50,791 nt of DNA, from contig CAZUFD010000005.1 in the NCBI GenBank assembly GCA_964619625.1, positions 3,635 to 54,425 on the forward strand, written 5' to 3'. Positions 1 to 50,791 of this stretch are shown piece by piece. The number at the start of each line of letters is the position of its first letter. Positions within the stretch are counted from its first letter, which is position 1. This DNA comes from an uncultured Gammaproteobacteria bacterium. Lineage in GTDB: Bacteria > Patescibacteriota > Patescibacteriia > Magasanikbacterales > GWA2-37-8. Both the position numbers and the translations under genes were made by a program. The notes under the pieces were generated by a model. The model saw nothing but the letters and a program-made list of their open reading frames with translations, was not told the origin of the DNA and made no database searches.

Positions 1-28
1 AGTCGGGATTGTTTTTTTATTCATTAGC

Positions 29-2245
29 TTATCTTCCTCTGCCGCCGCCATGTCCGCCTCTGCTTCCACCATGCCCACCGCCGCTGCGTGGAGGTCTTTC
101 AAATCTTGGCTGGTCTACATAGCCCTCTGGTTTTGGTAATAATTGCTTCATACTTAAATTAATACGTCCCATACTATCTATTTCCTTTACAACCACTTTT
201 ACCTTATCACCTAGATTCAACACATCTCCAGGGCTATTGGTGCGTGTCCAGGCTATTTCACTAACATGCACAAGTCCATCTTGACCCGGGAGCACCTGTA
301 CAAACGCGCCAAAATCTTCTATGCGCACAACCGTGCCTTCATAGACTTCGCCGGCGGTTACTTCATGAGTCAATTCTTTAACCCATTTAACGGCTTTTTC
401 CATGCCAACCGCATCGGAAGAAGTAACAAACACACGGCCATCGTCTTCAATATCAATAGACACGCCGGTTTCAGCAATAATTTTATTGATCATCTTGCCG
501 CCCGGACCAATCACATCGCGAATCTTGTCCGGATTGATATTGATAGTAACAATGCGAGGAGCATATTTGGACATTTCGGCGCGAGGAGCAGAAATAATAT
601 TGCCCATGAAACCTAAGATTTTTAATCTAGCTTCTCTGGACTGCGCAAAAGTTTGTTCAACAATTTCCCAGCTTAACCCTTCGGTTTTGGTATCCATTTG
701 CATGGCTGTGATGCCATCACTGGTACCGGCAATCTTGAAGTCCATGCCGCCCGGGCCGTCTTCCACATCTTGCAAGTCAGTAATAACTTTCCACTTGCCG
801 CTTTTATCACTAGCAAGACCCATCGCAATACCAGCAACCGGTTTTTTAATAGGCACGCCCGCATCCATAAGAGCCAGGGTAGAACCGCAAACCGAAGCCA
901 TAGAACTGGAGCCGTTTGATCCGAGCACTTCGGACACCACGCGCATAGCATATGGAAATTCTGTTTCCGGAGGAAGCATTGGTTCTAGTGCGCGTTCAGC
1001 CAAAGCGCCGTGACCAATAGCTCTGTTGCCCGGTCCGCGTAGCGGCCCAGTTTCGCCATAGGTAGCTGGAGTATCACTATAGTGATGCATGTAGCGTTTG
1101 GTTCCTTCTTCTTCCATGGTATCCAAAGTCTGTACATCGCCAGGAGCGCCCAACGTAACTACAGATAATACTTGAGTATCACCACGCATAAACATACCGG
1201 TGCCGTGGGTGCGAGGCAGTAAGCCAACTTCGGCGGAAAGCGCGCGCACATCGGTAATACCGCGGCCATCCAGACGCTGATTTTTATTTAAAATTTGTTC
1301 GGTGATATATTTTTCCACGTAAATTTTTACGCGGCCCAGCACAATTTTCATGATCGCTTCGTCTGTTTCTTTTGCGACTAGCATTTCTTTAATTGCGTCG
1401 GTGAATTTATTAACCAGGGTTACGCGCTCACGGCGGTCTATTTTTGGCGCGTCAAAAATCCAGTCTTCCACGTGACTGGCAACTAGTTCATCAGCTTCTT
1501 TTTCCGCTTTTTGTAAAGCAATTTGTTTTTCATTATCACTGTCAGATAAAACATTTTTTGCTTGTCCGGCTTCAGCTTGAATTTTTTTGATAAAATCCAA
1601 GAGAGGCCCCATTTCACTCGCGCCAAATTTCATCGCATCAATCACATCGCCTTCATTGGTTTCTTTACAACCAGCTTCTACCATAATAACTTTTTCCGGA
1701 GTGCCGGCCACCACAATATCCACGCTGCTTAGAGCTCGCTCGGCAATAGTCGGATTGATTTTCCACTTGCCATCTACGGAGCCGATGCGCACGCCGCCAA
1801 TCGGACCATTCCACGGAATAGAGGAAAGTGAAAGGGCAATGGAAGCGGCGACCATAGCCGGAATTTGTGAATCAACTTCGCCGTCAAAAGAAAGCGCGGT
1901 CAAAATTACCTGCACATCATTGCGAATGCTTTCATCAAAGAGCGGGCGAATAGCGCGATCTACCAAACGGCCCGATAAAATCGCGTCATCGCTTGGTCGG
2001 CCTTCACGTTTTATAAAACGGCTGCCTTTTATTTTTCCGGCCGCATATAATTTCTCCTCAAAGTTAACCATGAGCGGGAAAAAATCTATGCCGTCACGAG
2101 TATTTTTACTCATGGTGGCTGTCGCCAAAAATACAGTGTCGCCATAACTGACCACACACGAAGCATTGGCCTGTAAAGCCAACTTACCTGTTTCCACAGA
2201 GAGCGTTCTGCCGCCCCATTCCATGGCCCATTTTTTTACTGCCAT
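29..2245 (-). CDS. pnp: polyribonucleotide nucleotidyltransferase (PNPase)
   Basis: ORF 29..2260. PNPase-typical N-terminus (GRTLSVETGKLALQANASCVVSYGDTVFLATA), a KH-like segment (GPGGKMINKIIAETGVSIDIEDDGRV) and an S1 segment (GEVYEGTVVRIEDFGAFVQVLPGQDGLVHVSEI). The codon at 2260 is TTG; the first ATG (MAVKKW) is at 2245. The C-terminus is a Gly/Arg/His-rich tail (RSGGGHGGSRGGHGGGRGR). Confidence 0.95.
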   Translation of the reverse strand: MAVKKWAMEWGGRTLSVETGKLALQANASCVVSYGDTVFLATATMSKNTRDGIDFFPLMVNFEEKLYAAGKIKGSRFIKREGRPSDDAILSGRLVDRAIRPLFDESIRNDVQVILTALSFDGEVDSQIPAMVAASIALSLSSIPWNGPIGGVRIGSVDGKWKINPTIAERALSSVDIVVAGTPEKVIMVEAGCKETNEGDVIDAMKFGASEMGPLLDFIKKIQAEAGQAKNVLSDSDNEKQIALQKAEKEADELVASHVEDWIFDAPKIDRRERVTLVNKFTDAIKEMLVAKETDEAIMKIVLGRVKIYVEKYITEQILNKNQRLDGRGITDVRALSAEVGLLPRTHGTGMFMRGDTQVLSVVTLGAPGDVQTLDTMEEEGTKRYMHHYSDTPATYGETGPLRGPGNRAIGHGALAERALEPMLPPETEFPYAMRVVSEVLGSNGSSSMASVCGSTLALMDAGVPIKKPVAGIAMGLASDKSGKWKVITDLQDVEDGPGGMDFKIAGTSDGITAMQMDTKTEGLSWEIVEQTFAQSREARLKILGFMGNIISAPRAEMSKYAPRIVTININPDKIRDVIGPGGKMINKIIAETGVSIDIEDDGRVFVTSSDAVGMEKAVKWVKELTHEVTAGEVYEGTVVRIEDFGAFVQVLPGQDGLVHVSEIAWTRTNSPGDVLNLGDKVKVVVKEIDSMGRINLSMKQLLPKPEGYVDQPRFERPPRSGGGHGGSRGGHGGGRGR

Positions 2246-2393
2246 ATATTTTTTAACCAAAGCAACGCTTTGATACTTTCTGTTCCGCTAAACGGAACAA
2301 TAACCACGCTAAGCGCGGCGAAGATGATTTGAGAGCTACAGACCAAATATGGTCTATGTGTCCTCAAACCAACTTCATTATTAAATTAATTTT

Positions 2394-2993
2394 TTAAATC
2401 TTTTTTGGTGGAAAAGCCGGTTTCTTTGGTGGAAATATCGTTTTCTTTACTGGCTGGTATCTTTTATCTGCAATTAGAAACTTTGCTTTGTCCTGACTCA
2501 AGTCTATAAAATCATCGGCTTCTTCTATTAGCTTTCCCGAAGCTGTACCGCCAAATGACATTACTTCCACTTGTTTGCCTTGGCCTCTTAAATAATCTAC
2601 GAGCGGTACATAATCGCCGTCGCCGCTTACGAGCACTATCGCATCCAGAGCGGAAGAAAATCTAATGGCATCTACAGCCAACCCCACATCCCAGTCGGCT
2701 TTTTTTTCGCCGCCTAAGAAAATTTGCAGTGGTTTGTCTTTGGTTTCTATGCCTAAATTATACAACGCATCAAAAAACGGCTGTTCTTCCTTGCTTTCGG
2801 TGCTCACAACATAGGCAATCGCGCGGATAAGTTTACGACCGGCGGTGGCTTCCTTTACAATATTGCCAAAATTAACTTTGGCGCCAAATAAATTTTTGGC
2901 GCTGTAGTACATATTCTGTACATCAATAAACACCCCTACTCTCTGGTCGGGGTGTTTAAGCGTGTTTCTTTTTTTATTAATTACCTGACTCAT
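2394..2993 (-). CDS. NYN-domain (LabA/DUF88-like) putative ribonuclease
   Basis: 199-aa ORF with NYN-type motifs ([15 protein letters not shown] ... [30 protein letters not shown]). Its start overlaps the rpsO stop by 17 nt. It sits between rpsO and pnp. Confidence 0.75.
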
Positions 2994-3339
2994 GGTTTTG
3001 CTTCATTAAATCTTCGTCGCTCAAATCATCTTCAACTTCCACGGTAGAACCATCCGGTTTGGAGATTACTCTAGCTGGCTTGATTTTAAGTTTTTTCACC
3101 AATTCTTCGTAACTCTTTGGGTTTTCTTTTTTCAAATAACGCATCAAGTTGCGGCGGCTGCTTACCTTGCGGAGCAAACCTCGGCGAGAAGAATGGTCTT
3201 TGGCGTGGGTTTTCAAATGACCCGCAAGTTCCTCAATCTCAGCTGCTAAAATGGCAATCTGAACTTCGTTGGAACCAGTGTCACCCTCGTGTAACTGGAA
3301 CTTCTTGATTATCTGTTGTTTTTTCTTTTTGTCTAGCAT
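2977..3339 (-). CDS. rpsO: 30S ribosomal protein S15 with an acidic C-terminal extension
   Basis: S15 core is recognisable ([55 protein letters not shown]...[11 protein letters not shown]). It is followed by about 33 extra residues ([33 protein letters not shown]). Classic rpsO-upstream-of-pnp synteny. Confidence 0.92.
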
Positions 3340-3480
3340 ACAAAAATGTTGCTTAACGAGCTAGCCAGGAGTATGTTTCTTGGCAGTCCGCCCCCAAAAA
3401 TGGGGTTTATTAAATACGCCTGTAAGCTTATCCCAAAACTCAAAAAAAGTCAACCCCACAGAAGCTAAGCTATACAGCGT

Positions 3481-3828
3481 CTATTTTAGAAGATTATTAA
3501 AGACAAAGGTTGAAATTCCATAGGCAGCCACAACCAGAATAAAACCAATGGTAGCGGCAAACATCGCATCCTTGGCCTTGGTGGCAAATTCTTCATTCCC
3601 ACGGGCAGTCATCCACCGGAGTCCGGCATAAAACATAACGGCCAAAAAAACTATGCCGGTAAATGAGAGTACCATGCTTATAACCGTACTAATTACAGAA
3701 TAAATATTGGTTTCTTCGTACTGAGCTTTGTTGGCGGTTGCTTGCAGCCCAAATTGGGCGGCAACCGGAGCTGCCATGCTAAAAAGCGCGAAGAACAATA
3801 TAAAAACCAAAAAAAATTTTCTAACCAT
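3481..3828 (-). CDS. TrbC/VirB2-like (T4SS-pilin-like) small two-TM protein, paralog 1
   Basis: 115 aa: signal peptide (…SMAAPVAAQ), short variable region, TM1, conserved loop FYAGLRWMTARGNEEFATKAKD, then TM2. ATG confirmed at 3826-3828. Confidence 0.7.
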   Translation of the reverse strand: MVRKFFLVFILFFALFSMAAPVAAQFGLQATANKAQYEETNIYSVISTVISMVLSFTGIVFLAVMFYAGLRWMTARGNEEFATKAKDAMFAATIGFILVVAAYGISTFVFNNLLK

Positions 3829-3868
3829 ACCTATAATAACTGTATTATAGTGATAATTATACCATACC

Positions 3869-3897
3869 TTGATTTATCTGTAAAAATAAGGTAGAAT
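3869..3897 (+). promoter_or_regulatory. sigma70-like promoter for the tRNA-Arg/tRNA-His unit
   Basis: TTGATT (3869-3874), 17-nt spacer, TAGAAT (3892-3897). The tRNA 5' end is at 3913. Confidence 0.45.
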
Positions 3898-3912
3898 AGT
3901 TTTGCTTTTTTC

Positions 3913-3984
3913 GTCCTCATAGTTCAGTGGATAGAACACCAGCCTTCTAAGTTGGATACGTAGGTTCGATTCCTACTGAGGACA
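3913..3984 (+). tRNA. tRNA-Arg (anticodon TCT)
   Basis: Hand-folded cloverleaf: acceptor GTCCTCA/TGAGGAC, D arm GTTC..GAAC, anticodon stem CCAGC/GTTGG with loop CTTCTAA, T arm GTAGG-TTCGATT-CCTAC. No encoded CCA. Confidence 0.9.
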
Positions 3985-4079
3985 CGACGCCCAGCGTCGT
4001 AGGTGGCACGCTAAGCGTGCCACAAACGGAGTGTTAAACTAGCACACGTAGGCAGGCTTGGCGGTTAAATGCCAGTGAT

Positions 4080-4155
4080 GGTGGCCTTGGTATAACGGTT
4101 ATTACGTGAGATTGTGGATCTCGCAACACGGGTTCAACTCCCGTAGGCCACCCCA
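4080..4155 (+). tRNA. tRNA-His (anticodon GTG) with encoded G-1 and encoded CCA
   Basis: Acceptor GTGGCCT/AGGCCAC, anticodon stem TGAGA/TCTCG with loop TTGTGGA, T arm ACGGG-TTCAACT-CCCGT. The extra G at 4080 sits opposite discriminator C4152. CCA is at 4153-4155. Confidence 0.9.
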
Positions 4156-4172
4156 AATTAAAAGTTTAAGGT

Positions 4173-5261
4173 ATGCCAGAAGGTAAAAAGATACTTATTG
4201 TATCGTGCTCCACCGGATCCGGGCATTTTCGGGCCGCTGAAGCGCTTCGGCTTACCTGCGAAAGACTTTACCCAGATTCCCAAATAGCCCATCTTGATAT
4301 GGCCAACCATTTGGACGGCATCGCCTACATATATGTAGTGTCTTTTTATAGTTTCTTTTCTAAATTGATTCCCCTATCTTATAAAATTGTCTACCATGTA
4401 ACGGATCATTGGTTTGTGCAAAAACTATTCAAAATCCTGGCCCCGATTATGGCTATAGGAAGCAGAAAATTTATAAAACAGATAGATGATTACCGGGCAG
4501 ACCTCATAATTTCCACTCACTACTTACCTCAATTTATTTTGCCTAAAAAAAATACCGCTCCTTTTGCTGCGGTAGTAACCGATTATTATGCTCATAAAAT
4601 TTGGCTCTCCCCAAGAAATAAAAACTTATTCGTACCCACAGAAGAAGTAAAAAATGATTTAGCAAAAATCGGCATCAACTCTGTCGCTAGCGGCATTCCC
4701 ATTCACCCCAGCTTCTTTGAAGAAAAAAACACTCGAGAGTTAAGAACCAAATTTAATATTCATAATAATTGGCCTATTATATTACTAATGCCGATTTCTA
4801 GCGGAAATATAAAACCGGAGCAGGCGGTACGACATATTTTTAGCCATAATTTTAACCGGCCTCTCAATATTATCGCGATTTCCGGAAAAAATAATGAAAA
4901 AACATTTAATAAATTAAGCGAGTTAAAGCCCGGTGGGCAGCATAACTTTATTCTACTCAAAAATGTTGAAAATGTAGATGAGCTTATGAGAATTGCCGAT
5001 GTGATTATAAGCAAGGCCGGCGGACTCACCATTTCTGAAGCGTTATTTTTGCAAAAGCCAATTATTATTATCAATCCGATTCCCGGACAAGAAGATTATA
5101 ATACGGCATATTTGGAAAAAAACCAGTACGGTATGCAGGCACACTCAAGCGATGATTTGGTGAGTAAAATAGAACTTATACTTTCTAAACCTGATATGAT
5201 ACACAAAAAATCTTACCCTGATCCGAGTAAGATTATTTTGGAATATATTTTTAAAAATTGA
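4173..5261 (+). CDS. MGDG-synthase/UgtP-family diacylglycerol glycosyltransferase (GT28)
   Basis: 362 aa. The N-terminus (KKILIVSCSTGSGHFRAAEAL), VVTDYYAHKIWL and GIPIHPSFFEE align by eye with Bacillus UgtP (ILTANYGNGHVQVAK, VMTDFCLHKIWV, GIPIRPQFEE). The C-terminal half is GT-B like (ISKAGGLTISEAL). Confidence 0.8.
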   Translation: MPEGKKILIVSCSTGSGHFRAAEALRLTCERLYPDSQIAHLDMANHLDGIAYIYVVSFYSFFSKLIPLSYKIVYHVTDHWFVQKLFKILAPIMAIGSRKFIKQIDDYRADLIISTHYLPQFILPKKNTAPFAAVVTDYYAHKIWLSPRNKNLFVPTEEVKNDLAKIGINSVASGIPIHPSFFEEKNTRELRTKFNIHNNWPIILLMPISSGNIKPEQAVRHIFSHNFNRPLNIIAISGKNNEKTFNKLSELKPGGQHNFILLKNVENVDELMRIADVIISKAGGLTISEALFLQKPIIIINPIPGQEDYNTAYLEKNQYGMQAHSSDDLVSKIELILSKPDMIHKKSYPDPSKIILEYIFKN

Positions 5262-5270
5262 TCGGCACTT

Positions 5271-5753
5271 CTATCGCGCGCAATTTGGGTCTAATGGATT
5301 TTGCACACAATAATCATTATAATTTTGGCCCTGATTATTTCCTCCGGTCGTACTTGTTACAAGAGCTTTCGTAACAAAATAAGTAATAGAATAGGCTGCT
5401 AAAATTACAGCTAATCCAATGGCGCCATTATAGAGCAAACTTTTGGCTTTACCTATCTGCTCATCATTGCCGGCTGCGGTCATCCATAAAAATCCGGCGT
5501 AGACAATGAGCGCGAGAAATATCGTGCCAATTACTCCAAGTACTATGTTAATAATCCTAGCTGCCAGTGTACGCGGATCGGTAGGATTGTTAGGATTATT
5601 AAAATCTGCCCCGCTTGAACCGCCGGCAGCGCGTAACTGATCAAAGGCATCTTGGCGAGGATTTGAGCTTGAAGATTGGGCACCTACCGGTGTGGAATAT
5701 AAAACACAGAATATAGAGGTGAGAAAAAATGCCAGTGTAAGTATTTTTTTCAT
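5271..5753 (-). CDS. TrbC/VirB2-like two-TM pilin paralog 2
   Basis: 160 aa: signal peptide, variable Ser/Asn-rich region, loop VYAGFLWMTAAGNDEQIGKAKS, TM2. C-terminal two-Cys motif CVQNPLDPNCAR. Confidence 0.7.
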   Translation of the reverse strand: MKKILTLAFFLTSIFCVLYSTPVGAQSSSSNPRQDAFDQLRAAGGSSGADFNNPNNPTDPRTLAARIINIVLGVIGTIFLALIVYAGFLWMTAAGNDEQIGKAKSLLYNGAIGLAVILAAYSITYFVTKALVTSTTGGNNQGQNYNDYCVQNPLDPNCAR

Positions 5754-5764
5754 ATTATAATCAT

Positions 5765-6136
5765 TTACATCGTAGCTTTAAATACTTCGCCTAAAATAAA
5801 ATATGTAAGACTGTAGGAGACTAAAATAATAATCAAACCTACAATTGAAGTTTTTAAAATCCCCATGGCTTTCGTTACCTGTTCATCATTGCCGGCCGCG
5901 GTCATCCATAAAAATCCAGCGTACACGGTAAGGACGAGAAATAGTATGCCTAAAACTCCTAACACGGCTTTAATAATTTTACCCACAGTTTCTGAAAGAG
6001 TTGAGGCCCCCGCTTGTCCATAACCGCTTTTGTTTGCGATATCTTGAGAAAGATCAGTTTGAGCCAAAGCGGCGCTAACCGGCGTAAAAAAAATATTGAG
6101 CGCCAAAACGGAAATAAGGAAAAATTTTTTTATCAT
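5765..6136 (-). CDS. TrbC/VirB2-like two-TM pilin paralog 3
   Basis: ORF 5765..6202. I place the start at the ATG at 6134-6136 (MIKKFFLISVLALN) because the longer form overlaps the upstream gene end (6150). Loop VYAGFLWMTAAGNDEQVTKAMG. Confidence 0.7.
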   Translation of the reverse strand: MIKKFFLISVLALNIFFTPVSAALAQTDLSQDIANKSGYGQAGASTLSETVGKIIKAVLGVLGILFLVLTVYAGFLWMTAAGNDEQVTKAMGILKTSIVGLIIILVSYSLTYFILGEVFKATM

Positions 6137-6149
6137 AAGTATGGTTAAA

Positions 6150-6590
6150 TTATTGTGCACAGCTTGGATCCAGCGGATTTTGTACACAAAACTCATTAAC
6201 ATTTTGTTGATTATTGCCGCCAGCCGCTCCCAACCTGCTTGTTACAAAATAGGTAATAGCGTAAGCAGACATAACAATTACCAAACCTATTACCGCAGCT
6301 TTTAAAACTCCCATGGCTTTTGTCACCGTTTCTTCATTCCCTTGAGCGGTCATCCACATTATACCCGCGTAAATGGTCATGACCAAAAATATGGTGCCTA
6401 CCAAAGCGAGCACCGCTTTAATGACAGTTGCTATACTGGTGGCCAAATCTCCGGACACGCCAAGTCGTTCACCGCTTTCACCGCCGATATTGCCTAAAAT
6501 TTTACCGGCGTCTTTTAACCCCTGGGCCGAGACAAATATGGGCAGCATCATGGTTAGGGCTATAGCAGCTGTTAAAATAAATTTTTTCAT
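6150..6590 (-). CDS. TrbC/VirB2-like two-TM pilin paralog 4
   Basis: 146 aa: signal peptide (…IFVSAQG), loop IYAGIMWMTAQGNEETVTKAMG. C-terminal CVQNPLDPSCAQ, the same motif as paralog 2. Confidence 0.7.
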   Translation of the reverse strand: MKKFILTAAIALTMMLPIFVSAQGLKDAGKILGNIGGESGERLGVSGDLATSIATVIKAVLALVGTIFLVMTIYAGIMWMTAQGNEETVTKAMGVLKAAVIGLVIVMSAYAITYFVTSRLGAAGGNNQQNVNEFCVQNPLDPSCAQ

Positions 6591-6604
6591 ACGCTATGTT
6601 AGAT

Positions 6605-7129
6605 TTAAATATTCCTTTCACAATTACCACTTTGTACTGTCCCTACCCATCTACATAAAGGAACGCCAGTTTCATTATCGTATTGATTATTACATTCAAC
6701 CGCCTCCGTAATAAACGGACAATTTACTGTAGCCGCCGTCGGTGCCGGGGCATTATTGTCGGTACTTGTTAAGGCGCCAAAGACAAACCTGGATATTGCG
6801 TAGGCCGCAAGCACAATAATAAGGCCTATGGCGGCATGCTCCACAATACTTTTAGCTCTATCTACTCGTTCGCTATTGCCAAAAGCCATCATCCACAACA
6901 GACCGGCATATAAAATAAGGAGGAAAAATATGGCGCCCACAAAAGACAGAACCACTCCGACAATCGTACCAATTAATTCCGGCAGCGCTTGGTTGGCATT
7001 TACATTTGTACGACTGCCGATTAACTCTGTATTTCTGGCTGCGTCTTGTAAACCAAAATCTTCGGCAAACACAAAAATCGGCAACACTACTCCGATTACC
7101 GCTACAAGTAGAAATATTTTTTTAAACAT
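6605..7129 (-). CDS. TrbC/VirB2-like two-TM pilin paralog 5 with a 4-Cys C-terminal extension
   Basis: 174 aa: loop LYAGLLWMMAFGNSERVDRAKS. C-terminal tail VNCPFITEAVECNNQYDNETGVPLCRWVGTVQSGNCERNI. Confidence 0.65.
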   Translation of the reverse strand: MFKKIFLLVAVIGVVLPIFVFAEDFGLQDAARNTELIGSRTNVNANQALPELIGTIVGVVLSFVGAIFFLLILYAGLLWMMAFGNSERVDRAKSIVEHAAIGLIIVLAAYAISRFVFGALTSTDNNAPAPTAATVNCPFITEAVECNNQYDNETGVPLCRWVGTVQSGNCERNI

Positions 7130-7149
7130 ATATTTTAAGCGTACGATTT

Positions 7150-7239
7150 TGTCATCCCGAGCGTAGCCGAGGGATCCCTTATACCTGGTTATAACAAGTA
7201 CTTTGTTTAAGGGATTCCTCCACTTCGGTCGGAATGACA
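7150..7239. repeat. imperfect inverted-repeat (REP/MITE-like) intergenic element
   Basis: Left arm TGTCATCCCGAGCGTAGCCGAGGGATCCCTTA (7150-7181). The reverse complement of the right arm (7208-7239) is TGTCATTCCGACCGAAGTGGAGGAATCCCTTA. 26/32 positions match by hand alignment. Each arm also contains its own ATCCC..GGGAT / ATTCC..GGAAT mini-palindrome. Confidence 0.6.
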
Positions 7240-7316
7240 GCTAACCCAGAGAAATCGCGCTTGCCCGACTTAAACCAGCCAAACAAGCGCGTTTTTTCTC
7301 TGTATAATTATAATAA

Positions 7317-7700
7317 TTATGGTCCTGTAGTAGCTGATACCAAACTGTTGACAACGTACGTTGCCAAAGCGTAGGCAGACAAGATAATAGCCAAACCAAT
7401 AATACCGGAAAATATCCATTGTTTAGCTTCACCTGTTTGTTCATCATTACCACCGGCGGTCATCCATTTAAAACCACCGATAAGAATGATAACTACGGCT
7501 ACGATACCGAGAAGTCCCATAGCTGTACGAATAATACTAGCTACGGTAACGCGGATATCTTTTTGTCCCAAACCTGTGGCTTCTCCATATTGAATTCCCA
7601 AATCATTTGGGGTTACATCCGGAGTCTGAGCCATTACTACGGCCGGGGCGAGCATTGTAAGCGTGCCTAACATAGCAAGCACTTGTTTCAATTTCATCAT
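7317..7700 (-). CDS. TrbC/VirB2-like two-TM pilin paralog 6
   Basis: ORF 7317..7784. The likely start is the ATG at 7698-7700 (MMKLKQVLAMLG), preceded by AAGGGGGTGA, a good SD. Loop LIGGFKWMTAGGNDEQTGEAKQ. Confidence 0.7.
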   Translation of the reverse strand: MMKLKQVLAMLGTLTMLAPAVVMAQTPDVTPNDLGIQYGEATGLGQKDIRVTVASIIRTAMGLLGIVAVVIILIGGFKWMTAGGNDEQTGEAKQWIFSGIIGLAIILSAYALATYVVNSLVSATTGP

Positions 7701-7776
7701 ATTTTCACCCCCTTTCCATAAGAAAGAATGGTCATATATATCGTAACAATTTATAAAAATAGTATACCACACCTTT

Positions 7777-8310
7777 TTAGCCATTCCTAGTTAAAAAATT
7801 TAAGAAGGTGGACAATAGTATGTAGCTTCCCAAGACCAGTGCCACGCCAATCACCGCCCAAATCATGGTTTGCGTACCAGCCGTGACTTTTTCCGCATTA
7901 CCAGCCGACGTAAGCCACTGAAAACCGCCGTACACAAACATGAGCAAGGTTATAGCTCCGATAATTCCTAAGGCTGCTTTAATTACAGTGGCAATAATTA
8001 CCGAAGCTTCCGTTGTGCCTTTTTGCCCCGTGCCAATAGGATTTTCTAATTTACAAATTTCACGACCATTCTCTATGGTACAACCGGCGTTTGGCGTTTG
8101 GCCTGGCGTCTGTGTCTGACAAAGGCCAGCTGTCCATACTTCCTGCGAACCGGTACAATCTGATCGCAGACTTTGAATTTTTTGCTGGCTTGATTTATTA
8201 AAACAACAGCCAATGGTGATTCCTTGGGCAGATACTACTCCAAAAATACCAAACATTCCGAAAATTAAGACGGAAATCAGGTTAGATATTAAAAATATTT
8301 TTTTCATCAT
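7777..8310 (-). CDS. TrbC/VirB2-like pilin paralog 7 with a 6-Cys N-terminal ectodomain
   Basis: ORF 7777..8349. The start is set at the ATG at 8308-8310 (MMKKIFLISN), 4 nt after the upstream stop. The mature N-terminus is GITIGCCFNK...CTGSQEVWTAGLCQTQ...AGCTIENGREICK. Loop VYGGFQWLTSAGNAEKV. Confidence 0.65.
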   Translation of the reverse strand: MMKKIFLISNLISVLIFGMFGIFGVVSAQGITIGCCFNKSSQQKIQSLRSDCTGSQEVWTAGLCQTQTPGQTPNAGCTIENGREICKLENPIGTGQKGTTEASVIIATVIKAALGIIGAITLLMFVYGGFQWLTSAGNAEKVTAGTQTMIWAVIGVALVLGSYILLSTFLNFLTRNG

Positions 8311-8314
8311 AAGT

Positions 8315-9202
8315 TTATTTTGGCACAACACTAAACAAGAAATTAACAAGGATATAGCTAAACAGCATCACCGTTATGCCGAGCGTTGTCCATACTAATA
8401 TTTGTTTGGCTTTATCTATCCGTTCACTGGAACCACTGGCGGTCATCCACAAAATACCCGCAAATACGTATAAAACCAGGGTTATGGAACCGATAAAAGC
8501 CATCAGTAAATTTATAACACGCCTAATTAAGGCTGCGGGCGTACGGATATTTGCCGGGTTAAGGACTTCTGAGCTCGTATCTTGTAATTCGCCTATATTT
8601 GTACCGGTCGGCGGACAAGCATCTTCGGCTAAGTCACAGGTGGGACAAGAGCTTTGGCAAAAATAGTTGGCTGCTTGATAATTTACCGCCTCTATAGTTT
8701 CACATTGCTCTCCTTGAAAACATCTCCATTTTTTTAATGGCGGACATTTGGTTGCGAGCGCTTCTCCATATTGACATTTTTTCACGGCGTCAGCATGATC
8801 AAACGCCTGTATATCTTCACAATTTCCGTTAGTAACACAGCCAAAGGGTTCTGGACAAGGATTTTTGCTTAGCTTACAACCTGATGGGATAGGCCCAAGG
8901 GGGCAACGAGTATGGTCTTCATAATTACAAATCGGCTTTGGTTTTCCACAAAAAAAATTACATTCCATCCTCGCGTCGTAATATAAACTTTCTATTACTG
9001 TTATACAGGCGGCGGTTTGGCGGGTACTACACTCCGCCCCCCTTGCCCTTTCGTAAGGATCAGCGGCTATTTTTGAGCATGTATCGGCTTCTCTTGAGCA
9101 GCTATACTCCTCAAAAGCGCTGACACTGGCAACTTTAAAATTTAAAAAAACAATTCCAAGCACAGCAATAAATAGGATTGTATTTGTTTTCAAAAATTTC
9201 AT
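8315..9202 (-). CDS. Cys-rich secreted domain (~200 aa, 20 Cys) fused to a TrbC/VirB2-like pilin core, paralog 8
   Basis: 295 aa: signal peptide, then 20 cysteines by my count between residues ~35 and ~195. The C-terminal part is the pilin core (VFAGILWMTASGSSERIDKAKQ plus two TM segments). Confidence 0.65.
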   Translation of the reverse strand: MKFLKTNTILFIAVLGIVFLNFKVASVSAFEEYSCSREADTCSKIAADPYERARGAECSTRQTAACITVIESLYYDARMECNFFCGKPKPICNYEDHTRCPLGPIPSGCKLSKNPCPEPFGCVTNGNCEDIQAFDHADAVKKCQYGEALATKCPPLKKWRCFQGEQCETIEAVNYQAANYFCQSSCPTCDLAEDACPPTGTNIGELQDTSSEVLNPANIRTPAALIRRVINLLMAFIGSITLVLYVFAGILWMTASGSSERIDKAKQILVWTTLGITVMLFSYILVNFLFSVVPK

Positions 9203-9279
9203 AATCGAAATGAGTGAGTGAAGTGATGAGCTTGCTCAATCACTTCCGAACGAATTAGTTTATATCCATAGATATAATT

Positions 9280-9696
9280 TTATTTAAGTCCATACCCGCC
9301 CTTTAACCCCACGGCCGTACCCAAGAAACGTACCAGCATATACGCGCCAAAAACCACTACCAAACCGATAATGGCCGCCGTAATAATTTCCGTGCCTTTT
9401 TTGGTTTGCTCGGCATTGCCTCGTGATAAAATAAGCGTAAAGCCGCCGTAAATAAAAAATAATAAAGCAAGCGCGCCGACAATGCCAAATAAATAATTAA
9501 CAACATTCAACAGTAAAATAACATAAACACTTACACTGCGGCATTCACCTTCGGTGGCGGGATCGCCTGTGGGATTATCTAGAGCACACTGCGGAATAAA
9601 TTTACTATCCCCAGTTTGCGCTAAAACCTGAGCGGCATTAAAAAATACCGAAGTCCAAAGTAGAAAAACAAATATAATTTTTACAAATTTCGGCAT
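9280..9696 (-). CDS. divergent TrbC/VirB2-like two-TM pilin paralog 9
   Basis: 138 aa: signal peptide (…VLAQTG), 2-Cys N-terminal loop (QCALDNPTGDPATEGEC). Degenerate core IYGGFTLILSRGNAEQTKKG. Confidence 0.55.
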   Translation of the reverse strand: MPKFVKIIFVFLLWTSVFFNAAQVLAQTGDSKFIPQCALDNPTGDPATEGECRSVSVYVILLLNVVNYLFGIVGALALLFFIYGGFTLILSRGNAEQTKKGTEIITAAIIGLVVVFGAYMLVRFLGTAVGLKGGYGLK

Positions 9697-9697
9697 A

Positions 9698-11062
9698 CTA
9701 AAATGTCTGATTTATCTTTGCCGCCGCTCTATTTAATACTTCCTGTTTCCATTGTAATTCTCTGCCTTCCGGAGCCGGCAAGAGCCATTCATGAGTCATA
9801 TCTGCCATAGCTTTTACCGTCGCGTCGTAATCTTTTCCTTTATACCAACTATCGGAAATAAGCACTTGCGAAGCAAACGGATACAACTGGTCATTATCAA
9901 GCTGGCCGGCAATATAGGCGCGTAAAGCCGCCGGACGACCGGATTGGTCTAGGTAATCTTTGGTGACTTTGGAGTGAGCCAAGTAATTGAGCAGCGCCCA
10001 AGCTTCGTTCTTATGTTTTGATTTATCGGTAACTGCTTGCACCCAATAATTTGCGACATTCACCGGCTGTTCGGGATTGAGCTGCAGCATTGGCAGCACC
10101 GCCATATTTAACTGCGGGGCGCGGGCTTTGATGACCGGATAGTGATAGCTGTACCCAAAGAAAAAGGCTAAAGAACCATTAATAAATTTATCCAGCGACA
10201 TTGCCATATCTTCGTTCCAGGTATAGGTATCACGCGAAGAATTGGCAAAATCCGTATAAAAATTCATGACTGAAATGGCTGGATTTGCCTGATCGCGAGT
10301 AGAAAAATTCACCCGACCGTCTTTAATAAGATTAACGCTGCTTTGTTTAAAAAGTATATATACAATATCTTCAAATCCGGAAATATTGTTGCCCGTACCC
10401 AAGGCGGTGCCGGCCTGCACAATATTACCCGAGGTTCTATCAAATTTGGTTATTTTTTTAACGGCTTCTTGAAAATCTTCCCAAGTTTTTGGCGGTTCGG
10501 CAATATTGGCTCTATCTAACAAATCTTTATTATAATAAAGCGCCATATTTTCAAGTGAAAGGGGCAAACCGTAGATTTGATTATCCATGATTACGTCATT
10601 TTTAACCGCCTGCACATATTCCTTTTCCAATTGATTGGGCGTTAGTAAATTTTGATTTACGGTACTGACCGTGGTCTTGGTGCCGAGCGTGGTTTTTTCT
10701 ACGCGCACGGTGGTATCAGAAACACTTCCCGGCATGGCCGCCAGTTTTGGTTTATAAAAAGTCATCCAGCGATTCCGCACGGAAATTATATCCGGCCCGC
10801 GATCTTCGGCTAAAGCCTCCAAAAGACGCGGATAGATTTCGTCAACGCGAAGTTGTTTTAAGTTTATGGTTAAATATGGCCTATCCGCCTTATACTTGTC
10901 TATCTGCGCTTGCAGGGCATCCACATCATCAAACACTGTCCAATACTCCAGGGTTACACGCTGGGTAGCCGTTTGTTCTTCTTTTGACAAGCCCTTACAA
11001 CCCAAACCGGCCAAGGGTAAAACTAGGATAAAGCTTAAAATGAAGAATAGTTTTTTAGACAT
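9698..11062 (-). CDS. extracellular solute-binding lipoprotein (ABC sugar-type family 1)
   Basis: 454 aa. Lipobox LAGLGC, overall SBP_bac_1-like layout (LEYWTVFDDVDALQAQIDKYK..., GLPLSLENMALYYNKDLL). No permease or ATPase genes are adjacent. Confidence 0.7.
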   Translation of the reverse strand: MSKKLFFILSFILVLPLAGLGCKGLSKEEQTATQRVTLEYWTVFDDVDALQAQIDKYKADRPYLTINLKQLRVDEIYPRLLEALAEDRGPDIISVRNRWMTFYKPKLAAMPGSVSDTTVRVEKTTLGTKTTVSTVNQNLLTPNQLEKEYVQAVKNDVIMDNQIYGLPLSLENMALYYNKDLLDRANIAEPPKTWEDFQEAVKKITKFDRTSGNIVQAGTALGTGNNISGFEDIVYILFKQSSVNLIKDGRVNFSTRDQANPAISVMNFYTDFANSSRDTYTWNEDMAMSLDKFINGSLAFFFGYSYHYPVIKARAPQLNMAVLPMLQLNPEQPVNVANYWVQAVTDKSKHKNEAWALLNYLAHSKVTKDYLDQSGRPAALRAYIAGQLDNDQLYPFASQVLISDSWYKGKDYDATVKAMADMTHEWLLPAPEGRELQWKQEVLNRAAAKINQTF

Positions 11063-11143
11063 AGGCCAATGGACAAAACAAAGGCTTTAAATTCGTGATT
11101 TGTTTCGAATTTCGTGCTTCGGATTTCGAGTTTACGCTTAGTA

Positions 11144-12010
11144 TTATATCACACTCTTTAGATAATCTCTAAAATCATCTGCTAATTTTTTATCACGTAA
11201 AGCAAAATCAACATTGGCTTTAAGATAGCCAAGTTTTGAACCGGTATCATAATATGTGCCATCAACTAAACAGGCATAATAAGGCCGCTTCTTCAAAACT
11301 TTGGTATGGGCATCTGCCAGCCACAACTCTCCATCTTTGCCCAATTTCGTTTTTTCTAAGGCTTCAAAAATATCCGGTGTTAAAACAAAACCACCAAGGA
11401 TTGCCAGGTTAGATGGCGCTTTTTCCGGCCCGGGTTTTTCTACGATATTTTTTACTTGATATATATTTTCTTCTACCTCTTTCGCGTCAATAATCCCATA
11501 CTTTTTAGTATCCGCCTTGCTTACTTTACAAGTAGTAATAACCGGATCGCCATACTTTTCATATACTTCTATAAGTTGTTTTAGTTGTGGTTTGTGCGGC
11601 GCATAAAAAAATTCATCCCCCCACATGACTGCAAACGGCTCATCACCGATAATATCTTTGGCGCATAAAACAGGCGTACCGTTTCCATAAGGTCCTTTTT
11701 GTCTAATGAAAATAAAATTGGCCAGATCAGCAATTTTCTTTACTTCTTCGGCAACATCTTCTTTGCCTTGTTTTTTGAGCAAATTTATCAGTTCGTAGTT
11801 GGGACTGAAGTGATCTTCTACGGCCCGTTTGCTGGGGCCGGTTACCATAATAATGTCGGTGATGCCGGATTTGACCGCATCTTCAACCACGTATTGAATA
11901 ATCGGTTTGTCTACGACCGGCAACATTTCTTTGGGCTGGGCTTTGGTGGCGGGCAAAAATCTGGTGCCTAGGCCGGCGACGGGAATTACGAGTTTACGGA
12001 TTTTAGACAT
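11144..12010 (-). CDS. galU: UTP--glucose-1-phosphate uridylyltransferase
   Basis: 288 aa. The N-terminus KLVIPVAGLGTRFLPATKAQPKEMLPVVDKPIIQYVVEDAV is canonical GalU. Confidence 0.9.
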   Translation of the reverse strand: MSKIRKLVIPVAGLGTRFLPATKAQPKEMLPVVDKPIIQYVVEDAVKSGITDIIMVTGPSKRAVEDHFSPNYELINLLKKQGKEDVAEEVKKIADLANFIFIRQKGPYGNGTPVLCAKDIIGDEPFAVMWGDEFFYAPHKPQLKQLIEVYEKYGDPVITTCKVSKADTKKYGIIDAKEVEENIYQVKNIVEKPGPEKAPSNLAILGGFVLTPDIFEALEKTKLGKDGELWLADAHTKVLKKRPYYACLVDGTYYDTGSKLGYLKANVDFALRDKKLADDFRDYLKSVI

Positions 12011-12088
12011 ACAAAATTAATCTAGTTCAATAAATTTATACTGTTTTGATTGTATCAAAACATCAAACTCTTTTCAATCCTTAAAAAA

Positions 12089-13858
12089 TCATTTTACAAT
12101 CGCATAGCTGCCGGCCTGAAAAGCCCACGAGCCGCCGGGCCCGCTGCTAAAGCTGGCACTTTGGAGGCCGGTTTGGTAATTAATAACGGCGTTATTTTCC
12201 AAACGAATTAAATTGGCGGTTAATTGAAGCGGCGCGGCGTTATTTTCTACTTCAATAGTGCCGTTGGGAGCATAATAAATACTACTGGAGACATTGTTGT
12301 TTAATTCAATAGCCATGCCGGTGCCGGAATAATTGCTTATTAACATTAGATAATTGCCGGGATTGCTATTGCCCGTCACTAACGCGTTATTGTTAAGGGT
12401 TATTTTGCCATTTACGGTTGAACTTGCAGGATCGTCCGCTATTAAAACCGTGCCGCCGCTGCCTAACGACGCGCTGCCGCGAATAGCCGAATTATTATCT
12501 ACTATAATATTTCCGGCCACCCAAACCGGGCCAGCCAACCACACGGTGCTGTTATTTATTATGGTTAAATTACCGTTAATTTTAACCGGGCCGAGCGTGG
12601 CGCTACTGCCATCCAATGTTAAACTGTTAATTGTGCCGCCGGCTGCGGCCGCATCTTCCCAATTGGTAATTTGGGCCTGCGAAATTGGCATGGCTTGCGG
12701 AGCTGGAGGGGTGCTGCTCGGGTAAGAAACGCCGGAAACTGAACAAGTGTTGGTGGTTTGGTAATAGGCACTCCCGCCAATAGTACAGCTGGTAATGGCT
12801 GGCGCTCGTACCGTGCCGTTTACCGTTACGCCGTCCAAAGAAGTGGCCACGCCGCCCATAATAGTTTGAAAATTCAAATCCCCGCCTACAGCGTTCCAAA
12901 CCGGGGTAGAGGCATTCCAGTTAGTGCTATATTTGCCGGTATTACCGGCATAACTATCGGTGTTATCCATACCCCAAATGTAATAATGGTTGCTATTTGA
13001 TCCCGAAGAAAGCATTAACCAATATTTTTGCCCGCCGATCAATGTAGGGTTGGATGTAAAAGCGCCTTCAATAAATGCATAGCTGCCGGTAATGGTAGAG
13101 GCAGAGATAGCGCCGCTCGCCAGTTCGGTTTTGGATGGCTGGCCGTTATTATCAGAAACTATTCTAATTGTTAAATTTCCGGGATTACCATTTTTTTTCA
13201 AATAAACTTTTATTTTGGTAATAATATTGGTAGCGCTAGGAATAAAACTCTGAGCAACATCCTTGCGCGCGCTCTCATTGCCAAATAAAAAATCGCTGTT
13301 TTGGGTTTGGAAATTCTGATCCGGCGCGGCAGATGAACCGGCCGCCACCGACGCATCACCGGTAATTACGCCCGAACCGCTAATGTTGCCGCTGACATAT
13401 ACATTGCCGTTAACTTGGGAGTTGTTTCCCATACTTAGCCCGCCATAACCGGACTGCACGCCAAATTGAAAATTGACTACAGTTAAATCAATCGTAGCGA
13501 TAGCGCTTACAATACGCTCGGCCACGGCTCCATTTTGGTAAATAATTCTGCCCGTAGAAACTATTTGCTTACGATTTGAATCTACAGTGGAAATGGTGGT
13601 GCTAAAGCTGCCATCGCCTAGTGTAATATTACTTTCACCGCTAAAATTTGCATCCTGATTAAGCTGATACATCGCTTGGTCAAGGCCGGCTTCCGCAATG
13701 GCAAGCGCCCCGGCGCGAGATACGGTTTGCCGCTCGGCGCGAGAATGAACATTGGTTAGACCTATCAAACTAACGGACAACATTAAAAGTATCGCCATAA
13801 AAACCATAGCGAACAAAATGATCTGCCCTGATTGATTCATTTTAAAAATTTTAACCAC
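12089..13858 (-). CDS. PilX_N-type large pilus-associated protein (putative tip or minor pilin)
   Basis: 589 aa. N-terminal hydrophobic segment plus AERQTVSRAGALAIAEAGLDQAMYQLNQD, typical of the PilX N-terminal domain. The remainder is Gly/Asn/Ser-rich and beta-helix-like (NGNVYVSGNISGSGVITGDASV; LENNAVINYQ). Confidence 0.6.
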   Translation of the reverse strand: MVKIFKMNQSGQIILFAMVFMAILLMLSVSLIGLTNVHSRAERQTVSRAGALAIAEAGLDQAMYQLNQDANFSGESNITLGDGSFSTTISTVDSNRKQIVSTGRIIYQNGAVAERIVSAIATIDLTVVNFQFGVQSGYGGLSMGNNSQVNGNVYVSGNISGSGVITGDASVAAGSSAAPDQNFQTQNSDFLFGNESARKDVAQSFIPSATNIITKIKVYLKKNGNPGNLTIRIVSDNNGQPSKTELASGAISASTITGSYAFIEGAFTSNPTLIGGQKYWLMLSSGSNSNHYYIWGMDNTDSYAGNTGKYSTNWNASTPVWNAVGGDLNFQTIMGGVATSLDGVTVNGTVRAPAITSCTIGGSAYYQTTNTCSVSGVSYPSSTPPAPQAMPISQAQITNWEDAAAAGGTINSLTLDGSSATLGPVKINGNLTIINNSTVWLAGPVWVAGNIIVDNNSAIRGSASLGSGGTVLIADDPASSTVNGKITLNNNALVTGNSNPGNYLMLISNYSGTGMAIELNNNVSSSIYYAPNGTIEVENNAAPLQLTANLIRLENNAVINYQTGLQSASFSSGPGGSWAFQAGSYAIVK

Positions 13859-13865
13859 AAAATAA

Positions 13866-14441
13866 TTAGTAATTTTTTAAAAAAATCTGTTCGCTGGCAC
13901 GACTCTGCACCTGCGCTCTATTTTCCGTCGCCGTAGTGGTTACGGTCGCGGTCACTTTTTTTACCTGTGTAAAATCCACACTATCATAGCTAAAATTTAC
14001 ACCCACAATTACATTGCTTAATAATTTTAATCCGCCGATACGCGCGCTGGCGGCGTTTGTTTCTAGATAGCGATAAAAATTTGTGCTGCTGACATAAAAA
14101 GCGGCATAATCCCACGTGTCATTTATAGTCTTGCCGGTAGAATCAATGGCCGGGATTTGCAAAACCAAAGTTGAGGAACCGGAAGCGTAATTTACGCTAT
14201 TTATAGTGCGGCTTGAGAGAACGCGATAGGCTTGCGCGGTTAAATTGGAAACATCGGTAAGCGAAGTCCGCGCGCCGCCCACAGACGCCAAATGGGCGCC
14301 GCTTAAATTGAAAATTTTTCCAAACGCTTCATACACTCCGAATAACGCTAGTGAGATTAAAACAAAGAGGCCGATGGAAATTAAAGTTTCTATGAGCGTT
14401 ACGCCTTTGTTTGAATTTTTTTTATTAAAAAAATTAATCAT
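13866..14441 (-). CDS. prepilin-type N-terminal cleavage/methylation domain protein (minor pilin)
   Basis: 191 aa. KG/VTLIETLISIGLFVLISLALFGV is a class III signal peptide with Glu at +5. Confidence 0.75.
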   Translation of the reverse strand: MINFFNKKNSNKGVTLIETLISIGLFVLISLALFGVYEAFGKIFNLSGAHLASVGGARTSLTDVSNLTAQAYRVLSSRTINSVNYASGSSTLVLQIPAIDSTGKTINDTWDYAAFYVSSTNFYRYLETNAASARIGGLKLLSNVIVGVNFSYDSVDFTQVKKVTATVTTTATENRAQVQSRASEQIFLKNY

Positions 14442-14848
14442 AGGCCCCCTTGGCTAATTAAAGTAGTAAGCGAAACAGTGTGGCGTTTTTGCGCGCCCGG
14501 TTCTTGCCAAGACACTTCTACTAATACCTGTTTGGTTCTGTCGTTGTATTGGCTAACAGTCGTGCTGGCGCTGGCTTCTGGCAGAGACGAGAGTTGCGCG
14601 TCGCTAAACGCGCTGCTTGAGGGCAAGCCAGCATATCCCAAAGCGCGCATATTTTCTAATTGGCTCTGGGCAATACGCAAAGCCAAATCTTGATGCTTAA
14701 CATTGCGATTTAAAATTACGGCGGTGGCGGCTGCCTGAAATAATACAAAAAAAACTGCGATAATCGCCAAACTTACGAGCGCTTCGAGCAGTGTACTGCC
14801 GCGGCTGTTTAAACGGCGCTTATTTTTAAACTTATATATTCTAAACAT
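14438..14848 (-). CDS. prepilin-type N-terminal cleavage/methylation domain protein (PilV/GspI-like minor pilin)
   Basis: 136 aa. RG/STLLEALVSLAIIAVFFVLF. It overlaps the downstream gene by 4 nt, suggesting translational coupling. Confidence 0.75.
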   Translation of the reverse strand: MFRIYKFKNKRRLNSRGSTLLEALVSLAIIAVFFVLFQAAATAVILNRNVKHQDLALRIAQSQLENMRALGYAGLPSSSAFSDAQLSSLPEASASTTVSQYNDRTKQVLVEVSWQEPGAQKRHTVSLTTLISQGGL

Positions 14849-14873
14849 TACTATAGTATATCATGAAATTAAT

Positions 14874-14911
14874 TATAAAAAATATCCTCCGACATTACGT
14901 CGGAGGATATT
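14874..14911 (-). terminator. rho-independent terminator after the 1,388-aa gene
   Basis: 13-bp perfect stem AATATCCTCCGAC / GTCGGAGGATATT (14881-14893 / 14899-14911) with a 5-nt loop. On the minus strand it is followed by TTTTTAT (plus-strand ATAAAAA, 14874-14880). Confidence 0.7.
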
Positions 14912-14934
14912 TTAAAACTTTGTCTTAAAGTTTT

Positions 14935-17900
14935 TTATTGCAGGGGCAGTTGTTGAACTTGCTCTAGAGAAAACGCGGTGTTATATAATCGCAAATCATC
15001 AAATAAGCCGGAGTAATTTCCGCCATGACCGATTATATCCATGCCATCGGTGCTGGTGCCGCCCAAATTCTTGCCGGTGCTGCCGCTTCCCGCCAACTGG
15101 CCATTGATATATAGCGTTACATTTGTACCCTGGTGAACAGAGACCAAGTTTACCCAAGTATTGAGCGGAATGGTGCTGCTAGAGTATATATGTGTGACAA
15201 ACGGAGTGCCGTCGCTGTGAGTAGCTACAAATTTCAAACCAGTTGAAGTCTTTTGCAGCCTGGTTTGTAAGATTCTGTATTTGAAGAGCAAGGCGTGGTA
15301 GCTGGCAGTTGACCATGAATTGTATGTGGTGCTCGTGATTCTTACCCAGTTAGATACCGTGGCTTGATTCCAACCATTAATAATTTGGGATCCGTCGGTG
15401 GCCAAGTATGTATTAACTGCCCCATTGAAAGACAACGATGCAGTATTGGTAGCAGCAATCGGAGCGGTATTTGTGCTATAGACAATAGTTCCCCTGCCTA
15501 CAGTTGTAACTCCTAACATTGATTCAACAACATTATTATTGAATTTCCAATAAAGTGTAGGTGATGGCAAAGTTGGGGTGGTTTGCGTTACCATGTTTAC
15601 GGTGTAAGTAGTATCTAGAGCCGGAGTGACTATCATATGATCTTTGACACCTCCATCTGACCAAGAGCTGAACTCATATCCTTGTCCGCTAACTGTTTGC
15701 GGAGAATTTAAACCAATGGTTCTTTGCACACCGGCTACGCCTACAAATGTGAATGGTGTAATTTGAGGCGAACCATCAAGTAACACTTGCGTGCCTGGGA
15801 CGCTTGCAGCCAGAGTTATATTTGCTTTTCTAGGCAGTACATCTCGGCTTACGGTATTTTGCAGCCCGCTTGAGTCGGTGACGGTTAAGTTAATTCTATA
15901 CCATACATTGTCTTCGGTATGGCCAAAGGTTGGAATCGTAAATGCGCTTGAAGTGGTACTGGTAACCGGACCAAGGTGCGGATGCGTATGAGTATCGTGG
16001 TGGAATACAACTGTCCAGCTATACGCGCTGGCTGGCAACACGCCATCATCGGGGTCGGTAGCTTCTCCAGAGAAATTAATCGTATCACCGGCAGTATATA
16101 GGGTTCCTACCACAGGCAAAATAATATTTGCTGTTGGCGCGGAACCGACCATAATGTTTAGAGTAACCGAATGAACGCCGCCATGGCCATCGGCCACGGT
16201 AAGTCTGGTAGTGTAATTGCCACTGGCAATATAGGTGTGAGTGGAAGTAACGCTCGTGCTGGTGGCGCCATCACCAAAATCCCATAGATATGTGAGCTGG
16301 TCATTGTCCGGATCAGTGGAACCAGAGCCATCTAAATATACAGACAGAGGTGTTGGGCCGGAAGTTGGAGTTGCGGTTGCGACCGCTGTTGGATTACGGT
16401 TGGTACTACTAGCAACAAAGGTAATTTTAGAAATTATACCCGAACCATGACCAGCCACCAAAAGACTGCCATCTGGAGCGGTTTTCAAATCAACAGAATA
16501 TTGAGGTACGGGCAACTCAAAGGTGGCGGAAGCATTATTTGCCGAATCCAAATATCTGAGCCAGGTGGCACAATAATCTATAACGAAATAATCATTTTGA
16601 TATGAAGCTGGGAACTGGCTGCCGGTGTAGAAGGCGCCGCCGGTAATAGCGCAGCCCTCAATACCTCGTTCGTGAACATAAATTGGGTTGCGAGCATAGG
16701 TGTTGCTGCACATACCTTCACAAGTTGGCCAGCCATAATTTATACCGGCATTGCCCACGTTTACTTCTTCCCACAGACCAGCGCCCACATCATTGATGTG
16801 CATCTTGCCGGTAAGCGAATTGAAAGAAAAACGATATGGATTGCGCAAACCAAATGCCCAAATAGCGCGATATTGTCCGGCTGGAGTAAGAACATTTCCG
16901 GAAGTATCAACAAAGCTGGCTGGGTTGTCTGATGGAATTGTGCCATCACTATTTAAGCGCAAAATTTTTCCGTTGTAGTCTGTAACTGATTGAGAACTGA
17001 GCGGCTCGCCGGCATCCCCAAGTGATAAATATAATTTTCCATCCGGACCAAAATGAATATCCCCGCCGCGGTGGTTGCCGGAAATGTTATAGTATTCAAG
17101 CAATATTAACTCGCTGCCTGGGACAACAACATTTCCATTCGCAGTAAATCTACTTAAACGCGCGCCCAACGAATTCTCCGTATAGAAAATATAAATGTAA
17201 TTGTTGGTGGTGAAATTTGGATCAAACGCAATGCCTAGTAATCCGCGCTCTTCATCGCTGCGCATGTTGGTAGTTACCAAAAATGGAGTTGCTAATAATT
17301 GGCCTTCGGGAGTAATAATTCTCACCGCGCCAGCCTGTTCGGTAACAAATAATCTGCCATCCGGTGCAAACGCCATAGCGGTAGGATTGGTAAGACCGGT
17401 AATAAAATTATTGTTTATCTGGAATGTGCCTTCGGCAGGAGTGGATGTGGAAACGAAGCTGGCTGCAATTGTTTGGTTGGAATTTACATTGCTAAAAGAA
17501 TAATTGGAAACTGCGCCAACTGAACTGCCATTTACCAGCACATTGGAAATTTGATAGCCGCTGTTGGGAACGATGGTAAATGTTTGGCTGCCTCCGAAAG
17601 GAACTACCACCGTGCCACTTGGAGAAATACTGCCACCAGCGCCGGCTGAAGCCGAGATTGTATAGGTAATTTGAGAGAATGTGGCGCTAATTGCGTGGTT
17701 AGCTGTAACATTTGTAAATGTATAACTGGCCAGCGCGCCTTGATTTACACCGTCTACCACCACCGTGGCAATCTGGTAACCGCTGTTAGGGGTGATGTTA
17801 AATGCTTGGTTAGCACCGCTGCTTACAGCTACTGTCCCTGATGGAGAAATTGATCCGCCCGCTCCGGCCGTAGAGGTAATTGTATAGGTTGTGGTAGGGG

Positions 17901-19101
17901 CCAGAGAAAAACTGGCACTGATTGTGTGGTTGGCCACAACATTTGTAAATGTATAACTTGATACTGCGCCTTGTGATACACCATCAACAAGCACGCTAGA
18001 GATTTGATAACCGCTGTTTGCCGATACCGTAAAAATTTGGTTTGCACCGCTATTTACACTGACTGCGCCGGAAGGCGAAATCGTACCGCCAGCATCGGCA
18101 GTTGAGGAAATGGTATAGGTTGTGGTGGGAACTTGGGAGAAACTGGCGGAAATTGTATGATTTGTCACAACATTTGTAAAAGTATAGCTGGAAACTGCGC
18201 CTTGATTTACACCGTCTACTAATACTTGAGCAATTTGGTATCCACCACTCGCACTCACCGTAAAAGTTTGGTTTGCGCCGCTATTTATACTAACTGCGCC
18301 GACTGGCGAAATTGTTCCGCCAGTTCCGGCTGAAGAAGTAACCGTAAATGTCTGTACCGGAGGAGTAGTTGTAACGCTGGCAAGTTCCGCAACTTCAGCT
18401 TGGGTGATAGCTCGGTTATAAACTTGAAACTCGTCTATATATCCGGCAAAACGACCATCATAAGAAGAAATCTCAAAAATGTCGGGGCTGACTACTCCCA
18501 AAGTTTTTCCGGTGCTGCCAGTACCAACCGGTTGACCATTAAAATAAATAGAAGCGGTAGTGCCAGTATGGGTAGTAGCAATATGAATCCACGTGTCAGT
18601 AGGAATGGAAGCAGAAGACGTGATCCAAGTACCAAATGGAGTGCCATTACTATGCGTGGTCATGAATTTTAACTGGCCGGTAGCGTCCTTAAATACTCGG
18701 CTGTGAAGAACTTGATATTTAAAAAATAAGTCATGATCTGTGTTGTTTGCCCAAGTATTTGCATCGGCGCTGCTTATTCTCATCCAAAACGAAATACTGC
18801 CTCCGGCCCAACCATTGAATAGACTGCTGCCGCCCAAAGCTTGGGATTCAATCCCGCCGTCTATATATAAAGAAGCGACGCTGCTGGTTACTGGCGCAAC
18901 TTGCGTGCTGTATGAAGCTGTACCTCGTAAAGTAAAATCATTAGGACCGACTGAATCCAAAGAATTATTATCAAATTTTAAATACGTAACCAGTCCGCTG
19001 ACGGCCGCTTGAGTAGATGGGGTTGAAACACTACTAACAACAACCGCCAACAATGCCAACACAGAAAACCCGGCCAAAAACCCCGCTACTTTTGATCGCA
19101 T
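14935..19101 (-). CDS. secreted multidomain protein: LamG-like, 4x InlB-B-repeat-like, PQQ-sugar-dehydrogenase-like beta-propeller, PKD/Ig-like, LamG-like
   Basis: 1,388 aa with a signal peptide. Propeller motifs: ERGLLGIAFDPNF, HRGGDIHFGPDGKLYLSLGD, GLRNPYRFSF. PKD motif: DPDNDQLTYLWDFGDGATS...YTTRLTVADGHGG. Both termini resemble each other (LKFDNNSLDS... / WKFNNNVVES..., FDDLRLYN / IDEFQVYN), consistent with concanavalin/LamG-type modules. Confidence 0.75.
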   Translation of the reverse strand: MRSKVAGFLAGFSVLALLAVVVSSVSTPSTQAAVSGLVTYLKFDNNSLDSVGPNDFTLRGTASYSTQVAPVTSSVASLYIDGGIESQALGGSSLFNGWAGGSISFWMRISSADANTWANNTDHDLFFKYQVLHSRVFKDATGQLKFMTTHSNGTPFGTWITSSASIPTDTWIHIATTHTGTTASIYFNGQPVGTGSTGKTLGVVSPDIFEISSYDGRFAGYIDEFQVYNRAITQAEVAELASVTTTPPVQTFTVTSSAGTGGTISPVGAVSINSGANQTFTVSASGGYQIAQVLVDGVNQGAVSSYTFTNVVTNHTISASFSQVPTTTYTISSTADAGGTISPSGAVSVNSGANQIFTVSANSGYQISSVLVDGVSQGAVSSYTFTNVVANHTISASFSLAPTTTYTITSTAGAGGSISPSGTVAVSSGANQAFNITPNSGYQIATVVVDGVNQGALASYTFTNVTANHAISATFSQITYTISASAGAGGSISPSGTVVVPFGGSQTFTIVPNSGYQISNVLVNGSSVGAVSNYSFSNVNSNQTIAASFVSTSTPAEGTFQINNNFITGLTNPTAMAFAPDGRLFVTEQAGAVRIITPEGQLLATPFLVTTNMRSDEERGLLGIAFDPNFTTNNYIYIFYTENSLGARLSRFTANGNVVVPGSELILLEYYNISGNHRGGDIHFGPDGKLYLSLGDAGEPLSSQSVTDYNGKILRLNSDGTIPSDNPASFVDTSGNVLTPAGQYRAIWAFGLRNPYRFSFNSLTGKMHINDVGAGLWEEVNVGNAGINYGWPTCEGMCSNTYARNPIYVHERGIEGCAITGGAFYTGSQFPASYQNDYFVIDYCATWLRYLDSANNASATFELPVPQYSVDLKTAPDGSLLVAGHGSGIISKITFVASSTNRNPTAVATATPTSGPTPLSVYLDGSGSTDPDNDQLTYLWDFGDGATSTSVTSTHTYIASGNYTTRLTVADGHGGVHSVTLNIMVGSAPTANIILPVVGTLYTAGDTINFSGEATDPDDGVLPASAYSWTVVFHHDTHTHPHLGPVTSTTSSAFTIPTFGHTEDNVWYRINLTVTDSSGLQNTVSRDVLPRKANITLAASVPGTQVLLDGSPQITPFTFVGVAGVQRTIGLNSPQTVSGQGYEFSSWSDGGVKDHMIVTPALDTTYTVNMVTQTTPTLPSPTLYWKFNNNVVESMLGVTTVGRGTIVYSTNTAPIAATNTASLSFNGAVNTYLATDGSQIINGWNQATVSNWVRITSTTYNSWSTASYHALLFKYRILQTRLQKTSTGLKFVATHSDGTPFVTHIYSSSTIPLNTWVNLVSVHQGTNVTLYINGQLAGSGSTGKNLGGTSTDGMDIIGHGGNYSGLFDDLRLYNTAFSLEQVQQLPLQ
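17450..18351 (-). repeat. four tandem ~75-aa coding repeats (InlB B-repeat-like Ig modules)
   Basis: The unit TYTISSTADAGGTISPSGAVSVNSGANQIFTVSANSGYQISSVLVDGVSQGAVSSYTFTNVVANHTISASF recurs 4 times with variation, at about residues 251-551 of the 1,388-aa protein. Boundaries are approximate. Confidence 0.8.
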
Positions 19102-19190
19102 ATACGAAATGAATGAGAGGATTAAATTAAATGTTTTTAATTTAATTCCGAATGAATGAGTATATATGGGCTTTTGCCCATATAATTTAT

Positions 19191-19221
19191 ATTATTATAA
19201 GACACTGAAAAAATCAGTGTC
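19191..19221 (-). terminator. probable terminator after the bPH_2 gene
   Basis: 8-bp stem GACACTGA / TCAGTGTC (19201-19208 / 19214-19221) with a 5-nt loop. On the minus strand it is followed by TTATAATAAT. A second hairpin, TATATGGGC-TTTT-GCCCATATA, lies at 19163-19184. Confidence 0.5.
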
Positions 19222-19250
19222 TCCTTTATGAATAAATTAAATTTGTATTA

Positions 19251-19835
19251 TTATAAACCTTTATTTTTTGTTTGACCAGCCCTGCTAATAAGTTCATCTC
19301 GCAACTGTTCGGCCACTTCTTTGGAAATACCCGGCAAAAACCCTTCGGCGCTCATGCCCATCGCCCCACCTCTGGCACCATACACCGCGCTCGCGCCGGC
19401 AGTTTGAATCATAAGGCTAGAAAGCCCAAACATGCGCGCAAACAAACTTCTATGGATATCTACATTTTGAATACGGTCATACGGAATCGTAACGTACTTT
19501 TTAGTGATAATACCGCTCTCTTTGCGAAAACCGGCATCCACAAGTTCATAACGATAAAAATGAACGGTTAGTTTTGCCCAAACAAAGCATGCTACTAAAT
19601 ATAATATAAAAAATAACAATGGCCCTAATATGACCCATACAGTGCTCGTACTGGCACTATAGTCAAAATTCACCGTAGAGTTCTGTTGCGAAGACATCTT
19701 AAATAAACCGGCAAAAACCGCAAGAAATGATCCGGAAAGACCGAAATAAAAAGCCAAAAATGCAAACGGCAGACAACAGCCAAAGCATGATTGGAAGAAA
19801 AACAACCACACGGCTTTTGGGTCTAACTGTTTCAT
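19251..19835 (-). CDS. membrane protein with a bacterial PH (bPH_2, YdbS/YdbT-like) domain
   Basis: 194 aa with N-terminal TM segments. GFRKESGIITKKYVTIPYDRIQNVDIHRSLFARMFGLSSLMIQTAG matches the bPH_2 pattern. Confidence 0.65.
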   Translation of the reverse strand: MKQLDPKAVWLFFFQSCFGCCLPFAFLAFYFGLSGSFLAVFAGLFKMSSQQNSTVNFDYSASTSTVWVILGPLLFFILYLVACFVWAKLTVHFYRYELVDAGFRKESGIITKKYVTIPYDRIQNVDIHRSLFARMFGLSSLMIQTAGASAVYGARGGAMGMSAEGFLPGISKEVAEQLRDELISRAGQTKNKGL

Positions 19836-19859
19836 AATTATAAATTAAAGAATAAGTGT

Positions 19860-19944
19860 TGGTGCCCAGGGCGGGAATCGAACCCGCATGCCTTTCGGCG
19901 AGGGATTTTAAGTCCCTTGTGTCTACCAATTTCACCACCTGGGC
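19860..19944 (-). tRNA. tRNA-Leu (anticodon TAA), CCA encoded
   Basis: Minus-strand sequence: GCCCAGGTGGTGAAATTGGTAGACACAAGGGACTTAAAATCCCTCGCCGAAAGGCATGCGGGTTCGATTCCCGCCCTGGGCACCA. It has a long variable arm and anticodon loop CTTAAAA. Confidence 0.9.
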
Positions 19945-19998
19945 GTTTGTAAACTACAAAAATTCTATCACCCGTTTCTCAAAAAATCAAGGGCCAAG

Positions 19999-20553
19999 CT
20001 ACACTATTATTTCTTCTACCCCTTCACTAGAATTAACGTATCGCGCGGCGGCAAACAAAAAATCACTGAGACGATTTAAATAAATATTTAATTCCGCGCG
20101 AATAGGCGTGATTTTATTAAAATCTACCAGCTGTCTTTCGGCACGGCGGCAAATCGTGCGGGCCATATGAAGCTGCGCACCGGCCAAACTTCCGCCCGGA
20201 AGAATGAAATTTCTAAGCGGCGGCAACTTACTCCAAAATTTATCAATAAAAACTTCCATTTCTGTCACGCGCGTGGCATCTATTTTTTCTATTGTATCTT
20301 CAAGCGGCCCTTGTAGGGCGGCAAGCTCTGCTCCTACTTTAAATAAATCCCGCTGAATTTGTTGGATAAAATTTCCAATTTTGCTTATCTCTTCATCTTG
20401 ATTTTTATTAAGTAGTGCTACCACTACGCCCAAGGCAGCGTTAAGTTCGTCTATTTCACCTATCACCTGCATTTCCAAACAGCTTTTACTCACTCTTTTT
20501 CCGCCTAAGAGCGATGTTTCACCTTTATCTCCGGTTTTAGTATATATTTTCAT
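19999..20553 (-). CDS. PduO-type ATP:cob(I)alamin adenosyltransferase
   Basis: 184 aa. MKIYTKTGDKGETSLLGGKRVSKS is the hallmark N-terminus of the Cob_adeno_trans family. Confidence 0.85.
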   Translation of the reverse strand: MKIYTKTGDKGETSLLGGKRVSKSCLEMQVIGEIDELNAALGVVVALLNKNQDEEISKIGNFIQQIQRDLFKVGAELAALQGPLEDTIEKIDATRVTEMEVFIDKFWSKLPPLRNFILPGGSLAGAQLHMARTICRRAERQLVDFNKITPIRAELNIYLNRLSDFLFAAARYVNSSEGVEEIIV

Positions 20554-20575
20554 ATATGGAATCTATTCTCTAAAC

Positions 20576-20612
20576 AACAACTCGCCCCGACGGGCATGGG
20601 GGGCGAGTTGTT
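20576..20612 (-). terminator. terminator-like hairpin after nrdJ
   Basis: 13-bp stem AACAACTCGCCCC (20576-20588) / GGGGCGAGTTGTT (20600-20612). On the minus strand it is followed by a weak T-tract (GTTTAGAG...). Confidence 0.55.
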
Positions 20613-20644
20613 TCTATCTTCATAATCAGATTTCTACTTTAATT

Positions 20645-23600
20645 TTAAGAGCAGCCGGTGGTACTACCGCAATTTAAACACTTATAGCAAGCGCCATTTC
20701 TTATCGTAATATGTCCGCAGGTTCCGCAAGGTGGCGCATCACCCATCATGCCGGATAATTGCTTACCCATTGCATCGGTGCCAACGTCATGGCCAGATTC
20801 TTCTTTTGCCATAGTTGGCAAAGTGGCCTGAGCAGTATTCGTTTCGGATTTATCGGCCAGCGGCATCACATGTTGTCCGCCCAATTTGGCCGCGAGCTGT
20901 TCCATCTGTTGAGCTTTATTTTTTTGAATGCCGGTTGGTTTTACCTGGACAAAATCCGTGCGCCCCAAATATTCCATGCCTAATAATCTGAACACAAAAT
21001 CAATTATGGAAGTACAAAATTTAATATTTGGATGATCGGTAATACCGCTTGGTTCAAAGCGAGTAAAGGTAAACTTGTCTACATATTCTTCCAAAGGTAC
21101 GCCATACTGCAAACCTGTGGAAATTGATATCGCAAAAAGGTTGAGCATGCTGCGGAAAGCCGCGCCTTCTTTATGCATATCAATAAATATTTCTCCGAGT
21201 CTGCCGTCCGGATATTCACCGGTGCGCAGGAACAGTGTTTGGCCGGCGATTTTGGCTTTAATGGTAATACCGCCGCGCTTGTATGGCATCTTACGCTGTT
21301 CGCCGTGCACATAAATGCGGTTGCCCTGGACGGATCCATCATGATTATACTTAATCAAAGCCTGCGCTTCGGCTACCATTTGATTTATCACCGCTTCATT
21401 TTCGCTTGATAAACTATAGGTCTTATGAGTCTCTTCTTTTACGGTGGTCTTTATTTCTTCCACCACTACTTTTTCTTCAACTTTTGTTTCAGCTTTAGCG
21501 TCTTCGGTCTTTTTCTTATCAGATTTTGCCGAGAGCGGTTGTGATAATTTTGATCCGTCACGGTACAAAGCCATGGCTTTTAGACCCAATTTCCAGGAAG
21601 CAACATACGCGGTTTTTACATCATCAAGCGTAGCTTCATGCGGCATGTTAATAGTTTTGGAAATTGCACCGGATAAAAACGGCTGTACCGCCGCCATCAT
21701 GCGGATATGGCCCAAGAAATGAATATAGCGTTGGCCTTTCTTGCCGTTTTTATTAGCTGTATCAAACACGGCGTAATGTTCTTTGCGCAAATGCGGAGCG
21801 CCTTCAATGGTCATCGCGCCACAAACAAATTCATTAGCAGTTGCAATCTGTTCCGCCGTAAATCCAAGAGCAGATAATAAGTTAAAGTTCGGATCGTTAT
21901 ACTGCTCGCTGCTAAAGCCCAACCGTTGCAGACATTCCTCACCGAGCGTCCACACATTGAACGCAAATGCCAGCTCAAACACGCCGGCCAAAGATTTTTC
22001 TATCTTTTCTAACTCCTGGTTAGTCAGGCCCTTGTCTTTCAAACTTTCATGATTGATATGCGGAGCATTTTTGAGCGTCGCATGTCCTCGCAAATAACCA
22101 ATAATATCATCGATTTGATTCTCGGTATAACCGAGCACATGCAGCGCGACCGGCACAGATTCATTTACAATTTTGAAGTATCCGCCGCCGGCTAATTTTT
22201 TGAATTTTACCAAAGCAAAATCCGGTTCTACACCTGTGGTTGCGCAATCCATTAAGAGCGCGATCGTACCGGTTGGAGCGAGCAAAGTAGTTTGGGCATT
22301 ACGGTATCCATACTTTTCTCCCATTTCTAATGCTTTATTCCAATATTCTCTGGCAGCGGCCACTAAATATGCGGGAGCATGTTCTGGGCTGATAGCCATA
22401 GGCTTAACTGAAAGATTTTCGTATTCATCGTCTGGAGCATTAAAAGCCGCACGTCTATGATTGCGTATGACACGCAACATGTCTTCTTTATTCAGATCGT
22501 ACCCGGCAAACGTGCCCAGGAACTTGGCCATTTCAGCCGAAGTTGCATACGACTCAGCCGTCATAATGGCCGTAACTGAAGCGGCAAATGCCATTGCTTC
22601 CGGAGAATCATAGGGAATACCGGCGGTCATAAGTACGCTACCGATCGCGGCATAACCCAAACCAAGCGTACGGAATAGATAACTGTTTTGCGCGATCTCC
22701 TTACTTGGAAATTGGGCCATCAAAATACTGACTTCAAGCACTACCGTCCAAACTCTGGTGGTATAAGCAAAGGCTTCAACATCAAAACTAAAGTTATCGG
22801 TATTATAATAATGGGAAAGATTTATGGAAGCCAGATTGCAGGCCGTATCATCCAAAAACATATATTCGCTGCATGGATTGGAAGCATTGATGCGACCGGA
22901 CTTTGGGCTGGTATGCCAATCATTGATAGTTGTATCAAATTGTACGCCCGGATCGGCGCAAGCCCAAGCGGCACTGGCAATTTTGTCCCACAACTGACGG
23001 GCTTTTACGGTTTTGATAACTTCTTTCTTTACGCGGCCAACTAAATTCCAATCGGATTCATTTTCTAAAGCTTCCAAAAATTCTTGGGTAACACGCACGG
23101 AATTATTTGAGTTTTGTCCGGAAACAGTTTGGTAGGCTTCGCCTTCATATGAAGATTCATATCCGCCGGCAATAAGAGCTGCAACTTTTCTTTCTTCCTT
23201 TACTTTCCAATCAATAAATTCTTCTATATCTGGGTGGTCAATATTGAGTACTACCATTTTGGCAGCGCGGCGAGTAGTGCCGCCGGATTTAATGGCGCCA
23301 GCAGCGCGGTCGCCGATTTTTAGGAAGCTCATGAGGCCGGAAGAGGTGCCGCCGCCGGAAAGTTTTTCTCCGGTCCCGCGCAAGTTGGAAAAGTTGGTAC
23401 CAGTGCCGCTGCCATACTTAAATAATCTGGCTTCGCGAATCCACAAATCCATAATACCGCCTTCGTTTACCAAATCGTCTTTGATGGATTGGATAAAACA
23501 AGCATGGGGCTGCGGATGAGTATAGGCGTCTGTGGAAGCAGTAAGAACTCCATTATCCGGATCAACATAATAATGGCCCTGAGCCGGGCCGTTTATGCCA

Positions 23601-24112
23601 TAGGCCCAATACAAACCGGTATTAAACCACTGTGGAGAGTTTGGAGCCACACGCTGGGAAATAAGCATGAAAACAAGCTCTTCATAAAATATTTGCGCGT
23701 CTTCTGGGGTAGCAAAATAACCGTACTTTTCACCCCAATAACGCCAAGTGCCGGCCAAACGGTGGGCTACTTGCTTCATACTGTGTTCAGGGCCAAGCAC
23801 CGGCTTTCCTTCCGCATCCATTACGGCTTTGCCGCTGGCGTCATATTGAGGCACACCGGCTTTGCGGAAATATTTCTGCGCCAAAATATCTGTGGCTACC
23901 TGGGTCCAGGTCTTAGGCACCTCAACTTCATTCATCTCAAACACTACCTTGCCGTTTGGTTCACGGATAACGGAAGAACGCAGTTCGTACTCAAACATGT
24001 CATAAGGACTGACGCCGTCTTTGGTAAAAAGCCTAGGGAAACGAAGCCCCTCTGGGGAGTATTTAAAGTCATTATCAAGGACAAAAGTTTTGGTCGCCAA
24101 GGCGTTTTGCAT
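20645..24112 (-). CDS. nrdJ: adenosylcobalamin-dependent ribonucleoside-diphosphate/triphosphate reductase, class II (long form)
   Basis: ORF 20645..24163. RNR core motifs are present (VAPNSPQWFNTG, NPCSEYMFLDDTACNLASINL, GGTTRRAAKMVVL), as is the C-terminal Cys cluster CGTCGHITIRNGACYKCLNCGSTTGCS. Two in-frame ATGs (24163 and 24112). I favour 24112 by alignment of LRFPRLFTKDGVSPY to the N-termini of long NrdJ proteins, but the start is uncertain. Confidence 0.9.
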   Translation of the reverse strand: MQNALATKTFVLDNDFKYSPEGLRFPRLFTKDGVSPYDMFEYELRSSVIREPNGKVVFEMNEVEVPKTWTQVATDILAQKYFRKAGVPQYDASGKAVMDAEGKPVLGPEHSMKQVAHRLAGTWRYWGEKYGYFATPEDAQIFYEELVFMLISQRVAPNSPQWFNTGLYWAYGINGPAQGHYYVDPDNGVLTASTDAYTHPQPHACFIQSIKDDLVNEGGIMDLWIREARLFKYGSGTGTNFSNLRGTGEKLSGGGTSSGLMSFLKIGDRAAGAIKSGGTTRRAAKMVVLNIDHPDIEEFIDWKVKEERKVAALIAGGYESSYEGEAYQTVSGQNSNNSVRVTQEFLEALENESDWNLVGRVKKEVIKTVKARQLWDKIASAAWACADPGVQFDTTINDWHTSPKSGRINASNPCSEYMFLDDTACNLASINLSHYYNTDNFSFDVEAFAYTTRVWTVVLEVSILMAQFPSKEIAQNSYLFRTLGLGYAAIGSVLMTAGIPYDSPEAMAFAASVTAIMTAESYATSAEMAKFLGTFAGYDLNKEDMLRVIRNHRRAAFNAPDDEYENLSVKPMAISPEHAPAYLVAAAREYWNKALEMGEKYGYRNAQTTLLAPTGTIALLMDCATTGVEPDFALVKFKKLAGGGYFKIVNESVPVALHVLGYTENQIDDIIGYLRGHATLKNAPHINHESLKDKGLTNQELEKIEKSLAGVFELAFAFNVWTLGEECLQRLGFSSEQYNDPNFNLLSALGFTAEQIATANEFVCGAMTIEGAPHLRKEHYAVFDTANKNGKKGQRYIHFLGHIRMMAAVQPFLSGAISKTINMPHEATLDDVKTAYVASWKLGLKAMALYRDGSKLSQPLSAKSDKKKTEDAKAETKVEEKVVVEEIKTTVKEETHKTYSLSSENEAVINQMVAEAQALIKYNHDGSVQGNRIYVHGEQRKMPYKRGGITIKAKIAGQTLFLRTGEYPDGRLGEIFIDMHKEGAAFRSMLNLFAISISTGLQYGVPLEEYVDKFTFTRFEPSGITDHPNIKFCTSIIDFVFRLLGMEYLGRTDFVQVKPTGIQKNKAQQMEQLAAKLGGQHVMPLADKSETNTAQATLPTMAKEESGHDVGTDAMGKQLSGMMGDAPPCGTCGHITIRNGACYKCLNCGSTTGCS

Positions 24113-24178
24113 ACTATTTTTGTTAAAAAATGGTTTAAACCCCTTTAGCCCATATAGTAGCATAAATTAATTTAAGGC

Positions 24179-24190
24179 ACTATATATAGT
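24179..24190. promoter_or_regulatory. perfect 12-bp palindrome ACTATATATAGT (NrdR-box-like) in the nrdJ leader
   Basis: The palindrome was verified by hand. With flanks (GCACTATATATAGTAA, 24177-24192) it matches 13/16 positions of the NrdR box consensus acaCwAtATaTwGtgt as I remember it. I could not find a convincing second box. Confidence 0.35.
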
Positions 24191-24208
24191 AAAAAGGAGT
24201 GGAAATTC

Positions 24209-24238
24209 ATTATACCATTTATAAAAAAATTGTGCCAA
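24209..24238 (-). promoter_or_regulatory. putative nrdJ promoter
   Basis: Minus strand: TTGGCA (24238-24233), 18-nt spacer, TGG-TATAAT (extended -10; TATAAT at 24214-24209). Confidence 0.45.
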
Positions 24239-24369
24239 ATGCGGTACTAGATGCTGGATTTGCTCTCAACTGAGAGAAAATAAAATGTATCTAAAATTAC
24301 TTTCATTAGTTATCCACAAGATAAATTAGTTTATTTACAAAAACTATAATTAAAAATTTTAATTTAAAT

Positions 24370-24420
24370 AAAAAGCACCTCGCCCGGACATTCACTTTTG
24401 ACAGTGAACGCCGAACGAGG
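24370..24420 (-). terminator. GC-rich rho-independent terminator of the GC-rich orphan gene
   Basis: Minus strand: CCTCGTTCGGCGTTCACTGTCAAAAGTGAATGTCCGGGCGAGG (imperfect long hairpin, 24420-24378) followed by TGCTTTTTATTT. Confidence 0.65.
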
Positions 24421-24437
24421 GTTGTATTTGCCGACAA

Positions 24438-24803
24438 CTACGACCTGTGACGGGGGACCCGATACTTGCCGTCCCATTGGCAGTCGAGCCAGATCCATTT
24501 CTCGACCCAACGGTCGTTGTCTTTGCTCCAGTAGACGTAGTGCACACTCTCGGGGTTGTCCGGATGCGGATCGTCCGTGAAGACGAAGACGACCTCGCCG
24601 CGGAGCGCAGGCGGGATCTCGTCCTGGTAAGCGAGGATATAATCCCGTTCACTCTTGCCGTTGTGGGCATTCATCTCCTTTGCCCGTTCGACCATGGTGT
24701 GGCCGAGGACAGACTCCTCGTCTCCCTGGAGGAAGATGAGGTTGTCAAAGGTCTCGCCGCCGAGCGTCATCTCGTTAGGGAGTTCAGACCGAACGGTATC
24801 CAT
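24438..24803 (-). CDS. orphan 121-aa acidic protein in a GC-rich island (unknown function, probable horizontal acquisition)
   Basis: ATG at 24803, preceded by AAAGGA 9-10 nt upstream; stop TAG at 24438. Third codon positions are strongly G/C-biased in this frame only (ctc ggc ggc gag acc ttc gac aac ctc atc ttc ctc cag...). I recognise no family. Confidence 0.7.
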   Translation of the reverse strand: MDTVRSELPNEMTLGGETFDNLIFLQGDEESVLGHTMVERAKEMNAHNGKSERDYILAYQDEIPPALRGEVVFVFTDDPHPDNPESVHYVYWSKDNDRWVEKWIWLDCQWDGKYRVPRHRS

Positions 24804-24864
24804 TGCTTTGTTCCTTTGCTGGATTTTTTGCAGAATACTTTAACAATAAATGCAAAAAGTCTGC

Positions 24865-24893
24865 TTGTCAATCGTTACTCTTTAACATATAAT
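24865..24893 (+). promoter_or_regulatory. ruvB promoter, predicts a leaderless or near-leaderless mRNA
   Basis: TTGTCA (24865-24870), 17-nt spacer, TATAAT (24888-24893). The ruvB ATG begins at 24900, i.e. 7 nt after the -10, with no SD. The -35 overlaps a minus-strand TTGACA that could serve the divergent orphan gene. Confidence 0.5.
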
Positions 24894-24899
24894 TGAAGA

Positions 24900-25937
24900 A
24901 TGCAAGAAGAAATTTTGGACAATGAACTCTCTAGAATAACCGCCCCCGAAGCCGACACCGAAGAGGTAGCTTTGGATATTACGTTGCGTCCGCAAAAACT
25001 AGAAGATTTTATCGGCCAGCCGCAAATAAAACAAAACTTGGGAATTTCTATGCAAGCGGCCGTTAAACGTGGTGAGATGCTAGAGCATATACTTCTCTAT
25101 GGCAACCCGGGGCTTGGCAAAACCACTTTGGCCAATATTATTGCCAGAGAAATGAACAATAATATCAAAATTACTTCCGGGCCAGCTCTGGAAAAAGTTG
25201 GAGACTTGGCCGCAATTTTATCTAACTTACAAAACGGAGAAATTTTATTTATAGATGAAATACATAGGTTGAATAAAACTATTGAAGAAGTGTTGTATCC
25301 GGCTCTGGAAGACTACTCACTAGACATTATTATTGGCAAAGGCCCGGCAGCGCGCACGATTCGTATGCCGCTCGCCAAATTTACGCTTATTGGCGCCACC
25401 ACCAAAATCGGCATGATTTCGGCGCCGCTCCGCGATCGTTTTGGCCACACCTTTCATTTGGATTTTTATAATCATGAAGATATAGAAACTATTTTGGCGC
25501 GTAATGCCAAAATTTTAAATATGAATATAGAACCGGAAGCCACCATGCTTGTAGCCGAGCGTTCTCGCCGTACCCCGCGTATTGCCAACCGTCTGCTCAA
25601 ACGCGTGCGCGACTTTGCCGAAGTAAAACACGACGGTGTAGTAAATAAAAAAATTGCCAGCGAAGCGCTGGGCATGCTGGCCATAGACGAACTGGGGTTG
25701 GATGAAACAGACCGAAGATTATTACAAACCCTGATAGAAAAATTTTCTGGCGGCCCGGCTGGGTTAAATACCTTGGCCGCGGCAATTAGTGAAGAAATGG
25801 ATACCATTGAAACGATTTACGAACCATTTTTACTCCAAATGGGATTTCTTGAACGCACACCGCGCGGACGCAAAGCCACGCCCGCGGCCTATATTCATTT
25901 GGGCTATGACGCTCCTAAAAATCAAACTTTATTATAA
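24900..25937 (+). CDS. ruvB: Holliday junction branch migration DNA helicase RuvB
   Basis: 345 aa. LRPQKLEDFIGQPQIKQNL, Walker A GNPGLGKTTLA, Walker B ILFIDEIHRL, sensor ATTKIGMISAPLRDRF. Confidence 0.95.
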   Translation: MQEEILDNELSRITAPEADTEEVALDITLRPQKLEDFIGQPQIKQNLGISMQAAVKRGEMLEHILLYGNPGLGKTTLANIIAREMNNNIKITSGPALEKVGDLAAILSNLQNGEILFIDEIHRLNKTIEEVLYPALEDYSLDIIIGKGPAARTIRMPLAKFTLIGATTKIGMISAPLRDRFGHTFHLDFYNHEDIETILARNAKILNMNIEPEATMLVAERSRRTPRIANRLLKRVRDFAEVKHDGVVNKKIASEALGMLAIDELGLDETDRRLLQTLIEKFSGGPAGLNTLAAAISEEMDTIETIYEPFLLQMGFLERTPRGRKATPAAYIHLGYDAPKNQTLL

Positions 25938-25945
25938 TTAACTCT

Positions 25946-26236
25946 ATGCTCGTTATACCTCTTTATACTCTACTTATCGTGTATGCGATTTTTTTGCTCG
26001 TTTTTTTCACATTCTTCATAATCAATTTTTGGCATATATTTTTAACTGGCACAACCAACTTTAACAGTTTTGTTGTAACCCTGCTGGTTATAATTTTAAC
26101 GGTTTTAACTTTTTACGGCACTTGGTATTTTTTGCGAGGCACAGATTGGCAACAACCATTATTTACTCTGAACTTAAGCAATTTTAGCAATTTATTCCAG
26201 CCTGGCGGCAACAATAACGAATTTCTAAACTTTTAA
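25946..26236 (+). CDS. small hydrophobic membrane protein (3 predicted TM segments)
   Basis: 96-aa ORF, 8 nt after ruvB and 1 nt before the next ORF. It is strongly hydrophobic with no recognisable family. Confidence 0.45.
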   Translation: MLVIPLYTLLIVYAIFLLVFFTFFIINFWHIFLTGTTNFNSFVVTLLVIILTVLTFYGTWYFLRGTDWQQPLFTLNLSNFSNLFQPGGNNNEFLNF

Positions 26237-26237
26237 T

Positions 26238-26783
26238 ATGTCACTAAGCAACATCATTAACCAAAAATCATACGAAAAAATAGTTCGTACCTGCCGCCGC
26301 CATCCCATAACCTTTGTGCCCTATGTGATTTTTTCTTTGCTGCTTCTGGCAGCGCCCCTTGGCTTATACTGGCTGGTTTCCGAATCATCTCTTTTATCCT
26401 ATTTTCAAACCCGAACCGGATGGACGATCGTAGTGCTTGGAGGAAGTATTTATTATTTATCCTGCTTTTTATTTTTTTATACGCACTTTGTTACGTTCCA
26501 TTTGGATTTATGGATCGTAACCAATGACCGGCTTCTGGATATGGAGCAGAAAGGATTATTCCACCGAACAATTTCCGAGGTTGATTTATACCAAATTCAA
26601 GATGCCAGTTCCGAGGTTCACGGAGTTTTCCCATCTATTTTTCATTACGGAAATATAATTCTGCAAACGGCCGCCACGGTACCAAAATTTACCTTTAAAA
26701 ACGTCTCTAATCCAGACCAGTTGCGAGAAGAAATTTTGCATCTGACGGCTGAAGATAGAAAATTCCACCAGAAGCAAAACTAA
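26238..26783 (+). CDS. membrane protein with a probable bPH_2 (YdbT-like) domain
   Basis: 181 aa with two N-terminal TM segments. IVTNDRLLDMEQKGLFHRTISEVDLYQIQDASSEVHGVFPSIFHYGNIILQTAA resembles the bPH_2 pattern. Confidence 0.5.
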   Translation: MSLSNIINQKSYEKIVRTCRRHPITFVPYVIFSLLLLAAPLGLYWLVSESSLLSYFQTRTGWTIVVLGGSIYYLSCFLFFYTHFVTFHLDLWIVTNDRLLDMEQKGLFHRTISEVDLYQIQDASSEVHGVFPSIFHYGNIILQTAATVPKFTFKNVSNPDQLREEILHLTAEDRKFHQKQN

Positions 26784-27829
26784 AACACCTTTTCTACGGT
26801 TGTGCTGGTATAATAGTGTTCTAAAATTTCTTTATAGCTCCAATTATCTTTTAGCGCTCTCTGTTGCGCATCGCTATTGCTCATGCCAATACCATGTCCG
26901 AGCATTTTTTTACCTTTATCATACTTGGCCACTACGCTCTTTAGCCAAGGCCTGTCTTTACCGCCATTTTTGGTGCTTCCGTTTGAGCGGCTAAAATAAA
27001 AGGTGATAACCGGATTACTTTTGTAAGTTACGAGTTCGCCAGCCGTAGCCGCAGCTGCTTCCACAAATTTCGGCATATATAATTCGGAGTTATAACCCAA
27101 ATATAATTGATCCACCGTGGTGGCATAGACATCAAACATTCTTTTTTCAGTTGGCGGATTTTTGCTAATCAGCGCATACGCATACGAGCGCGCGGCGACT
27201 GACAATGCCTTTATATATTCGGTGGGCGCGCTGTCGTGAGTTTCGGCAATGCCTTTTACATATAAGTCCAAAGGCAATTCATTTATAATAAATGGCAGTT
27301 TGCTTTTGGGAGAATACCTATATTCCAAAGTGCCGCGATAAACATTAAAGTTGATTTTGGCGCGACCAGCCACAGGACGGTTATAATTTGCCAGGACAAA
27401 AAAATTACTTGGATCTGATGGAACCAGTCGGAAATAATCAGAGGAACCAAACTCCACGCTTTCGCTTTTTAAAATATACAAACCTTCTGTATAACTTATT
27501 TCGGCCACATCTTCTGGGGCAATAATACCTCGTGACACACCGCCCACCCATACTTCGTATGGGAATTCTGAGGTAAATTGTATGGCATTGTTTGTTTTAT
27601 ACAAGCCCACCCGAATTGTCGGTTCTGGAATAAGCGGGCGACTTGGCACCACAGCTTCTTCACCGATAACAATTTCTGCGGCGGTACTCGTTGCAAAAGA
27701 ACTTACGGTACTGGTAGCGCTTGGAAAATAGCCAACATCGGTTTCAGCCAAAACCGGATTGATGCCAAGTAAAAAAATACTAATAAATAACGCGAATTTC
27801 TTTAAAACAGAAGGTATTTTCATATCCAT
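26780..27829 (-). CDS. SpoIID/LytB-domain protein (peptidoglycan remodelling)
   Basis: 349 aa with a signal peptide. APTEYIKALSVAARSYAYAL, DVYATTVDQLYLGY and ELVTYKSNPVITFYFSRSNGST are SpoIID-like. Confidence 0.75.
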   Translation of the reverse strand: MDMKIPSVLKKFALFISIFLLGINPVLAETDVGYFPSATSTVSSFATSTAAEIVIGEEAVVPSRPLIPEPTIRVGLYKTNNAIQFTSEFPYEVWVGGVSRGIIAPEDVAEISYTEGLYILKSESVEFGSSDYFRLVPSDPSNFFVLANYNRPVAGRAKINFNVYRGTLEYRYSPKSKLPFIINELPLDLYVKGIAETHDSAPTEYIKALSVAARSYAYALISKNPPTEKRMFDVYATTVDQLYLGYNSELYMPKFVEAAAATAGELVTYKSNPVITFYFSRSNGSTKNGGKDRPWLKSVVAKYDKGKKMLGHGIGMSNSDAQQRALKDNWSYKEILEHYYTSTTVEKVF

Positions 27830-27895
27830 ATAATAGTATCACACAAACTAAAACGCGCCAAGATAATGACGCGCTTTTGCCTAATTTTAGAGTAA

Positions 27896-29638
27896 TTATT
27901 TTAATTCTCGTTCAATCTTTTCAATGCCTTTATTGATAAATTTTTCCGCCGCGTTCAAATTATTTTTGAGTTGAGATAAAATTTTTGATTCTTCTATAGT
28001 CAATTCTCGTTTTAATTTTACTTTTTCCAGAGTGGCAATCTGTTTACGGGTATTTTCTCGTAGCATGTCAAATGCCTGATGTATATTTTTTTCAACTACT
28101 TTTACCTCCTGCTGCACTCTACCTGTAAGTTTACGAAGTTTATACCAGCCATACCAGGCGAGTGCTGATAATAACGCGGTTATAGCGAGCAATGAGACGA
28201 CCACGGATAAATAACTTACGATGAGAGAACCGATCTTGAGTATTGGTCTCTCTGAAACAACCACACCTAGCTTCTCGCTTGGGTTACTCTTAGCGCCGCT
28301 GTCATTTTCAGCTTCAGCCCAAACTGAATATACGCCATCGCTTAATTTACCCGCAACTATAATCTTAAACTTTCCATTACTGTCGGTTCTGGCCGACTGC
28401 TGGATAATTTCTCCGCCTTCTTTTTGAATATATAGGGTAATTTTTACCTCGGGGTAGCTTTGACCTTTTATTATCAGCGTTTCACCGGTAGAAATTTCTT
28501 CGGGGTATTCAAGTATCTTTGGAGCTTCAATCGGGTTTACGAGTATTTCCAAAGACGCTGTTAAGTAATTTCCCGCCGCATCAATAGCTTTGGCCACGAT
28601 CGCGTGTTTGCCCGGGGCTAACGGTTCGGTTTGGAATATATGCCTGCCATTGTCTATCCAAGTTTGCGCTTCTTCGCTATCTATTTTTATTTCATACTTT
28701 TTTATTCCCGAACCGGAATCTTTGGCGTCTACGAATAATTTTGCTCGCGGATTAAGCGGATTTACCGGCTCATATAATGACAAATCAAAATGATCCGGCT
28801 TTTTTGTATCTATTTGGAATTTATAGTGCGTAACCGCTCCCCAACCATACGAATTTCTGAGTCGGATATGAAAATACCACATGCCATCTTCAACATCGGT
28901 ATAGGTATGAGTGCGCATGACGCCATCCGATCTGGTACCGGGGTTGGAATTATAATTGCGATCGGCCAGGATACTTACACCAGTTATACCCGCCGGCAAA
29001 ACCCAAGAAAAGGCGGGATTATTGCCCGCACAGGCCCCTTCCGCATCAGGACAATTGGACGAAGTAACTTTGGGGGCGGCCGGCACACCTGCAGTTTCTA
29101 CTGGTTGAGAAATTTCTTCCGGCGGAGTCTGGCCAGAGGATCCTACCGTAAACTTGGCCGAGCCCATACCCGTTAAAATATTGGTGCCTTGGCCATCATT
29201 GGCGAGCACCGAACCACTGGAAAATCGCACATCCGCTTCACCCGCAGCCTTGGCTCGCAGGGTAAAGGTAACTAATTTTCCGCTTGAACCTTTGAAACCG
29301 GGGTTTAGTACGACTCCTTCAAACCGTACACTGCCAGCTGAAAAAGAAGGCTCCTGGGCCCAGAGAGAAAAAATTGAACCTGATTTAGAAATAGAGACTA
29401 CTTCTAGTTTGTCTGTTGGCACCTCTAGTTCTCCAGAGGCCGCGTTCATGGACTGGTCGGCGCTGGACACATAAACTGAAACCGTAAATGTTTTGCCAAC
29501 TTGTTTTGAACCGGAGTTTGGAGATAAATAAAGAGTGGCGGCGGAAGCGCTCGCAACAACAAAAAAACAACTAAAAAAAGACAAAAAATATATTGTCCTT
29601 TTTACTAAGTTGAAGTACGGTATTTTCTGATCCGCCAT
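27896..29638 (-). CDS. cohesin-like domain surface protein with Ig-like modules, a C-terminal TM anchor and a cytoplasmic coiled coil
   Basis: ORF 27896..29689 (GTG at 29689). The ATG at 29638 is preceded by GGGGGGA. The N-terminal domain (ATLYLSPNSGSKQVGKTFTVSVYVSS...ASGELEVPTDKLEVVSISKSGSIFSLWAQEP...GKLVTFTLRAKAAGEADV) is cohesin-like. TM segment LIVSYLSVVVSLLAITALLSALAWYGWY. The tail is rich in K/E heptads. Confidence 0.6.
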   Translation of the reverse strand: MADQKIPYFNLVKRTIYFLSFFSCFFVVASASAATLYLSPNSGSKQVGKTFTVSVYVSSADQSMNAASGELEVPTDKLEVVSISKSGSIFSLWAQEPSFSAGSVRFEGVVLNPGFKGSSGKLVTFTLRAKAAGEADVRFSSGSVLANDGQGTNILTGMGSAKFTVGSSGQTPPEEISQPVETAGVPAAPKVTSSNCPDAEGACAGNNPAFSWVLPAGITGVSILADRNYNSNPGTRSDGVMRTHTYTDVEDGMWYFHIRLRNSYGWGAVTHYKFQIDTKKPDHFDLSLYEPVNPLNPRAKLFVDAKDSGSGIKKYEIKIDSEEAQTWIDNGRHIFQTEPLAPGKHAIVAKAIDAAGNYLTASLEILVNPIEAPKILEYPEEISTGETLIIKGQSYPEVKITLYIQKEGGEIIQQSARTDSNGKFKIIVAGKLSDGVYSVWAEAENDSGAKSNPSEKLGVVVSERPILKIGSLIVSYLSVVVSLLAITALLSALAWYGWYKLRKLTGRVQQEVKVVEKNIHQAFDMLRENTRKQIATLEKVKLKRELTIEESKILSQLKNNLNAAEKFINKGIEKIERELK

Positions 29639-30555
29639 AGAATCCCCCCAAAAAAGAATAGTAATAATATTATTATACCCCGAAACCACAAATTTTCATA
29701 ATACGAAACTGTGTTGCGCGGCGGCAAAACCGAAATTCGTTCGTTATTTTTATTATCAACCGCCTTTACATAGATATAACTTTGTAATTTTTGATCTTGC
29801 AAAAGATGCGGGCTAACGGCGGTCTGCCAATTTAATTTTTCGTATTCGCTGCCTACACCATTTTTACTTTCGGCCAACTCATAGTGATTTATGCCGGATT
29901 TTTTATCTTGCGTGGCAAAAACCGCAAACCATTTGCCCCCATAAACAATTTTATCATCGGCTAAATAAATAGGAAAATCCTCCGGAGGCTCCTCGTCTTT
30001 AATGGCGGGAACCGGCGCGGACGGAGGAGCGCTGCTTGATACTAAAAAATTAAAGTTAGTGGACGAAACATTGTCGGCTGTACCTTTGCCGTCATTTAAC
30101 AAAGCCCTGGCGTCCGCTATGACAATAGCGCTGGAAGAAACAACCTTTGTTGTTTCAAAAACAAAAGAAAAGATTAGGCCCTTGCCTGTTTCGCTGTTAA
30201 AACCGCCCGGAATAATGCCCGCAAACTCTAAAGTATTATTGTTTATAATATCAGTTAAAACCAAGGGTTTTGCCCAAAAATTAACAATGGAATTTCCATC
30301 TCTTATTTCTTTTAACCTCAAAACGTTGTCGGGAAAAATAACTTTGCCTTCCAGCGCATTTATTTTTTGGCCTTGCGTGTCTAATATTAGATTTATAGTA
30401 AAGTTATTGCCCACCCGCATTTGATGAGTTGATGATTCAAAATAAAACTGTGAAGCAAAAACTTTAGAAATAAAAGATATATTTAAAATTATGAATAACA
30501 AAAATACCAGTATAAAATTTAAAATTTTGTTTCTAGTTTTTAGTTCATTCTTCAT
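29605..30555 (-). CDS. cohesin-like domain protein with a C-terminal TM anchor
   Basis: 316 aa: signal/TM, FYFESSTHQMRVGNNFTINLILDTQGQKINALEGKVIFPDNVLRLKEIRDGNSIVNFW, GLIFSFVFETTK. C-terminal TM WFRGIIILLLFFFGGILW. Confidence 0.6.
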   Translation of the reverse strand: MKNELKTRNKILNFILVFLLFIILNISFISKVFASQFYFESSTHQMRVGNNFTINLILDTQGQKINALEGKVIFPDNVLRLKEIRDGNSIVNFWAKPLVLTDIINNNTLEFAGIIPGGFNSETGKGLIFSFVFETTKVVSSSAIVIADARALLNDGKGTADNVSSTNFNFLVSSSAPPSAPVPAIKDEEPPEDFPIYLADDKIVYGGKWFAVFATQDKKSGINHYELAESKNGVGSEYEKLNWQTAVSPHLLQDQKLQSYIYVKAVDNKNNERISVLPPRNTVSYYENLWFRGIIILLLFFFGGILWRIRKYRTST

Positions 30556-30568
30556 AATTCATTTTTCA

Positions 30569-31891
30569 CTACCCGGTCCAATAATAAGCCATGATGCTTA
30601 AATCTACTAAGTCCATTTTGCCATCCCCATTAAGCTGTTCTATTTCCATGGGCTTAAATGATTCACTTAGGAAGCGCCGATACCAAAAAGCGCCGATAGA
30701 AAAATCTATCAAGTTTACCCTGCCATCATTATTTAAGTCGCCTTTTACAGCTTGATTTTCGGTTCTTATAACAGTTTTGTTGCCAACATTAAAACTTACG
30801 GATTTCCCGAAACTGCTAAGCTCATTACTGACGGCGGCTTTGGATTTGGTAAGATGTTCGCCTAGTTCCAAAGGCGTGGTATCAAAGTTGTATAAATATG
30901 CACCGCTCGTATCACTTTTAGTTTTAGCAAAAAGTTCATTTTCGGAATTAACCACAATCGTAATATCGGCATTAGGAGTACTCTGACCAAAAATCGCAAT
31001 GTTATCCCCTTTTTTGACCTGGCTTTTATCCACGTTAATGGTTGGAGCGATAAAAATTCCGCTAACATTAGTAGTTGCTCCGGACGTTACGCCAACCGGA
31101 AAACTAAGCAGACTGGAACGGTTCCCCTTGTCGTCTTCGCTATAGAGAGAAAATATATAATTTCCCGCTGAAAGGGATGATAGGGTTATTTGAAAATTCG
31201 CATCCGCTCCGGCTACGGTAGAAGCCGCCACTTGCGCGTCTTTTAACAAAGTTATAGTACTGCGCGGGTAGGCTCGCCCGGAAAAAATTACGGTAGTTTG
31301 TGAAGGTAAAACTCCTCCGCCGCCCCCACCTCCACCACCGCCGCCCCCTCCGCCTCCGCCACTGCTAGGCGCGGCTGCGGGCGCAGCTGAAACTTGGGTG
31401 GAAGTAACAACCGGATCACCTAAAAAATCCAAGGCTCTAACCACAAAATAATAGGTTGTGCCGTTGGTGAGTCCTGTTCTGGTTGAGGCCAGCACATTAC
31501 CAACATTTGTAAATGTATATGGCCCGCCTGAATTGGTAGATTGGCCGACCGAATAAGCGGTTATATTAAATCCTAATTCTCCTACCGCTGAAGTCCAAGT
31601 TAAGGCTACTTGGGTATCACCAGCCGTGGCCGTAATAACCGGAGTAGACACAAAAGGAAAATAAAAAAAACCAGCATGGCTCGCGAAAGCTGTGCTGGAA
31701 TTTTCTCCAATAATAATTTGTCCTGATCCGCTAAATAATTGAAAATTTGTGGAAGTTGATTTGCCGCCACTAAGACTGACAATCGGGTTTGAATTTACAA
31801 AGTTAGAAGAGCTAAATTCTTGCGCCAAAACTACCGTTGCGGCAAACAACCAGAGTAACGCTAATAATATTGGCAATCGTTTGATAGCCAT
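30569..31891 (-). CDS. secreted FN3-domain protein with a Gly16 linker and a C-terminal type-I-like dockerin
   Basis: 440 aa with a signal peptide. FN3 segment (TQVALTWTSAVGELGFNITAYSV...GTTYYFVVRALD), 16 consecutive Gly, Ig-like segment. Duplicated Ca-binding dockerin loops: GDLNNDGRVNLIDFSI and LNGDGKMDLVDLSIMAYYW. Confidence 0.7.
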   Translation of the reverse strand: MAIKRLPILLALLWLFAATVVLAQEFSSSNFVNSNPIVSLSGGKSTSTNFQLFSGSGQIIIGENSSTAFASHAGFFYFPFVSTPVITATAGDTQVALTWTSAVGELGFNITAYSVGQSTNSGGPYTFTNVGNVLASTRTGLTNGTTYYFVVRALDFLGDPVVTSTQVSAAPAAAPSSGGGGGGGGGGGGGGGGVLPSQTTVIFSGRAYPRSTITLLKDAQVAASTVAGADANFQITLSSLSAGNYIFSLYSEDDKGNRSSLLSFPVGVTSGATTNVSGIFIAPTINVDKSQVKKGDNIAIFGQSTPNADITIVVNSENELFAKTKSDTSGAYLYNFDTTPLELGEHLTKSKAAVSNELSSFGKSVSFNVGNKTVIRTENQAVKGDLNNDGRVNLIDFSIGAFWYRRFLSESFKPMEIEQLNGDGKMDLVDLSIMAYYWTG

Positions 31892-31919
31892 ACGACAAGT
31901 TATGGCTTTTTAAGAAGAA

Positions 31920-32333
31920 TTACGGGTTTCCGCTGGTTGAAGCTGGGGCGGGGGCCGGGGCTGGATTTGGGTTGCCGATTACAAGCGGAGCAATTTCAAT
32001 GATTTTATTTTCGCTTGGACGATACATGATGGCTTTCAGCGCTTGGGTATAGATTAATACTTTGTCACCGGCAGCAGCTTTAGCGAAAAAGGCTTGTTCG
32101 GCTTTTAATTTGTCCGGATCAGTTACGGTGGCGATTGTTGGAGCTTCACCCTCTGGCAGTAAGACCAATTTTCCAACCGCTTCTATTACTTTTTGACTTT
32201 CTTCTTGGCTTGCTTTCTGCGGGTCAACGTTTAATTTGCGAACCTTTTGATATAAAACCGCGCTTGTGCCAGCCAAGGCAACTACTAAAACTCCTAACAC
32301 TACCGAGACCAATTTTAAATTATTTGTCGCCAT
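31920..32333 (-). CDS. N-terminally anchored small protein with a Pro/Ala-rich tail
   Basis: 137 aa with a single N-terminal TM (LVSVVLGVLVVALAGTSAVLY). C-terminal tail NPNPAPAPAPASTSGNP. No recognisable family. Confidence 0.5.
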   Translation of the reverse strand: MATNNLKLVSVVLGVLVVALAGTSAVLYQKVRKLNVDPQKASQEESQKVIEAVGKLVLLPEGEAPTIATVTDPDKLKAEQAFFAKAAAGDKVLIYTQALKAIMYRPSENKIIEIAPLVIGNPNPAPAPAPASTSGNP

Positions 32334-32456
32334 ACTAAAAAATAAAACTTATTAATTATTTTAAATAAAAAAATTTTAAACGACCTTTTTATTTTATCTC
32401 CCACTTCATTAGAAGTATATCACAACTGCGGGAGACGCGTAAAGAAGAATCTAGGT

Positions 32457-33455
32457 TTAATTATTTTCCTGACTAACTCTATTATATACTACTCTGGATA
32501 TTTCCGCTATTACCGAAGATAGCTTATCAAAATCATCGCCGCGAGTCATGACGCATAAGATATATGGTTTGTCTGGGTGATACACTATGCCGCAGTCGTG
32601 AAGCTGTTTGGTGATGGAATTTACTTTGCGTTCGCCAAATTTGTGCGCGACCACGGTAGAGGTTGGCACACCGGCTTTTAAGCCTTTATCAAAGGTACTG
32701 GCCGCCAATAACTTCAATGCCTGCTCTGAATAATTATCATTCAGATAAGAAGCGTTGTACAAAACACGGAAAAAAGAAGCATAACCGCGGACCGAAATAG
32801 TATAGTTTCCATCAACAGGCTTTTTAACACCCAGCTCTTCGTACGTTTTATACAACCGGTCTGGGCCAATAAACTGCTCAATCGCTTTGGTGGCATCATT
32901 ATTGGAATAAACAATCATATTGGAAATTAATTCGGAAACTGTAAATTGCTTTCCTGTTTCCAATGTAACTTCCGGTTTATAGTACTGAACCAGCGGATTT
33001 GCCTGCTCTTTTATCAAAACCTTCTGCTCTAAAATTGAAGGGTCTATTTCCATATCTTTAAGTATTCTCATCATCATCGGCACCTTTAGCAAACTGCCGG
33101 GATTAAACTCGTCTCTTTCATTTATACCCAACCAAGGACCGTTATTTAAATCTCGGAAATATACAGAAACTTTGCTAGTACCTCGTATTTTTTGCGTATC
33201 AATAAAATCATTAATATCTTTCTTCATCTGCATAATATTTTGATTTGAAACACTTTCTAAGCTGCCGCAATCCAACAGTGGATTAATAAAATTCCATTGT
33301 TTTGTATAGTCTGCTCCGCGCTCTTCTTTTGCTGCTCCCGGTTGAATAGCCACGGTTGATTTTATAGATTCCAATTTGCCAAAAATAAAACCGGTAGCAA
33401 AAACTGATACTACGGCTAGCCCGCCCCAAATTTTTCTTAACTTTTCTTTCCCCAT
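32457..33455 (-). CDS. class A beta-lactamase-like serine hydrolase / PBP-related protein
   Basis: 332 aa, N-terminally anchored. Candidate SxxK (GSLLKVP), SxN (YSNNDAT) and K[TS]G-like (HKFGE) motifs are in the right order. Confidence 0.5.
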   Translation of the reverse strand: MGKEKLRKIWGGLAVVSVFATGFIFGKLESIKSTVAIQPGAAKEERGADYTKQWNFINPLLDCGSLESVSNQNIMQMKKDINDFIDTQKIRGTSKVSVYFRDLNNGPWLGINERDEFNPGSLLKVPMMMRILKDMEIDPSILEQKVLIKEQANPLVQYYKPEVTLETGKQFTVSELISNMIVYSNNDATKAIEQFIGPDRLYKTYEELGVKKPVDGNYTISVRGYASFFRVLYNASYLNDNYSEQALKLLAASTFDKGLKAGVPTSTVVAHKFGERKVNSITKQLHDCGIVYHPDKPYILCVMTRGDDFDKLSSVIAEISRVVYNRVSQENN

Positions 33456-33612
33456 ATCTTTTCCTGTCTTATCTTGTTCTTATTTTATCTGGCGATAATT
33501 TAACGACTTTTCCAAACATTTATTCTAGTTAAAGTATACAATACTGGGGTTAAAATTTAGATAAACTTTAAATAACCTAATTACAATACTATTTGTGTTG
33601 AAATACTCTACC

Positions 33613-33650
33613 AAAAAATATCCCTTGCCACAAATCTGGGGTGGGGATAC
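33613..33650 (-). terminator. terminator-like hairpin after the giant gene
   Basis: Minus strand: TATCCCCACCCCAGATTTGTGGCAAGGGATA followed by TTTTTTGG. Confidence 0.5.
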
Positions 33651-33673
33651 TCTGTCAGCTAAAAATTATGGTA

Positions 33674-36600
33674 CTAATTTTCGGTGGTTGAAGCAGTTGT
33701 TTCCGGTTCTGTCACACTCGTAACCAAGGGCGGCTCAACGCTAGGCAGGAGTGCCGGAGTTGATGTTGATGTAAGGGGTTCCTCTGCTGTAGTCGGAATG
33801 ACGACAATTGGAGTTGTGGTGGTGTTACTAACTATTGGCTCAACGAATTCCTCTGTTTCAATCGGAATGACGGCGGGTGTTGTTGATTGGATTTCCATTT
33901 CTACGGGAATGACAATGGGTAGTGTGGAAGTGGAAATCACAATTTTGGCATCTTTAACAGCTAACGCTATCCAGCTGAATACAATATCGCCGGGCGCTGG
34001 TTTGTTTAGCTTGATAGTAAAGCCGGTTGCGCTCTTTTTGGTGACCAGATAACGAATATCTTCGGCAAAAATACGTTCTTCCAGATCTTCGGTAGAAGTT
34101 GGGGCAGTGCTGGAAGCTTCCAGAGAAATAGAAACACTAATTACCGGCTGCGCCAAATATTCACGCTCAAACACTACCTCGGCAAACTGTGTGCCCGAAG
34201 ACATTACTACAAAACCACCGCTATCCGCGTTAAAGTACGGCCGACCAAAGAAGATACTGTCGCCCATAAATGTGGTTGCGCCGGAAATTGAACTAATAGA
34301 ATCTACTTGCAAACCACCCTTGAAGCTGACCATATTTTCAAACTGCAAACCGGTACTTTGGGCAAACATGCCAAGGTCAAGCGAACTGGCAGAGCTGGTG
34401 GCGGTGCTGGAAGCAAACAAAGTATTTAACAGAGTTTCATTCTCGGCCAGTTGCGTGGCCAAATTATTAAGGGTTGTAGTAGTGTTATTTAATTCTTGCG
34501 CAATGGTTTGCAAGCTTGAAGTTATGGAATTGATGAGCGGATTTTCAATGTCGGTTACAAACAATTTTCCTACAACTGTAACGTCTCCGTTAAACATGCT
34601 TAACCCCGCCACCTTCAGACCATTTAAGAATGCGGCCAGCCCTTCTACTTCCAAAGCATTTGTTTCTAGCCCTTCCACTATTAATGTAGAAGTGGTGCTG
34701 GAGGCGCTCATCTCACTCACCGTATCGGCAAGTGACGATAATTTGTCGGTTATGATATTTAAGCCAAAAATCTGATTAGCACTAATTTCGTTGGCAGTTA
34801 ATTTGCCGGCAAAGAAGCCGTTGCCCAGATTATCAAAGGTAATAACCGGAGTAGAGGAAACAAACGGAGTGGTGCTTGATATTTCCGTGCTGGAAGTGGT
34901 GGTGGCGGCAAAAATACTAAATAATTCTCCGCCTGCTAATGTTAATCCTATTCCAGAGCCGGACAAACTGCTAATCGTATCAACATTTATGTTTTGCGTA
35001 ACCACTCGCGGGGTGATAATTTCCAGTCCGGCCATAACTCTGTCGGTATAAATTTCCGAGACTGAAGTAGATGCGGTGAAACTTTGTTTATCGGCAATCA
35101 TTTTGGTAAGCACGGCGCGGCCAACATCAAGTCCGGCAGGAATTGTGTCCAAATCCAAACCTTCTTGGGCCATTACTTTTTTCATTGCAATACCGTTGAA
35201 GTATGATGTATTTACCAAAACCATCACTTTACACAACAGACCGGCTACACATTCCGCATCTTGCAAAGCGCGACCAATCGTAACTCCGGATTTGGTGGCG
35301 CGCATAGCCACGCCAGCAACTGAAGAAATTGTTAGCATATCTCCGGCTTTAACTGGACCATTTTCATTAGAAACATTTACCGGTACACGCCCAGCCAAAG
35401 CGATTGGTTTAGCATTTCTACTTGCTCCAAGTAAATCTCCACCCATTACATCAAACGGGATGGTAGAAACAACACCAACCACCGGGCTTCCCGGTTTTGC
35501 TTTTTCTAAAATAGATGTTTTGGACAAACCAAGTTGGTATGATTCGTATTCCAAAGAACTGCTGCTAATAGATACCAAATCACCAGGTACTACATCTTCC
35601 GTGGCTTCATACCATTCGGCAAGGTCACCACCGGTGGAGTTGTAGGAGATGACAACGATAACACCGCTAGCGCCGTTGCCTCCGGCAGCACCAGTTGACT
35701 CATCAACACTTGCAGCACCGCCACCACCAGCTCCATAGGCCGTTGCGGCAGTACCTGCTTCTGCTTCAGCTCCTGATGCCTGACCACCTGTACCACCACC
35801 ACCCCAATAGCTTGCGCCTCCGATGCCGCCCTCTGACATTTCTACAACACCTGCAAATCCATCATGGCCAGCGGCTCCATTTAAATTAACATCACCACTT
35901 GTTGTTGCTGCCCCTCCAGCGCCCCCCGCAATATCAACTGGCGGAATAGCGCCGTTACTATACCCTGTTCCACCTTGACCTGGATTGGCTCCAACCAAAT
36001 TTGGCGCACCAAAAGTTGTTGTACCACCTGCACCACCACTACCCCCGCCAGCTGCGGCTGCGGCTGCGCCAGCAGCACCAACAACGATTGTTTGATTAGC
36101 CCCTAACTCAGATGCAGTAAACATTTCTATAGACGTTCCACCCGCGCCACCGCCACCTGCACCACCTTCGTTTGTTCCATCACCATCCGCACTACCACCA
36201 GCACCCCCACCACCCGTAACAATCACTTGCGCATAATCAACCCCCGCAGGCGCAGTCCATGTACCATTACCGGCCGTTGAAGATACAAAAATATCAAACG
36301 TAGAAGTGCTATTACCGCCACAACCGGTACAACTTCCCACGATTAAATTCGTAATGTTAGCATTAGTGATCGTGGTACTATTTATCGTTGAAGTTGTAAA
36401 TGTAGTATTAGTAGTGAAAGCAATAGTATTACCGGAAATTCGCATAAACGGCGTGCCGGTAACACCAGTGCCGGTTAAATAATAAGCAAAATAGTTGGCG
36501 GTTGATGTGTTAACTCCGCCGCCTGCCGTGCCTCCGCCAACAACAGTATGACAGCCAACTACGCCATTTGTATCGGTATAAAGAGCTTGATCGGCTCCGT

Positions 36601-39600
36601 CACAACTAGTTACTGTAGATAAGGTAAGACCAGCAATCGTAGTGGTGGAAAGGGTCGTTAAATTGGTAATGTTAAAATTGGTACCGGTGGCGGAAGCAAA
36701 TGTTAAGTTGCTCAAAGCAGACAAACTGCTGACGCTAAAGTTTGTAGTCGTAACCGACGTGCTCATTAAACGAGGAATAGTCGTAGTGGCATTACCAGAC
36801 GGAGAAATAGTTAAGCCGCCATTTGAAGCCACGGTAAACGATGCATAATTGGTTGAATTGTAACCTAAACGTAACTGTTCGGTGGTTGATACGACATGAA
36901 GCGTGGTAGAAGGGACATTTGTTCCGATACCAACTTGTGAAGTAGAAGTAACAAGATATACATTTAAGCCAGAGAATGTCCAGGTGGTGGTGCCGCTTCC
37001 GCCTGGGGCGGCGCCACAACCGTTACATGTGGTAACATTTAAAGTAGTAATATTAGCGGTGGTCATAGTAGAACTACTAATGGTGGTGGTAGCCAAAGTT
37101 ACAGTACCATTGCCAAATACTTGCAAACCACTGGTGGCCCCGCCGGTGCGCGGCACCACTCTAAATATAGAAGAAGTAGCGTTTGTGGAAGATGCAAATA
37201 CAGACAAAGCGCCATTGGTTTGAATCCCGCCGGCCCCAACCAACAACGAAGTTCCGGCTATAATATTTCCTTGAGCAATTACATCATTTAGGGATTGCAA
37301 GTTTCCAAATTCAGCGCTATGGGCAATAAGACTGGTTACTTCCGTACCAGATAAGTCTAATACCGACATGCTGGAACCATTGACATTGCCCGTATAAGCA
37401 TAGCGTCCAGAGACATATATAGAGGCAGAACCATTACCCGCAGTTACATTTTTTATCAGCGTTGGTTTGGTAGAACTGGATACATCTATAATAGATACGG
37501 TAGACGAAGTTTCGTTGGCTACATACGCATAACGACCGGAGACAAATATGCCATTTGGATTTACACCAGTGCTGCTGGTACCAACTTGTACCGGGCTAGC
37601 TGGATTAGAAATATCTACGATAGACATCGTTGCATCATTAAAATTGGTTACATAAGCAAACTTGCCTGAAACATAAATACCGTTCGGCGCAACGCCTACG
37701 GCAGCGGTACTTACCTGAAGCGGTACATAGGGATTGGATACGTCTACAACAGAAATGCTAGCTTCGGCATTGTTGGCCGTATAAACATATCGGCCTTGAC
37801 CATAAATAGCGAATGGATTGCCGCCAACATCTGTCGTGGCAATTTGAATCGGCGCGAGCGGATTAGAAATATCCAAAACAGAAATATTATTGTCGGTACG
37901 ATTTGCTACATAGGCATATTTGCCTGCAACATAAACTGCTCTCGGGTTTGCGCCTACGGTGGTGGTAGCAATTTTTCTGGCCGCGACCGGATTGGAAATA
38001 TCAACTGTAATTACGGAAGCCGCGCCAAAAAGCGTAACATACGCATATCGGCCAGCCACATAAATACCAAATGGTTGCGTGCCCAAAGCAGCCGTGCCAA
38101 CTTGAACTGGGTTTCTTGGATCAGATATATCTACAATGTATAAACTTTCAGTGCCTTGCGCTACAACATACGCATACTTGCCGGCTACGCTTACACCGGT
38201 CGGCGTTGATCCGATAGTAATAGAAGAAATTTCGGACATTGGGCCGCTTCCATCCAGAATATTAGAAATGTTGCCCACCACACTTAAAGCCTGCGTAGGA
38301 GTGGTTGTGCCAATACCAATGCTTCTACTAAAGGTACCGGTAGTAAACGTGCTCGTAGCAAAGACTCGCAATGTTCCCGATGTGCTAATACTGCCAGCGC
38401 TGTTTGCAAAGAATAATCCCATTAAATTACTTGTAGACGTGGCAATAAACAATCCGTCCGCTCGTAAACTTGAAGTAGTAGTTCCATCAGTTACGGTAAT
38501 TGGACTCGTATAAGCTGAGCTGCCACCACTGTCTGTTAAACAGGTAAATTTACCGGTGGTGGCATTATAATTTACGGTCTGACTGTCAGCGCTACAATCA
38601 GTGAAACTATCCATAAAGAATCCGCCGTTAATAGTTGTGGTGCGCATGGTACTGGAAGCGGCAAAATTAGCAAGAGAGGAAATATACAAATTGGTTGAGG
38701 TGGCGTTAGAAGAAGTTACATTAGTAAAGATAGCCGTGGATGCACCGCTGGCTCCGATTGGAGTGTTATTGATGGTGCCGCTATCTATAGTTAAGCCAGC
38801 TACAACCATGGCATCGGTAATTGAGTTGGATGGCAAGTTGAGAGAACCAGAAACATACAAGTTGGTGGTGGTGGCGCCAATGCCGACGACAGATAGACCG
38901 CCTAAAATGGTAGTAGAAACATTAGTGGCGCCGATTCTGACACCGCCGGCGGCGCCACCTGTGCCAATATTAATGGTCGTAGTGCCTACCCCCGTGCCTA
39001 CATTAATTGTGGATGATGTGCCAATGCCCAGCGACAATGTTTGCGCGACTGTGGAATTGCCAACAGTAATAAGGCCAGTGCCTGCTGCCGCACCAATAGT
39101 GATAGCGCCCGTCGCACCATCAGCTGGGGCCACCGAAGCAACATAGAGGTTAGTAGAAGTCATTGTCGTACCCGAAGCCACGGTGAAATATAACGGGCCA
39201 GTAAGAGTGCCGCCGGCAAGAGGTAAGTAATTTGATGCGGTTACAGTGTCTACGACCATGGCGTCGGTGATTGAGTTGTTTGGCAGACTGAGTGTGCCGG
39301 AAATATAGAGGTTCGTGGATGTTGCTGAAGTACTTACAAGATAAGGAATAGTGGTGGTGGCATTACCAGATGGCGTGATAGTTAAGCCGCCGTTTGAAGC
39401 AACGGTAAATGATGCGTAGTTGGTTGAATTATAACCTAAACGTAATTGTTCGGTAGTTGAAACAATATGTAGTGAAGTAGAAGGAACATTAGTTCCAATA
39501 CCTACTTTTGAAGTAGAGGTAACAAGATATACATTCAAATCAGAGAAATCCCAGGTAGTTGTAGCAGTGCTTGTTCCACCGCCATCTGTTAAACAGGTGA

Positions 39601-42600
39601 ATTTACCTGTGGTGGCGTTATAGTTAACTGTTGATCCTTCACCACTGCAATCTGTAAAGCTGGTCTGGAAGAAGCCGCCTTCAACAGTGGATGTTCTAAA
39701 TGTGGAGCTAGCTGACACATACAAGTTGGTGGTTGTCGCGCCGCTGCCGGTAACGTCAAATCCGCCAAGCACTCTGGTGAGAACCCCAGCTGCGCCTAAG
39801 CGGATAGTGCCAGTTGCACCACCGGTACCAATAGCAATGGTAGTGGTGCCGGCGCCAGTACCAATGTTAATTGTGCTTGAGGTGCCAATACCAAGAGATA
39901 CAGTTTGCGCAACTGATGAATTACCAAGGGTAATAAGGCCAGTGCCTGCTGAAGCACCAATAGTGATAGCGCCCGTCGCACCATCAGCTGGGGCCACCGA
40001 AGCAACATAGAGGTTGGTTGAAGTCATTGTCGTACCCGAAGCCGAGGTAAAGTACAGAGCGCCAGTTAACGTGCCACCGGCTAGAGGTAAATAATTAGAA
40101 GCAGTGATGGTGTCAACTACCATCGCATCGGTAATTGAGTTGGAAGGAAGATTCAGCACGCCAGAAACATACAAATTGGTGGTAGAAGCATTTACAAAAA
40201 TCGCATTGGTAGAAGTCATGGAAGTACCAGAAGCCGAGGTAAAGAATAACGGACCAGTTAGTGTTCCTCCGGCTAGTGGAAGGTAGTTGGAAGCGGTTAT
40301 CGTATCAACTACCATGGCGTCGGTGACGGAGTTGGATGGAAGTGTTAAGGCGCCAGTGACATTAAGGTTGGTGGTGGTAACATTGGTGGTGGAAATATTT
40401 GAAGGGCTGAAATTTGTGGTAGCTAATGTAGTAAAGAATGCGTTGGTGGATGTGACACTTGTGCCGGTAGCGGTGGTGAATCCGAAAGCGCCCGAAAGTG
40501 TGCCGCCAGTGAGGAGTAAATAATTGGAAGCGGTAATGGTGTCGACGACCATTGCATCGGTGACAGAATTACTTGGTAAATTCAAAACACCACTTACATA
40601 CAAATTGGTGGTTGTTGCGTTAGTCGCAAGAAGATTCGTTGAAGTAACCGCGGTACCCGAGGCAGATGTAAAGTACAGCGGGCCGGTCAAGGTTCCTCCT
40701 GCTAATGGTAAATAATTTGAAGCAATGATTGTATCTACAACCATGGCATCGGTAATTGAGTTGGAAGGCAGGTTGAGCACACCACTTACATACAGATTAG
40801 TTGAGGTGGCGTTAGTGGCAGTTAGGTTAGTAACTGTATCATTGGTTGATACAAGTGTAGTGAAAGACGCATTAGTTGATGTAACCGATGTTGCAAGGAA
40901 CACAGTTGAAGTCATGGCTGTGCCGGAAGCGGTAGTAAAGAAGAGCGGGCCGGTGAGCGTTCCCCCAGCGAGCGGAAGATAATTAGAGGCAGTGATAGTA
41001 TCCACGACCATGGCATCGGTGACGGAATTTGAAGGCAATGACAATACACCGCTCACATTTAAATTGGTGGTAGTAACTGAAGTTCCCACGGCTGTACCAA
41101 ATGTAATACTGGTTAAGTTGGCATTAGTGCTGGTGAGATTAGTTGTGTTGATGTTTGCGGGGCTGAAGCTGCTGGCAGATAAATTAGTAAATGATGCGTT
41201 GGTAGAGGTAATAGATGTTGCAAGGAACACCGTAGATGTCATGGCTGTACCAGAGGCGGTGGTAAATGTTAATCCGCCAGTTAACGTGCCTCCGGCTAGT
41301 GGCAGATAGTTTGAAGCTGTGATTGTATCTACCACCATGGCGTCGGTGACGGAGTTGTTGGGCAAGTTAAGCGCGCCGGAAACATACAAATTGGTGGAGG
41401 TTGCATTTACAAAAATTGCGTTGGTAGAAGTCATGGAAGTACCAGAAGCAGAAGTAAAATATAACGGACCAGTAAGAGTGCCGCCAGCTAGAGGTAAATA
41501 ATTAGAAGCAGTGATGGTGTCTACAACCATGGCATCCGTAACTGAATTTGATGGTAAGTTAAGCGCGCCAGAAACATACAAGTTGGTGGTGGTAACGCCA
41601 ATGCCGACGACAGATAGACCGCCTAAAATGGTAGTAGAAACATTAGTGGCGCCGATTCTGACACCGCCGGCGGCGCCACCTGTGCCAATATTAATGGTCG
41701 TAGTGCCTACCCCCGTGCCTACATTAATTGTGGATGATGTGCCAATGCCCAGCGACAATGTTTGCGCGACTGTGGAATTGCCAACAGTAATAAGGCCAGT
41801 GCCTGCTGCCGCACCAATAGTGATAGCGCCAGCATCCCCTGCTGCCGGACCAATTAAAGTAGCGGCAATATTTGTCGAAGTAACACTCGTACCAGTCGCA
41901 GTCGTAAATCCGAAAGCGCCCGATAGCGTGCCGCCGGTAAGCAATAGATAGTTGGAGGCGGTAATAGTGTCAGGGATCATGGCATCGGTGACTGAGTTGC
42001 TTGGAAGGTTTAAAGCCCCAGAGACATATAAGTTCGTGGAGGTTGCATTTACAAAAATCGCATTGGTAGAAGTTACGGCTGTGCCACTGGCGCTGGTGAA
42101 GTAAAGCGGGCCGGTGAGTGTGCCGCCTGCAAGCGGTAAATAGTTAGATGCCGTGATTGTATCTACAACCATCGCATCGGTAACTGAATTGGATGGTAAT
42201 GATAAGACGCCACTAACATTTAAATTGGTGGTGGTAACAGAAGTACCAACCGCTGTAGTAAAGGTAATGCTTGTGAGATTTGCGTTGGTGCTCGTGAGGT
42301 TAGTGGTGTTGATGTTTGCCGGGCTAAAGCTGCTGGCAGATAAATTAGTGAACGATGCATTGGTGGATGTGATGCTGGTGGCAAGGAAAACCGTTGAAGT
42401 CATAGCTGTGCCAGAAGCAGTGGTAAATGTTAAGCCGCCAGTGAGGGTTCCGCCTGCTAATGGTAAATAATTGCTTGCAGTAATAGTATCAACTACCATC
42501 GCGTCAGTTACAGAATTATTTGGGAGGCTTAAAACGCCTGATACATAAAGATTGGTTGAGGTGGCGTTGGTAGCGGTTAGATTTGTGACTGTATCATTGG

Positions 42601-45600
42601 TTGAAACTAAAGTTGTAAAGAAGGCATTGGTAGAAGTTACTGAAGTAGCGAGGAAGACGGTGGAAGTCATAGCGGTGCCCGATGCAGAAGTAAAGTACAA
42701 AGGCCCTGTTAATGTGCCACCGGCGAGCGGAAGATAGTTTGACGCGGTAATGGTGTCTACAACCATCGCATCGGTGACGGAGTTAGAGGGTAATGACAAC
42801 ACTCCGCTCACATTTAAGTTGGTGGTAGTAACCGAAGTACCAACCGCTGTGCCAAAGGTGATACTTGTTAAATTAGCGTTGGTACTCGTGAGGTTAGTTG
42901 TGTTGATGTTTGCCGGGCTAAAGCTGCTGGCAGATAGGTTAGTAAACGATGCGTTAGTTGAAGTAATAGAAGTTGCTAAAAATATAGTTGAGGTCATGGC
43001 TGTACCCGAAGCGGAGGTGAAGAATAACGGACCAGTTAACGTTCCACCTGCTAGTGGCAGGTAATTTGAAGCTGTAAGAGTGTCTACAACCATCGCATCG
43101 GTGACTGAGTTGGAAGGTAAATTCAATGCACCACTGACATACAAGTTAGTTGAAGTGGCATTTGTTGCAGTTAAATTAGAAATTGTTGTGTTACCAAGAT
43201 TAGTAGTGCCGGATACATATAGATTGGTAGAAGTGGCATTAGAAGAAGTTACATTGGTAAAGATTGCGGTAGAAGCACCAGTGATGCCGATCGGGGTATT
43301 GTTAATGGTACCACTATCTATAGTTAGACCAGCCACAACCATTGCATCGGTGACAGAGTTAGAAGGAAGAGAAAGAACACCGGAAACATTTAAGTTGGTT
43401 GTGGTGGCGTTTGTAGCAAGAATGTTGGTTGAGGTTACCGCGGTACCAGAAGCGCTGGTGAAATATAACGAACCCGTTAGGGTGCCACCACTTAATGCGA
43501 GATAATTGGACGCAGTGATTGTGTCAACAACCATTGCATCTGTAATGGAATTATTTGGCAGAGATAAATTAGTTGAGACTGATAAGTTAGTGGTCGTAAC
43601 GGACGTACCCACAGCATTAGTAAAGGTAATGCTGGTTAAGTTGGCGTTGGTTGAAGTTAGATTAGTCGTGTTTATGTTTGCAGGACTGAAATTACTTGTA
43701 GCCAGATTGGTAAAGAATGCGTTAGTGGATGTGACAGAAGTACCAGTAGCAGTGGTAAATCCAAATGCCCCAGACAATGTGCCGCCAGTTAATAGTAGGT
43801 AGTTTGAAGCTGTAATTGTGTCAGGAATCATTGCATCGGTGACGGAGTTGCTTGGCAGGTTCAAAACACCACTCACATACAAATTGGTGGTGGAAGCATT
43901 TACAAAAATTGCACTCGTGGAAGTTACGGCTGTGCCGCTCGCAGATGTGAAGTATAGAGGGCCGGTCAAGGTGCCTCCGGCAAGTGGCAAGTAATTAGAG
44001 GCGGTGATGGTGTCTACGACCATTGCATCGGTGACGGAGTTGGAAGGAAGAGAAAGAACACCGCTCACATTTAAGTTGGTGGTAGTAACCGAAGTTCCCA
44101 CTGCTGTACCAAAGGTAATGCTAGTTAGATTGGCATTGGTACTTGTTAGGTTGGTTGTGTTGATGTTTGCGGGGCTGAAGCTGCTGGCAGATAAGTTAGT
44201 AAACGATGCGTTAGTTGAAGTAATAGATGTTGCCAAGAAAACAGTAGATGTCATGGCTGTGCCGGAGGCTGAAGTAAAGAAGAGCGGACCGGTGAGTGTG
44301 CCGCCAGCGAGTGGCAAATAATTGGATGCGGTAATTGTATCCACGACCATCGCGTCGGTGACGGAGTTAGAGGGCAACGATAAGGCGCTTGTTACAGCCA
44401 AGTTTGTAGTGGTAACACTTGTCGCGGTTACAGCTGTAAAACTAGTATTGGTCGTAACCGTAATAGCGCCATTACTAAACTGCATAAGCGGCGTGCCGGT
44501 TACCGTTGTTCCGGTTAAGTAGAATGTAAAGTAATTGGCAGTTGAAGTATTTACTCCCCCGCTTCCACCGCCACTAGTATCATCTGCTAAACAAGTAAAT
44601 TTACCGGTTGTAGCATTATAATTTACGGTTTGGTTTTCAGCGCTACAATCAGCAAAGTCTGTTTGAAAAAATCCACCGGCAATGCTTGACGTTCTAAACG
44701 TGGAGCTGGCCGAGATGTTGAGTGTCGTGGCAACAAGATTAGTGAAAAAAGCGTTGGTTGATGTAAGGGAAGTTCCATTAGCATTTGTAAATGTTAATCC
44801 GGTGGCGAAAAGGTTGGTGGAAGTTGCGTTGGTGGCCAAGATATTTGTAGAAGTTACCATCGTGCCGCTAGCATTTGTAAAGTTAAGATTGCCTGTCAGT
44901 GTCCCTCCAGCCAGAGGTAAATAATTTGAGGCAGTAAGCGTATCTACAACCATTGCGTCAGTAACTGAGTTATTTGGTAAACTAAGAACACCAGAAACAT
45001 TTAAATTCGTGGTGGTTACAGATGTTCCAACTGCTGTACCAAAAGTAATGCTTGTGAGATTTGCGTTGGTGCTTGTAAGGTTTGTTGTGTTGATGTTCGC
45101 GGGGCTGAAGCTGCTGGCAGATAAGTTAGTAAACGATGCGTTAGTGGATGTGATGCTGGTGGCAAGGAAAACCGTTGAAGTCATGGCTGTGCCGGAAGCG
45201 GTGGTAAATGTTAAGCCGCCAGTTAGGGTTCCACCGGATAGTGGTAAGTAGTTAGAAGCAGTTAGTGTATCTACCACCATGGCGTCGGTGATGGAATTGT
45301 TTGGAAGATTTAGCACACCGCTTACATAAAGGTTAGTTGATGTAGCGTTAGTTGCTGTTAAATTAGAAATTGTTGTATTACCTAAATTCGTAATTCCTGA
45401 TACATACAAGTTGGTGGAAGTGGCATTTACAAAAATTGCATTGGTTGAAGTTACGGCCGTGCCACTGGCAGAGGTGAAATATAACGGCCCAGTTAAGGTG
45501 CCCCCGGCTAACGGGAGATAATTTGAAGCAGTGATAGTATCAACAACCATCGCATCTGTTACAGAATTACTTGGTAAAGATAAAACTCCAGTTACCGCCA

Positions 45601-48600
45601 AGTTAGTAGTAGTAACATTTGTTGTGTTAATATTTGCTGGTGAAAAATTAGTGGCTGCTAAAGTCGTGAAGAAAGCATTGGTGGAAGTAACCGATGTAGC
45701 TAATACTATTGTTGAGGTTACCGCGGTGCCGGAGGCAGATGTAAAGTAAAGCGGGCCGGTGAGTGTGCCGCCTGCAAGTGGCAAGTAATTGCTGGCGGTA
45801 ACAGTGTCCACAATCATAGCATCCGTAACTGAATTGCTTGGAAGATTGAGTACGCCGGAGACATACAAATTGGTAGTAGTTGCATTTGTGGCGGTTAGAT
45901 TTGTGACTGTATCATTTGTTGATACAAGTGAAGTGAAAGACGCATTAGTTGATGTAACCGACGTTGCAAGGAACACAGTTGAAGTCATAGCGGTGCCGGA
46001 AGCGGTAGTAAAGTACAGTGGGCCGGTGAGTGTGCCGCCTGCAAGCGGTAGATAATTTGAGGCAGTGATTGTATCCACGACCATGGCATCAGTAACGGAG
46101 TTTAAAGGTAAGGACAATACACCGCTCACATTTAAATTGGTGGTGGTAACTGAAGTTCCTACGGCAGTGCTAAAGGTTATGCTGGTTAGATTTGCGTTGG
46201 TGCTGGTTAAGTTTGTAGTATTAATGTTAGCCGGACTAAAGTTAGTGGCAGCTAATGTTGTAAAGAATGCATTGGTTGAAGTAACCGACGTTGCCAAAAA
46301 TACGGTTGAGGTCATGGCTGTGCCAGATGCAGAAGTAAAGTACAAAGGCCCAGTTAAGGTACCCCCTGCCAGCGGTAAGTAATTTGAAGCGGTAATAGTA
46401 TCAACTACCATCGCGTCGGTGATGGAGTTGGACGGAAGGTTGACAGTTCCAGAGATGTACAAGTTAGTTGAGGTAGCGTTAGTCGCTGTTAAATTAGAAA
46501 TGGTTGTATTGCCAAGATTGGTCGTTCCGGATATATACAGATTTGTAGAAGTCGCATTTACAAAAATTGCGTTGGTTGAAGTTGCCGCGGTACCTGAAGC
46601 GCTTGTGAAGTACAGTGGACCAGTTAATGTCCCCCCGGCAAGCGGTAAGTAATTTGAAGCTGTAAGCGTATCAACAACCATTGCGTCGGTAATGGAGTTG
46701 TTTGGTAATGAGACTTGGCCGGTAATATTGATGTTTGTACCGGTTGTATTGGTAAATAGCAGATTTGCTAAAGTGCCTACTTGAGTTAGGTTAGGTAAAG
46801 AGGTGGAGGCTGTGATTGCTAGGAATGTGCTGGTGGCTGTAGCCGGATAATCAAGTCCAAGGTAAGCCAAACTTGTTGAGGCGGATGTTGGCAAATAGTT
46901 TGATGCGGTGATGGTGTCCACGACCATCGCATCGGTGACTGAATTTGAAGGCAAAGACAATACACCGCTCACATTTAAGTTAGTGGTGGTTACCGAAGTA
47001 CCCACCGCTGTACTAAAAGTGATACTGGTTAAGTTGGCATTGGTGCTTGTTAAATTAGTTGTATTAACATTAGCCGGGCTGAAATTGGTAGCGGCTAGTG
47101 TTGTAAAGAAGGCGTTGGTAGATGTGATTGAGGTAGCCAAAAAGACTGTGGATGTCATGGCAGTGCCACTTGCGGTCGTAAAGAAGAGCGGGCCAGTCAA
47201 AGTGCCCCCAGCCAGCGGTAAATAATTAGAAGCCGTAATCGTATCTACAACCATTGCGTCGGTAACGGAGTTGTTTGGAAGGTTAAGCGTGCCAGAAATA
47301 TAGAGGTTTGTGGAAGTGGCATTAGTGGCAGTTAGGTTTGTGGCCGTGTCATTTGTTGATACAAGTGTGGTGAATGATGCGTTAGTGGATGTTACGGATG
47401 TTGCAAGGAAAACCGTTGAGGTCATGGCTGTGCCAGAAGCAGAGGTGAAGAATAACGGGCCAGTAAGTGTCCCACCAGCAAGTGGTAAATAATTTGAAGC
47501 AGTGATCGTGTCCACGACCATGGCATCGGTAACGGAATTGGATGGGAGGTTTAACGAGCCGCTTACATACAAGTTCGTACTAGTGGCGCTTGTAATCAAG
47601 CCGTTAATTATAACGGTGCTGGTAGCAAAAAGGTTGGTGGTAGTTGCGCTGGTAAATACAGCCGTGGAAGCAACGCTTGAACCAATCGGTGTATTGTTAA
47701 CTGTTCCTCCATCAATAGTGAGGCCGTTCACTACCATAACGTCCGTAACTGAATTATTTGGCAAATTTAGCGTAGCGCCAACACTGAGGTTGGTAATATT
47801 GGCGCTCGTAATACTGGAGCTAACAAAAGTGCTGGTCGTAAACACAGTGTTGGTGCTAAAATTTATCGCCCCACTAGAAAATTGCATGAGGGGTGTACCG
47901 GTAACCGAAGTGCCATTTAGATAATAGGCAAAATAGTTAGCTGTTGAAGTATTTACGCCGCCGCCAGCCCCGCCCCCGGAAATAACTCCACAGGATACAG
48001 ATCCATCAGAACCAGTTTGCAAAGCTTGATTGGCGCTATTACAGCTGGTAATGGAAGTAAGTTTGATGGAAGAAGCAAAGGTGGCATTGGTAGAAGTGAT
48101 GCTTGTGCCAGAGGCATTTACAAAATTAAACAGCCCGGAAAGATATAAATTGGTGGTGGTCGCATTGGTGGACGTTAGGTTGGAAATTGTGGTGGTGCCC
48201 AACGTAGAGGTGCCACTAACAGTAAGCCCGCCGGAAGTTAGAGTTCCGGCTATGGTAAGCGCGCCGCCCGAGGTAATTTTATTGGCTGAAGAGAAAAATT
48301 GTATATCGCCTGTGCCAGTTCCTCCTTGGAAAGTAAGAGTATTGGTAGAAGTAGCGTTGATTTGCGGATTTGTGCTGCTTAAAGCCAAATTTCCAGACGA
48401 CAGGACGGGAATTTGGTTTCCCGAAGCGTATTGGCTAGCTTCAAAGCCACCCACCGTGCTGGCGTTAATGGCAAAACCGGCCGAAGTAATACGCTGTCTG
48501 GGGCTTAATGTTTCAAAACTGGCGCTAGTACAAGCTGAGCTTACCTGAGATCCAACCTCAACATTTAGATAAATAGTGTCATTATCTTGAAAATTATAAT

Positions 48601-48955
48601 CCAATAAGTCGCTGCCGGCAGAAGTATCGCCTATCCCAAAATTAAATACGCCGCTTTTAACCGAAACCGTAGTGGTGGCCGGAGAGCCGGAGGGCCACAG
48701 TTTGGTACCCGAGCCAACCGTAGAAGTAGTATAAAAAGAAAATTTAAAACAATAATTTGTGCCCGATGATCCGCCAAGCAAATTTCCACTTGAATCCAGA
48801 AGCCTTCCTTGATAATTCAAAATTTTAGGCACGCCGGTGGCAGTATATGAAAAATCAGGTTTAAATATTAAATAAAATACAAAAAATAGGCTGAAAATAA
48901 AAATTTTCTGCAAGTTTTTCACTCCAGCTGTTTTCTTGTTCCTCCTAAACAGCAT
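33674..48955 (-). CDS. giant (5,093 aa) secreted repeat protein: tail-fibre-like repeats, 7 LVIVD-type beta-propeller repeats, Gly-rich domain, C-terminal modules
   Basis: Uninterrupted 15,282-nt ORF; ATG at 48953-48955; N-terminal TM/signal (IFIFSLFFVFYLIF). There are at least 27 copies of (N/S)LP(S/N)NS(V/I)TDAMVVDT(I/L)TASNYLPLAGGTLTGPL(Y/F)FTSASGT. Seven copies of (A/S)G(K/R)YAYV...(I/V)VD(I/V)SNP sit at about 37330-38230. A Gly-rich block (VIVTGGGGAGGSADGDGTNEGGAGGGGAGG...) sits at about 35640-36260. Confidence 0.9.
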   Translation of the reverse strand: MLFRRNKKTAGVKNLQKIFIFSLFFVFYLIFKPDFSYTATGVPKILNYQGRLLDSSGNLLGGSSGTNYCFKFSFYTTSTVGSGTKLWPSGSPATTTVSVKSGVFNFGIGDTSAGSDLLDYNFQDNDTIYLNVEVGSQVSSACTSASFETLSPRQRITSAGFAINASTVGGFEASQYASGNQIPVLSSGNLALSSTNPQINATSTNTLTFQGGTGTGDIQFFSSANKITSGGALTIAGTLTSGGLTVSGTSTLGTTTISNLTSTNATTTNLYLSGLFNFVNASGTSITSTNATFASSIKLTSITSCNSANQALQTGSDGSVSCGVISGGGAGGGVNTSTANYFAYYLNGTSVTGTPLMQFSSGAINFSTNTVFTTSTFVSSSITSANITNLSVGATLNLPNNSVTDVMVVNGLTIDGGTVNNTPIGSSVASTAVFTSATTTNLFATSTVIINGLITSATSTNLYVSGSLNLPSNSVTDAMVVDTITASNYLPLAGGTLTGPLFFTSASGTAMTSTVFLATSVTSTNASFTTLVSTNDTATNLTATNATSTNLYISGTLNLPNNSVTDAMVVDTITASNYLPLAGGTLTGPLFFTTASGTAMTSTVFLATSITSTNAFFTTLAATNFSPANVNTTNLTSTNANLTSITFSTAVGTSVTTTNLNVSGVLSLPSNSVTDAMVVDTITASNYLPTSASTSLAYLGLDYPATATSTFLAITASTSLPNLTQVGTLANLLFTNTTGTNINITGQVSLPNNSITDAMVVDTLTASNYLPLAGGTLTGPLYFTSASGTAATSTNAIFVNATSTNLYISGTTNLGNTTISNLTATNATSTNLYISGTVNLPSNSITDAMVVDTITASNYLPLAGGTLTGPLYFTSASGTAMTSTVFLATSVTSTNAFFTTLAATNFSPANINTTNLTSTNANLTSITFSTAVGTSVTTTNLNVSGVLSLPLNSVTDAMVVDTITASNYLPLAGGTLTGPLYFTTASGTAMTSTVFLATSVTSTNASFTSLVSTNDTVTNLTATNATTTNLYVSGVLNLPSNSVTDAMIVDTVTASNYLPLAGGTLTGPLYFTSASGTAVTSTIVLATSVTSTNAFFTTLAATNFSPANINTTNVTTTNLAVTGVLSLPSNSVTDAMVVDTITASNYLPLAGGTLTGPLYFTSASGTAVTSTNAIFVNATSTNLYVSGITNLGNTTISNLTATNATSTNLYVSGVLNLPNNSITDAMVVDTLTASNYLPLSGGTLTGGLTFTTASGTAMTSTVFLATSITSTNASFTNLSASSFSPANINTTNLTSTNANLTSITFGTAVGTSVTTTNLNVSGVLSLPNNSVTDAMVVDTLTASNYLPLAGGTLTGNLNFTNASGTMVTSTNILATNATSTNLFATGLTFTNANGTSLTSTNAFFTNLVATTLNISASSTFRTSSIAGGFFQTDFADCSAENQTVNYNATTGKFTCLADDTSGGGSGGVNTSTANYFTFYLTGTTVTGTPLMQFSNGAITVTTNTSFTAVTATSVTTTNLAVTSALSLPSNSVTDAMVVDTITASNYLPLAGGTLTGPLFFTSASGTAMTSTVFLATSITSTNASFTNLSASSFSPANINTTNLTSTNANLTSITFGTAVGTSVTTTNLNVSGVLSLPSNSVTDAMVVDTITASNYLPLAGGTLTGPLYFTSASGTAVTSTSAIFVNASTTNLYVSGVLNLPSNSVTDAMIPDTITASNYLLLTGGTLSGAFGFTTATGTSVTSTNAFFTNLATSNFSPANINTTNLTSTNANLTSITFTNAVGTSVTTTNLSVSTNLSLPNNSITDAMVVDTITASNYLALSGGTLTGSLYFTSASGTAVTSTNILATNATTTNLNVSGVLSLPSNSVTDAMVVAGLTIDSGTINNTPIGITGASTAIFTNVTSSNATSTNLYVSGTTNLGNTTISNLTATNATSTNLYVSGALNLPSNSVTDAMVVDTLTASNYLPLAGGTLTGPLFFTSASGTAMTSTIFLATSITSTNASFTNLSASSFSPANINTTNLTSTNANLTSITFGTAVGTSVTTTNLNVSGVLSLPSNSVTDAMVVDTITASNYLPLAGGTLTGPLYFTSASGTAMTSTVFLATSVTSTNAFFTTLVSTNDTVTNLTATNATSTNLYVSGVLSLPNNSVTDAMVVDTITASNYLPLAGGTLTGGLTFTTASGTAMTSTVFLATSITSTNASFTNLSASSFSPANINTTNLTSTNANLTSITFTTAVGTSVTTTNLNVSGVLSLPSNSVTDAMVVDTITASNYLPLAGGTLTGPLYFTSASGTAVTSTNAIFVNATSTNLYVSGALNLPSNSVTDAMIPDTITASNYLLLTGGTLSGAFGFTTATGTSVTSTNIAATLIGPAAGDAGAITIGAAAGTGLITVGNSTVAQTLSLGIGTSSTINVGTGVGTTTINIGTGGAAGGVRIGATNVSTTILGGLSVVGIGVTTTNLYVSGALNLPSNSVTDAMVVDTITASNYLPLAGGTLTGPLYFTSASGTSMTSTNAIFVNATSTNLYVSGALNLPNNSVTDAMVVDTITASNYLPLAGGTLTGGLTFTTASGTAMTSTVFLATSITSTNASFTNLSASSFSPANINTTNLTSTNANLTSITFGTAVGTSVTTTNLNVSGVLSLPSNSVTDAMVVDTITASNYLPLAGGTLTGPLFFTTASGTAMTSTVFLATSVTSTNASFTTLVSTNDTVTNLTATNATSTNLYVSGVLNLPSNSITDAMVVDTIIASNYLPLAGGTLTGPLYFTSASGTAVTSTNLLATNATTTNLYVSGVLNLPSNSVTDAMVVDTITASNYLLLTGGTLSGAFGFTTATGTSVTSTNAFFTTLATTNFSPSNISTTNVTTTNLNVTGALTLPSNSVTDAMVVDTITASNYLPLAGGTLTGPLFFTSASGTSMTSTNAIFVNASTTNLYVSGVLNLPSNSITDAMVVDTITASNYLPLAGGTLTGALYFTSASGTTMTSTNLYVASVAPADGATGAITIGASAGTGLITLGNSSVAQTVSLGIGTSSTINIGTGAGTTTIAIGTGGATGTIRLGAAGVLTRVLGGFDVTGSGATTTNLYVSASSTFRTSTVEGGFFQTSFTDCSGEGSTVNYNATTGKFTCLTDGGGTSTATTTWDFSDLNVYLVTSTSKVGIGTNVPSTSLHIVSTTEQLRLGYNSTNYASFTVASNGGLTITPSGNATTTIPYLVSTSATSTNLYISGTLSLPNNSITDAMVVDTVTASNYLPLAGGTLTGPLYFTVASGTTMTSTNLYVASVAPADGATGAITIGAAAGTGLITVGNSTVAQTLSLGIGTSSTINVGTGVGTTTINIGTGGAAGGVRIGATNVSTTILGGLSVVGIGATTTNLYVSGSLNLPSNSITDAMVVAGLTIDSGTINNTPIGASGASTAIFTNVTSSNATSTNLYISSLANFAASSTMRTTTINGGFFMDSFTDCSADSQTVNYNATTGKFTCLTDSGGSSAYTSPITVTDGTTTSSLRADGLFIATSTSNLMGLFFANSAGSISTSGTLRVFATSTFTTGTFSRSIGIGTTTPTQALSVVGNISNILDGSGPMSEISSITIGSTPTGVSVAGKYAYVVAQGTESLYIVDISDPRNPVQVGTAALGTQPFGIYVAGRYAYVTLFGAASVITVDISNPVAARKIATTTVGANPRAVYVAGKYAYVANRTDNNISVLDISNPLAPIQIATTDVGGNPFAIYGQGRYVYTANNAEASISVVDVSNPYVPLQVSTAAVGVAPNGIYVSGKFAYVTNFNDATMSIVDISNPASPVQVGTSSTGVNPNGIFVSGRYAYVANETSSTVSIIDVSSSTKPTLIKNVTAGNGSASIYVSGRYAYTGNVNGSSMSVLDLSGTEVTSLIAHSAEFGNLQSLNDVIAQGNIIAGTSLLVGAGGIQTNGALSVFASSTNATSSIFRVVPRTGGATSGLQVFGNGTVTLATTTISSSTMTTANITTLNVTTCNGCGAAPGGSGTTTWTFSGLNVYLVTSTSQVGIGTNVPSTTLHVVSTTEQLRLGYNSTNYASFTVASNGGLTISPSGNATTTIPRLMSTSVTTTNFSVSSLSALSNLTFASATGTNFNITNLTTLSTTTIAGLTLSTVTSCDGADQALYTDTNGVVGCHTVVGGGTAGGGVNTSTANYFAYYLTGTGVTGTPFMRISGNTIAFTTNTTFTTSTINSTTITNANITNLIVGSCTGCGGNSTSTFDIFVSSTAGNGTWTAPAGVDYAQVIVTGGGGAGGSADGDGTNEGGAGGGGAGGTSIEMFTASELGANQTIVVGAAGAAAAAAGGGSGGAGGTTTFGAPNLVGANPGQGGTGYSNGAIPPVDIAGGAGGAATTSGDVNLNGAAGHDGFAGVVEMSEGGIGGASYWGGGGTGGQASGAEAEAGTAATAYGAGGGGAASVDESTGAAGGNGASGVIVVISYNSTGGDLAEWYEATEDVVPGDLVSISSSSLEYESYQLGLSKTSILEKAKPGSPVVGVVSTIPFDVMGGDLLGASRNAKPIALAGRVPVNVSNENGPVKAGDMLTISSVAGVAMRATKSGVTIGRALQDAECVAGLLCKVMVLVNTSYFNGIAMKKVMAQEGLDLDTIPAGLDVGRAVLTKMIADKQSFTASTSVSEIYTDRVMAGLEIITPRVVTQNINVDTISSLSGSGIGLTLAGGELFSIFAATTTSSTEISSTTPFVSSTPVITFDNLGNGFFAGKLTANEISANQIFGLNIITDKLSSLADTVSEMSASSTTSTLIVEGLETNALEVEGLAAFLNGLKVAGLSMFNGDVTVVGKLFVTDIENPLINSITSSLQTIAQELNNTTTTLNNLATQLAENETLLNTLFASSTATSSASSLDLGMFAQSTGLQFENMVSFKGGLQVDSISSISGATTFMGDSIFFGRPYFNADSGGFVVMSSGTQFAEVVFEREYLAQPVISVSISLEASSTAPTSTEDLEERIFAEDIRYLVTKKSATGFTIKLNKPAPGDIVFSWIALAVKDAKIVISTSTLPIVIPVEMEIQSTTPAVIPIETEEFVEPIVSNTTTTPIVVIPTTAEEPLTSTSTPALLPSVEPPLVTSVTEPETTASTTEN
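38875..39109 (-). repeat. exact 235-nt duplicate, copy A (pairs with 41596-41830)
   Basis: Hand comparison of the two stretches and identical plus-strand translations (MPTTDRPPKMVVETLVAPILTPPAAPPVPILMVVVPTPVPTLIVDDVPMPSDNVCATVELPTVIRPVPAAAPIVIAP). Sense-strand peptide: GAITIGAAAGTGLITVGNSTVAQTLSLGIGTSSTINVGTGVGTTTINIGTGGAAGGVRIGATNVSTTILGGLSVVGIG. Confidence 0.85.
41596..41830 (-). repeat. exact 235-nt duplicate, copy B (pairs with 38875-39109)
   Basis: See copy A. A third, diverged relative lies at about 39760-40000 (GAITIGASAGTGLITLGNSSVAQTVSLGIGTSSTINIGTGAGTTTIAIGTGGATGTIRLG). Confidence 0.85.
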
Positions 48956-49120
48956 AACTGTTTATTTATACAATCAATTATAACACAGATTTGGCTATTC
49001 TAAAATAAAAAAGGGCTCATTGTGGATAAATAAATTATAAAAAATTAATAAAACTAAAACAAACAATATTATAGCTAGCTATTTCCTGAAATTTGATATG
49101 CTGTTATACTTAAAATCGAT

Positions 49121-50557
49121 ATGTCCACCAACAAACTAATCGCTAAAAACACTCTTGTACAAATTATCGGCAAGGCCATAAGCACTGCCCTAGGATTAAT
49201 GGCGGTTGGTATCATGACCCGCGCTTTAGGTGTGGAACAATTCGGCTGGTACGTGACAGCTACCGGTTTTTTGCAATTTATAGGCATATTTTCTGACTTT
49301 GGCTTTACGGCCATTACAGCCAAAATGCTGTCTGAGCCAGAACTTGATAAACAAAAACTACTTAACAATCTTTTCACCTGGCGCTTTTTGACCGCTCTAT
49401 TTTTTCAAGGCTTGGCACCGTTTGCAATCTTACTCTTCCCCTATCCAGCGCCCATAAAAATGGCTGTGGCTATTATGTCCTTATCGTTTTTTGCCATTTC
49501 CCTTAATCAAATTTTCATTGGCTACTGCCAGTCTGCCTTAAAAATGACCATCCAAATGACTGGCGAAATTTTAGGCAGAATTATTTTAGTCGTTGGTTTA
49601 CTGGTGGTTGGGGCGCAAAACTATGGTTTCCTATGGGCTATGGCCATCATTACCCTGGCATCGGTTATCTATACTTTTTATCTTTGGCAAAAAAGTCCGG
49701 GCGTGCGATTTTCTATAGATAAAATCATTTCAAAAATAATTTTTCATACTATCTGGCCCACGGCCACAACCGTTATTTTTAACGCCTTTTATCTGCAAGG
49801 AGACCGAGTAATTTTACCGCTCTACACGCCCCTAACAGACGTGGCTCTTTATGGCGCGGCCTATCGCATATTGGACGTGGTTACCCAAAGCGCTTGGATG
49901 ATTATGGGAATTATGATGCCGCTCGTCACTTTTGCCTGGTCAAGAAAATTAATAGATGAATTTAAACGAAAATACCAGATGAGTTTGGATCTGGTAAGCT
50001 TATTTTTGATTCCAATGGTTGCCGGCATAGTGGTACTGGCAACACCTATTATGCAATTAATCGGCGGCGGTGACTTTGCCCGTTTTGAAAATCCGGGCAG
50101 AATTTTACAATTTTTATCTATTGCCATAATTGGTATTGCTTTTGGCAATATTTTTGGCTATATGGCGCTCTCTATAAACCGCCAGCGTCAAGCTATGTGG
50201 ATTTATTTTTCTGATGCCGTGCTTACGACCATTGCCTATTTTGTTTTAATTCCGCGATACGGCATCTACGGCGCAGCCGGAGCGGCAATTTTTTCCGAAA
50301 TATACGCGGGCTTGGGGCTTATGATTCTGGCCAATTATTACGCCAAATTTATCCCAAGCTTTAAAACTTTATTTAAAATTATTTTGGCGAGCGGCTTGAT
50401 GGGGATAGTTATTTATAAATTACAGCCCTTGCATATGATCAATTCTTTAAATCTTATCTTCTCAATTATCCTCGGTGCTGGCATTTATGCGTTTTTGGTT
50501 TTGGCGCTGCGAATTATTTCCAAACAAACGATTTTGGAGGTTTTGAAACGAAACTAG
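49121..50557 (+). CDS. MOP-superfamily polysaccharide/oligosaccharide flippase (Wzx/Polysacc_synt-like)
   Basis: 478 aa with about 12-14 TM segments. The N-terminus LIAKNTLVQIIGKAISTALGLMAVGIMTRALGVEQFGWY is typical of Polysacc_synt family flippases. Confidence 0.75.
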   Translation: MSTNKLIAKNTLVQIIGKAISTALGLMAVGIMTRALGVEQFGWYVTATGFLQFIGIFSDFGFTAITAKMLSEPELDKQKLLNNLFTWRFLTALFFQGLAPFAILLFPYPAPIKMAVAIMSLSFFAISLNQIFIGYCQSALKMTIQMTGEILGRIILVVGLLVVGAQNYGFLWAMAIITLASVIYTFYLWQKSPGVRFSIDKIISKIIFHTIWPTATTVIFNAFYLQGDRVILPLYTPLTDVALYGAAYRILDVVTQSAWMIMGIMMPLVTFAWSRKLIDEFKRKYQMSLDLVSLFLIPMVAGIVVLATPIMQLIGGGDFARFENPGRILQFLSIAIIGIAFGNIFGYMALSINRQRQAMWIYFSDAVLTTIAYFVLIPRYGIYGAAGAAIFSEIYAGLGLMILANYYAKFIPSFKTLFKIILASGLMGIVIYKLQPLHMINSLNLIFSIILGAGIYAFLVLALRIISKQTILEVLKRN

Positions 50558-50623
50558 GTTGTATAGCTATTTAAAATTTGATAAAATAACTCTAATTATT
50601 AGAATTTAATTATATGAAATTTT

Positions 50624-50791
50624 CAAAATTTAAAAACTTGGTGTTCTTCACGGCGCTGGCGGTAGTTACTCTGGTCTTTCTTTATGTGGTCAGGCCGTTT
50701 TTTTATCCGATTTTTTGGTCAGCAATAATTGCCGGAATTTTTTATCCGATTTTCAAAAAAATAAATTCAAAAATTAAATACCCAAATATAA
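50624..50791 (+). CDS. 5' fragment of an AI-2E/PerM (UPF0118)-like membrane transporter, truncated by the window edge
   Basis: The ATG at 50624 opens a frame that runs to the window end (MKFSKFKNLVFFTALAVVTLVFLYVVRPFFYPIFWSAIIAGIFYPIFKK...). The RPFxxPxxWAxxxA pattern is characteristic of AI-2E family N-termini. This ORF is not in the supplied ORF track. Confidence 0.45.

Follow-up and report, generated by a model that had tools for sequence, protein, structure and literature searches.

Tandem arrays of pilin genes are widespread in Patescibacteria, and Quinonero-Coronel et al. (2025) report 441 VirB2 arrays, each with 2-11 pilin genes, in 383 assemblies (PMC12102498). In the same survey, a pilin gene lies near virB4 in 1,135 of the 1,948 assemblies that have both, with the two apart in about 42%. 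Patescibacteria VirB4 is related to the MPF_FATA class and has been found in 2,417 of 3,035 genomes in the phylum; ABY1 virB4 loci are near comF/recG/radA, and within the portion of the published Table S1 considered here, VirB4 is recorded in 3/3 ABY1 genomes, two being Magasanikbacteria. In Southlakia epibionticum ML1, a series of pilin genes lies in the T4SS locus SEML1_0006-0019 and the array is essential (Wang et al. 2023, PMC10633639); six VirB2-like pilins are described in this species (PMC12857230).

Results

A tandem array of VirB2-like pilin genes

The window analyzed here, a stretch of 50,791 nucleotides, comes from a groundwater Magasanikbacteria genome (Patescibacteria, GTDB class ABY1), and has 86-95% DNA identity to JACOYB010000006.1, a Ca. 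Magasanikbacteria MAG. It carries a chromosomal tandem array of nine small membrane-protein genes (3481-9696), all on the minus strand, tightly spaced and co-directional in the ORF list; in each product, a signal peptide is followed by an ectodomain that varies and a two-helix hairpin that is conserved. The contig that holds the window spans 54 kb. The nine reading frames of the original prediction are all present and minus-stranded, the interruptions that it listed (two tRNAs, a glycosyltransferase, and an inverted-repeat element) are as described, and every loop string that it quoted is correct by regular-expression search and translation. A six-frame search of the 50,791 bases with the loop motif gave exactly nine matches, the array genes, and zero others. 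The array is confirmed as genuine tandem VirB2-like "T4SS pilin" genes and, since similar arrays were described across Patescibacteria in 2025, it is a typical new example of the published kind rather than a new system.

The first gene, W1 (9280-9696; 138 aa; PF18895 44.2 bits, E 2e-11), directly follows the stop of the upstream solute-binding protein gene (9698), and codes for a signal peptide, two transmembrane segments, and an ectodomain with two Cys; its positional ortholog is at ordinal 1 in 16/16 loci. W2 (8315-9202; 295 aa) scores 24.7 bits with PF18895, slightly under the cut-off of 26.6, and its 203-aa ectodomain, which precedes the hairpin core, has 20 Cys and is made up of three ~30-aa repeats with four Cys each. 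The AF2 model of W2 (pLDDT 79; >90 for residues ~110-195) has no structural neighbor in the PDB, and an ortholog, always the large member of its array, is at ordinal 2 in 15/16 loci. For W3, W4, and W7, the start is most likely internal to the mechanical ORF start, because an MKK-type signal peptide begins there and overlaps with upstream genes vanish. W3 (7777-8310; 177 aa from the ATG at 8310, mechanical ORF to 8349; 37.8 bits) has six ectodomain Cys, and W4 (7317-7700; 127 aa from the ATG at 7700, mechanical ORF to 7784; 41.4 bits) is preceded by a strong Shine-Dalgarno-like GGGGGTG and is the best-conserved ortholog between loci (56-81% identity). W7 (5765-6136; 123 aa from the ATG at 6136, mechanical ORF to 6202; 38.9 bits) also reaches 39.3 bits with NF045849, for which the cut-off is 40.

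Three members carry Cys-containing C-terminal tails: W5 (6605-7129; 174 aa; 31.6 bits) has 62 aa with four Cys, and W6 (6150-6590; 146 aa; 37.5 bits) and W8 (5271-5753; 160 aa; 37.0 bits, with TrbC PF04956 at E 0.0045) end in C-x7-C tails, CVQNPLDPSC and CVQNPLDPNC, respectively. The AF2 hairpin of W6 spans H49-81/H86-124, and there are 162 W6 homologs, with PF18895 in all 120 among the matches listed; some W6 and W2 homologs carry the NCBI name 'pilin'. W9 (3481-3828; 115 aa; 33.0 bits) is the smallest and isolated member, lacks Cys, and is identical to its sister-strain counterpart at 112/115 residues, with a core dN/dS of 0.03. Directly upstream is a promoter-like site (3856-3884, minus strand; TTTACA-17-TATAAT, extended TG, 11/12 matches), which is a consensus match only.

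Between W4 and W5, a spacer (7130-7316, minus strand) has two very stable predicted RNA hairpins (dG -82.6 kcal/mol, z -9.8), a terminator-like stem at 7256-7291 and a 90-nt imperfect palindrome, inverted repeat I1, at 7150-7239. The palindromic element is single copy in the window and occurs in none of the loci compared; in locus L001 the first hairpin is kept, and a larger nested palindrome stands in place of this one. The spacer has a sub-threshold match only to Rfam, and probably marks the boundary between a W1-W4 and a W5-W8 transcription unit.

Pilin family and predicted topology

The T4SS pilin family that the original prediction named is PF18895, which matches 9/9 proteins, 8/9 above the gathering score; the search with the TrbC/VirB2 profile, PF04956, gave sub-threshold matches only. 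In hhalign comparisons, the family profile and the VirB2 family profile align with 66-69% probability and E about 5e-5 (best run 69%, E 4.5e-5) over 69 collinear columns covering the whole mature pilin, with G-I/L-x-W-M aligned, and array pilins are the sole matches when Ti VirB2 is used as a phmmer query against 3,875 ORFs. These sequence comparisons support a remote relationship to true VirB2. A structure search placed the T-pilus VirB2 8fai_A at rank 8 (E 6.5, target-normalised TM 0.53), in a fold too simple to discriminate.

Several features are shared with the Agrobacterium VirB2/TrbC T-pilins (MPF_T; PF04956; 8fai), including A|Q cleavage (the predicted signal peptidase I site in 7/9 array pilins), N-out/C-out topology, and a mature core of ~70 residues in which a short loop starting G-I/L-x-W-M connects two hydrophobic helices. 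Unlike T-pilins, the array pilins have a loop eight residues longer (GN-x-E..KAK), variable ectodomains that measure 24-203 aa, and C-tails with a Cys loop, and there are nine copies rather than one, in a monoderm host and not beside VirB1/B3/B4 (compare L081). The Cys counts are even, with 0, 2, 6, or 20 in the N-ectodomains and 2, 2, and 4 in the C-tails, and K/R residues are present in the conserved loop, alongside the signal peptide and two transmembrane segments predicted from sequence. The original prediction took a cytoplasmic loop as evidence against a pilin, which is misconceived; VirB2-type pilins before assembly reside in the membrane with the loop in the cytoplasm, and this is the location expected.

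The Mycoplasma ICE proteins Mbov_0395/MMCAP2_0565 (NF045849) are also about 80-aa two-helix hairpins, from monoderms with an MPF_FATA-type system, but are coded for by a single-copy gene in a mobile element. NF045849 matches 8/9 window pilins (E 4e-10 to 3.5e-4), in every case below the curated cut-off, and a literature search on this pilin-like protein found nothing.

Genomic context of the array

Searches with Pfam (window ORFs of at least 110 aa) and with Ti-plasmid VirB/VirD4 proteins as phmmer queries both confirmed the claim that the window has no secretion machinery, finding no VirB4, VirB6, VirB8-11, or T4CP; five window ORFs match no family in Pfam or NCBIfam. Among 80 related loci, none has VirB4 within 10 kb of the array, and no T4SS gene is linked in any. 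That an array without nearby machinery is unusual is not supported, given this 0/80 linkage, the published arrays of 2-11 genes, and the frequent location of pilin genes away from virB4.

Other genes accompany the array. A UgtP-like lipid glycosyltransferase gene (4173-5261, plus strand), convergent with W8, codes for an MGDG_synth N-domain and a GT28 C-domain (Pfam), and its best NCBIfam match is a diglucosyl-diacylglycerol synthase (E 7.6e-50, under the equivalog cut-off). It adjoins the array in 20 loci, in 16 of them with pilin genes on both flanks, and its association with the array is conserved. Two plus-strand tRNA genes, tRNA-Arg(TCT) (3913-3985) and tRNA-His(GTG) (4081-4155), both identified by ARAGORN and Rfam, sit between the glycosyltransferase and W9. 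On the other side, upstream, are two conserved neighbors, the genes for an extracellular solute-binding protein (SBP; Pfam; 9698-11062, minus strand) and the UTP-glucose-1-phosphate uridylyltransferase GalU (Pfam; 11144-12010, minus strand; TIGR01099 339.5 bits, cut-off 326.8), present at 37 and 30 of the related loci, respectively. The GalU-SBP-array-UgtP-like neighborhood is conserved.

These linkages, together with the lack of T4SS genes in all 80 loci and the only remote VirB2 similarity, could be read to mean that the PF18895 hairpin oligomerizes in the membrane as a module for constructing or anchoring an envelope structure independent of a T4SS. Such a structure could be a heteromeric ring or sheet in the membrane on which the ectodomains are displayed, and may cooperate with a glycolipid produced by the linked GalU and UgtP-like enzymes. 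The use of the hairpin core as an anchor of Ig-domain giants in a second locus and the polypeptides with 2-17 hairpins are also in keeping with this. We nonetheless find it unlikely, since homologous pilins of Saccharimonadia lie inside a T4SS cluster and are essential like its other genes, pilin genes are near virB4 in over a thousand assemblies, and nearly the whole phylum, including Magasanikbacteria, has VirB4. Moreover, the F- and T-pilus structures show VirB2-type packing with both termini outward, and N-out/C-out decorated hairpins are compatible with it.

Evolution of the paralogs

Comparison of copy number and ectodomains across related genomes, as proposed with the original prediction, showed that nine is the modal array count (16/61 loci) and that the 8+1 layout recurs; arrays of 12-14 members also exist. 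Each paralog has a positional ortholog across 16 genomes, with identity falling as low as about 40%, and comparison with the sister strain gives a pooled dN/dS of 0.09 in the core (0.03-0.27 per gene, where computable) and 0.21 in the ectodomain. All nine paralogs are positional orthologs of ancient origin, and they are under purifying selection. The N-termini, described as hypervariable, are so between paralogs, but not between sister strains, where ectodomains are at least 90% conserved.

The original prediction favored a diversified repertoire, in which the genes provide alternative versions of one surface subunit for immune-like evasion or host-strain matching, and variation has also been raised in PMC12102498, by analogy with the multi-copy VirB2 of Anaplasma and Bartonella. 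Consistent with this, paralogs share just 26-39% identity over their full length and 25-55% in the core, the exposed parts differ most, ectodomains evolve faster than the core, and the W6 tail, W8-like here (CVQNPLDPxC; 71% DNA identity in the tail vs 55% in the core), is different in the sister strain. However, we found no gene-conversion tracts or identical DNA tracts between copies (best 77% over 112 nt), and neither long inverted repeats nor invertible segments, which, with the 1:1 orthology and purifying selection, argues against a fast antigenic-variation repertoire. The operon-like gene spacing implies co-expression, and the natural fusions of 2-17 hairpins in one polypeptide imply side-by-side co-assembly and simultaneous use. 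A repertoire is therefore improbable, and the data favor differentiated subunits that act jointly, probably a single major pilin with several decorated minor ones.

In addition to these multi-hairpin fusions, there are giant fusions, Ig-domain proteins of 600-3,500 aa that the pilin core anchors at the N-terminus, and these lie in a second conserved locus beside signal peptidase I.

That the genes are chance ORFs, or decayed or non-functional copies of a gene for a small membrane protein, as small size and the W2 score might hint, is hardly conceivable and is refuted by synteny and selection, with nine intact reading frames, a constrained core in each gene where computable, orthologs kept in many genomes, and 83,069 representative clusters in PF18895 (E<=1e-3).

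Discussion

The array closely resembles those described in Patescibacteria (Quinonero-Coronel 2025, Southlakia, TM7x), sharing PF18895, phylum, and tandem co-directional divergent copies, with a copy number within 2-11, one interposed non-pilin gene, a chromosomal location, and no relaxase. Mean identity in the published arrays is 25% (maximum 54%; PMC12102498), and full-length values here are 26-39%. The Southlakia array is inside a T4SS cluster, whereas the window array and all 80 related loci are unlinked to virB4, and the survey highlights Microgenomatia and Saccharimonadia rather than ABY1/Magasanikbacteria. Relative to the accessible part of PMC12102498, the strict positional orthology of the nine members, the GalU-SBP-array-UgtP-like context, the 12-14-member arrays, and the giant and multi-hairpin fusions are additions.

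The multi-copy VirB2 of Rickettsiales and Bartonella (Anaplasma phagocytophilum, PMC3556328; Rickettsia rvh, PMC2653234) are likewise tandem divergent copies away from other T4SS genes, in obligately host-associated bacteria with reduced genomes, and are surface exposed and thought to act in variation or host interaction. They differ in belonging to PF04956, in their diderm MPF_T machinery, and in strain-level variation, as opposed to positional conservation under purifying selection; the likeness is one of analogy, not shared membership.

We favor, with some confidence, an explanation in which the nine PF18895 pilins contribute to one T4SS-type pilus through VirB4/VirB6 encoded elsewhere. Against it, fusions with as many as 17 hairpins and extensions reaching about 3,400 aa fit poorly in a canonical extruded pilus, PF04956 matches are sub-threshold, no array among the 80 loci is linked to T4SS genes, and the literature has no filament seen for any PF18895 protein, its wording being limited to "potential" for conjugative pili.

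In this T4SS-type pilus, the nine pilins would be made together, probably from three transcription units, and each would most likely be exported by Sec and then cleaved by signal peptidase I. The product would be a membrane-resident helical hairpin, with the N-ectodomain and C-tail outside and the loop, W-M-T-A-x-G-N-x-E..KAK, in the cytoplasm. We propose that the nine polymerize together into one surface structure, with W1-W3, W5, W6, and W8 as decorated minor subunits bearing disulfide-rich ecto-modules and W9 as candidate major subunit, given its consensus promoter match, small size, and conservation. The builder would be the MPF_FATA-related VirB4/VirB6 encoded elsewhere on the chromosome in nearly all Patescibacteria, and the pilus may serve in contact with the host bacterium.

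A nine-gene array of PF18895 pilins

The nine minus-strand ORFs of the original prediction are all present, and the loop sequences quoted for them are each correct; a six-frame search of the whole 50,791-base window finds the loop motif at exactly nine sites, all within these ORFs. Eight pilin genes are contiguous (W1, 9280-9696; W2, 8315-9202; W3, 7777-8310; W4, 7317-7700; W5, 6605-7129; W6, 6150-6590; W7, 5765-6136; W8, 5271-5753), and the ninth (W9, 3481-3828) is set apart by a rightward glycosyltransferase gene (GT, 4173-5261, plus strand) and two tRNA genes. The mechanical ORF start is probably too far out in three genes, for which the extents 5765-6136, 7317-7700, and 7777-8310 are preferred because an MKK-type signal peptide begins at each inner start and the overlaps with the upstream genes disappear. 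The predicted interruptions—tRNA-Arg, tRNA-His, the GT, and a 187-nt spacer with an inverted repeat (7130-7316)—were all found, and apart from that spacer the genes are separated by 4-77 nt. Inspection for Shine-Dalgarno sites was uninformative, with a clear site at W4 only. The genes form an array as defined for Patescibacteria (at least two PF18895/PF04956 genes, in tandem or with one non-pilin gene between them; PMC12102498).

All nine proteins match the whole-protein HMM of PF18895 (T4SS_pilin), eight of them at 31.6-44.2 bits, over the gathering score of 26.6 bits, and W2 (295 aa) just under it at 24.7 bits (E 2.5e-5); PF18895 is present in the precomputed annotation of the W2 orthologues. 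Membership in this family, as originally proposed, is thus established. None of the nine reaches the gathering score of PF04956 (TrbC/VirB2; 27.9 bits), with three sub-threshold matches at 14.3-17.6 bits (E 0.0045-0.048); a 674-aa relative at locus L064 of the sister strain scores 23.9 bits. Nor does any reach the curated 40-bit cut-off of NF045849, the Mbov_0395 pilin-like conjugal transfer protein of Mycoplasma ICEs; eight have sub-threshold matches (39.3 bits for W7, the best, and 20.2-33.1 for seven others) and W2 has none, and a literature search on Mbov_0395 returned nothing relevant. The pilin family is very large: among 1.84 billion representatives, a profile of the nine matches 83,069 representative clusters at E<=1e-3 and still 30,370 at the stricter E<=1e-10. 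We reject an identity as holins or transporters, the weak Pfam matches to holin, DUF898, DctQ, and VKOR families being sub-threshold hydrophobic noise. PHROGs yielded no meaningful phage family, and a tblastn search with W7 matched none of 72,556 plasmids, giving no tie to known conjugative plasmids.

The proteins share one plan in all nine cases: a signal peptide, an ectodomain of 24-203 aa, a transmembrane helix, a short K/R loop, a second transmembrane helix, and a C-terminal tail of 5-62 aa, with signal-peptide cleavage predicted at A|Q in seven. VirB2-type propilins sit in the membrane with both ends outside the cell and the loop inside, and the even numbers of cysteines in the ectodomains (0, 2, 6, or 20) and tails (2, 2, and 4) fit this topology. 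AlphaFold2, given a 50-sequence alignment, predicts a two-helix hairpin (H49-81 and H86-124; pLDDT 82-90), and hydropathy, the distribution of charge and cysteines, the modelled hairpin, and the alignment all agree with the PF18895 architecture of a signal peptide, two hydrophobic helices, and a short conserved loop. The W2 ectodomain carries 20 cysteines and three ~30-aa four-Cys repeats; its model is confident (pLDDT >90 for residues ~110-195), and a Foldseek search against the PDB found no significant neighbor for this Cys-rich ectodomain.

Relationship to VirB2

For comparison with true VirB2, we collected the family of the Ti-plasmid protein and aligned 35 members (alignment A4). Aligned by hhalign, the pilin profile A3 matches A4 with a probability of 68.9% (E 4.5e-5, 69 collinear columns) and a second pilin profile, A1, with 66%, values that are supportive but lie under the 90-95% usually asked for. 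The aligned columns span the whole of mature VirB2, with G-I/L-x-W-M matched and the pilin loop eight residues longer, and among 3,875 ORFs the only phmmer matches of Ti VirB2 are array pilins. Structure comparison adds little discrimination because a two-helix hairpin is too simple a fold: Foldseek with the W6 model gives no match at E<=0.001 and ranks the T-pilus (8fai_A) eighth (E 6.5, target-normalised TM 0.53). Searching PDB sequences with the profile of the family yielded only spurious matches, in which the AG-x-W-x-T-x-GN motif aligned with designed 'Pizza' repeat proteins. On these sequence comparisons, homology of the pilins to VirB2 is likely but remote.

The array and its published relatives

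Positions 1-9682 of the window share 86-95% DNA identity with JACOYB010000006.1, from a Ca. Magasanikbacteria groundwater MAG (the sister strain), and this, together with a gene content typical of the group, identifies the host as a Patescibacterium. Scanning one genome for each species with a four-member pilin sub-alignment as query confirmed more than 580 related loci, the best 80 of which are nearly all from Magasanikbacteria or other Patescibacteria; where their records are titled 'Gammaproteobacteria', the name is a generic label. Scored with our own core HMM, 61 of these best 80 are array-type loci, among which nine is the modal array size (16/61), the 8+1 layout recurs, and 15 arrays have 10-14 members. 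VirB2 arrays of Patescibacteria are reported to have a mean member identity of ~25% and a maximum of 54% (PMC12102498); the array here is comparably divergent, with full-length identities of 26-39% to the first member and a core mean of 37% (range 25-55%). This type of array is already published, and the window brings no new kind of system. In Southlakia epibionticum, predicted pilins inside the T4SS cluster are essential (PMC10633639), and a 2025 review describes six VirB2-like pilins with 'potential to elaborate conjugative pili' (PMC12857230). In this sole species tested, the T4SS and pilin array are essential, and their function is stated as unknown (PMC10633639, PMC11665869).

No T4SS machinery close to the array

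The window contains no T4SS component by Pfam or phmmer, as originally noted. Its genes by Pfam include those for PNPase, an NYN-domain protein, ribosomal protein S15, GalU, a solute-binding protein (SBP), two N_methyl pseudopilins, RuvB, class II RNR, SpoIID, cohesin/dockerin and Ig-domain proteins, a 5,093-aa protein, and a flippase. The lack of machinery, which had been considered an oddity, is instead the norm for the lineage: none of the best 80 of the more than 580 related loci (1.24 Mb) has a VirB3/VirB4/VirB6 cluster within 10 kb of the array, and no VirB4 was found among their Walker-A ORFs of at least 450 aa. Those near arrays code for SMC, ComM-type Mg-chelatase-like ATPases, UvrA, IF-2, DnaA, FtsH, and a PilB-type ATPase; phmmer searches with Ti VirB1-11 and VirD4 found no VirB4, VirB6, VirB8, or VirD4. 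Published data agree: VirB4 occurs in 2,417 of 3,035 Patescibacteria genomes, but of the 1,948 assemblies holding both genes only 1,135 have the pilin gene close to virB4 (Quinonero-Coronel et al. 2025, PMC12102498). The virB4 loci of ABY1 are published as lying near comF/recG/radA, and in an excerpt of Table S1 the three ABY1 genomes, two of them Magasanikbacteria, are all VirB4-positive. From this literature, a Patescibacteria-clade VirB4 would be expected elsewhere in the present genome, of which the contig covers 54,425 bases. T4SS genes are also reported to lie often near the replication origin in Patescibacteria; the dnaA gene of a Falkowbacteria MAG (L030:16431-17816), whose near end is ~4.4 kb away from that of an array of six pilin genes, fits this placing.

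Several other genes of the window deserve mention. The two N_methyl type IV pilin-like proteins (136 and 191 aa; 12089-14848, minus strand), ~2.4 kb upstream of the array, are followed by a protein of 589 aa that has a transmembrane segment at its N-terminus and matches no family, the whole being a T4P/T2SS-type minor-pilin set. The 5,093-aa ORF (33674-48955, minus strand) has LVIVD repeats, a lactonase-like propeller, and a Gly_rich_2 domain in its C-terminal half, with no Pfam match in its N-terminal 2,652 aa, and the GC skew is unusually strong (+0.22 to +0.28) in the 40-48 kb region. At 27896-31891 (minus strand), a cohesin plus Big_13 protein (597 aa) adjoins a dockerin plus Big_6 protein (440 aa), along with a 316-aa ORF with no family match; the essential envelope proteins of Southlakia include one with a dockerin domain (PMC10633639).

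Conserved neighbors of the array

The array travels with other genes. GalU lies upstream in 30 loci, the SBP upstream in 37, and S15 downstream in 19, and a UgtP-like diacylglycerol GT adjoins the array in 20 loci, with pilins on both its flanks in 16 and GT identities down to 22%. The conserved order is GalU (11144-12010, minus strand, in the window), SBP (9698-11062, minus), eight pilins, the UgtP-like, diglucosyl-DAG-synthase-like GT, one pilin, and S15. Such a neighborhood suggests that the pilins are linked to a glycolipid. In solved conjugative pili each pilin is accompanied by one lipid, so that a glycolipid partner of the pilins described here is a speculative but testable idea.

A second conserved type of locus, found in 19 of the 80, comprises signal peptidase I (present in 16 of the 19), HisRS (in 17), a 555-860-aa protein, and a 1,241-3,482-aa protein. 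It occurs in the sister MAG (L064:7425-19224, on JACOYB010000005.1) and at L018, L020, L025, L031, L033, L035, L038, L039, L046, L050, L052-L054, L057, L060, L062, L063, and L069. Both large proteins have a signal peptide, a PF18895 core at about residues 50-170, and then Big_5, TIG, or Big_7 domains; our literature search found no mention of such giant pilin-core proteins, and CPR pilins do not feature in a giant-gene preprint. On the same sister contig, the 16S rRNA gene (L064:4630-6250) appears, by eye, to be interrupted close to its 5' end (~4700-4815) by an AT-rich insertion of ~120 nt; insertions of this kind in rRNA genes are known from CPR bacteria.

Many of the top library-search matches are single polypeptides with 2-17 hairpin units, such as P0336 (232 aa, two tandem pilin-core hairpins), P0331 (820 aa, eight), and P0335 (1,775 aa, 17). 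The signal peptide is on the first unit only, so these are genuine fusions rather than read-through, and they imply side-by-side packing of different hairpins within a single assembly. The fusions also cast doubt on every family member being an extruded pilus subunit.

Fixed subunits or a variable repertoire

The original prediction viewed the nine copies as a diversified repertoire for host-range or antigenic variation; antigenic variation or host-range adaptation has likewise been proposed for such arrays by analogy with Bartonella and Anaplasma (PMC12102498). Positional orthology speaks against such a repertoire here. Each of the nine pairs 1:1 with an orthologue in the sister strain (72-94% amino-acid identity), the ectodomains being largely conserved; for W1-W4 the best match keeps its ordinal place in the array in 15 or 16 of 16 loci, and W5-W9 are mostly collinear. 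Orthologue identities are ~40-80%, in contrast to 26-39% between paralogs. In comparison with the sister strain, pooled dN/dS rises from 0.09 in the core to 0.21 in the N-ectodomain, 0.38 in the signal peptide, and 0.49 in the C-tail, where one replaced tail, that of W6, drives the value. DNA comparisons between copies reached at most 77% identity over 112 nt, and a search for variation machinery found no long inverted repeats.

The only hint of exchange is a CVQNPLDPxC C-terminal tail common to W6 (6150-6225) and W8 (5271-5345), seen in only three of 498 pilin ORFs; the two tails are 71% DNA-identical, compared with 55% for the cores, and the W6 tail of the sister strain is unrelated (50 aa, 4 Cys). 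Exchange between paralogs is a possible explanation.

The spacer between W4 and W5 forms two very stable predicted RNA hairpins (z -9.8), one of them terminator-like and kept in the sister strain, and W9 has its own strong promoter-like site. Within the spacer is a 90-nt palindrome (7150-7239) with the ends GTCATYC...GRATGAC; the sister-strain counterpart (L001:2576-2828) is larger, with a second palindromic element nested inside, as would be expected of a small mobile palindromic element. The 7150-7239 palindrome is single copy in the window and missing from the other loci, and Rfam gives only one sub-threshold match (WsnRNA46, 27.8 against 65.3 bits); we regard it as a small intergenic palindrome rather than part of a switch.

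Taken together, the orthology, the selection, the lack of variation machinery, and the expression units argue that the subunits are co-expressed and functionally differentiated, and speak against a repertoire in rapid flux. The pilin copies behave as a fixed set.

A proposed heteromeric surface structure

We are highly confident of the identity of these proteins as pilins; for the putative pilus mechanism, the case is about evenly balanced. The best explanation overall, which we favor with some reserve, is that the VirB2-like subunits would build a heteromeric T4SS-type surface filament or structure, with one major and several decorated minor subunits and an ATPase encoded elsewhere.

A broader and rather unlikely proposal is that the PF18895 hairpin of Magasanikbacteria-like Patescibacteria is more than a plain T4SS pilin, namely a modular, co-assembling envelope subunit of a structure that would be coupled genetically to glycolipid synthesis (GalU and the UgtP-like GT) and not to VirB4. 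The nine paralogs, the giant pilins of 600-3,500 aa, and the 2-17-hairpin fusions would then build one heteromeric surface structure displaying disulfide-rich and Ig-like modules. This structure could be a filament or lattice that contains lipid, differs from the canonical conjugative pilus, and may not depend on VirB4.

Most Patescibacteria, a very large group living attached to other bacteria, are uncultured. The comparative analysis sharpens the question of what their pilin arrays do, in that the copies behave as a fixed set and travel with genes for glycolipid synthesis and not with the secretion ATPase. This predicts that, in tractable relatives, the copies would be co-expressed in fixed ratios, with a single small subunit dominating and the minor subunits bearing decorations.
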